Of a stretch of DNA of 42,343 bases, positions 1-42,343 are shown in pieces. Below the pieces are notes generated by a model. That model was not told where the DNA came from. It made no database searches and worked only from the letters and a program-made list of their open reading frames with translations. The DNA comes from a virus. Taxonomy: Duplodnaviria > Caudoviricetes. Made by a program: the position numbers and the translations under genes. The stretch covers positions 1 to 42,343 of the IMG/VR virus record IMGVR_UViG_3300037424_001802, one strand, 5' to 3'. The number at the start of each line of letters is the position of its first letter. Positions within the stretch are counted from its first letter, which is position 1.

Positions 1-1
1 A

Positions 2-724
2 GAATCAATTTATAAAAAAGGGACAAATCATTCTAATTATCCGGAACTTATTTCTGACGAAGAGATAGCCGCTAAACGTGCAACGATGAGTGAGGTATTC
101 TGGAGTTGTCAGTACGAAAATAATCCTATGTCGGAAGGATTAATGATATTTAATTTAGAACGATTATTTTTTATACGCCCCGATCAAATGCAACCAATTA
201 TAGATGAAGCTGCTGGGCAATGGCTTTGTGTTTTTGACCCGAGCTTAGGTAAAGAGTCCAGCGATTATCCTATGACAATTTGGTTATATTTTTATAATGA
301 CACTATTTATGTATATGATGCTATTGATAAAAAAGTTGAATTATCTTTAATCGTGCATCAGATTTCTGCTATGAATCAACGGTTAGGATGTCGTAAATTA
401 CTTTTTGAGGATAATGGAATTACTCTTGTAGAGAAAGCTATTAGAGATGCTCATGCAAGAATAAATCATAAAATAATTTTAGAAAAAATTCATCATTCAT
501 CGAACACTCATAAAGAGGAAAGAATTATATCAATACAGCCAGATCTTTATTCGGGATATGTAAAATTTATGAAAGATTTTAAAACCCGTTATCCAGAAAT
601 GATGGATCAGATAGTATTTTACCCTCAATGGAATTGCGATGATGGTCCTGATGCCCTTGAGATGGGAATATCTTATTTTAGAAAAAAGCACTTTAAATAT
701 GTGGGATTGACAGAGAGTTTGTAA
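2..724 (+). CDS. terL: Terminase large subunit, C-terminal nuclease domain (5'-partial)
   Basis: Frame is open from position 2 (ESIYKKGTNHSNYPELISDEEIAAKRATM...). RNase H-like terminase motifs FDPSLG..SDY, FEDNG, KEERI and DDGPDALE. Confidence 0.88.
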   Translation, partial: ESIYKKGTNHSNYPELISDEEIAAKRATMSEVFWSCQYENNPMSEGLMIFNLERLFFIRPDQMQPIIDEAAGQWLCVFDPSLGKESSDYPMTIWLYFYNDTIYVYDAIDKKVELSLIVHQISAMNQRLGCRKLLFEDNGITLVEKAIRDAHARINHKIILEKIHHSSNTHKEERIISIQPDLYSGYVKFMKDFKTRYPEMMDQIVFYPQWNCDDGPDALEMGISYFRKKHFKYVGLTESL

Positions 725-738
725 AGGAAAATATTATA

Positions 739-1296
739 ATGTATAAGAAAAAAGAACCAAACAAAATTATTTATCAAGATAATATTGTTACTAAATTTTT
801 AGTTGAAACTCAAGAGCATGGAGACTTTGAGATTCTAGTAGACACCGAAGATTATGATAGAATTAAAAATTATAGATGGGGTCTTTCTTTTGGAGAAAAA
901 AGAAACAGTTGTTATATAAAATCTCATTATAAAGAGAATGGTAAATATAAATATTTCTCTTTACATCGTTTTATTTTGGATTTAAAAGATTCGAAAATTT
1001 TATGTGATCATATTAATAGAAACGCTCATGATAATAGGAAGCAAAATTTACGAAAATGTACTCCTTCAGAAAGCACAAGGAATACCAGTGCTTTTAGAAA
1101 AAAGGCTATAAACTTCAAAGGTTTAAGCCAATATAAAGAGACTAATACTTGGCAAGTTCGAATTCAATGTGATGGTAAAAGAATTCTATTAGGATATTTT
1201 AAAGATCCTATCGAGGGTGCAAAAGCCTACAATAAAAAAGCAAAAGAACTATTCGGCGAATTCGCCTATCTAAATCCTATTCCCGAGGAGGTCTAA
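739..1296 (+). CDS. HNH homing endonuclease with C-terminal AP2 domain
   Basis: LHRFIL...CDHINRNAHDNRKQNLR (HNH_3), then FKGL...WQVRI...LLGYF...AKAYNKKAKELFGEFAYLN (AP2). Confidence 0.9.
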   Translation: MYKKKEPNKIIYQDNIVTKFLVETQEHGDFEILVDTEDYDRIKNYRWGLSFGEKRNSCYIKSHYKENGKYKYFSLHRFILDLKDSKILCDHINRNAHDNRKQNLRKCTPSESTRNTSAFRKKAINFKGLSQYKETNTWQVRIQCDGKRILLGYFKDPIEGAKAYNKKAKELFGEFAYLNPIPEEV

Positions 1297-1299
1297 AAT

Positions 1300-1482
1300 A
1301 TGAAATATACTTATTATGTTAGTTTTATTATCCCGGAAAAAAATTCTTATGGGAATGTAGAAGTTTATTCAAAAAAGAAATGGACCACTATAGAACAAAT
1401 TAGAGAAGCAGAAAAGTCAATAAAAGAAGTTCATCATTTAAGCGAAGTAGTTATTCTAAATTATATATTACTTAAAAAGTAA
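1300..1482 (+). CDS. Hypothetical phage protein
   Basis: 60 aa ORF with GAGGAGG RBS upstream, tightly packed. Confidence 0.7.
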   Translation: MKYTYYVSFIIPEKNSYGNVEVYSKKKWTTIEQIREAEKSIKEVHHLSEVVILNYILLKK

Positions 1483-1495
1483 AGAAGAAAAAATA

Positions 1496-1717
1496 ATGAT
1501 AAACCAATTACCACCAGATATTCAAAATCATTTACGTTCTAAAATGGAAATACAGTATGGTGTTATGATATCGTCAGAATTTAGAAATTTAACTGAAGAA
1601 TGGGAAAAGGAGAATAAAGAGTATATTTATAAAAACATTCATGACGCTATAAAAGAGCATAGAATCAAATACCCTAAAAGTAGAGAACACTATGATTTTT
1701 ATGGGAATGAAATTTAA
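1496..1717 (+). CDS. Hypothetical protein
   Basis: 73 aa ORF in the co-oriented gene string. Confidence 0.55.
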   Translation: MINQLPPDIQNHLRSKMEIQYGVMISSEFRNLTEEWEKENKEYIYKNIHDAIKEHRIKYPKSREHYDFYGNEI

Positions 1718-1742
1718 ATAAAAATAACAATAAAAAGTAAAT

Positions 1743-2108
1743 ATGAAAATTATAGAAATAGAAAATTGTTGGACATGCCCGTATCATAATGAAGACAAAG
1801 GGTTTAAAGCCGGAGTAATACATTGTGGTATAGTTGAATATTTGGATAAGGAATATAGAAATAAAGTTCACAAAAATTGTCCATTAGAAGACGATAAAAA
1901 TAAAAACGGAGTTAAAATGAAAACAATAAACATAAATAAGGTGATAAGAGAGATAGAAAATAAAAAACGTAGATTAAGTATATATTTCCCGGAAGGATAC
2001 ACAGATTTTGCGAAGGGTGTTAGATATGCTTGTGATTATGTTAATAAAATAATAAAAGAGAACATCAAAGAAATAGACAACGATTTATTAAGACTTAAAA
2101 TGGATTAA
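1743..2108 (+). CDS. Hypothetical protein, Cys-rich N-terminal half (possible fusion of two small genes)
   Basis: CWTCPYH...HC...HKNCPL; in-frame internal ATG at 1917 with GGAG upstream. Confidence 0.65.
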   Translation: MKIIEIENCWTCPYHNEDKGFKAGVIHCGIVEYLDKEYRNKVHKNCPLEDDKNKNGVKMKTININKVIREIENKKRRLSIYFPEGYTDFAKGVRYACDYVNKIIKENIKEIDNDLLRLKMD

Positions 2109-2112
2109 AATA

Positions 2113-2388
2113 ATGTCTAAAATAAAACCTGAAAGTAATAAGAAATATCCGACAGTAGGTGAAATGTTAGATTATATCTATGCGAATGATATTCCAATGA
2201 ATGCAATAGTTACATGTGAACAACTTAGTGATTTTTATTTAGAAGATAAGTTAGAAACTACTGAAAGTTGGGATTATTACGAAACAGAAAAAACTGATTG
2301 GGATTTTCCTAAGAAACTTATTCCGGCGCATAACGGATTTGGTACAGCTTTAAAGAAAAAATTATTTGTAATTTGGATGCATTATTAA
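2113..2388 (+). CDS. Hypothetical protein
   Basis: 91 aa ORF, tight spacing to neighbours. Confidence 0.7.
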   Translation: MSKIKPESNKKYPTVGEMLDYIYANDIPMNAIVTCEQLSDFYLEDKLETTESWDYYETEKTDWDFPKKLIPAHNGFGTALKKKLFVIWMHY

Positions 2389-2395
2389 AAACAAT

Positions 2396-2935
2396 ATGAC
2401 GCATTATGAATTATGTAAGATAACAGCAGAACGGTTTTTAAAAGAATCTGATATTGTATTATTTGAATATCAAACAGTAGTAAGTTCTGAACATCCTGAT
2501 GTATTATGTTATAATGGTGGATATACTACATTATTTGAGATTAAATTAGATCTACAAGATTTTAAGAAAGACATTTTAAAATCTTGTAGAATACAAAATA
2601 AATTTCATTGTGATTTTCATGTTTATACAAGAGATTATAATAAAACAATAAAAATAATCTGGGATAAGCCTGAAATGCAGCAATTCGTTATAGAGCATCC
2701 TCATCTCGGTCGAAGGAGATATTATGTTTGTCCGAAAGGATTGATACAACCGGAAGAAATTAGTAATGGTTGGGGTTTATATTGGTATAATGGTAAATTT
2801 AGTTTAAAAAAAGAATCCAGGCAATTTAGGCATGACATGTTTAGAGAAAATATTTTGCTGTCTCATGCGACAAGAAAGATGGGGAATGGACATTCTGAAA
2901 ATATACTGATTAGAAAGTACGAAAAAAATTATTAA
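2396..2935 (+). CDS. PD-(D/E)XK nuclease-like protein (MmcB/DUF1052-like)
   Basis: EHPDV...TLFEIK...DFKKD..K and GRRRYYVCPKGLI....WGL pattern. Confidence 0.65.
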   Translation: MTHYELCKITAERFLKESDIVLFEYQTVVSSEHPDVLCYNGGYTTLFEIKLDLQDFKKDILKSCRIQNKFHCDFHVYTRDYNKTIKIIWDKPEMQQFVIEHPHLGRRRYYVCPKGLIQPEEISNGWGLYWYNGKFSLKKESRQFRHDMFRENILLSHATRKMGNGHSENILIRKYEKNY

Positions 2936-2954
2936 AACAACAAGGAGAAATAAA

Positions 2955-3266
2955 ATGGATATGGATGATGAAGTAAAAGAAGTTTACAAAAGTTTTTGGA
3001 AACCAATATTAGGATTTTTTGGCTTACTAAATTTCAGACAAGTTAAAAGAGAATTACATGATTTTCATATATGCATTGAGAATGTCCCGAAAGTTTATAT
3101 GGAAGTTACGAGAGGACGTATCAGCAAAGCGAATACTTTAGCATGGGAAGTTATCGGTGAATATGAAAACGATTTAATGGACAATTATATACATAAAGAT
3201 GATTTGAGATATATCATTGAAAATTTCAAAGGAAAGAGTTTAATAAAAGAGTTAAATAAACTTTAA
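2955..3266 (+). CDS. Hypothetical phage protein
   Basis: AAGGAG RBS; 103 aa. Confidence 0.75.
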   Translation: MDMDDEVKEVYKSFWKPILGFFGLLNFRQVKRELHDFHICIENVPKVYMEVTRGRISKANTLAWEVIGEYENDLMDNYIHKDDLRYIIENFKGKSLIKELNKL

Positions 3267-3287
3267 ACAACAAAGGAGAAATAAACA

Positions 3288-3515
3288 ATGGCAGCAACAT
3301 CAAAAGCAAAAGCGAAGGGACGAAAAATCGGCCACACAAAAAACAAACCGTGTCAGCAGAGATACACACAATCAAAACGTTGGGAAAAGAATAAACTTCG
3401 CCGGGCAAAGATAATGGCGAACAAATTTGGTCACGCAATTAAAATAAAGTTTGACGGCGTGATAGAAATGATTAGACCGGATAAAGGTAAAGAAAAGATT
3501 AAGGAGGAGAAATAA
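3288..3515 (+). CDS. Small, very basic (Lys/Arg-rich) protein, possibly nucleic-acid binding
   Basis: AAGGAG RBS; basic composition. Confidence 0.7.
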   Translation: MAATSKAKAKGRKIGHTKNKPCQQRYTQSKRWEKNKLRRAKIMANKFGHAIKIKFDGVIEMIRPDKGKEKIKEEK

Positions 3516-3516
3516 A

Positions 3517-3948
3517 ATGGAAAATGTTATTGGGGTATTAGATAATTTAGCGAAAGATTTAAATGGGAGAATTGATGAGATTGGAATATTGCCGGATGAC
3601 TCTGGGTTTGCGATGATGTCTTTCCCTCTTTCGAAAGATCATTGGCTATATGAGGATAGATATAATATACCTCCAATGCCTTTACGTTTAGGGACAGAAG
3701 GAGAGATGACTTTTTCTTTAAATGATGATAAAGATCAACATTGTTGGACAAAAAAAGAATTTGCTAATAAAATTCGTGAAGCAGCAAAATACGCTATTCG
3801 GGTATCAACAATGAATGGTAAAGACGAAGACTTTGATCCTGATGCTATGGTTCAAAATTTTATTGTTGGATTATCAGGTTATTGGACCTCAGATGGTTAT
3901 TCTTCGTTTCCAGAAGATAATCTAAAAAAGGAGACCGTAAATGAATAA
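3517..3948 (+). CDS. Hypothetical phage protein
   Basis: GGAGGAG RBS; 143 aa. Confidence 0.75.
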   Translation: MENVIGVLDNLAKDLNGRIDEIGILPDDSGFAMMSFPLSKDHWLYEDRYNIPPMPLRLGTEGEMTFSLNDDKDQHCWTKKEFANKIREAAKYAIRVSTMNGKDEDFDPDAMVQNFIVGLSGYWTSDGYSSFPEDNLKKETVNE

Positions 3949-4144
3949 TCCGTTCAAAAAATATGGACATTCCCCACAAAGAACCTTCACCGGCAATTGG
4001 ACGCGAACTCTAACCGGGGTAAATGCTAAAGAACATTTTGGAGATGGCAAATGGGAACCGGTGGGTTTAAAAATAACCTTTGATAAACAGATTTACATTC
4101 CGGAAGAGATAGTAAATATAAAAATAGAAATTGATAGGAGGTAA
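3941..4144 (+). CDS. Hypothetical protein
   Basis: AGGAG RBS; overlaps the upstream stop. Confidence 0.6.
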   Translation: MNNPFKKYGHSPQRTFTGNWTRTLTGVNAKEHFGDGKWEPVGLKITFDKQIYIPEEIVNIKIEIDRR

Positions 4145-4145
4145 C

Positions 4146-4412
4146 ATGCCATATATCAAGGAATTAGATAGAGTTAAATTCAAACCTATTTTAGAAGAAT
4201 TCGATAAAATAATATTACATTCTTTAATAAGCACTGGAGATATGAATTATCTTATTACTAAAATGGTTCATAATTTTTTAGATGAGAAAGGGGTATCCTA
4301 TAAAAATATAAATGAAATGATTGGAGTTCTGGAGTGCGCGAAACTGGAGCTTTATAGAAAGATTGCTAGTCCTTATGAAGATGAGAAAGAAAAAACAAAT
4401 GGTAAAATATAA
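4146..4412 (+). CDS. DUF6899-like phage protein
   Basis: MPYIK...GDMNYLIT...GVLECAKLELYRK..SPYEDEK..NG; ATG 4146 follows GGAGG and is preferred over TTG 4131. Confidence 0.75.
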   Translation: MPYIKELDRVKFKPILEEFDKIILHSLISTGDMNYLITKMVHNFLDEKGVSYKNINEMIGVLECAKLELYRKIASPYEDEKEKTNGKI

Positions 4413-4432
4413 AATTTCAAAGGAGAAATAAA

Positions 4433-5668
4433 TTGCCGTATTCAAACGATACGCTTTTAAGAATTCACGAATATTATTCTGAACATGGAGAACAGGAAAC
4501 TTGTAAAAAGTTTAGTATTAAGTCTTCCACTCTTGATCGGCTTATTAGAAAGTTTAATAATGTTGGTAAAGAGGATACCCCTCAAAAAAGATATGATTTT
4601 GAAAGAATTGATGCTGATGGTAATGTTGAGTTATCGCTGGTAAGTTCGGAATTGAAAACTGTTGATGAGTTGCTTGCTTATTCTAAAATTGATACGAATA
4701 TTTTTGAAGTTACTAAAGTCGTAAGTAATAGTTGGGGAAGTATAGAAAATCCGTCATTTCAAATAAAGATATTCCTTAAAAGAAAAGATGTTGAAGAAAT
4801 AAATATTGAAGAAGTATGTAATAGCATTATTGAAAAGATAGGGAAGTATAGTGTTCCGTCTGTGATAAAACATAAACCAGATAAAGAAGGATTTTTGTGG
4901 GAAGTGGCCTTAGTAGATCATCACCTCGGGCAATTATCATGGGATAAAGAGGTGGGTATTAATTATGATGTTGATATCGCACAAAGACTGTATAACGAGT
5001 CAATATCTTATTTAATTGATAAAGTTCAACCTTATAAAATAAATAAGATATTATATGTAGTAGGCAATGATTTTTTCAATGTTAGTTCACAATTTAATAC
5101 AACAACTGCTGGTACGAAGCAAGCTGAAGATGGTCGCTATCAAAGGTCATTTAATCGAGGAATAGATATCCATGTAGACGCAATCAACATATTAAAGAAA
5201 ATAGCAGATGTGGACGCTATAATTATACCAGGGAATCATTCCGGAGAAAGGGAATTTTATCTTGGTGCTGTTCTTCAAGCATGGTTTAAAAATGATAAAA
5301 ATGTAAATATTGATAATAGACCAATGAGTAGAAAATATTATAGATATGGAAAAAATTTATTGGGCCTCGCTCATGCAGACCCTAAAGAGATAAAATTAGA
5401 TCGTCTTCTCGGCCTTATGCCTATTGAAGCGAAAACAGACTGGGCATTAGCAACAAATTACGAATGGCATTGTGCCCACCTTCATCATGATGCTAAAATG
5501 CAACATAATCTTAAAACTGAGAACGGGATAAAAGTCAGAAGATTGAATACTTTAGTTGCTATTGATGATTGGCATTTTAACTCAGCATATCTTCGGATAC
5601 AAGAAGCACAGACTTTTTTATGGCATCCCGAATTTGCGGATATAGTACATATAAATCATAGGATATAA
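4433..5668 (+). CDS. Calcineurin-like metallophosphoesterase with N-terminal HTH
   Basis: DHHLG, GNDFF, PGNH, AHAD and HLHH motifs in the canonical order; TTG start after AAGGAG. Confidence 0.85.
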   Translation: MPYSNDTLLRIHEYYSEHGEQETCKKFSIKSSTLDRLIRKFNNVGKEDTPQKRYDFERIDADGNVELSLVSSELKTVDELLAYSKIDTNIFEVTKVVSNSWGSIENPSFQIKIFLKRKDVEEINIEEVCNSIIEKIGKYSVPSVIKHKPDKEGFLWEVALVDHHLGQLSWDKEVGINYDVDIAQRLYNESISYLIDKVQPYKINKILYVVGNDFFNVSSQFNTTTAGTKQAEDGRYQRSFNRGIDIHVDAINILKKIADVDAIIIPGNHSGEREFYLGAVLQAWFKNDKNVNIDNRPMSRKYYRYGKNLLGLAHADPKEIKLDRLLGLMPIEAKTDWALATNYEWHCAHLHHDAKMQHNLKTENGIKVRRLNTLVAIDDWHFNSAYLRIQEAQTFLWHPEFADIVHINHRI

Positions 5669-5671
5669 TAT

Positions 5672-6502
5672 ATGAAGAATAAAATTATTTACCAAGATGA
5701 AAAGATTGTTGAATTTTTAGTTAATAATAAAAATTATGGAGAAATAGCAGTAAAAATAGATACTGAAAATTTAAATAAAATAATTAATTATGATTGGAGA
5801 TATCAAGTTCGTAGAAACGGAGAAAAATTTGTTCTCTCTTGTCCCTATAAAAACATAGAAAAGAAAACTATTCCATTATCTAAATTAATTTTTGGTAAAG
5901 AAAGAAGAGTTATTTATAGGATAAATCCATTAGATTTAGACTATAGAAAAGAGAATATAAAGATTTTTAGAAAAAATAATATTACTTATCAAGATAATGA
6001 AATTACTAAAATTTTAATTGAAGATAATAAATATGGTAATTTTGAAACTATTATAGATACTGAAGATTATGAAAAAATTCAAAATTATAGATGGACATTA
6101 AATGTTTCTCAAAATGGATATAAAAGACCTATATATACTTTTTATAAAAAAGAGAAAAGAATGGTATATTTTGTTCATCAATTAATAGTTCCATATAAAC
6201 ATACGGATCATATTGATAGGAACCCATTTAATTGTAGAAAAAATAATCTTAGAGAGAGTAATAAAATCACAAATGGACAAAACAGAGGGAAGAATAAAAA
6301 TAATACAACTGGTTTTAAAGGAGTAACGTTTAGAAAATATAACAATACTTATTCTGCTGAAATAATGTTTAATAGAAAAAGAATTAGAATACATGGATTT
6401 CAAGACAAAATAGATGCTGCTAAAAAATATAACGAACTTGCACTTAAATATCATAAAGAATTCGCTTGCTTAAATATAATTCCGGAGGAGGTTCAAAAAT
6501 GA
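5672..6502 (+). CDS. HNH-AP2 homing endonuclease with duplicated N-terminal region
   Basis: TDHIDRNPFNCRKNNLR plus TTGFKGV...AAKKYNELALKYHKEFACLN; paralog of 739..1296. Confidence 0.88.
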   Translation: MKNKIIYQDEKIVEFLVNNKNYGEIAVKIDTENLNKIINYDWRYQVRRNGEKFVLSCPYKNIEKKTIPLSKLIFGKERRVIYRINPLDLDYRKENIKIFRKNNITYQDNEITKILIEDNKYGNFETIIDTEDYEKIQNYRWTLNVSQNGYKRPIYTFYKKEKRMVYFVHQLIVPYKHTDHIDRNPFNCRKNNLRESNKITNGQNRGKNKNNTTGFKGVTFRKYNNTYSAEIMFNRKRIRIHGFQDKIDAAKKYNELALKYHKEFACLNIIPEEVQK

Positions 6503-6963
6503 GTTGTCAAATATGTGGAGGTAAAGATGGGCACCATTTTGTTGACTGCAACAAAATGGTAGGAGTTTTACAGAAAGATATGATTAATAAAGCTGAAGAT
6601 GGAGTTTTAAAAATGTACGAAACAAACAATACTTTCCCGTTAAAAGAAGATGGTGCTGTAGTATATGATATTTCAAAAGAATCTACTACCCAGGAAAAGA
6701 TAGATACCCTTTTCTATAATTTTAAAGAGTTCCTTAAAGAGAAGAATATACGATACGGAGATTCTGCGCTTAACCCTTTACAAATATTTCCAATTAATGA
6801 TCCTGAAATATTAGAATTATGTGTACGAGCTAATGATAAATGTTCGAGAATAAAAAACAGTAAAGAGGGGTTGAGGAGATCAGATGTTTGTGATTTATTT
6901 GGTTACATATCTTTAATTATGATTAAAAAAGGATGGTTAAAATTCGATGAGGAAATAGATTGA
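6499..6963 (+). CDS. DUF1599 / nucleotide-modification-associated domain protein
   Basis: LKEKNIRYGDSALNP...RANDKCSRI...DLFGY; ATG 6499 follows GGAGGAGG. Confidence 0.7.
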   Translation: MSCQICGGKDGHHFVDCNKMVGVLQKDMINKAEDGVLKMYETNNTFPLKEDGAVVYDISKESTTQEKIDTLFYNFKEFLKEKNIRYGDSALNPLQIFPINDPEILELCVRANDKCSRIKNSKEGLRRSDVCDLFGYISLIMIKKGWLKFDEEID

Positions 6964-7829
6964 GATTTATGAAAAAACCTCGGTTATTAGATTTGGATCA
7001 ACTTTCTTGGATTAAAAGAAATATTGATAAATATCCTCATAATAAAGAATTAGCAAAATATTTTAATATTACAACTAAACAAATAAAAGATTTTTTATTT
7101 ACTCATGGTATTAGAAGATCCTATACGAATAAGGGACGAGTCATATTTAATGAAAACTTTTTTGGAAAGTATAATGCATTGTCTTGTTATTGGGCTGGAT
7201 TTATTGCAGCTGATGGATGCATTTCTACAAGAAAAAATCAAAAAGATAAATTTTTAACGATCAATTTACAAATCAAAGACAGAATCCATTTAAAGAACTT
7301 CATTAAACATATTAATGGTTATCGGTTAAAAATTATAGAAAGAAACTCTACTATAAACAATAAAATATTTAAATATTGTAGTGTTATTTTATATAATAAT
7401 AAAATAGTTTCTGATTTAAAAAATAATTTTAATATCATAGAAAGGAAAACCTTAAAATTACAATTTCCAGACATTCCAATTAAATATTATTTAGACTTTA
7501 TTAGAGGATATATTGATGGAGATGGATGTCTATCTTTGCATAAAGACAGACAAAGTATAGTGTTACATTTATCTTTTGTTGGAAATGAATCTTTTATAAA
7601 AAGAATAGGAGAAATAATAAATAAAAAATATTCGTTTTCTATATATAAAAATGATTTATGTTGCATTAAGTATAATTTTCATAATAGTATTAAGGCTTGT
7701 CAAAAAATATATTTTCCGATAAATAAATTTTGTCTAGATAGAAAACGGAAAAAATATTTCGATCTTATTGAGTCTATAACTAATATTCAAAAGAGTCGAA
7801 TAAATAAAAAAGGTATTGTTATTGATTGA
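6960..7829 (+). CDS. Free-standing LAGLIDADG endonuclease with N-terminal HTH (start may be ATG 6969)
   Basis: Two motifs, YWAGFIAADGCI and FIRGYIDGDGCL; no intein C-terminal HN/C signature. Confidence 0.88.
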   Translation: MRFMKKPRLLDLDQLSWIKRNIDKYPHNKELAKYFNITTKQIKDFLFTHGIRRSYTNKGRVIFNENFFGKYNALSCYWAGFIAADGCISTRKNQKDKFLTINLQIKDRIHLKNFIKHINGYRLKIIERNSTINNKIFKYCSVILYNNKIVSDLKNNFNIIERKTLKLQFPDIPIKYYLDFIRGYIDGDGCLSLHKDRQSIVLHLSFVGNESFIKRIGEIINKKYSFSIYKNDLCCIKYNFHNSIKACQKIYFPINKFCLDRKRKKYFDLIESITNIQKSRINKKGIVID

Positions 7830-7869
7830 AAATAATTGGTTAGAATTTAAGGACTTATTGGATTAAAAT

Positions 7870-8154
7870 ATGAAGGTCACTGTAAATTTTAAAACTTTAA
7901 TCGGACGTGGATTTGGTGGTTATATAAAAGGTTCAGTAAAAAAGAAAGGTGTTGCTCAAGTGATAATTGATATCGATGCAATACTTAACTGTTGTAGTGA
8001 TCCGAAAAATAAAGAACTTGCTTTTAAAGAAATATTTTGTGAAGCTGTAACACATGAAATTTTTCATGCAATAGAAGATTTGTTTGATAAATCATTTAAT
8101 CACAAAAGGATAAATAAAGCATTAAATCAAATTATTAAGGAGAAACAAAGATGA
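7870..8154 (+). CDS. Minimal zincin-like metallopeptidase
   Basis: VTHEIFHAIE (HExxH). Confidence 0.55.
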   Translation: MKVTVNFKTLIGRGFGGYIKGSVKKKGVAQVIIDIDAILNCCSDPKNKELAFKEIFCEAVTHEIFHAIEDLFDKSFNHKRINKALNQIIKEKQR

Positions 8155-8486
8155 TAAAAGTTTATATTGCAGGTGCTTTAAATTCAGATGCGGTTGGTTA
8201 TATTAAAAATATGCATAAAATGATTGAATGGGCGGATAAAGTTAGAAGAGCTGGATTTTGTGTTTATGTTCCTTGCGTTGATTTTTTAATAGGACTCCAA
8301 ATAGGTGATTATGAGTATAAAGATTACTTTGATAATGGACAACCTTGGCTTGAGGTATCAGATGCGGTATTTTTAGTCCCTGGATATGAGAATTCAAAAG
8401 GGACATTAAAAGAAATAGAAAGAGCTAAGGAACTTGAAATTCCGATATTTACTGATATTAAAAATATGTTTGAACATTATAACTAA
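8151..8486 (+). CDS. DUF4406 / nucleoside 2-deoxyribosyltransferase-like protein
   Basis: KVYIAG...SDAVFLVPGYENSKGTLKEIERAKELEIPIF. Confidence 0.8.
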   Translation: MIKVYIAGALNSDAVGYIKNMHKMIEWADKVRRAGFCVYVPCVDFLIGLQIGDYEYKDYFDNGQPWLEVSDAVFLVPGYENSKGTLKEIERAKELEIPIFTDIKNMFEHYN

Positions 8487-8497
8487 TCCCCCTTTAT

Positions 8498-8535
8498 AAT
8501 CAGGGTATCGCCATATCCCTGATTTCCTACTCTTT
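8498..8535 (+). terminator. Probable intrinsic terminator ending the accessory operon
   Basis: AATCAGGG (8498-8505) pairs with CCCTGATT (8517-8524), followed by a pyrimidine run, just after the last accessory gene. Confidence 0.55.
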
Positions 8536-8545
8536 AAATATAAAA

Positions 8546-8582
8546 AATTTTACTTGAAACATTTGAAATATTCCCGTATATT
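8546..8582 (+). promoter_or_regulatory. Sigma70-type promoter for the head module, with AATTTTACTTG motif
   Basis: TTGAAA (8554-8559), 17 bp spacer, TATATT (8577-8582). Confidence 0.65.
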
Positions 8583-8590
8583 ATAATTGA

Positions 8591-8760
8591 TTTTGGCTCT
8601 CAAAACTTTCTAAGGAGAAACGGTTCTTCTAAGAAAGAATTTTTCACCTCTCTTTGGGAGGAGAAAAATCTTGCTCTTTGTTTGTTTTCGGGCGTTCTAC
8701 GATACAGAACAAAGTTTCGCGGCTCGGCGATAAGAGCATTTTTTAAAAATTTAGCCGCGG
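8591..8760 (+). ncRNA. Structured 5' leader or candidate cis-regulatory RNA upstream of the portal gene
   Basis: Consecutive hairpins at 8591-8605, 8606-8637, 8639-8669 and 8676-8714, plus CGCGGCT/AGCCGCG pairing next to the RBS. Confidence 0.5.
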
Positions 8761-8766
8761 GAATAC

Positions 8767-10218
8767 ATGGCAAATAAACAAGACAACCTTATTTTTACTC
8801 AAAGACATCCTGATTTAAAAGACAGGCTTGATATATGGGAGCTCGTATATGATTCATATGTCGGTGGTTACAATTATAAATGTGGGAGTTATTTAATTAA
8901 ATACCCTAAAGAGTCCCTGGGTTCTTTCAATAAAAGAAAAGAAAGAGCAGTCTACTTTAATCAATTATCTCCCGTTGTTGATATGGTAAGTGGATTCTTA
9001 TTTCTAAACCAACCATACAGAGAAGTTCCGAAAGAATTAAATTATCTCTTAAATTCTGTTTCTGGCAATAAAAAGATGGATGAGTTTATGCGTTTAATTT
9101 GTGCGTATTCATTCATGTTCACTTGTGGTATTCTTATTGATAGTCCGTCTTATGACCCTAATGTGATAAAAACAAAAAGGGATAGAATTGATAATAAAAT
9201 AAACCCTTATGCAGTTTTTTATCTTCCCTTCCAAATTCGTAATTTTAATATAAATAAAACTGATGGCGAATTAGACTGGGTATTATTAGATAATTCATAT
9301 TATGACCAGACAGACCCTTTCGCGGATGGGCAAACTATATTCAAATATACGTTATGGACCCGTACTACAAGCCAGAACTTTATTAAAAAGGGTTTAAAAG
9401 GAACGATTGAGACTGAAGAAGAACATCCACATGGTTTAGGTATGGTACCATTTAGATTCACGAGCTGGAGAGATGACAATAATGATTTTATTGCGGAAAC
9501 AGTTTGTGAAGACATTGCAATGATATCAAAACTCATATATAACAATATGAGTTACATGGACGAAATGTTAGCATCCGGAACATTTAAGATGTTAGCGTAT
9601 CCATCTGAGGATGGTGAAGTCCCGGATGAATTGAAAACAGGTGGAGTTGGTCCGTTATCTGTTATTTCGTATCTTGCCACTTCCGGTTCCGCCCCTCATT
9701 TTATTGGCGCGGAACTCACAGGAATAGATCCTTTTATAAAAGCTATTAATTTTTATATGACAGAAATTCTTAAAAAGGTTGGATTATCAACTGATGAAAT
9801 GAAAGAATTTGTAAAGTCTGGTATGGCTAAAAAAATAGATATGCAAAAGATGAGAGCGCTGCTTATATCCGGGGCACAGATGATGGGTAAAGTAGAGGAG
9901 TGGATTTATGCTACCGCTGCAAAGTGGGAGAAAAAAGATTTACAAGGTAAAGCAGAATATACAATAAATTTGTCGGATGAAGATCTCCAGGCTGAGATGA
10001 CAATGTTTACGGAGATGATGGTCCATCCTATTAAGTCTTTACAGAAAGAAATATTAAAATTAAAAACAAAAAAACTACTTGCTAATTATTTAAAGCCTGA
10101 TATATTAGAAATGATAAACAAAGATATAGATAAAAGCGATACTATATCAATAGAGGACAATAATGTTGCAGAAACGTCTGCAAATGTTGTAAATAAAACA
10201 AAGAGTCAAGAAAAGTAA
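8767..10218 (+). CDS. Portal protein
   Basis: 483 aa; HP...W..V.D.Y.GG...YL.KYPKES...RKERAVYFN and HPHGLGMVPF; first gene of the head module. Confidence 0.88.
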   Translation: MANKQDNLIFTQRHPDLKDRLDIWELVYDSYVGGYNYKCGSYLIKYPKESLGSFNKRKERAVYFNQLSPVVDMVSGFLFLNQPYREVPKELNYLLNSVSGNKKMDEFMRLICAYSFMFTCGILIDSPSYDPNVIKTKRDRIDNKINPYAVFYLPFQIRNFNINKTDGELDWVLLDNSYYDQTDPFADGQTIFKYTLWTRTTSQNFIKKGLKGTIETEEEHPHGLGMVPFRFTSWRDDNNDFIAETVCEDIAMISKLIYNNMSYMDEMLASGTFKMLAYPSEDGEVPDELKTGGVGPLSVISYLATSGSAPHFIGAELTGIDPFIKAINFYMTEILKKVGLSTDEMKEFVKSGMAKKIDMQKMRALLISGAQMMGKVEEWIYATAAKWEKKDLQGKAEYTINLSDEDLQAEMTMFTEMMVHPIKSLQKEILKLKTKKLLANYLKPDILEMINKDIDKSDTISIEDNNVAETSANVVNKTKSQEK

Positions 10219-10230
10219 AGGAGAGTAAGT

Positions 10231-11148
10231 ATGAGTAGGTTTTACAAAAAGGTTTCCAATGCACCGGAAAGTTTTGAATTAATTCCGGGAAAGGATTTTG
10301 ATTTTCCTTTTGGATTACAAAGATTTGCAGAGGGAGATGGTATAGGAGATGGTACGGGTACCGGAGAAGGTGATGGTGCTGTAGATGGTACTGGGAATGG
10401 TAATGGTACTGGAGATGCTAAAAAGGCTAAACCAGAATTTGTGGAGAAGTTAGACCCGATTACTAAGAAGCTTGTTAAGATTCCGAAAGAGGTGGATTCG
10501 CTTATAGGACATTATATTAGTTCTACAAGAGAGAATGCAAAAAAAGATTATGAACCTCTTTTGGAAAAGATAAATACTCTGGAATCAGAGAATAAGGAAT
10601 TCACTGCTGTTAAAGAGGAACTTGAAAAATTACGTTTTGAGAATATGACGGCAGATGAACGAGCTCAGGAGAATGTAAAAAAGGTTGTTAGAGAATCTAA
10701 TAACGCTGTTAAGACAGCAAGTGAGGAAAGAGATTATTTTAAAAATCTGTTTGAGAGGCAGACTATTAAAAATGATATTTATTCTTCATTTGGTAATGTA
10801 AAATTATGTAATACTGAACAGGTCATGGTTCTTTTTGAGTCAGAGGGAAAAGCAAGAGTCGAAAAGATTATTGGAGACGATGGAAAACCCACTGGGGAAT
10901 ATGAGACAAGGGTAACTTTAATGCTTGAAGACAAGGATAAATATGTCGAAAAAGTTGAAGGGAACCCGAAAGAATTGTTTAAGAGATGGATTGCATTGGA
11001 AAGAAATGCACATCATATTCAAAATGATATCGCTATTGGAAGCGGCGCGATGAAGAGTAAAACCATTATGAAAGACGGTAAGAAAGTTGATTTAATGGGA
11101 TTGTCGCCGGTTGAAAGACTTAATGCTGTGAGAGAGCATAAAGGTTAA
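10231..11148 (+). CDS. Capsid scaffolding protein
   Basis: LQRFAE followed by a Gly/Asp/Thr low-complexity stretch and coiled coil; lies between portal and capsid. Confidence 0.8.
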   Translation: MSRFYKKVSNAPESFELIPGKDFDFPFGLQRFAEGDGIGDGTGTGEGDGAVDGTGNGNGTGDAKKAKPEFVEKLDPITKKLVKIPKEVDSLIGHYISSTRENAKKDYEPLLEKINTLESENKEFTAVKEELEKLRFENMTADERAQENVKKVVRESNNAVKTASEERDYFKNLFERQTIKNDIYSSFGNVKLCNTEQVMVLFESEGKARVEKIIGDDGKPTGEYETRVTLMLEDKDKYVEKVEGNPKELFKRWIALERNAHHIQNDIAIGSGAMKSKTIMKDGKKVDLMGLSPVERLNAVREHKG

Positions 11149-11188
11149 TTTAGTATAATACAGAGCAAGTGAGGCCAGAGCGAAAATT

Positions 11189-11207
11189 TCTACAATTGTA
11201 GAGGAGG
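11189..11207 (+). promoter_or_regulatory. 14-bp palindrome overlapping the capsid RBS
   Basis: TCTACAATTGTAGA (11189-11202) runs into GAGGAGG. Confidence 0.4.
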
Positions 11208-11217
11208 AAAATTATAA

Positions 11218-12147
11218 ATGGCACTCACATTAGTTGAAGCTGCAAAACTTTACGCAGGAGATCCTATCCGCTCCGCTATCATAGAACTCTATGCTAGAAA
11301 TTCGGATATACTTAGAACCCTTCCTTTTATGGAAATACAAGGAAACGCTTATAAGTATAATAGGGAAGAAACATTACCTGGTATCGGATTCAGGGGTGTT
11401 AATGAAGGTTATACAGAAAGTACAGGTATATTAAATCCGATAACTGAACCGCTTGTAATCGCCGGTGGTGATCTTGATGTTGACAAGTTTATTGTTGATA
11501 CCATGGGAGCCAATCAGAGAAGTGTTCAGGAAGCAATGAAAGTTAAGGCTCTGTCTCTTAACTGGACTTTAAAATTCATCAAAGGTGATCAGACAACTGA
11601 GCCTAGAGAATTTGACGGTCTTCAGGTTCGTTGCGTAGGTAATCAGGTTATTGGTGCTGGAACTACTTCCGGTGGAGATGCTTTATCGTTAGCAAAACTC
11701 GATGAACTCATTGACGCTGTTGATAGCCCGCAATATTTGATTATGAACAAAACGATGAGACGTAGATTAACTCAGGCTTCGAGAACTTATACTGTTGGTG
11801 GTTTTATTACTTATTCACAAGATGAGTTTGGTAGAACACAGACGGTATATAATGATCTGCCTATTTTAATAGCTGATCAGGATAACGAAGGGAACCAGAT
11901 TCTTCCGATTACAGAAGTATCTTATAACGGTGGAACTTCAACAAGTACATCTATTTATTGTGTATCTTTTGGAGACGGTATGTTAATGGGTCTTCAAAAT
12001 GGCGGAATGGATGTAAGAGATCTTGGAGAGATTCAGACAAAACCTTGTTTCAGAACTCGTGTTGAATGGTACAATGGTTTAGCTGTATTTAATGGTAAAG
12101 CGGCTGCAAGACTTCGTTACATATCTAACGCTGCTGTGGTAGCATAA
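11218..12147 (+). CDS. Major capsid protein (HK97 fold)
   Basis: MALTLVEAAK, YNREETLPG..FRGVNE, GGDLDVDKF, EFDGL, RTRVEWY.GLA; 309 aa. Confidence 0.93.
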   Translation: MALTLVEAAKLYAGDPIRSAIIELYARNSDILRTLPFMEIQGNAYKYNREETLPGIGFRGVNEGYTESTGILNPITEPLVIAGGDLDVDKFIVDTMGANQRSVQEAMKVKALSLNWTLKFIKGDQTTEPREFDGLQVRCVGNQVIGAGTTSGGDALSLAKLDELIDAVDSPQYLIMNKTMRRRLTQASRTYTVGGFITYSQDEFGRTQTVYNDLPILIADQDNEGNQILPITEVSYNGGTSTSTSIYCVSFGDGMLMGLQNGGMDVRDLGEIQTKPCFRTRVEWYNGLAVFNGKAAARLRYISNAAVVA

Positions 12148-12159
12148 GGAGGATGATAA

Positions 12160-12612
12160 ATGTCTACAAATAGAAAAACAAGAACTTACGATCACGCCCT
12201 TTTGCTCCATGATGGCGCTGCTTTAAGCGCCAGTGCGGCAGGTAATGTTGCCACTGTTGCAAGAATTCTTGATTTGGGCGCTGGATTAGTTGAAGGGGAT
12301 ATCATAATTGATGTCTCTGCAATGGATGTGAACAATACTGATGAAATGATTACAGTATGTGCTCAAATAAGTGATAGCGCGACTTTTGCTTCAGCAATTT
12401 ATGAAGCATGTAACCTTCGTTTAGGCTACGCAACTACTCTTGGGACAGCAAGTACAGGATGTGATGTTGATAGAACTACCGGAAGATTTATTCTTCCGTT
12501 TAGAAATGAGATCGAGGGTGGTGTACAAAAACGTTATCTCAGATTATATTTCATGGAAACTGGAACCACAACTACATTTGATTGTGTAGCGTGGTTATCA
12601 AAGAGGTCGTAA
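12160..12612 (+). CDS. Capsid cement/decoration protein 1 (Bbp16-like)
   Basis: Directly after the capsid gene; YD..LLL, ILDLG and KRYLRLY motifs. Confidence 0.75.
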   Translation: MSTNRKTRTYDHALLLHDGAALSASAAGNVATVARILDLGAGLVEGDIIIDVSAMDVNNTDEMITVCAQISDSATFASAIYEACNLRLGYATTLGTASTGCDVDRTTGRFILPFRNEIEGGVQKRYLRLYFMETGTTTTFDCVAWLSKRS

Positions 12613-12624
12613 AAGGAGAAGAAG

Positions 12625-13056
12625 ATGTCTAAAGTTACAAAAACTTATGATAATAATCTTCTTTTAAAAGACGCTGGTCTTATTGCCTCATCACAAGCTT
12701 GTAAAGTTGGTGGGGCAGCTAAGATCCTTGATATTGGTTCTGGAGCTATGGAAGGGGATGTGATTATAGATGTTACTGCTTGTGAAATAGCGAGTAACGA
12801 TGAGTCATATCAGATTGGTGTTCAAGTGAGTAGTGATAGCGCTTTCGCTTCTGATTATTATGAAGTTGCTTCTTTATCTATCGGGGCTCTTGAAATTATT
12901 CCCGGTGATATAGATATGGAAACTGGCAGATATGTTATTAGATTCAGAAATACTATTGCTGAAAATGTAACGAAAAGATATCTAAGGCTATATGTTACCG
13001 TTGTAGGTACTATTTCTACAGGTATCAATTTTGTGGCATATTTGGCTAAGAGATAA
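12625..13056 (+). CDS. Capsid cement/decoration protein 2 (paralog)
   Basis: TYDNNLLLKDAGL...ILDIG...KRYLRLYVTV.G...GINFVAYL. Confidence 0.75.
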   Translation: MSKVTKTYDNNLLLKDAGLIASSQACKVGGAAKILDIGSGAMEGDVIIDVTACEIASNDESYQIGVQVSSDSAFASDYYEVASLSIGALEIIPGDIDMETGRYVIRFRNTIAENVTKRYLRLYVTVVGTISTGINFVAYLAKR

Positions 13057-13068
13057 GGAGGAGATAGA

Positions 13069-13800
13069 ATGTCTAAAGTTACAAAGTCTTATGATAATGA
13101 TCTTCTTCTTAAAGATGCTGGATTAGTAGCTGCATCTGCCGCATGTCAGGTTGATTCTGCTGATCAGATTATAGACCTTGGTGTTGGTTTGGTTGAAGGT
13201 GATATAGTAATTGATGTCACAGCTTGTGAAGTTGTAACAGGAAATGAAATATATCGTATTGGAGCTCAAATAAGTAGCGATGATGGTTTTGCTTCTGATT
13301 ATTATGAAGTTGCCACTTTGTTTCTGGGATCTGCTGGAACTGCGATAGCTTCTTCTAGCCCTAGTTCGAGTGCAAGTTCTTCACCGAGTTCAACTGCCAG
13401 CCCAAGCGCTTCTGTAAGTTCAAGTCCTAGTACTTCACCAAGTTCGAGTGCAAGTTCTTCACCGAGTTCAAGTGCAAGTCCAAGTACTTCACCAAGCTCG
13501 AGTCCTAGTTCTTCACCAAGTCATAGTGCAAGTTCTTCACCGAGTTCAAGTGATAGCCCAAGTGCTTCAGTAAGCTCAAGCCCAAGTTCTTCAGCAAGCT
13601 CAAGTCCAAGTGCTTCTACTTTTTCAGCAGTAGCACATATACCTGGGGATACTAACATGGGTGTTGGCCGGTATATCATGAAGTTCAGAAATGCAATAGC
13701 TGATAACACAACAAAAAGATATTTAAGATTATATGTTACAGTTAGCGGTACAGTAGCAACAGGAATAAATTTTGTTGCATATCTGTCAAAGCAAGGTTAA
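13069..13800 (+). CDS. Capsid cement/decoration protein 3 with internal Ser/Pro tract
   Basis: Close paralog of 12625..13056 with about 90 aa of SSSP repeats inserted. Confidence 0.75.
   Translation: MSKVTKSYDNDLLLKDAGLVAASAACQVDSADQIIDLGVGLVEGDIVIDVTACEVVTGNEIYRIGAQISSDDGFASDYYEVATLFLGSAGTAIASSSPSSSASSSPSSTASPSASVSSSPSTSPSSSASSSPSSSASPSTSPSSSPSSSPSHSASSSPSSSDSPSASVSSSPSSSASSSPSASTFSAVAHIPGDTNMGVGRYIMKFRNAIADNTTKRYLRLYVTVSGTVATGINFVAYLSKQG
13351..13620 (+). repeat. Ser/Pro (SSSP/SASSSP) coding repeat tract 1
   Basis: 90 codons, almost only S, P, A and T. Confidence 0.95.
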
Positions 13801-13823
13801 GAAAGAAGATTTTATCAAAATAA

Positions 13824-13859
13824 AATTTATCCCTTTGTGTTAAAGCAGAGGGATAAATT
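13824..13859 (+). terminator. Long hairpin after the capsid/cement genes (terminator or mRNA stabiliser)
   Basis: AATTTATCCCTTTG pairs with CAGAGGGATAAATT; no U-tract follows on the + strand. Confidence 0.5.
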
Positions 13860-13888
13860 AAAAACAAAAAAACAAGGAAAACAAGAAA

Positions 13889-14224
13889 ATGAAATTAGAG
13901 ACAAATGAAAATGGAAAGATTGTTTTAATTAAAAAAAGTACGATGGAAGAAGTAGAATTCGACTATCAAGTTGACGCAAGGGAAGCGATTCTTCAAACAG
14001 ATAAAAATACCGGAGATTCATGTTATATCGTTCCGGAAACCAAGAAGAAAAAATTCTCTGCTCCAAAGAATGTTGAGTCGGTCGAAGAAAAGGTTAAGAA
14101 GCCCGGTTTAAAAGTAGGACCTGGTCGTAAACCAAAAGAAATTATAAAAGATAATGATGAAAATCCAGAATCTACAAATGATGATGTTAAAGACGATGAT
14201 AAAGATTCTGGAGATGAAGTATAA
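13889..14224 (+). CDS. Hypothetical head-region protein with charged, disordered C-terminus
   Basis: 111 aa; Lys-rich then Asp-rich tail. Confidence 0.7.
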   Translation: MKLETNENGKIVLIKKSTMEEVEFDYQVDAREAILQTDKNTGDSCYIVPETKKKKFSAPKNVESVEEKVKKPGLKVGPGRKPKEIIKDNDENPESTNDDVKDDDKDSGDEV

Positions 14225-14249
14225 AATACTTATAGATAAAGAATAACAA

Positions 14250-14756
14250 ATGTTTAGTGCAACCAATACAGTCGAAGATGTAAAAAGTAAACTCGTAAAT
14301 GGTTATACTTTTTATAGTTTTGCCTCTGATAACGACTATGATGAATTCATAGAAAATATCGCGGAAGATGTAGGAATACTTTATTTTTATCCGCGAATAG
14401 GGTCAACTGAATATGCTCGTATCGTAGCAAAAGATAAGGTTGGACTTGATGATTATGAAACTTATTTGTATTGGGCTGAAGTATATGCAATCTGTTATGA
14501 ATTTTTAAGATTTAAGGAATATACAGCCGGACAATTACAAACCTCTACACAGGAAACTATTAAGGTAGAAGGGTATAGCTATTCTTCCGGAGGAGTCTCA
14601 GGTGCATCCTCCGGAAACCGGTCTAAAAAAGGATATTATAATTTATTTTTGAAATATTTTAAATTAGCTGGTTATGATTATTCCGGACTGGAAAGAACTT
14701 GTACAATTTTTGGTACTTCTGATGTAGATGATTCTGTTTTAAATATAATATATTAG
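14250..14756 (+). CDS. Putative head-tail adaptor
   Basis: Position, and a QETIKVEGYSYS beta-hairpin typical of adaptors. Confidence 0.6.
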   Translation: MFSATNTVEDVKSKLVNGYTFYSFASDNDYDEFIENIAEDVGILYFYPRIGSTEYARIVAKDKVGLDDYETYLYWAEVYAICYEFLRFKEYTAGQLQTSTQETIKVEGYSYSSGGVSGASSGNRSKKGYYNLFLKYFKLAGYDYSGLERTCTIFGTSDVDDSVLNIIY

Positions 14757-14766
14757 GTGAAGTATA

Positions 14767-15753
14767 ATGGATCTGGCTTCTCCTGTAACTTTTTACGATT
14801 TAAAAAATATAACGGATGAAGATTTAAAAAAGCTTCGGGAAATGTTAGAAACAGGTTATGTCCAGGAAGCTCTGGATATGTTTACAAGAGAATATATAAC
14901 TGCTCCGGCTGAAGATTATCAGGATACAATGGTAAGGTATCTGGATGACGCGGACGATGACATTTATTCAATCCGGGAAAAAAATAATATGTTGCGTAAT
15001 GTTTCCCTTTTGACTATAGGGTTATCCTCTTTACTAATTTCAAACTTCAAAAAATTCGTGAAAGATTCTTATTCTGAAAGTGTTTTTCAGTCCGCTAGTA
15101 TGAGAAACCCAGATGCAAAAAAAATAATTCTTGATGAAGTAATATCTAAATTTGAGCAGACAACAACTGGTGCGTTAGCGCGGACAAATTCTTTTGTTTC
15201 AAGCAGTATCCATGCATTACAAAAAGAATCGATACTTGAAAATTTAAAAGTTAAAAGATCAGGAATAGCAGGAGAAGTTTTAGCCGAGGAACATTCTGCT
15301 TTCCAAAAGCTTTTAAAAGATAAATATCCGGATATCTACAAAGCAATAAATAACGGGAACATTGTTACAATACAAAAAATGAGTAAGGATGGGATAACAA
15401 CCACTCATTTTAAGCTGGACTATTATATAGAGATGGCAGTTCGTGATATTATTTTAAATGTGGATAGGAATGCTGTTTTAAGTTCCGCTTTGATAAACGA
15501 AGAAAGGGTCGTGGAATACTTTCTTGCGGATCCACGTCATGTTAAGCAGGATAGGATCATATGTCAGGAGATTTTACATAAATTAACATTAGGAAAGGCA
15601 TTGCTCGGAACGGATGATGAAATTTCTAGATTGCTAGGGATTATGTCAATAACAGAAGCGCAATCTCAATCCGCACTCTCATGGAATTGCAGGCACTCAT
15701 TTAAAAGAGTATCTAAAGAATTTTTAAAAGAGATAGATAAATTAATAGGATAG
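14767..15753 (+). CDS. Minor capsid / head morphogenesis protein (MuF/minor capsid 2-like)
   Basis: LDYYIEMAVR...ICQ...WNCRHSF. Confidence 0.7.
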   Translation: MDLASPVTFYDLKNITDEDLKKLREMLETGYVQEALDMFTREYITAPAEDYQDTMVRYLDDADDDIYSIREKNNMLRNVSLLTIGLSSLLISNFKKFVKDSYSESVFQSASMRNPDAKKIILDEVISKFEQTTTGALARTNSFVSSSIHALQKESILENLKVKRSGIAGEVLAEEHSAFQKLLKDKYPDIYKAINNGNIVTIQKMSKDGITTTHFKLDYYIEMAVRDIILNVDRNAVLSSALINEERVVEYFLADPRHVKQDRIICQEILHKLTLGKALLGTDDEISRLLGIMSITEAQSQSALSWNCRHSFKRVSKEFLKEIDKLIG

Positions 15754-15757
15754 AAAT

Positions 15758-16501
15758 ATGAAAGAAATATTTAGAGATATTGAAAGATATGAAGGTTTGT
15801 ATCAAATCAGTAATTTTGGTCAAGTAAAAAGTTTAAAAAGAATAGATTTAAATAATCACTTATTAGAAGAAAAAATTTTGAAGAACAGTCTTACTCTAAA
15901 AGGTTATTTTCAAACAGCTTTATATAAAGACAGTAAAGTTGCTCGTTTTGCTACTCATCGTCTTGTAGCACAAGCATTTATTCCTAACTTAGAAAATAAA
16001 CCTCAAATTAATCATAAAAATGGGGTTAAAATATGTAATGAAGTTTGGAATTTAGAATGGGTAACGGCGAAAGAAAACACTTGTCATGCAGAAAAAATGA
16101 ATTTAAGAAATTCTAAAGGTGAGAATAATTTTACTTCAAAATTAAAAAACGAGGAAATCATAAAAATTAGAAACGAGTGTAAAAAATATACTGTTCCAAT
16201 TTTATCTAAAAAATATAATATAGATGAAATAACAATATGGAGAATAATAAAAGGGGAGGCTTGGAATCATATTCCTTATTTTGAAAAAGAAGAAAATATT
16301 AAATTTTTTAATAGTGAAGAATACAAACTATTAAAAAGCAGACAAAGAAAAAATGTTAAACTTTCTGAAAGAGAAGTAAAAGAGATTTTAAGATTAAAAG
16401 GGAAGCGTCCTCAAAAAATAATAGCTAAATTTTATAATATAAGTAAAGATCATGTAAAAGGAATCCATCGAAGAAAAGTATGGTCCTGGGTGGAGGTATA
16501 A
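15758..16501 (+). CDS. NUMOD4-HNH homing endonuclease with two C-terminal HTH repeats
   Basis: EIFRDIERYEGLYQISNFGQVKS; HRLVAQAFIPN.ENKPQINHKNGVK..N.VWNLEW. Confidence 0.92.
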   Translation: MKEIFRDIERYEGLYQISNFGQVKSLKRIDLNNHLLEEKILKNSLTLKGYFQTALYKDSKVARFATHRLVAQAFIPNLENKPQINHKNGVKICNEVWNLEWVTAKENTCHAEKMNLRNSKGENNFTSKLKNEEIIKIRNECKKYTVPILSKKYNIDEITIWRIIKGEAWNHIPYFEKEENIKFFNSEEYKLLKSRQRKNVKLSEREVKEILRLKGKRPQKIIAKFYNISKDHVKGIHRRKVWSWVEV

Positions 16502-16504
16502 AAA

Positions 16505-16909
16505 TTGGCATTTATTGATGGAATGAGCCCTTCCAATCTAACCAGAGCTCAAGGGCATGTAAGTACAGCTTGTACTCTTGGTACAAATATTGAAATTATT
16601 AAAGCGGACACCAAAGATGAAACTGGCTCTGCCCTGACGGAGACTGTTCTTACTTTAAAAGCATTCCCTATTCGTCTTAGCCCCTATCCCCGGGATGTTT
16701 CACAAAAAATAGGATGGGTAGAGGATACGGATATATTAGCATATTGTTCTAAAAAGACTATTTATGATTTAGGTTACGAGATAGAAAATTTAAGACGCTA
16801 TTTTAAAAAGATGAGAGTTGATAAAAAATCTTACGATATTCGTTATATAGAATTTTATAGCCAATTTGCTAATGACTGGCTTTACATTATCTTCGGGGGA
16901 AAGAGATAA
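16505..16909 (+). CDS. Putative head-closure protein
   Basis: 134 aa, beta-rich, neck position; TTG start after GGAGG. Confidence 0.55.
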   Translation: MAFIDGMSPSNLTRAQGHVSTACTLGTNIEIIKADTKDETGSALTETVLTLKAFPIRLSPYPRDVSQKIGWVEDTDILAYCSKKTIYDLGYEIENLRRYFKKMRVDKKSYDIRYIEFYSQFANDWLYIIFGGKR

Positions 16910-17577
16910 TGTTAGGTGCTCATTTAGATAAATCTACTTTCGATGCCTTTGTAAAAGACTTGAAAAAGTTAGGGCATATAATTGCAAGCCCGAATATGCA
17001 GTTATACCGGGCACAAAAATATAGAGAGTTTACAATAAATATGGTTAAAAAAGGACAATTGGATTTGGAGCCATTGTCCGAAGTTACGCAGATGCTTACG
17101 GGTGTTCACAACCCTTTATATAAAACAGGGACATTAGTCGATTATATGGGAATAAAGCCAATAGGTAAGAATGCGGCGGAATGCGGATACTGGGGAGCAA
17201 ATAAAACAGGCAAACCGAATTTAGCACAAATAGCTATATTGCAAAGTACAGGATATAAAATTCCATTAACCGGTGAGAAGGGTAAACGTGTAAGAGCTTG
17301 GTTGGCAATGCATAATGTCCCGTTACAGAACAGTTATTCCCGGGCAAAGCCTAAAGGTGGAGATACTTATCTTGTGGTTCCGGCCAGACCTTGGATCATG
17401 ATTAGCTATTTTGCTTATGTTTTTTCTGGTGAAGATTTAAAAGCATGTAATGAATATATCGATAAACTTTTAAGCAGTCCGATTAATGATAATGGTGCGG
17501 GTATAACAAAAGGTATAATGAAAGATTCAATGGAGCCTGGAGAAGATGATTGGAAACTATGGGGAGGAGAAGAATAA
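16909..17577 (+). CDS. Neck / virion morphogenesis (tail completion) protein
   Basis: PLYKTGTL...IAILQSTG...VVPARPW. Confidence 0.7.
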   Translation: MLGAHLDKSTFDAFVKDLKKLGHIIASPNMQLYRAQKYREFTINMVKKGQLDLEPLSEVTQMLTGVHNPLYKTGTLVDYMGIKPIGKNAAECGYWGANKTGKPNLAQIAILQSTGYKIPLTGEKGKRVRAWLAMHNVPLQNSYSRAKPKGGDTYLVVPARPWIMISYFAYVFSGEDLKACNEYIDKLLSSPINDNGAGITKGIMKDSMEPGEDDWKLWGGEE

Positions 17578-18660
17578 ATGTTTACTGAATTCGTTTCACA
17601 AATCTTCACACCTGAAGACACAACAGTAGTCGTTAGCAACTTTGTAGAATCCAGTATAGATGGCTCAAGCCGGAGAATCGTTTACACAGACGCATTGAAT
17701 AAAACCTGCACTATCTCGTTTACTCCGGTTGATTTATCTACATGGGAAGAAATATCTTTTTACATTTACATTAAACCAATATTAACCTCTGCGGATATAT
17801 TTCGGATTACAGTCAACGGCATCGACTACGATTTTTCTCAAGCAGAGCTTACACAAAATCGCTGGTGCCAAATTCTTTTTGATTGTTCCGGAATGACAAC
17901 TATATCCTCTATTACTATTACAAGTCTGGTCGCAGATCTTACTATTTACATTGATTATATGGGTTATCGCAAAGTAACTTATAATGCCGATATGGATATA
18001 ATCACAGCATTAAAGGATCATATCAACCTCGATTATGATGTTTCAACTACTTTATCTGCTGCCGTAGCTGCCGGTGCAGCTTCTATATCTTTGGCTAATA
18101 AAGCGTATATAACCGATACCACTATTCTCGAAGTGGATAATGGAGCAGGAGTAATAGATGAGGTAGAATTGTTGGATAGAAGTGGTGGTTTGGTTAATCC
18201 TATCACTCATGCTTTTGCTTCCGGATCTGAAGTAAGGGCTATTTGTCCGGTAAGGGCTGAAGATTTTGATTCATTACAGCCTGACCCGATTTGTGGTGTT
18301 AAAATATATGATGTATCCGTGGATAAACAGGATACAACACAAAGAACAAAAAACGGGAACAAGATAAAAACATATCTTGGAAGTTTAGGAATTATTATAT
18401 ATATTGATTGTAGTAATAAAAAGAAACTATTACAAATGGCGAGAGAGTTTAGTTTCAAATATGGGAAAGAATTCCAGTTTTTATTGGACGGGGAACAGGT
18501 TGATATTTATATGGAGTCGTCAGTATTCGCGGATAATATGATAGGCAATAATCCAAGGATGGCTTATTATTATAGATTAGAACCTCAGCCGTATTTGTAT
18601 GTAAATAGAGGGACTATTAGTACTGTAAATTTAAGTTTAGAATCATCGGTATTAGGGTGA
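17578..18660 (+). CDS. Putative tail terminator with N-terminal carbohydrate-binding-like domain
   Basis: Position after the neck gene; N-terminal DLSTWEEISFYIY...WCQILFD...IYID beta-sandwich pattern. Confidence 0.5.
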   Translation: MFTEFVSQIFTPEDTTVVVSNFVESSIDGSSRRIVYTDALNKTCTISFTPVDLSTWEEISFYIYIKPILTSADIFRITVNGIDYDFSQAELTQNRWCQILFDCSGMTTISSITITSLVADLTIYIDYMGYRKVTYNADMDIITALKDHINLDYDVSTTLSAAVAAGAASISLANKAYITDTTILEVDNGAGVIDEVELLDRSGGLVNPITHAFASGSEVRAICPVRAEDFDSLQPDPICGVKIYDVSVDKQDTTQRTKNGNKIKTYLGSLGIIIYIDCSNKKKLLQMAREFSFKYGKEFQFLLDGEQVDIYMESSVFADNMIGNNPRMAYYYRLEPQPYLYVNRGTISTVNLSLESSVLG

Positions 18661-18661
18661 A

Positions 18662-21379
18662 ATGACTGTTTTAAATAAACAATTTAATAATATCAATGAC
18701 TTAAATAGAGATGATACCGGTTTGTCCGGTATTACTATTAGTAGTCCTCTTGAAACAAGTATAGAATTGATTTCTGGAAGTCCTGGTGAAAGTCAAGCTT
18801 TAACCCATAATAGTCTTAGAAATATTCAAGGTGGAATTACAGAAGCTAGATACCATTTGTCTTTAACTGAATATAACAGTTTAATGGATTTTTTAGAAAG
18901 CAATGGTGGAAGCATTGTTGAATTCGCTAATGTCGCTGCTTTTCCGGCAACAGGTGAAGATTTAACTATATATATCGCTCTTGATACAAATTTGGCTTAT
19001 AGATGGAGTGGGACAATTTATGTAGAGATTTCTGCGAGTTTGGCTTTAGGAGAAACGGAGGCTACAGCCTATCGTGGAGATCGTGGCAAAACAGCATATG
19101 ATCATTCACAGGCAACTCATGCTCCGTCAGATGCGGAAGTAAACGTGCAGGCTGATTGGAGTCAATCTGATAATGGTCAAGATGATTTCATTAAAAACAA
19201 ACCAATAATCCCTGGAGATTATCCTCCAAATGGTGTGGATTCTGATGTTCAGTATAGAAAAGGAGATATTTTTGCTGGGGATATCAATTTACAATATGAT
19301 GATGCTAGTGTCACTCTTAAAATAGGGACAGACATTACTATCCTTCCTGATAACCCCCTTGCTATACAAAAAACTGTAGATAGTTATTTACAAGTAAACC
19401 TTCAAAATTTGTCTGATGGGGTAGACGCTTCTTCTGATTATATAGTAACTGCTGACACGGGAGACGATACTCAAGGTTATGGAGACTTTGGAATTGGAAA
19501 TTCCGGTTATGCTAGTGAGGCTTGGGATGTAGTTGGGCCTATTGATACTTATTTATTTGGTGATGGTGGAAATATTGCAATAGGATCATTAACTCCCGGT
19601 AAAGAAGTAAAAGTATTTATAGCTCAAACTGAACATGAAGCACATCCTGAAGATGTGGTTACTGAATTTAATAGTGATGGGATTAATTTACCTGTTAATA
19701 AAACATTAAAAGCACATTACATACAATATAACTCAAATCCGACTAAACCTGCATTTGCTAATGGTCAACAATTTTATGATGCTACGAATAAAACTATTGC
19801 TACAAGAATTTCTGATGGAGTCACTTTACAGCATGGACAAGAAAGTCATGTAATATGTTATAATAATACAGGGTCTACCATATTGAATGGTAAGGTAGTA
19901 TATATTTTAGGAGCTGTTGGAAATTTTCCATCAATAGCACTTGCAAAAGCAGATCAGGTAGCCACATCTGATGGTAGAGTTTTAGGAATGGCAACTCAAG
20001 ATATTGCAGATGGGGAAACAGGGTTAGTTACAAATTTTGGGAAAGTTAATGATCTTGACACATCTTCTTGGGCATCTGGAACTATTTTATATTTATCTGA
20101 AACTACGGCTGGCGATGTAACTTCAACTCCTCCGATAAGTCCCTATTCAACAATAAAGTTAGGATACGTAATTTCACAACATGCTACTACGGGGAATATT
20201 CTTATTCATATAAGTTTTGCAGGAAATCTTGATGATATTATTGATGTAACAATAACAAATCCACAAGAAGACCAAATATTAAAATATAATGGTACTAATT
20301 GGATAAATGGAGAATCAGTTGCAGCAAATGCAGGAGCTGGTGTAAATTATTTTTATGATATGTCCGCTTCGGATATAGGCGGATATTATTCATTACAAAA
20401 GACTCCTGCTGATGAAACCGAAGATGACAACTATGTAGTATGTAATAATAATGAAGTGGCTATTGAAACTTTTGCTTCTCCACTTGCAGGATTAGGTGGT
20501 ACACAAATAGATGCGGGAGTATGGTCATTTAATATCTGGGGGTATGTTGATACTATTTCTGGTGGAGATTCTAGTGTTGATATTGATGTATATAAAAGAA
20601 CATCTGGCGGTACAGAAACCTTATTATTCAGCATTAATTCAGGAATTTTAAGTGCTTCACTTGATTTATATACTGTTGAGTCTGCGCAACAATCATATGC
20701 AATTAATTCTACGGATAGATTAATTATAAAATTATATGGTAAGACTACTGCTACTGCTAATAGGAATGTACATTTTGTCCATGCAGGAACGACACATTAT
20801 TCTTATGTAAATACTCCTTTAGTTGTTAGACATAATGATTTGATTGGGATACAAGGTGGGACAAGTGGGGATTATCAACATTTAACAACTACAGAATTAG
20901 GCTATATCCATGCACCTCATTCGGATGATCAAGTTATTCCTGATGAGTTAGCAGATTTATCTGATGATGCTACACATCGATTGGTTACTGATACAGAAAA
21001 ATCTACATGGAATAGTAAATCCGATCTAGCACTTGGTGAATTATCAAGTGATGCATATCGGGGTGACAGAGGTAAAACGGCTTATGATCACTCGCAAGCA
21101 ACTCATGCTCCAAGTAATGCAGAACAAAATGTACAGGCAGATTGGAACGAAGCTGATTCAGGGGCAGATGATTTTATTAAGAATAAACCGAGTATCCCTG
21201 CTGGTGTTACTCCCGGTGATACAGTGGCAAATGAAATCACTTTTGGTATAACGCCAGCGGCAGGAGCAGCAACAAGTTTTTCTCGTTCGGATCATACGCA
21301 TGGAACACCTGCAAATCCAGGTGGCGGGGGAGTTACAAGATCGCAAATGAATTCTATGATTATCGCATTTGGAGTGTAA
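18662..21379 (+). CDS. Large mosaic fibre/whisker-like structural protein
   Basis: Fibre-type modules: duplicated AYRGDRGKTAYDHSQ..VQADW...FIKNKP, LDDIIDVTIT..QILKYNGTNW, FSRSDHTHG. Confidence 0.7.
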   Translation: MTVLNKQFNNINDLNRDDTGLSGITISSPLETSIELISGSPGESQALTHNSLRNIQGGITEARYHLSLTEYNSLMDFLESNGGSIVEFANVAAFPATGEDLTIYIALDTNLAYRWSGTIYVEISASLALGETEATAYRGDRGKTAYDHSQATHAPSDAEVNVQADWSQSDNGQDDFIKNKPIIPGDYPPNGVDSDVQYRKGDIFAGDINLQYDDASVTLKIGTDITILPDNPLAIQKTVDSYLQVNLQNLSDGVDASSDYIVTADTGDDTQGYGDFGIGNSGYASEAWDVVGPIDTYLFGDGGNIAIGSLTPGKEVKVFIAQTEHEAHPEDVVTEFNSDGINLPVNKTLKAHYIQYNSNPTKPAFANGQQFYDATNKTIATRISDGVTLQHGQESHVICYNNTGSTILNGKVVYILGAVGNFPSIALAKADQVATSDGRVLGMATQDIADGETGLVTNFGKVNDLDTSSWASGTILYLSETTAGDVTSTPPISPYSTIKLGYVISQHATTGNILIHISFAGNLDDIIDVTITNPQEDQILKYNGTNWINGESVAANAGAGVNYFYDMSASDIGGYYSLQKTPADETEDDNYVVCNNNEVAIETFASPLAGLGGTQIDAGVWSFNIWGYVDTISGGDSSVDIDVYKRTSGGTETLLFSINSGILSASLDLYTVESAQQSYAINSTDRLIIKLYGKTTATANRNVHFVHAGTTHYSYVNTPLVVRHNDLIGIQGGTSGDYQHLTTTELGYIHAPHSDDQVIPDELADLSDDATHRLVTDTEKSTWNSKSDLALGELSSDAYRGDRGKTAYDHSQATHAPSNAEQNVQADWNEADSGADDFIKNKPSIPAGVTPGDTVANEITFGITPAAGAATSFSRSDHTHGTPANPGGGGVTRSQMNSMIIAFGV
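19040..21199 (+). repeat. Two-copy internal repeat of about 58 aa (19040-19213 and 21026-21199)
   Basis: LALGE....AYRGDRGKTAYDHSQATHAPS.AE.NVQADW...D.G.DDFIKNKP.IP in both copies. Confidence 0.9.
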
Positions 21380-21382
21380 TAA

Positions 21383-21922
21383 ATGAATGTACCTTTAAAA
21401 AATGACAAATATATTTTCAATCACACGGCTAAGACAATTACTTTTGTAGGATTGAGTGGTTTATTTTTACAAAGTATATACGCAATTTTCAATGTGACCG
21501 ATGGTATTCAAATCTATGATTTTGGTGATCCTACAAAAACAGGAACATTAACTGGAAGTATTTTAACACTTACTTATGATACTTCTTCTATGTCAGATAC
21601 AGATAGTCTTTTAATAAAATATGATGATGGTATTTTATTAGGAATAGATTTAGCGGAAAAAGTACAAGACGAAAGTGTCCCTTTATTAAGAAGAATCGTT
21701 AAACTTTTAGAAGTAAGTGCAAATGGAGATATAGCTAATAGACAAAGAATTGTTTTAGATGCAATAACAGGTGCTTTAACATTAACAACTGTAACTACCG
21801 TAGGTACTGTAAGTGCTGTTACTAATATAGCTGCTATTGCGGGTTTAGATCAAAGACAATTTGCAGATACAGCAAGAATATCTTATAATACAGGTATAAG
21901 AGATAAATTAATATTTACATAG
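21383..21922 (+). CDS. Hypothetical fibre-associated structural protein
   Basis: 179 aa between two fibre-like genes; Thr/Val-rich C-terminus. Confidence 0.6.
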   Translation: MNVPLKNDKYIFNHTAKTITFVGLSGLFLQSIYAIFNVTDGIQIYDFGDPTKTGTLTGSILTLTYDTSSMSDTDSLLIKYDDGILLGIDLAEKVQDESVPLLRRIVKLLEVSANGDIANRQRIVLDAITGALTLTTVTTVGTVSAVTNIAAIAGLDQRQFADTARISYNTGIRDKLIFT

Positions 21923-21931
21923 AGGATAATT

Positions 21932-24763
21932 ATGGCTTTAACATCAAATTTTTTAAAGAAACAAGTAGACTTACCAGTATGGGAACAACTAAGATATGCT
22001 CCGGCAGTATCTTCAGCGATAAGTGATGCCTGTAGTGCGGACAATAGTAATTTCCATATACAACATGGAAGATATATATATTATTTAATTGCCGCTGCTG
22101 GATTTTGGAGATATGATACTTGGACAGATATGTACATGCAATTATCTTCCCCGGCAATTACTCCTGCGACATGGGCAGCGATACGTTTTGCAGGTTCATT
22201 AGGAGTTGAAGGATTAGCTCTTGCAGGAGGCACAAATACAATTACGATTCCTGCTTATTATGGAAAAGTTCTCAAAAGTTTTGACATAAGAATTATTGCT
22301 GGGCTTGGGGTAGGTCAAAGAAGAGTTATTACTGATGTTGCTGAACCTGTTATTGCAGAAACTGGTGTTGCGACTGCTATTGCGAACGCCTTGGGCGGTA
22401 TTACAATTACGGATTCAACTAAGAACTGGGCATTTAACTATTGGGCAGGTTATCAAGTTAGAATTTATTCAGGCTCAGGTATTTCACAAATAAGAAGGGT
22501 ATTATATAATTCTGCAACTGTTTTAACTTTAGGTGACTCTGTAATATCCGCGAGAGAAACTTTTTGTAACCCAAATATATTTTCTCCGGCAATTGCGATT
22601 ACGGCTGGATTGCAATCTGTGTATGTGATTGAATCTTCAGTAGTAACTGTGGATAGTAATTGGGGAACTGCTCCAGATGCAACTTCAATTTTTAGAATAG
22701 AGTCAGGTTCAATATTTTTATATTCCAGTGCTGCTGCAACTCCATTTTATACTGTTCAGCAATATGATATTGCAACAGATACTTGGTATATTAGAACTGC
22801 GAATACTCTTGGTGTATCCGCAGTAGGTACAGATGGAACCTGTGAAAGAACAACAGAAAATGCCTCTGTATGGGCAAGAGGGAAAGCAACAGGTGGAACA
22901 GTAAATACTCTTATTGACACTGGGAAAAATTGGGTGGTCGATCAATGGGTTGGATATTATGTAAGAATATTTTCTGGAACTGGAGAAAATCAACTCAGGG
23001 TAGTTTCTGCAAACACCGCAAATACTTTGACTTGGGTTACGGCAGGAACAGCACCGGATACAACGTCTTATTATTTGATTGATGGTTTTGATTCTGGAAC
23101 TCCTACTTCTGCAACATCTTCTTCAATTACGGATTCAACTAAAGCATGGACTGTAAACCGTTGGACAAACTATTCTGTAAGAATAACATCCGGAACTGGA
23201 AAAGGACAAGTAATTCCTATTGTAAGTAATACGGCGACAGCACTTACATTGTTATATGCAGCTACAGTTACTCTTGATACTACTTCTCTATATTGTATTC
23301 AAGCGGATATTGATAAAAATTATTTGGCAATGGGTGGAAATTCTTCTATTTTAATTCATAATTTAGATGATGATATTGGAAGTTATGGAAGAAGGGTAGA
23401 TGGTGGTGCGGCTAGAATAGCAAGTGTGCAATATAGCGGTAGAAAACCAATAGGGATTACTTCTGCAACACACGTAACCACTACAGCAACGATTACAACA
23501 GCAATTGCACATGGTTTAAAAGTCGGTTGGTCCATTACAGTAAGAGGATTTACTGATGCAAACTATAACACTACGGCGACAATTGTAACTGTTCCTTCGG
23601 CAACAACTTTTACTTATGTTATGTCAGGAACTCCATCTGTTGATACAATTGTAGGTTCACATTCTACATCTACTTTATGTGATGCTACTAAAACATGGAC
23701 AACTAATCAATGGGCCGGATATGTTTGTTATATGACGACTTCAGCAGTAACAGCTGCTTCAGGACTTACGACTGGTCAAGCAATGCAAATTGCTTCAAAT
23801 ACAGCGACTACTTTAACATTTACAGGTGTTGCAACTGCTGCTCCGACAAATGGTGTCTCAAGATATGTTATTTGTAAAAGGGCGATTATAGGTTCAATAA
23901 GTGATGGATTGGCAACTGGAACACAATCTACTACCACTTTACAAGACACAAATAAAGCGGCTACTCTTACGGGTTCAATGACTTCCGGATTATTTGTTTT
24001 GACTGTTTCCGTAATAGCAACAAATTCTTTGGAATTAGGAATGTCTATAACAGGAACAAGTATTCCTACAGGCACGGTAATTATAAATCAATTAACTGGA
24101 ACTCCTGGTGGAGTTGGAACATATACTTTATCAAGAGCAGCTACGGCTGGCATATCCGGTGCAACGATTAACTATGCATGGGTAGTAAACTTTTTTGCTG
24201 GCAGAAGATTAAAAATGTTAGGCGCTACTGGTCAGGCACAGGAAATACCCGTCCTTAGTAATACTAGCAATACACTGACATGGCTTACCGCTGGAACTGC
24301 TCCGGTGACTCTGATGACTCCTTATGTTATAATGCATCAACAAATGAGAGGACTCGGAGTAGCAATGAACTGGGGGTTTGGAACAAGCAATTTGGCAATA
24401 AGAGGTAAATATTTCTTTATTCCAAGAGGTGGTGCTGTTCTTGGATTTGATAGATGGGATATGACCACAGATCAAATAGATTTAATGCCAATAACTCCTC
24501 AAATAGAAACATTAACAACTGGTTCTATGTATGCGTATGATGGCGGCGATAGATTGTATTTTACAAAAGAAGCTACGCTAAGAGTATATTATTTAGATTT
24601 AACTACAAATACTTTACATGGTGCAGGAATGATACCTTATTTAGCAGGTACAGCGATAATTGGGAATAGAATGGAAATATTCACTACGGAAGATGGATTA
24701 AAATATTTATGGATAAATAGACATTCTTTACAAGATTGTTATAGAGCATTATTATTTTGGTAA
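21932..24763 (+). CDS. Large Thr-rich repeat protein (propeller-like blades with inserted beta domains), putative adhesin
   Basis: Five D..K.W..N.W.G..V.I.SG.G..Q...V..N.A..LT repeats; Kelch-like FWRYDTWTD, QQYDIATDTW and DRWDMTTD. Confidence 0.65.
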   Translation: MALTSNFLKKQVDLPVWEQLRYAPAVSSAISDACSADNSNFHIQHGRYIYYLIAAAGFWRYDTWTDMYMQLSSPAITPATWAAIRFAGSLGVEGLALAGGTNTITIPAYYGKVLKSFDIRIIAGLGVGQRRVITDVAEPVIAETGVATAIANALGGITITDSTKNWAFNYWAGYQVRIYSGSGISQIRRVLYNSATVLTLGDSVISARETFCNPNIFSPAIAITAGLQSVYVIESSVVTVDSNWGTAPDATSIFRIESGSIFLYSSAAATPFYTVQQYDIATDTWYIRTANTLGVSAVGTDGTCERTTENASVWARGKATGGTVNTLIDTGKNWVVDQWVGYYVRIFSGTGENQLRVVSANTANTLTWVTAGTAPDTTSYYLIDGFDSGTPTSATSSSITDSTKAWTVNRWTNYSVRITSGTGKGQVIPIVSNTATALTLLYAATVTLDTTSLYCIQADIDKNYLAMGGNSSILIHNLDDDIGSYGRRVDGGAARIASVQYSGRKPIGITSATHVTTTATITTAIAHGLKVGWSITVRGFTDANYNTTATIVTVPSATTFTYVMSGTPSVDTIVGSHSTSTLCDATKTWTTNQWAGYVCYMTTSAVTAASGLTTGQAMQIASNTATTLTFTGVATAAPTNGVSRYVICKRAIIGSISDGLATGTQSTTTLQDTNKAATLTGSMTSGLFVLTVSVIATNSLELGMSITGTSIPTGTVIINQLTGTPGGVGTYTLSRAATAGISGATINYAWVVNFFAGRRLKMLGATGQAQEIPVLSNTSNTLTWLTAGTAPVTLMTPYVIMHQQMRGLGVAMNWGFGTSNLAIRGKYFFIPRGGAVLGFDRWDMTTDQIDLMPITPQIETLTTGSMYAYDGGDRLYFTKEATLRVYYLDLTTNTLHGAGMIPYLAGTAIIGNRMEIFTTEDGLKYLWINRHSLQDCYRALLFW

Positions 24764-24764
24764 T

Positions 24765-24800
24765 AATTTTACTTGTAAAATTTAAAGAATATTGTATCTT
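24765..24800 (+). promoter_or_regulatory. Putative promoter for the tail module, with AATTTTACTTG motif
   Basis: TTGTAA (24773-24778), 16 bp spacer, TATCTT (24795-24800), in the intergenic gap before the sheath gene. Confidence 0.55.
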
Positions 24801-24887
24801 ATTATAGAAAGGATAAAGTGTATTTATTAGAAATTAAAATTAGTTTGTTTATAGATTTTAACAAAATTATGTTGGAGGATTAAGATA

Positions 24888-26687
24888 ATGGCAAATTATG
24901 GGGCTAGTGTTCGTAGAGCGGCTGCGAGAGGCGGGTCTACGCTGACAGATATCGATATTTATAAGATATTTCTTTTATGTAAAACTGAACGGGGAATTGT
25001 AAATGCAGATGGGATACCCTTTGTTCATGATGAAATTTATTCCATGGATGATTTCTATAAAAAATGTGGTGGTTTTAATTCAAGCTATTACGGTTCTTAT
25101 ATAGCACAATCTTTTTATGATGAACTCGATAATAACATAAATTGTGAAATGAAAGTAATAAGCCCGGTAGATGCTGCGGCTGTTCAGGCCACATATGTAA
25201 TATTAGACCAAGCTGGTTCTCCGGTTAAAATATTTGATATAAAAGCTGGCAGATTAGGATTAAATGATAAATCAGCATTCGGGAATAAAATCGGAATAAA
25301 AATAACTCATACATCTGAAATAACAATGAAGTTGACTACAGATATAACTGTAGATCTTACATTCGCAATTTTAGATAGTGTTGATAACCTCGAAGTAGGG
25401 AATTACATTGAAATAGCAGATGGAACACATACAGAGGTACGAAAAATTCTCACGTTAAATAAAACTACAAAAACAGTAACTTTCGCAGTTTTAATTTATG
25501 ATTATACCGTAAGTCTTACCACTATTTCAAGACTGGATTGGAAGCTTGAGATAGCAGTTAAAGACAGTCTCGGAGATTATCAAAAGGTAGAGACATGGGA
25601 AGGAGCTCTTGCTCAATCGAACACAATAGGTTTAGCCTCTGAAATAAATGATGTTGAATCAGGTTCAGATTATGTTATATTAGCTGTAAATGCTTCGAAT
25701 ACAAGTGACGCAGAAAATCAGAGACCGGCTGAATTATCAACATGGACAGCTTTTACCAGTGGTGCAGATGGTTCCGCCGCTTCAGATAGTACATGGGATA
25801 CAATGGCTGATACCTATGTAACTTCTCAGGATTTTACATTCTTACTCGCTCCGGAAAGTTACAGTATAGCGCATAATACGAATATGCTGGAATTCGCAAC
25901 TGACGGCTACAAAGGGATGTATTACGCTCAGGCCGCAAATGGCGCAAATGAGGCAACATTAAAGAATTTTGGTGCTTCGTTAAGAGGTGGAATAAAATTC
26001 GGTATGATTCCTTCTGATAAATGGATAAAAGTAACGGATCCTACCACAAGTGGAAAGACAAAAGATATACCGATGACTGGAATTGCCGCTGCTTTCTGGT
26101 TCAATACTTACACCAGATTCGGAGAAGCAAAAGTAGCTGCCGGGAATAAGAGTGAAATGGTGTTAAAATCTTCGGGAAAACTTCTGGATTCAAATGGATT
26201 AGTTCATGATGATGCCGATGGCGTTGGCGGAAGATTGATTAAAAATTATAGTGTAAATATAAGCAGATTTACCCGCGGTAAAGGAATAACAATCAATTCC
26301 GCGAGAACATTTTCGACAGATGACGGCTATAAATATCAGAATCAGGTTATGCAATGGCTGTTGTATTCAAGATCGATTGTGGCATATTTGAGATTGATTG
26401 AACAGGATCCGTCAGGATTCAAGGCTCAGGAATCGCATCGGAATGTGGTTTATGCTTACATGAAGAAAAAGTATAATGCAGGGTATTTCTTCCAAGGAAC
26501 AAAGGAAGACGGTTCATTGACAGAATTTAAAGATGTTGTGATAATCATAAATGATTTTACAATAAATACATTGGCGAGGATCAATGAAGGGGAGGAAGAA
26601 ATTTTCTTACAGTTCACATCGGTGCCTCCTATCGAAGTCCCGATACTTTCTCTAGCTTCTGCGGCAATAACACGAGTTACATCATAG
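24888..26687 (+). CDS. Contractile tail sheath protein
   Basis: 599 aa; FTSGADG, WIKVTDP, VNISRF..GKGITINSARTFS, C-terminal PPIE. Confidence 0.88.
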   Translation: MANYGASVRRAAARGGSTLTDIDIYKIFLLCKTERGIVNADGIPFVHDEIYSMDDFYKKCGGFNSSYYGSYIAQSFYDELDNNINCEMKVISPVDAAAVQATYVILDQAGSPVKIFDIKAGRLGLNDKSAFGNKIGIKITHTSEITMKLTTDITVDLTFAILDSVDNLEVGNYIEIADGTHTEVRKILTLNKTTKTVTFAVLIYDYTVSLTTISRLDWKLEIAVKDSLGDYQKVETWEGALAQSNTIGLASEINDVESGSDYVILAVNASNTSDAENQRPAELSTWTAFTSGADGSAASDSTWDTMADTYVTSQDFTFLLAPESYSIAHNTNMLEFATDGYKGMYYAQAANGANEATLKNFGASLRGGIKFGMIPSDKWIKVTDPTTSGKTKDIPMTGIAAAFWFNTYTRFGEAKVAAGNKSEMVLKSSGKLLDSNGLVHDDADGVGGRLIKNYSVNISRFTRGKGITINSARTFSTDDGYKYQNQVMQWLLYSRSIVAYLRLIEQDPSGFKAQESHRNVVYAYMKKKYNAGYFFQGTKEDGSLTEFKDVVIIINDFTINTLARINEGEEEIFLQFTSVPPIEVPILSLASAAITRVTS

Positions 26688-26695
26688 GAGAAATT

Positions 26696-27268
26696 ATGCA
26701 AGAAATCTGGAAAGACATTCCGGAATGGGAAGGTTTTTATCAAGCAAGTAATCTTGGTGGGCTTAAAAGATTAAAAAGAATTGTACCTAATAAATTAGGA
26801 TATAATTCTTTTTTACCTGAAAAGATATTAAAACAGACTCTTGATCCTCTTGGATATTATCGAGTGCATCTTTGTGTGAATCATAAAGGTGGGAATAAAA
26901 AGGCACATAGATTAGTTGCATCAGCTTTTTTAGATAATCCTAAAAATTTGCCTCAGGTGAATCATAAAGATTTTAATAAATCTAATAATAATATTAATAA
27001 TCTTGAATGGATTAGTGATGAAGACAATAGAAAGCATTTTGTAAAAAGTGAGTATTCAGAAGTTCATAATTCTAAATCCAGAGGGGAGAATAATAAAACT
27101 TCAAAATTAAAAGAGATAGATATTTATCTTATAAGAAAATTTAGAAATGAGTATAAGTTTAAATTGCAGACTTTAGCTAACCTTTTTGGGGTTCATCTTT
27201 CGCAAATTGGAAAGATAGCTAATTTTAAAGCATGGGAACATATTAAAGAAAATAAGGAGGCTATATAA
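26696..27268 (+). CDS. NUMOD4-HNH homing endonuclease
   Basis: EIWKDIPEWEGFYQASNLG; HRLVASAFLDNP.NLPQVNHKDFNKSNN.INNLEW. Confidence 0.92.
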   Translation: MQEIWKDIPEWEGFYQASNLGGLKRLKRIVPNKLGYNSFLPEKILKQTLDPLGYYRVHLCVNHKGGNKKAHRLVASAFLDNPKNLPQVNHKDFNKSNNNINNLEWISDEDNRKHFVKSEYSEVHNSKSRGENNKTSKLKEIDIYLIRKFRNEYKFKLQTLANLFGVHLSQIGKIANFKAWEHIKENKEAI

Positions 27269-27712
27269 ATGGCTAGGGCGACTTCATGGAATCTAGAGAT
27301 AGAAATACCGGGTGCAGGTGGAGGGGTAGTTTATCCCACAACTATTGGAAATTGGAGTCAAGGCGAAGAAGGACGACTCGATGTAGCAGACGGCGATGTT
27401 CAATATAAAATAAGGGATCAAATATTTAAGATAGATGAAATCCCTGTTACTATATATGTCAGAAAAGATTACGCTGAATCCGGTTCTGAATATCAAATTA
27501 TGGAAAACTGGTGCACAAGTGGTGACGCGAGAGACGTAGTATTAAAATTCAGAGGCGCAGGCAGAGACCCAAACAGAAGTCTCGAACTCCAAGCAATTCT
27601 TTACAACTGTGAACTCGCAATGGGAAAACATAGCCCCTTCGACCGCAATAGCAAAACTCCGGACACAAAAGAATATTTTATGATTCCGGAATTTGTTGAG
27701 GAGATCTACTAA
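27269..27712 (+). CDS. Tail tube protein
   Basis: 147 aa, downstream of the sheath gene, beta-rich. Confidence 0.7.
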   Translation: MARATSWNLEIEIPGAGGGVVYPTTIGNWSQGEEGRLDVADGDVQYKIRDQIFKIDEIPVTIYVRKDYAESGSEYQIMENWCTSGDARDVVLKFRGAGRDPNRSLELQAILYNCELAMGKHSPFDRNSKTPDTKEYFMIPEFVEEIY

Positions 27713-27715
27713 TTT

Positions 27716-28585
27716 ATGGCAGATAATTTCAGACTTTACGCTGGAATAGTAAAAAATGGCAAATGGTATAATCATGCTTCCGTTCATCCCTTGACCGGCG
27801 GCGTGATGGTTATGCTGGACAGTAATGACAAAAGTGGTGCCGCACGATTGCTTAATCTTATGAAGGGTTCAATTGAAGCTTTTTATACAGAGGAAGGCGA
27901 AGAGTATAAGTTGCAACCACAAGACTATCCGGACATAAAAATTGTAGATACATGGAAAATTGGATACGAAGTCATTAAGCTCGTTACCGGTGAAACTCAT
28001 CCTATCATATTGGAGAATTTTTATTGCCCGCGTTGCAGCAGACCCAAATATGAACGATATACCGAGGTAAAAGAAAGTTGGCAAACTCTAATCGATAAAG
28101 GACTTATTCTTGAGTTTTATCTCCAGGACAAAGACGCTACCTTTAAAGTCAGCCTTCCCGATCCCATTACAATAGAAAGTGGAAGAATGACAGCAGGTGG
28201 AGAATTTAGTGAATTGGTTATGCAGCCTATCGCATTAAGTGATATGCTTAAAATTCAGAAAGACCCGAATGCCATGGCAACGGAAGCCAATATGACGTAT
28301 GCGACATGGGATAAAATGATTGTTAAAATACCGGGAATAGCTGAAAAAGATTTTAACATTTTAAAGATGTTGGATGATACTTATTTTACAAAGAAATATG
28401 TTACCTCGCAGAAAAATCATGAGGCCATAATTCAGGCTGAGAATGATAATCTGCTTGGTATTGATGCTTTTAAGAGAAGCGTAATGTGTTCAAATTGCGG
28501 AGCAGAGATTGGGGGGTATTTAGACTTCACGAATTTTTTTTTACCATTACTCCCGAAACGATCAGACCGAAGACGGACCCTGTAA
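27716..28585 (+). CDS. Tail assembly chaperone (T4 gp26-like, two CxxC motifs)
   Basis: CPRC and CSNC...DFTNFF; lies between tube and tape measure. Confidence 0.7.
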   Translation: MADNFRLYAGIVKNGKWYNHASVHPLTGGVMVMLDSNDKSGAARLLNLMKGSIEAFYTEEGEEYKLQPQDYPDIKIVDTWKIGYEVIKLVTGETHPIILENFYCPRCSRPKYERYTEVKESWQTLIDKGLILEFYLQDKDATFKVSLPDPITIESGRMTAGGEFSELVMQPIALSDMLKIQKDPNAMATEANMTYATWDKMIVKIPGIAEKDFNILKMLDDTYFTKKYVTSQKNHEAIIQAENDNLLGIDAFKRSVMCSNCGAEIGGYLDFTNFFLPLLPKRSDRRRTL

Positions 28586-28857
28586 ATGCTCCTGGATATT
28601 GGTTATACCCTTCTATTGGGAACAGCCAATATCCATATAGTTCCTGGGAAACCAGGATCAAAGAATATGCGTGGAATATATTAGGAAACATTTGTGAATT
28701 ATACCATGGCATTTATAAAGCTTTTCGGGACCGTTACAAATGGACACCACAGGAATTTGACATGCTTGATATCAGAAGAATAAATAGAATTTATAATGAA
28801 TTAAAAGAAGATTCGAAAAAAGATAAAAATACTATTGATGAAGATGATTTAGGGTAG
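28537..28857 (+). CDS. -1 frameshift extension of the tail chaperone (GT-like product 27716..28857)
   Basis: T TTT TTA heptamer at 28537-28543 in the chaperone frame; -1 frame is open to 28857 (YKWTPQEFDMLDIRR). Confidence 0.75.
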   Translation, partial: FFTITPETIRPKTDPVNAPGYWLYPSIGNSQYPYSSWETRIKEYAWNILGNICELYHGIYKAFRDRYKWTPQEFDMLDIRRINRIYNELKEDSKKDKNTIDEDDLG

Positions 28858-28867
28858 GCGATAAGAA

Positions 28868-30469
28868 ATGAACGTTTTATCAGGAATGAGCGGAAATTCC
28901 CGCAACATAGTAATTAGATTTGTTGCAGATACTATGCAAGCCAGCAGAAATATAGATGGACTTATCCGTAAAATGGGGCAGCTTGGAGGAACTGGGCGTG
29001 TTGGTGCTATGCCTAGAACGGCGGGTTCCCGTGGAACTAGTGACTTCGCTCAGCAAGTAATGAGAGGAACTACTCCTGTTATGGGAGATGCTACCGGTGC
29101 GGCATGGGAAGTGGCTTCGGCGGGGAGATCTTTGGCTAAGACTCTTGGTATAATTACTATTGCTCTCGCAGCATTTGGTTATGGTCTCAAACAAATATTA
29201 CATTTTGGGAATCTTATTGAACAGACTAAGATTACTTTTGAAGCCGTTACAGGTTCGGCGCATAAAGCAGTTCAAATGATAGCAGGGATGAGAGAGTTTT
29301 CCAGAAAAACTCAATTTTTACCGGAAGACATTATTGGCAGTTCCGCTATGTTGGTCAAATATGGTGTTGATCCTTTTAAAAAAGGAAAATCCGGAAGAAC
29401 AGCGATGGAACTTATGGGTGGTTTAGCGTCAATGCCTGGAATGGGAGGCCAACCAATAGGGTTAAGTAGAGCTATAAATGCCGCTATCGCAGGTAGAGAT
29501 ATTAGACCTTTAAAAGCATTAGGCCCGGATGTATTGGCTGCTTATGAAAAAGCTCGTGCTGCCGGGACATCAGGTTCCCCAGCTTATGTTAAGACAATGA
29601 TGCAGGAATTAGAAAAAATTCCTGTGATAATGAAACTTTTTGATCTTCAAATAAATTCTGTTAAAGCAAAAATGTCTACTATTGCCGGGTATGCGGAAGA
29701 AATATGGATGGATATATCCGGTGCCGGAGAAGAAAAAGGTGTTTTAACTTTCTGGTCTCAATTTAGTGAAATTTTAACAGAGATAAGAGATTCTGGAGCT
29801 GAATTAGTAAATTATTTGAAACCGTTTTTTGTTGAGTTCGGTGCGAGTATGGGTGCTGTTTTTAAATTCATGTGGGAACTCTTAAAAGGTATTTTTGGAA
29901 TAGTTAAAACAATGCTCTCGATATGGCTACAAGTATATAGGGTTATATTAGCGATAGGTACATTTTTATGGCAGACCTTTGGTAAAGCGTTAAAATTTAT
30001 TTTTGAATTAGTTGAAAAAATTTTTAATAAAATAGGTGGAGCAGGTATTGTAAACGAGATTGTTAATAGACTTATGGAGATAGTGACTTACCTTCAATCT
30101 ATGTTCCAAATAGCCGGTGTATATGTTGATCATTTTTTTCAAAACATATTAGATTGGATAGATAAATTAACTTTAAAAGGTTTTTTCAGAGATCTTTTAA
30201 ATTTAGGCACCGGAGGATTAAATAATACAGATATAAATAAAATTGATAAAGAATTAGGATTAGATAGAAAAGGAGTATCTGATTTAAGAGATAAAAAATG
30301 GTATTCCCCTCAAGATACCGGAGAATATTTAGGTGAGAAAGTATATAATTTTAATAGAAAAGTCGGTGAAGGTACTGTAAATGTTATCAATAAAGTTTTA
30401 AATATTGGGACAGTAAATGATAAATTAACTATTCAAGATCAATTAGATTGGTCAGGCGCACAACCATAA
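28868..30469 (+). CDS. Tape measure protein (short)
   Basis: IEQTKITFEAVTGSA.KA..M...FSRKTQF tape-measure domain plus amphipathic helical repeats. Confidence 0.88.
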   Translation: MNVLSGMSGNSRNIVIRFVADTMQASRNIDGLIRKMGQLGGTGRVGAMPRTAGSRGTSDFAQQVMRGTTPVMGDATGAAWEVASAGRSLAKTLGIITIALAAFGYGLKQILHFGNLIEQTKITFEAVTGSAHKAVQMIAGMREFSRKTQFLPEDIIGSSAMLVKYGVDPFKKGKSGRTAMELMGGLASMPGMGGQPIGLSRAINAAIAGRDIRPLKALGPDVLAAYEKARAAGTSGSPAYVKTMMQELEKIPVIMKLFDLQINSVKAKMSTIAGYAEEIWMDISGAGEEKGVLTFWSQFSEILTEIRDSGAELVNYLKPFFVEFGASMGAVFKFMWELLKGIFGIVKTMLSIWLQVYRVILAIGTFLWQTFGKALKFIFELVEKIFNKIGGAGIVNEIVNRLMEIVTYLQSMFQIAGVYVDHFFQNILDWIDKLTLKGFFRDLLNLGTGGLNNTDINKIDKELGLDRKGVSDLRDKKWYSPQDTGEYLGEKVYNFNRKVGEGTVNVINKVLNIGTVNDKLTIQDQLDWSGAQP

Positions 30470-30480
30470 TGGAGGAGTAA

Positions 30481-31134
30481 ATGGCTAGAGGACATGGGGT
30501 TATTATTTCGCTTGGCTCTTGGGCTTCTTTTGTATTTGAATTTAACCCAGTTGAAATAACAAGTACTAAAAAAATAAATTATGTTTCCGCTCCTAACATT
30601 GGTGGTGCTTTTCAAAAAAAATATTTCACAGGCTTTGAAACTAAAGAAATATCTTTTCAGCTTATTGTAATAGATATGGAAAGTCCTTCCGGGGTGTCTG
30701 AGGAGATAGCTTATTTTGAAGCACTTCGCGAACCCGATCCCGGTATCACCGGCGGATGGGGGTTGACCTATGGAAATGTAAATTACCCACCTCCTAAAGT
30801 AATGTTTCAATTTGGTGTATCTTATATACCTTTGGTTTGGGATGTTATGGATATTACTATAAAAGAAACACATTTTCATTCAGGGATAGTAAGAGGAATT
30901 TTAGGTATTCCAAAGAGAGCAGAAATAAATATTACTTTAAGCTTAGATGAAGAAGATCCTTTAAACAAAGCAAATCAAATAGCCAAAAAGATACAAATGT
31001 ATGCCGCTTCAGCTAAAAGTATTACTCGAGAAGTGTTATCCAATGCTAAAGGGGTTAGAAAGGAAATGCCGGGATTATTCCCATTACAAAAGAATGCGGG
31101 TAAGGGGCCAACTCGTTTGGATAGGAGATATTAA
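30481..31134 (+). CDS. Baseplate tube-initiator (CIS tube-like) protein
   Basis: FEFNPVEIT..K..NY...PPPKVMFQFG...PKRAEINITL. Confidence 0.75.
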   Translation: MARGHGVIISLGSWASFVFEFNPVEITSTKKINYVSAPNIGGAFQKKYFTGFETKEISFQLIVIDMESPSGVSEEIAYFEALREPDPGITGGWGLTYGNVNYPPPKVMFQFGVSYIPLVWDVMDITIKETHFHSGIVRGILGIPKRAEINITLSLDEEDPLNKANQIAKKIQMYAASAKSITREVLSNAKGVRKEMPGLFPLQKNAGKGPTRLDRRY

Positions 31135-31406
31135 TGCTTAGATGGGAAGCAGTTGAAGATAAAATATTATTTGATATGACGGTTAAAATGTATCGCGAAC
31201 CGTTTCATCCTTTAAAAACAGTAAAGTCCGCTTATAAAAATTTAGAATTAGACCATTATGCTTATCGACATTTAGGAAGTGAATTATATATGTATCGAAT
31301 ACTTGATACTAATTTTGAAAAATATATAGAAGAAAGAGGTGATCTTTCCAGAATGGGAGATGTATTAACCCCAACGCAGGAAGACACTTTAACAACGGTA
31401 TTGTAA
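31134..31406 (+). CDS. Baseplate LysM/gpX/gp53-like protein
   Basis: LDHYAYRHLGSE...RILDTN. Confidence 0.7.
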   Translation: MLRWEAVEDKILFDMTVKMYREPFHPLKTVKSAYKNLELDHYAYRHLGSELYMYRILDTNFEKYIEERGDLSRMGDVLTPTQEDTLTTVL

Positions 31407-32716
31407 TGGCGATAATGAAACTCTCAACAAGAGTTGTTTATTGGAAAATTGAAATAGATGGCTTTGATATTACATCTGTTATTGGACCTTATGTAAGTGA
31501 TATCAAGGTAAGATCAAGTATTCTACCATTACCTAAAATAAAAACTGCCCAGGCAAAACCAAGATTAGCTTTTCAGAATTTTAAAAGTACTAGCGAAAGA
31601 GCACCTTCTGAAGCAGATATTTCAGTGACTTCTCATGATTATATTGAGGTTATCTTTACTGAAGGGCGAAAGATTAAAATATATATGGGCTATGATCCAA
31701 TTCGTCCTCCTTTAGTCTTTTCCGGAATTATAGTTCATTTACCTGATGGCAGCGCCCGGGATATGTTGAATTATACAGTTAAAGCATTAAGTACAGAAAT
31801 TATGCTGGCACTTGAACAAAAAAATAGAGCATTTACCTCTTTAACAAAAACAGGAATTATTCAAGAAATTGCAATTGCTCATAGTCTTATTGCTATTGTT
31901 GACATTGAGGGTGATAATATTATACAAGGTAAATATCAAATGCTTCAAAGAGCTAAAACTGATCTTGAATTTCTGACTAATTGCGCGGAGGCATGGAAAT
32001 GTAAAATGTGGTTCGCTCATCCTGATATTTTATACTTTATATCGGATACAGGGGATAAAGTTCATACTTACCAACAAAAAAGTACGGTATATTTAGGATA
32101 TAGAACTGATATCATGGATTGTAATGTTGAAAGTGTGAGTTGGAAACATGAACCTCCACGGGCAGCCTTAGAATTAAATTCTGGGATTGGTGGTTTTAAT
32201 GAACAAGGAACAGTAAAAGGCATTGATGAATTTAAAATACACGCTTTAGATATTGAAACGAATAGATGGGCTACTTTTAAATTGAAAAGTAATGTCGCTA
32301 ATTTAATTAAAGATAAAAAGTTAGGAATGGAGGCTTCTGGTTCATTATTTAAAATATTAGCTCAGGGGATGTTTTCTTCTGATAACTACCAAACATTTAG
32401 AAAATATTGGAAGATCGTAGACTATGATGATAAAAATAGTCCAGACTCACCCCCCAGTTCTTCCGATTCAGGTTGGGGAATTACTGTTAATATGAACGAG
32501 GCTGATCCTACTTTATTTCCACCATTTCGTGCTGTCCTTTATTCAGGCAGTATGGATCCACACGCAGATACTTCTCATCTTCCGATTTGGCTAACATCCT
32601 GGGGGGGAGAAAAAATTGGTGCTACCCTTTTGAATATAAATGAAGTATATTTAAACTATACAAAGGGTGTTTTAACAAATGAATTTAGATGTTCAGTAAG
32701 TTTGAATTTAAGGTAA
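31406..32716 (+). CDS. Baseplate hub (gpD/gp27-like)
   Basis: IKIYMGY....VFSGII, Q..KTDLEFL...A. Confidence 0.8.
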   Translation: MAIMKLSTRVVYWKIEIDGFDITSVIGPYVSDIKVRSSILPLPKIKTAQAKPRLAFQNFKSTSERAPSEADISVTSHDYIEVIFTEGRKIKIYMGYDPIRPPLVFSGIIVHLPDGSARDMLNYTVKALSTEIMLALEQKNRAFTSLTKTGIIQEIAIAHSLIAIVDIEGDNIIQGKYQMLQRAKTDLEFLTNCAEAWKCKMWFAHPDILYFISDTGDKVHTYQQKSTVYLGYRTDIMDCNVESVSWKHEPPRAALELNSGIGGFNEQGTVKGIDEFKIHALDIETNRWATFKLKSNVANLIKDKKLGMEASGSLFKILAQGMFSSDNYQTFRKYWKIVDYDDKNSPDSPPSSSDSGWGITVNMNEADPTLFPPFRAVLYSGSMDPHADTSHLPIWLTSWGGEKIGATLLNINEVYLNYTKGVLTNEFRCSVSLNLR

Positions 32717-32719
32717 AAA

Positions 32720-33292
32720 ATGAGTAATATTTATAGTAAACATTTAGCAATAGCAAAAACGACAGACCCCGCAGATGTAGAGGCAGAATGCACAAGCCGG
32801 GGATGGCAATACGATAAAGGTGCTATATTTGTATATATTCCGGAGATAGGATTCGAAGGAACTAATATGATATATTGCAGATATGCTCTCTCTCTGCCTT
32901 ATATAAGGATTCAGGAGGGGTGGAAGCTATGGGTCGAACCTACCATCTGGAATGATAACGGAGATCAAAGATGGATTTATAGCGGTATAGCTGATTGCGG
33001 CTCAGTAAATAACTCTCCCGATACTGACACTCAACTATTAATCCAATTATTAAGTCAGGTTATATACGCAAATACAGATGGAGAAATTCATTTATCAGCG
33101 GTTGCCGCGGATGAACCTTTAGTATTAGGGAATAAATTACAAACATGGATTACAAATACATTGAAGGCTGCTTTTGATAATCACACTCATTTGTACGCTC
33201 CGGGACCAGGTGCTCCCACTCCGAGTGGAACACCAGCTACACCTTTAACAGATTCAACAGATATCTTATCAGAGAAAGTATTCACGGAGTAA
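32720..33292 (+). CDS. Baseplate central spike (gpV-like)
   Basis: EPLVLGNKL...FDNHTH....GAPT metal-binding tip motif. Confidence 0.75.
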   Translation: MSNIYSKHLAIAKTTDPADVEAECTSRGWQYDKGAIFVYIPEIGFEGTNMIYCRYALSLPYIRIQEGWKLWVEPTIWNDNGDQRWIYSGIADCGSVNNSPDTDTQLLIQLLSQVIYANTDGEIHLSAVAADEPLVLGNKLQTWITNTLKAAFDNHTHLYAPGPGAPTPSGTPATPLTDSTDILSEKVFTE

Positions 33293-33295
33293 CTA

Positions 33296-33685
33296 ATGAG
33301 AATAGATGACATGTACATAGGGAATTTAGCTTTTTTGCTAAATTATGACCTGGGAGAAACTAACTCTGAAATAGAATATGAAATATTTAAAGTCGCTTTC
33401 CAGGATGTAGAAAGTGTACATTATGACCGGCAGATGGGTGGAAATTTTAAAGATCTCGAGCAGGAACCAAATAATTTAGCTGTGGGCTTGACATTTGTAA
33501 CAAATCTGGTAAGATCAATGTATTATGTTAATCAGGAAAAAAACAGTGAACCATATATAGTTATTGGCTCGGATAGTGTTAATATTCAAAATGAAGTCTC
33601 AAGAAGTGGAAATGATGAATATGTTGTTGAAGTAAAATATATGCTAATGCAAGATTTAAATAAAGAAGGGACGGTTACAATATAA
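33296..33685 (+). CDS. Baseplate wedge gpW/gp25-like protein
   Basis: Size and position; YDRQMGG...EP. Confidence 0.65.
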   Translation: MRIDDMYIGNLAFLLNYDLGETNSEIEYEIFKVAFQDVESVHYDRQMGGNFKDLEQEPNNLAVGLTFVTNLVRSMYYVNQEKNSEPYIVIGSDSVNIQNEVSRSGNDEYVVEVKYMLMQDLNKEGTVTI

Positions 33686-33686
33686 A

Positions 33687-35312
33687 ATGATAACTAATTT
33701 GTTTAAACATAACTCACGCTCATATTATGATGTTTACAATGCCATGGTAGCGGCTTATCCGCGTAAACCTACCTGGTTATTCAAAGAAATGGCCGGGTTA
33801 TTCGATTTCTCCTCAGAACTTATGAATAGAATAGCTACTGACATTCTGTACCCAAAAACAAGAGAATCTGCATATGCTTTTGCTAATCTATGCGATTACT
33901 CACCCACAGAAGCAGACGGTGCAACAGATATATTGACGATAACCCTTTCCGGGGCAATGAGCAAAACTCTTGCTATTAGATATCAGGTCGCAGGGTCTTC
34001 CCTTGCAACAGGAAAAACAGTTATCTATGAATTAACCGCAACAGGGAATTCTGGGGGGACAGGAACTATAACAGTTGCAGCAAAGCAAAAGAAAACTGTT
34101 TCTAATGTCTTATTAGGCACCATTGCAAATTCAGATGATTTTAGCGATTACCCTATAGATGGTTACACCAAAATAATAAAAAGCTCCATCACATTAACAA
34201 TAGATTCAGTCACATGGACAAGGGTAGATAATTTTGATAATTCCGGACCCACAGATCATCATTTTATTTTAATATATCAATCAAGTAGTAAGGTAAGATA
34301 TGGATTTGGCGATGGTGTTACCGGGGCTAAACCTACAGTTAATTCGTCTGTTTATGGTAATTTTGAAACCACTGAAGGCAGCAATGGCCAAATGGATGCC
34401 GGAGAAATAACAATAAATACCGGTGGAGATAATGATATTGTTTCCATAACAAACGCGGGAAGCAGCGGCGGAAATGATTCAGAAAGTATTTCTTCGATCA
34501 TTAGAAATGCAAGAGGGAATGTAAGGCTTAAAAATATGGTTTGGTCACAGGAAGATCTCGAAACTGCTGCAAGATCATCTTCCAGCTCAGTTCAAAAAGC
34601 GTTGGGGATACCTAATGAACCAACAGTGGGAGAAGCTACCATTCAGATAATTTCTACTTTAAGTCACTCCGATAAAACAGGAGTACCAAGTGGAGGGCTG
34701 AAAAGTTCAGTGGATATCTATGTAACGGCATTAACCCAGTTTGGAGTAATGCCTATAACAATATCAGATCCTTCCACGGTAAGCGCTAATATTTCAGTTG
34801 AATTTACGGTAAGAACCGGGTATGATTTAGGAACAGTTATAAATCTGCTTGGGTTTGCAATGACATTAATAACATGCTGCGCGGATAATCAAATTACGGA
34901 ATATTATGATGATGAAGGAATAGATGCTTGCCGGGAAAACGTAATAAATGTATTATGGGATTGGGCGTTTGTTGAAGATGATAACGATGCCCTTGAATTT
35001 ATTATACAGAAGTGGCAATCATTATTGTCATCGTCCGGAAGAGAATTTAGGGACTGGGGATATTCCTTAGAAGTCGGCACAATTTGGATCATGGGAGATA
35101 GTTTAGGAGATTATGGTGTAGATACATTTAATGTGATATCACCGACAACAAATACAACTGTTACGGCAACTCAAATAATAAACACAGGAACTATTGTAGT
35201 TGCTAATGCTGATGGTTCAAGCAGCCCAAGTTCTTCACCAAGTTCTTCACCAAGTACTTCATCAAGCTCAAGCCCTAGTACTTCACCTAGTAGTAGCCCT
35301 AGTGCGAGTTAA
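33687..35312 (+). CDS. Baseplate wedge J / gp6-like protein with C-terminal Ser/Pro tail
   Basis: FGDGVTGAKP, SGGNDSESISSIIRNA, EDLETAA; ends in SSSP repeats. Confidence 0.88.
   Translation: MITNLFKHNSRSYYDVYNAMVAAYPRKPTWLFKEMAGLFDFSSELMNRIATDILYPKTRESAYAFANLCDYSPTEADGATDILTITLSGAMSKTLAIRYQVAGSSLATGKTVIYELTATGNSGGTGTITVAAKQKKTVSNVLLGTIANSDDFSDYPIDGYTKIIKSSITLTIDSVTWTRVDNFDNSGPTDHHFILIYQSSSKVRYGFGDGVTGAKPTVNSSVYGNFETTEGSNGQMDAGEITINTGGDNDIVSITNAGSSGGNDSESISSIIRNARGNVRLKNMVWSQEDLETAARSSSSSVQKALGIPNEPTVGEATIQIISTLSHSDKTGVPSGGLKSSVDIYVTALTQFGVMPITISDPSTVSANISVEFTVRTGYDLGTVINLLGFAMTLITCCADNQITEYYDDEGIDACRENVINVLWDWAFVEDDNDALEFIIQKWQSLLSSSGREFRDWGYSLEVGTIWIMGDSLGDYGVDTFNVISPTTNTTVTATQIINTGTIVVANADGSSSPSSSPSSSPSTSSSSSPSTSPSSSPSAS
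35217..35309 (+). repeat. Ser/Pro coding repeat tract 2
   Basis: 31 codons of S/P/T/A at the C-terminus. Confidence 0.95.
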
Positions 35313-35321
35313 AGGAGAAAT

Positions 35322-37994
35322 ATGGCAGATTATGATTTTATAACAACGTGTAATTGGACTACAACTGGAGCTTTTACACTTAGAGCATATATAGGTAACA
35401 CTACAGATGTAGTTACATCTGTTAGTCTTTTTTATCGTAAAAAAGGGGATCTTACATGGATTGAAACGACTGATGGTACAATCAACATTACATCTACAGG
35501 TGAATGGGAAGTTGGTAATGATTGGAATAAAAGCGGAAATGATGTATTAACTCATTCATATCATGGAATTACTGCAATTGATGCTTGTACAAGTGTTGAA
35601 TTTGATATAGATACTTTAGGTATTACAATAGGAAATTATTTTCTTTATAGATGTTGGTATAATTGTACAAATTTAACATCGATGCCTTCAGGATTCAATT
35701 TACCAACAGGTATTACAAGTGTTGGAACTTATTTTCTATATTCATGTTGGCATGGATGTAGTTCATTAACATCGATGCCTTCAGGATTCAATTTACCAAC
35801 AGGTATTACAAGTATTGGGGCTAATTTTATTCATTCTTGTTGGCGTGGATGTAGTTCATTAACATCGATGCCTTCAGGATTCAATTTACCAACAGGTATT
35901 ACAAGTGCTGAGAATGGTTTTCTTATGTATTGTTGGTATGATTGTACAAATTTAACATCGATGCCTTCAGGATTCAATTTACCAACAGGTATTACAAGTG
36001 TTGGAACTTATTTTCTTTACGCATGTTGGTATAATTGTACAAATTTAAATAATAATGATTATACAGAAGATATAGATTTTGAATATGATGCACTATATGT
36101 TTTTGATGGAACTTGTCCAATTACACCTAATAATATTAGTGGAGCTACTCCCGAAAGTCCAATTTCGGTTGCAATCAATAGATTAGCTAGTGGTAATAGT
36201 CCTAGTGCTTCACCTAGTCATAGCCCAAGTTCAAGCCCTAGTCCAAGCTCTAGCCTAAGCCCTAGTTCGAGCCCTAGTTCGAGCCCTAGTTCATCAGAAA
36301 GCCCTAGTACTTCACCTAGTTCTAGTCCAAGCTCTAGCCTAAGCCCTAGTACTTCACCTAGTTCTAGTCCAAGCTCTAGCCCTAGTTCTTCTGTGAGTTC
36401 TAGCCCAAGTTCTAGCCCTAGTTCTTCTGTGAGTTCTAGCCCAAGTTCAAGCCTAAGCCCAAGCACTTCTATGAGTTCTAGCCCAAGTTCTAGTCCAAGC
36501 ACTTCTGTAAGCTCTAGCCCAAGTTCTAGTCTAAGCCCAAGCACTTCTATAAGCTCGAGTCCAAGTTCAAGCCCTAGCCCTAGTTCTTCACCTAGTTCTA
36601 GTTTAATAATAAATTTACCTAATAATTATTTTAATTTCAATATTCCTACTTTTAATTCTGCTTTTGGACAAGACTGGACTTCTTTTCAAACTATTACTGA
36701 TGATAATGTAGATCATTCTATCGATAAAATTGTTCAGTTATATTGGCTTAAAGACCCAGCTAAGATGTCAGTCTTGGCTCTTGAAATTTCTTTACGACTT
36801 CGTGGAATTAAATTCAGTTCAACAGATTCCGTAGCAGTTAAAAAGTTTAAATTAAGAAATTTTGTGGCTCAGTTTATGAATAAAGGCTTAATGGATGCTT
36901 ATCTTGATTTAGTAGAAAATATAACAGAAGAAAGAGGAATATTAGAATTATCTTCTATTTCTAATTTTGAAGTATTTTTTGATACAAAAGCAGAATATGA
37001 ATATAATCAATATTTACCTACTCTCGCTGCCTTACCTGCAAATTATCAAATTGTTCAAAGCTCTTCCTATGTTATGAACGAAAATTATGTTTCTTGTCTT
37101 CTTTTAGATACAATAGCAGGGGAATATTATTTAGGCTGTTACCAACTTAATAATGGCATTGCTAGTCTTGTTGGAAGTTTATTTGATTTAGGTCCAGCAT
37201 CTTCTACTATTGAACTTGCAGGAATGAACAGTACTGATATTGCTACTCTTCAATATAATCTTAGCAATGGAACATTATCATATTATAGATTTAATGGAAG
37301 CACATGGTCATTAGTTGGTGATGCTCTTGTAATATCTCTATCATACAAAATAGGAAATATGAATAGTACAGATGTTATGATTGGAACATATTCCGGAATT
37401 TCTAATTATTTATCATGTTATAGATTTAATGGAAGTATATGGTCATTAGTTGGAAGTAGATCAAGTGATATTGGACATAGCATTTTATATTCCACTAGAA
37501 TAAATGATACTGATATAATGACGGTTTATGATTCCTCTCCCAATCAATGGTTTAGAAGATATAATTTTAATGGGAGCATATGGTCATTAGTATATAGTCA
37601 ATTAACACCTGATACCTCTTTAAATTACATCCCTTTTCTTTGGGATGAGAATGAACTTATTCTTGGCTCGGTAGAAGTCTTTGGAGGTCAGAATAGACAT
37701 CTTATAAGAATGGATGTTAGTAATACTCCTTGGACTATTATAGAAAATTTTGATATGAATGAAAATTATTTAGGAAATTTTTTAAAGGTTGAAGAAGAGC
37801 TGATATTCGTTTCGGATACAAATTTTTATGTTTTTGAAATAGATTCTCAAAATCTTTTCCATTGGAGTACAATAAGTGTAGAATTAGATAAAATAGAAGA
37901 ATTATTAAATGAAAAAACTATGCATCCTGCATTTTATAAAATGAATATAGTCAATGACCAATACGAAAAAAATATTTTAAGAGTTATTATTTAA
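35322..37994 (+). CDS. Baseplate wedge I-like protein fused to BspA-like LRRs, a Ser/Pro stalk and propeller-like repeats; putative receptor-binding protein
   Basis: Follows J; LKDPAKMSVLALE...KG..DAY gpI-like segment; 31-aa LRRs; YRFNGS.WSLV repeats. Confidence 0.7.
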   Translation: MADYDFITTCNWTTTGAFTLRAYIGNTTDVVTSVSLFYRKKGDLTWIETTDGTINITSTGEWEVGNDWNKSGNDVLTHSYHGITAIDACTSVEFDIDTLGITIGNYFLYRCWYNCTNLTSMPSGFNLPTGITSVGTYFLYSCWHGCSSLTSMPSGFNLPTGITSIGANFIHSCWRGCSSLTSMPSGFNLPTGITSAENGFLMYCWYDCTNLTSMPSGFNLPTGITSVGTYFLYACWYNCTNLNNNDYTEDIDFEYDALYVFDGTCPITPNNISGATPESPISVAINRLASGNSPSASPSHSPSSSPSPSSSLSPSSSPSSSPSSSESPSTSPSSSPSSSLSPSTSPSSSPSSSPSSSVSSSPSSSPSSSVSSSPSSSLSPSTSMSSSPSSSPSTSVSSSPSSSLSPSTSISSSPSSSPSPSSSPSSSLIINLPNNYFNFNIPTFNSAFGQDWTSFQTITDDNVDHSIDKIVQLYWLKDPAKMSVLALEISLRLRGIKFSSTDSVAVKKFKLRNFVAQFMNKGLMDAYLDLVENITEERGILELSSISNFEVFFDTKAEYEYNQYLPTLAALPANYQIVQSSSYVMNENYVSCLLLDTIAGEYYLGCYQLNNGIASLVGSLFDLGPASSTIELAGMNSTDIATLQYNLSNGTLSYYRFNGSTWSLVGDALVISLSYKIGNMNSTDVMIGTYSGISNYLSCYRFNGSIWSLVGSRSSDIGHSILYSTRINDTDIMTVYDSSPNQWFRRYNFNGSIWSLVYSQLTPDTSLNYIPFLWDENELILGSVEVFGGQNRHLIRMDVSNTPWTIIENFDMNENYLGNFLKVEEELIFVSDTNFYVFEIDSQNLFHWSTISVELDKIEELLNEKTMHPAFYKMNIVNDQYEKNILRVII
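35628..36044 (+). repeat. 93-nt tandem LRR-coding repeats with an invariant 48-nt core
   Basis: TTAACATCGATGCCTTCAGGATTCAATTTACCAACAGGTATTACAAGT at 35673, 35766, 35859 and 35952. Confidence 0.95.
36198..36602 (+). repeat. Ser/Pro coding repeat tract 3
   Basis: 135 codons, almost only S, P and T. Confidence 0.95.
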
Positions 37995-38428
37995 AACGAT
38001 AATCTTACCCCTAGCATATAATTTCTCATTACACATTCTAAATGGGAAAATATTCCTACCACTTGCCAAATATTTCTTAACCAATGTGTAGGTAATATAT
38101 AAGATATTAAAAAATGCGATGTCCCCCATATTCCGGCTGTAATAAACAATCTTTGTTTAGAAGGACGACTGCTTAAAATAGAATTAGCTTCAGTACTGCC
38201 ATCAGGATTTTTATGTAAAAAAGTATAAGTCTGCCACAAATCTATTCCAGCTATTGTTAAAAATCCTAATTCTAAAAAAGTATCACGAGTGTCCCATTCC
38301 TCTTTTTCCTGCCTTATCCCTTGATAATAATTTAATTCATCTGATGAAAAACTTGCTAATCTATAACTTTGAGCAAAACAACTCGAAGCAACCATCAACA
38401 CAACTAAAATCATTATTATTTGTTTCAT
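37991..38428 (-). CDS. Exported/membrane protein (moron)
   Basis: GGAGG RBS, signal peptide MKQIIMILVVLMVASSCFA, hydrophobic segments; convergent with the baseplate gene. Confidence 0.75.
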   Translation of the reverse strand: MKQIIMILVVLMVASSCFAQSYRLASFSSDELNYYQGIRQEKEEWDTRDTFLELGFLTIAGIDLWQTYTFLHKNPDGSTEANSILSSRPSKQRLFITAGIWGTSHFLISYILPTHWLRNIWQVVGIFSHLECVMRNYMLGVRLSF

Positions 38429-38520
38429 TTATTCCTCCGGTATTCTCTCCACAATATTATCCCGATTATTATGAAGCAAATAATTCCGAATATAATCGCT
38501 CTTATCATTCTAATATCCAT
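38425..38520 (-). CDS. Small single-TM peptide (31 aa; alternative start 38508)
   Basis: MDIRMIRAIIFGIICFIIIGIILWREYRRNK; its TGA overlaps the next ATG (ATGA). Confidence 0.6.
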   Translation of the reverse strand: MDIRMIRAIIFGIICFIIIGIILWREYRRNK

Positions 38521-38556
38521 ATCATTATAACGTCTTTTTATAACAAAAACATCAAT

Positions 38557-38593
38557 AATTTTACTTGCTTTTAAAGAAAAAATCTGATTTATT
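38557..38593 (+). promoter_or_regulatory. Putative promoter for the lysis/glycosylation module, with AATTTTACTTG motif
   Basis: TTGCTT (38565-38570), 17 bp spacer, TTTATT preceded by TGn. Confidence 0.5.
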
Positions 38594-38626
38594 GATAGAG
38601 AAGTACTAAATTTTAGGACGAAAGTT

Positions 38627-38754
38627 ATGGTAAGAGTTTATGACATAATTTGCAAAAAATGTTGGTTTCAGTGGAAAACTAAAACCAGCCTGAAAAATGC
38701 CCTAAATGTAAAAATAAAGATTTAGATATTCAAAGTGAACTTAAGGAAGATTAG
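38627..38754 (+). pseudogene. Frameshifted zinc-ribbon mini-gene
   Basis: MVRVYDIICKKCWFQWKTK in one frame and NQPEKCPKCKNKDLDIQSELKED in the -1 frame; one extra A in AAAA (38681-38684) joins them. Confidence 0.6.
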
Positions 38755-38763
38755 TGAGATGAA

Positions 38764-39084
38764 ATGGTTGAAATTATTGAATATATTAAGCTCCACATTG
38801 ATGGCAGTAAGTTTATTTTCATTATTATTGGTATTGTTGGTTTCTTTCTTAAAATAATAGCAAAGTATATACAGAAGAAACTTAATGAACTTGAGAAACT
38901 GAAAGACGAAGTAAAAAGCATAGCAAATAGAGTTGAGATATATGACATGAGACAAGAAGGCCGTGAAGGATTTACTTCAACTGTATCCGATCATGAAACG
39001 AGACTCAGGGTGCTCGAGGAATTAGAACGAAGACAAAACAATATACCGATAAATTTTAAGGATAGAAGGAGAGCAAAGGAATGA
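38764..39084 (+). CDS. Single-TM coiled-coil protein, holin-like
   Basis: FIFIIIGIVGFFL TM segment, DHETRLRVLE; coupled to the peptidase gene. Confidence 0.55.
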   Translation: MVEIIEYIKLHIDGSKFIFIIIGIVGFFLKIIAKYIQKKLNELEKLKDEVKSIANRVEIYDMRQEGREGFTSTVSDHETRLRVLEELERRQNNIPINFKDRRRAKE

Positions 39085-39662
39085 AATACGATATAAAGTA
39101 CAACAGCCAACGCAACAATAACTCCTTTGATGGTAAATTTCCAGCATACTCGCAATGCTTCTCTACTTCTACTTTCATGCTAATGTCTTTTTACTCATTT
39201 GAAATAGATGCACTTGATGATCGGCAACTCGCTAAATATGTTGATGATGTAGAAATTTCCGTGGGTATTATTCCCGGACTCGCGGAAGAACTCCGTAAAA
39301 AGAATCCAAAAGTAACTGGTTATACCTCTCTTTTCTGGGAGATACAACACGCAGGATTAAACAAATGGCTTCATGAGAAAGGAGTTCAAGGTAATGCCAT
39401 GCTTAATCTTAATGCTTCCTTTGCAGATATAAGGCAAGTATTAAATTCCGGTCCAGTTGTTATAGGTACAAATAAAATGGGAAACCTCCCCGGCGGACAT
39501 GTGATCCTGGGCGTTGGAAAAGATGATTTAAGTATAATTTGTTTAGACCCATTTGGTGATGCTCGCAACAATTATACAGATGGAACCGGAGACTCAGTTT
39601 ATTATTATGATGAATTTTTAAAGAAATATTTTACCGGAAGAATATTATACTGGAGATCATAA
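39081..39662 (+). CDS. C39-family cysteine peptidase, candidate endolysin
   Basis: YNSQRNN...QCFSTS...GGHVIL...CLDPFG (Cys-His-Asp). Confidence 0.75.
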   Translation: MKYDIKYNSQRNNNSFDGKFPAYSQCFSTSTFMLMSFYSFEIDALDDRQLAKYVDDVEISVGIIPGLAEELRKKNPKVTGYTSLFWEIQHAGLNKWLHEKGVQGNAMLNLNASFADIRQVLNSGPVVIGTNKMGNLPGGHVILGVGKDDLSIICLDPFGDARNNYTDGTGDSVYYYDEFLKKYFTGRILYWRS

Positions 39663-39663
39663 A

Positions 39664-39927
39664 ATGAAAAAAATACTCATTATAGTGTTAATTATTCTAT
39701 TTCTTGTTTTACCATTATTCGCGGAAGAAGCAAAGAAACCGATAATTAAATATAAAGTTCCCGAAGTAACCTTATTAATTTCCGATGGAGTCGCTTTTAT
39801 ATAACGCATAGGTGGCCTTCAATATATTTTTATTATTCATCAAAGTGGTGCCGCCCTCATACAGATGCAAGAAAATGATAAAGATGGTAAAGTCATAATG
39901 AAAAAATGTGAATGTGAAAACATCTAA
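39664..39927 (+). pseudogene. Signal-peptide protein interrupted by an in-frame TAA at 39802-39804
   Basis: MKKILIIVLIILFLVLPLFAEE...VAFI*RIGGLQYIF...DKDGKVIMKKCECENI; the full frame fills the gap between neighbours. Confidence 0.6.
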
Positions 39928-39939
39928 GAGGAGAACACC

Positions 39940-40272
39940 ATGGAAAGCAAATTAGAGCAGGAAGCCAAAGACGTTAGTATGGGATATTGTGAGCATCATA
40001 CGGAATTCGAAAATAAAATAAATTGTATCATTGAAGTTCAGGAAGATAAAATGATGGATATATGGAAAATGACAAAGGGCGAACTGTACAAGATCGTCTT
40101 AGATAGTCAGGAAGTAATTTTAGGGCATATCAATGGTCTCAAGGATATGGTGACTAACTTTTTAAATACAACAGCCCGGGCAACGGAAAGGCATGACAAA
40201 GAAATAGAGAAGCTGAATATCCGTATGCAACAGATAGAAAAAAGATATCATGATGGGAGAAAGAAGGAGTAG
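39940..40272 (+). CDS. Hypothetical coiled-coil protein
   Basis: GAGGAG RBS; heptad pattern at the C-terminus. Confidence 0.7.
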   Translation: MESKLEQEAKDVSMGYCEHHTEFENKINCIIEVQEDKMMDIWKMTKGELYKIVLDSQEVILGHINGLKDMVTNFLNTTARATERHDKEIEKLNIRMQQIEKRYHDGRKKE

Positions 40273-40275
40273 TAT

Positions 40276-40620
40276 ATGAAAACAAAAGAGCATAAAATAT
40301 TAAAGGCAATGTTTTATAGTGGTGGAGAACTTTATATGCCATGGGTTTACGCTTTTGTGTTTCTATTTATTATAGCTCTATATTTAATTGTGCGATTGAT
40401 TTCCCCACTTGGAGTAACGGATAAAGTACATCTTTCTGATGATTTAATAATTAAATTATTTTACGGAGTAGTCGGACTTATCGGAGTAGCAACAGCAGGA
40501 AGGGCTTTAAAAAATAATAAAAATAATAGTAACGACATAAATAAAGCCTTTGATAAGGTAAGAGGTTTGGAAGAGCAAGTTAAAAATGTGATAGGTCCGG
40601 ACACGGATCTTCATATGTAA
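40276..40620 (+). CDS. Two-TM membrane protein, holin-like
   Basis: Two hydrophobic segments and a charged C-terminus; AAGGAG RBS. Confidence 0.55.
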   Translation: MKTKEHKILKAMFYSGGELYMPWVYAFVFLFIIALYLIVRLISPLGVTDKVHLSDDLIIKLFYGVVGLIGVATAGRALKNNKNNSNDINKAFDKVRGLEEQVKNVIGPDTDLHM

Positions 40621-40651
40621 AAAATATAAAAAACAGGAGAGAGCAAAATCT

Positions 40652-42232
40652 ATGGGTAGTAACGGAGTATCGTTTTTAATTCCGGCGCGTAATGAGAAGT
40701 ATCTACAAAACACAATTGATAACATTCTACAAAACATCCGGGGAGACAGTGAAATTATTGTAGTATTAGATGGCTATGTACCAGATCCTCCGATTGTTTG
40801 TACGGATAGCCGGGTGATGTTTATAAAGCATGAAACGTCTATAGGGCAACGAGCTGCGATCAACGAAGCGGCGAGGGCATCAACGAAAGATTTTATTTTC
40901 AAGGCCGATGCGCATTGTGCAATAGATGAGGGTATGGATACAAAGTTGATGGCAGATTGCGAGTATGATTGGACCGTCATACCTCGCATGTACAATCTTG
41001 ACATAGAAACATTTAAACCTAAGTTCAATAAGCGTACCGATTACATGATGGTTAGTTGGAATGACAAAAATGAGTTAAGATCTTTATATTATACTGGTAA
41101 AGATTTTCGTAAATGGCATGATAGATCGGAATTAATAGACGATACAATGTGTAATATGGGGCCTGGATTTTTTATGCATAAAAAACGATTCATTGAAACA
41201 GGCATGTGTGATGAAGGGCATATTGGGGGTTGGTCGATGCAAGGAATAGAAACAAGTTGTAAAGCGTGGCTTTCAGGAGGGCGATTAGTTGTAAATAAAA
41301 AAACATTTTTTTCACATTGGTTCCGAGGAAACATAGGCTTTCCTTACCCTATGTCAGGAAGAACTATAGATAAAGCCCGCAAATATTCTATGGATTTGTG
41401 GTTAAACAATCGTTGGCCTCAACAAACAAGAAAATTTTCATGGTTAGTTGAAAAATTTTGGCCAGTGCCGGGATGGACAGAAGAAGATATAGCTGCATTA
41501 AAAGAGCAGGAAAGAACCGGTGAAGATTACATGACTATTAGAAAAAGATTAATAGAAAATAAAAAACAAAAGGAAGATAAAATAAAAATGAAGGAAAAAG
41601 AAAAGGGATTGCCAAATAATGCAGGAGTAAATATAGATGAACTGCATAGAATTTTTTATAAGAATGTACATTTAAAAGGTAGAGATTTACGTTGGAAAGG
41701 ATTACGCATGATTAAATTACCCATGGATATCTGTTTATACCATGAAGCAATTTGGGAAAGGAAACCTGATTATATGGTGGAAATAGGTACCGCATTCAGC
41801 GCCTCGGCCGTCTTCTTTGCTGATATGCTAAGATTAGTAGGGAATGGTGGTAAAGTAATAAGTATTGACCCTAGTCCACGATCTCCTGTAGTAGAAGACC
41901 CTGATATAACTTATTTAACCGGTGATTCAAAAGATCCCGAGATAGTCAAAAAAGTAAAAGAAATTATTGGAGATAAATCGTGTATGGTAAGTGTAGATGG
42001 AGACCATTCCAAACACCAAGTACAATGGGATCTTTACCGATATAGAGATGTTGTTACTCCAGGACAATTTTTAGTTTGTGAAGACTGCTACGATAGAAAC
42101 GGAGCGAAATATGGTCCTAAACTGGCACAGGAATGGTTTTTAGCAAAGCATAAAAATTTTGAATTACTACATCCCGAAGCAAAATATCTTATAGGATTTA
42201 CCCGGGATTCATGGCTTTTAAGGAGGAAATAG
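40652..42232 (+). CDS. GT-A glycosyltransferase (ppGalNAc-T-like motifs) fused to a CmcI-family SAM O-methyltransferase
   Basis: SFLIPARNE, EIIVVLDG, KADAHC, G.CDEG..GW...GIE.S.KAWLSGG...SHWFR...PY; then WKG...KLPMD...HE.IW..KPD..VEIGT...VDGDHS...PGQFLVCED. Confidence 0.88.
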   Translation: MGSNGVSFLIPARNEKYLQNTIDNILQNIRGDSEIIVVLDGYVPDPPIVCTDSRVMFIKHETSIGQRAAINEAARASTKDFIFKADAHCAIDEGMDTKLMADCEYDWTVIPRMYNLDIETFKPKFNKRTDYMMVSWNDKNELRSLYYTGKDFRKWHDRSELIDDTMCNMGPGFFMHKKRFIETGMCDEGHIGGWSMQGIETSCKAWLSGGRLVVNKKTFFSHWFRGNIGFPYPMSGRTIDKARKYSMDLWLNNRWPQQTRKFSWLVEKFWPVPGWTEEDIAALKEQERTGEDYMTIRKRLIENKKQKEDKIKMKEKEKGLPNNAGVNIDELHRIFYKNVHLKGRDLRWKGLRMIKLPMDICLYHEAIWERKPDYMVEIGTAFSASAVFFADMLRLVGNGGKVISIDPSPRSPVVEDPDITYLTGDSKDPEIVKKVKEIIGDKSCMVSVDGDHSKHQVQWDLYRYRDVVTPGQFLVCEDCYDRNGAKYGPKLAQEWFLAKHKNFELLHPEAKYLIGFTRDSWLLRRK

Positions 42233-42233
42233 G

Positions 42234-42343
42234 ATGAGTAGACCCTTTTTATATATAGATAATGGGGAAACAAAAATATGTAGTAAATGTAATAAAGAGA
42301 AGCCTATAAAAGAATTTAGAAAAATAAAAAATAAGACATTGTT
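42234..42343 (+). CDS. 3'-partial Zn-finger protein, probably an endonuclease VII/HNH-type N-terminus
   Basis: MSRPFLYIDNGETKICSKCNKEKPIKEF after GGAGG. Confidence 0.5.
   Translation, partial: MSRPFLYIDNGETKICSKCNKEKPIKEFRKIKNKTL

Follow-up and report, generated by a model that had tools for sequence, protein, structure and literature searches.

What a glycosyltransferase (GT) resembling the polypeptide GalNAc-transferases (ppGalNAc-Ts) of mucin-type glycosylation does in a tailed phage, and on which acceptor it acts, is the question raised by a gene at the end of an uncultured virus record (IMGVR_UViG_3300037424_001802). The window, that is, the whole stretch of 42,343 nucleotides analysed here, is the entire virus record, which is linear and estimated to be 43% complete. 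Its genes for terminase, portal, major capsid protein, tape measure and baseplate J make up a tailed-phage structural module, and lysis-like genes come after them. The GT gene, sole copy of its family in this 43%-complete record, lies downstream of the lysis genes, at least 4 kb from the nearest of the alternating-serine (Ser-X) tracts described below, and stops 111 bases short of the contig end. Directly upstream there is a lysis-like cassette (38764-40620) with a C39-like peptidase and small membrane proteins, near which a lone ORF lies on the minus strand (37991-38428). An ORF with a Cys motif (42234-42343, cut by the contig end) was recognised by eye, and five homing-endonuclease genes (HNH, NUMOD4, LAGLIDADG) lie in the packaging/structural module, at 739-1296, 5672-6502, 6960-7829, 15758-16501 and 26696-27268. 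The main features are collected in Table 1.

Table 1. Positions in the window of the two-domain gene, its motifs, the candidate acceptors and the capsid gene used as bait
Feature	Position	Strand	Basis
Two-domain gene, 526 aa: GT27-like GT-A glycosyltransferase and CmcI/rhamnosyl-type O-methyltransferase	40652..42232	+	ORF and domain search
GT-A domain, aa 1-293; ppGalNAc-Ts are the best fold matches	40652..41530	+	AF2 model, pLDDT 94.7
DxH motif D86-A-H88, aligned to mouse GalNAc-T1 D209/H211; family-invariant	40907..40915	+	phmmer alignment
W194-S-M-Q-G-I-E200, aligned to T1 W316-G-G-E319-N-L-E322	41231..41251	+	phmmer alignment, family alignments
C-His H222 (T1 H344) and F224-R225 of the HxFR motif	41315..41326	+	phmmer alignment, family alignments
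O-methyltransferase domain, PF04989 aa 345-524	41684..42223	+	PF04989, CmcI 2bm8 and NCBIfam matches
Major capsid protein, bait for control phages	11218..12147	+	
Capsid cement/decoration paralogue 3, 243 aa, candidate acceptor	13069..13800	+	Paralogue 2 plus 99-aa Ser/Pro insertion
Ser-X insertion of cement paralogue 3, jelly-roll loop after strand 78-87	13330..13626	+	41/42 alternate Ser
Baseplate J-like wedge protein, added C-terminal Ser-X tail 35217-35309	33687..35312	+	13/13 alternate Ser
890-aa baseplate-region (baseplate/fibre) protein, Ser-X stalk 36189-36602	35322..37994	+	66/66 alternate Ser

An earlier note on this DNA had described the range 40652..41530 as a glycosyltransferase with GT27-like signatures and without the ricin lectin domain. 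The range fits the GT domain, but the ORF runs on to 42232 with a fused O-methyltransferase, and it is this PF04989/CmcI methyltransferase that stands at the C-terminus, where no lectin is present. The PF04989 match (E 1.2e-30) reaches 107 bits against a cut-off of 23, and the CmcI structure 2bm8 matches the C-terminal domain with E 9e-12; the NCBIfam rhamnosyl O-methyltransferase model NF045824 gives E 6.6e-22, but its 78 bits are below the 400-bit cut-off. A similar C-terminal domain is found in 74 of the best 120 homologues. No transmembrane segment was detected in the 526-aa protein, the top 19-residue hydropathy (1.44, at aa 378) falling inside the methyltransferase. The GT domain begins at residue 6 in the phmmer alignment, and Pfam assigns it only to generic GT2, with PF00535 matching the window copy at aa 7-140 only; in PHROGs, a family for the 526-aa protein was not found.

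Sequence, profile and predicted-structure searches all put polypeptide GalNAc-transferases (GT27) first, in agreement with the signatures noted earlier. When residues 1-293 were searched against the PDB with phmmer, ppGalNAc-T1 ranked first (E 4.6e-6) and ppGalNAc-Ts made up 15 of the 18 matches listed, including 8uhv (Toxoplasma T3). With a family profile built from 45 sequences, the top eight PDB chains were all ppGalNAc-Ts (best E 2.4e-9). The AF2 model, searched with Foldseek against the PDB, gave ppGalNAc-Ts in all 33 rows seen among the matches listed (ranks 1-48, duplicates hidden), and VIA-align placed mouse T1 (Z 25.4, rmsd 3.2, 268 residues aligned) and Toxoplasma T3 (Z 24.8) ahead of the next entry (Z 18.3). 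Moreover, all the motif coordinates of the earlier note were confirmed, the DAHC/DxH motif at codons 40907-40915 and the His at 41315 standing in the spacing expected of GT27: D86-A-H88-C89 starts at 40907, MGPGFF lies at 41156-41173, and H222 at 41315 is followed by FR (R225) and FPY. In the register of the 559-aa mouse T1 chain, D209 corresponds to D86, H211 to H88, W316 to W194, E319 to Q197, N320 to G198, E322 to E200, H344 to H222 and R347 to R225. The D-H-H triad proposed earlier is thus preserved in the alignment, and D86, H88 and H222 are invariant in 45/45 close and 61/61 broader relatives. D209, H211 and H344 are named as key residues of mouse T1 in the available text of PMC4202792; from the alignment to GT27, the three phage residues likely converge on a metal. 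As far as the accessible part of PMC7185993 goes, the DxH motif occurs in GT27 and GT60 alone, both of which are families whose members O-glycosylate polypeptides at Ser/Thr.

The earlier note had also pointed to a change from WGGE to WSMQ and to a donor sugar that may differ. The donor may indeed differ, but what counts is the replacement of E by Q and of N by G across the clade rather than WSMQ as such. In fact, S195 is private to the window copy, G being found there in 44/45 close relatives and in 136/137 members of what is called below group A, and it could impair the enzyme. At the level of the clade, the W-G-G-E-N of GT27 becomes W-G-[S/Q/N]-Q-G, with the consensus W-G-x-Q-G-x-E. E319 and N320 of T1 contact the hydroxyls of GalNAc. 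Their replacement by Q and G makes a donor other than GalNAc plausible. One locus offers a possible hint to a donor: upstream of its GT cluster (L378:1882-5088) there are nucleotide-sugar genes matching PF02719, PF02350 and PF14667, which we take to be a FucNAc-type pathway.

The family is large, with 3011 matches and, at E <=1e-30, 496 clusters at 50% identity. Some members (P0122-P0128) measure 940-1350 aa and contain two to four stretches matching the family profile, probably fused tandem domains. The 281 distinct domains obtained from viral and genome loci were divided by profile E-value into group A (137, including the window copy) and group B (144; for the most part these are additional paralogues from the same loci, with a few borderline A-type sequences included), and the tree of family domains comprises family members only, without GT27, GT60 or GT7 sequences. 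Group A keeps W194, H222 and R225 in 137/137 domains and E200 in 131/137; it reads W-G-[S/Q/N]-Q-G-x-E and retains the W, HxFR and FPY of GT27; an acid at position 197, the xED position, occurs in 1/137. Group B has E or D at the xED position in 141/144 and has mostly lost the W and the R. In the accessible text of PMC7185993, a conserved acid at this position is tied to inverting enzymes; since group A is without it, a retaining mechanism is likely for this group, and group B paralogues are plausible chain extenders. An inverting GT2 polysaccharide enzyme, the best match that the earlier note had set against its own proposal, was rejected: ppGalNAc-Ts are on top in the sequence, profile and structure searches (Foldseek and VIA-align among them), the motif is DxH and not DxD, and the xED acid is present in 1/137. 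Two further features of the family can be mentioned. In most viral relatives the GT domain contains, after window residue 118, a Cys4 zinc-ribbon-like insert that the window's clade does not have (alignment A2), and tract periodicity did not differ with this insert (p 0.37 and 0.78, with a Cys4 detector that looked unreliable). Furthermore, one member (L022:7514-8438) is split by a frameshift just ahead of the donor-loop motif, and it is left out of alignment A2 as well as of the whole-record tract search described below.

If the acceptor is a polypeptide, as the fold suggests, the window offers candidates. Ser-X tracts of 99 aa (the protein at 13069-13800), 31 aa (C-terminus of baseplate J) and 138 aa (the 890-aa protein) occur in three different core structural genes, as far as 27 kb away from the GT gene; taken together, the cores of these tracts show Ser at 120/121 alternate positions. 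The Ser codons are mixed between TCN and AGY (28 and 33, respectively, in the cement insertion), which points to selection acting on the Ser residue itself. Cement paralogue 2 (12625-13056) is a tract-free twin of paralogue 3 (94/143 residues identical); its fold resembles that of the BPP-1 cement protein (Z 13.3, rmsd 2.1, 116 aligned) and that of a Carin1 capsid chain (Z 11.2). In four of the nearest cement relatives a non-repeat insert of ~130 aa occupies the same loop as the Ser-X insertion of the window, and therefore this loop, which follows strand 78-87, would seem to serve for display. Cement paralogues with a domain of ~130 aa inserted in the loop are located at L081:10412, L083:11359, L085:4664 and L086:4327. 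Among 63 cement-like proteins from 58 capsid-anchored loci, none exceeded 15 Ser+Thr per 30 residues. As for the baseplate J protein, its orthologues (66% and 61% identical) end at the start of the window's tail and have no Ser-X tail. The 890-aa protein consists of a BspA-like LRR head (aa 110-243) and the Ser-X stalk placed in front of a core that corresponds to a 192-aa orthologue of related phages, from which the tract is absent; the core has an extra internal insert. Within this lineage, three different structural genes appear to have gained tracts that are missing from their nearest orthologues. Two more proteins of the structural region are unannotated, one of 943 aa (21932-24763), Thr-rich and with internal repeats, which could be a further acceptor, and one of 905 aa (18662-21379), in which a segment is duplicated and which matches the cement domain weakly.

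The association is not restricted to the window. By the rule that a tract must lie on the same strand and within 10 kb, tracts accompany 59/79 viral GT loci (1.23 Mb) and 3/80 capsid-anchored loci (0.92 Mb), these counts including near-duplicates and related phages and hence non-independent events; the three control matches are, by eye, junk frames without Ser-X character. Several kinds of portal and tail are encoded next to the GT genes, and this speaks against a single genome layout passed on by descent. For a test on whole records, 46 of the 79 loci were submitted (every one of the 20 lacking a tract nearby, plus 26 long loci that have one); 44 records were searched and 37 matched the tract pattern, including 21/21 of those at least 90% complete, 20 of them with at least six matches. 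No pattern match was found in 7/19 GT records without a nearby tract, six of which are 3-49% complete and one (G056) 85% complete. As controls the 40 longest of the 80 capsid-anchored records were taken, 8 of them near-complete: the GT family is present in 0/40 (0/8 of the near-complete), the finding of the family in tract-selected records serving as positive control for the profile, and 9/40 show only 1-7 scattered tract matches. In the reverse direction, the family was found in 8/22 tract-selected records and in 3/6 near-complete ones; the first reverse pattern had mostly caught simple SPSP-type repeats, with 8/123 loci passing the filter, three of them doubtful. The enzyme predicts the tracts better than the tracts predict the enzyme. 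Two near-complete or complete records, G090 (L289) and G098 (L297), have Ser-X tracts and no match to the family (A2) or to PF00535; a host enzyme or a GT of some other family may act in them instead. In the closest metagenomic clade a tract is present in 31/80 loci, and in 27/49 of those of at least 5 kb. A tblastn search of 50,697 isolated phage records (INPHARED) gave no match to the window's GT domain.

The Ser-X tracts in three virion genes, together with this family-wide co-occurrence, lend support to the peptide acceptor supposed in the earlier note. We consider it probable that the GT27-like domain starts glycosylation at serines in the Ser-X tracts of its own phage and that the fused domain O-methylates the product; the phage likely sugar-coats its own particle, as far as genome comparison can tell. 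D86, H88 and H222 would hold the metal for the GT27-like domain, which would draw a nucleotide-sugar donor from the host cytoplasm and put the first sugar on the tract serines of three predicted particle proteins by a retaining mechanism. The methyltransferase would then O-methylate the attached sugar or chain. The modification would take place before or during particle assembly, and its outcome would be stiff glycosylated stalks on capsid and baseplate, shielding the particle or holding the LRR head off.

The same pathway of virion glycosylation could be served in another way, with the GT extending a sugar first placed by the host or by an unseen phage enzyme. In the part of PMC7185993 available, glycans are described as being extended by GT-A enzymes that belong to the same clade (GT7, GT2-chondroitin); many loci hold further GTs and methyltransferases, another GT could lie outside the 43%-complete record, and the fused methyltransferase hints at a step of chain capping. 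However, group A keeps the W, HxFR and FPY as GT27 does, with the xED acid in 1/137, and group B, with W and R lost and E/D in 141/144, provides better candidates for extension, which are missing from most loci of the closest clade (a single family copy in 26/31 loci of at least 8 kb). Extension by the window enzyme is therefore judged unlikely. Even if priming is granted to the family, the window copy itself might be degenerate, S195/M196 weakening or killing the enzyme, or an assembly error might be involved: relatives have G at 195 in 44/45 and 136/137 cases, and the public contigs of four runs are patchy and leave the WSMQ codons uncovered. Yet the reading frame is unbroken, no metal or core residue has been lost and the tracts are near-perfect (120/121), which gives a degenerate copy very little chance.

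A target other than the virion has also to be weighed. Phage GTs that modify host surfaces or DNA bases are known. Here, a host surface glycan or receptor, or the phage DNA, would be the substrate, and the tracts would be unglycosylated flexible linkers spread as one mobile cassette; the complete phages that have tracts and lack the family would fit, as would the assignment by Pfam to generic GT2 only. Against this, the protein has no membrane segment, the neighbours inspected are virion genes, GTs and methyltransferases, and the tracts are distributed over three core structural genes, as far as 27 kb away from the GT, and do not occur in the orthologues, so that they have not arrived as one cassette. 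We regard such a target as quite improbable and retain the priming of the phage's own tracts.

The phage enzyme would work like GT27 but departs from that family on three points, lectin, anchor and donor motif. With the CAZy GT27 enzymes (mouse T1 8v9q/1xhb, human T2, Toxoplasma T3 8uhv) it shares, in the predicted model, the GT-A fold (Z 25.4), and the DxH with the C-His, the G-loop, the W..E and the HxFR..PY align in register; both likely act on Ser/Thr/Pro-rich proteins. The phage protein is ~20% identical, is encoded by phages and prokaryotes, and has neither the ricin lectin nor the type II membrane anchor, an O-methyltransferase being fused instead; moreover, its WGGEN motif is altered, W and the last E being kept and E319/N320 becoming Q/G across the subfamily. 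GT60 carries a WGEE-type motif. With this family (Skp1 GlcNAc-transferase type, PF11397) the DxH and the polypeptide acceptor would be shared, to judge from the available text of PMC7185993, and in BFVD there are phage proteins labelled 'Glycosyltransferase, GlcNAc' among the fold neighbours (E ~1e-11 to 1e-12, 9-16% identity). Membership of GT60 is not supported by Pfam, as PF11397 matches 4/61 family members with a best E of 0.052 and does not match the window copy.

Among known systems, mycobacteriophages (Che8 gp108-110, Corndog, Myrna; Freeman et al. 2023) are described, in the accessible parts of the literature, as glycosylating their own capsid and tail with their own GTs (PMC12363180, PMC11256854). 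Virion glycosylation is therefore known, and the present case is like the Che8 type in that phage GTs would modify their own virion, but the enzyme family differs from that tested case: in a comparison that covered Che8 gp108-110, gp110 gave an hhalign probability of 0.1%, gp109 was non-significant and gp108 matched over the generic N-terminal part only. Serine-rich repeat proteins (SRRPs) are the other term of comparison; their priming enzyme is the GtfA/GtfB pair, of GT-B fold. In SRRP systems (GspB, Fap1, PsrP, SraP), according to the part of PMC6973325 available, a binding region is borne on a long Ser stalk with alternating-serine tracts, which co-encoded GTs glycosylate. The alternating-Ser tract is shared (120/121 positions), whereas here the enzyme is a GT27-like GT-A one and the tracts are Pro-rich and belong to virion proteins. 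No GtfA/GtfB or SecA2/SecY2 was found among the 49 ORFs of the window (a 43%-complete record) or in the scanned loci. A description of a GT27-like phage family was not found in the open-access literature. If the proposed role is true, many uncultured phages cover themselves with mucin-like sugars by means of an enzyme family other than that of mycobacteriophages, and a large family bears no annotation beyond generic GT2. A GT27-like enzyme that is small, soluble and free of lectin and anchor could also serve bacterial O-glycoengineering.

The family extends to bacteria, which may bear on the evolutionary source of mucin-type glycosylation. A GTDB scan gave 180 relatives; the best 79 loci include many whose record titles name Patescibacteria groups, and in 45 of these 79 a tract is found within 10 kb, some tracts exceeding 1000 residues. 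In four loci (L378, L389, L352, L397) family genes and methyltransferases are followed by a large Ser-X protein and then by tatC, and a strong tatC match is present in nine genome loci and in zero viral loci. These bacterial loci resemble the Gram-positive SRRP loci (PMC6973325) but end in tatC and not in secA2/secY2, with both another priming enzyme and another exporter. The N-termini of the chromosomal-locus proteins did not show a twin-arginine signal. From these data a wider picture may be drawn, which we offer tentatively: a large, soluble sister family of GT27 in prokaryotes and phages would belong to a mucin-type pathway in which (Ser-X)n stalks receive brushes of methyl-capped O-glycans from one conserved primer, variable paralogues that bear the acid, and methyltransferases, on the capsid and baseplate in phages and on giant Tat-linked surface proteins in Patescibacteria. 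If true, the origin of the mucin-initiating enzyme would be placed outside eukaryotes. In the four loci named above, and also in L333, L345, L348, L357 and L374, the large Ser-X protein ends in a conserved motif of ~45 aa. The chromosomal loci also contain a small ORF made of this motif alone, two tatA-like ORFs recognised by eye, and tatC, and the record title of L389 names Gammaproteobacteria.
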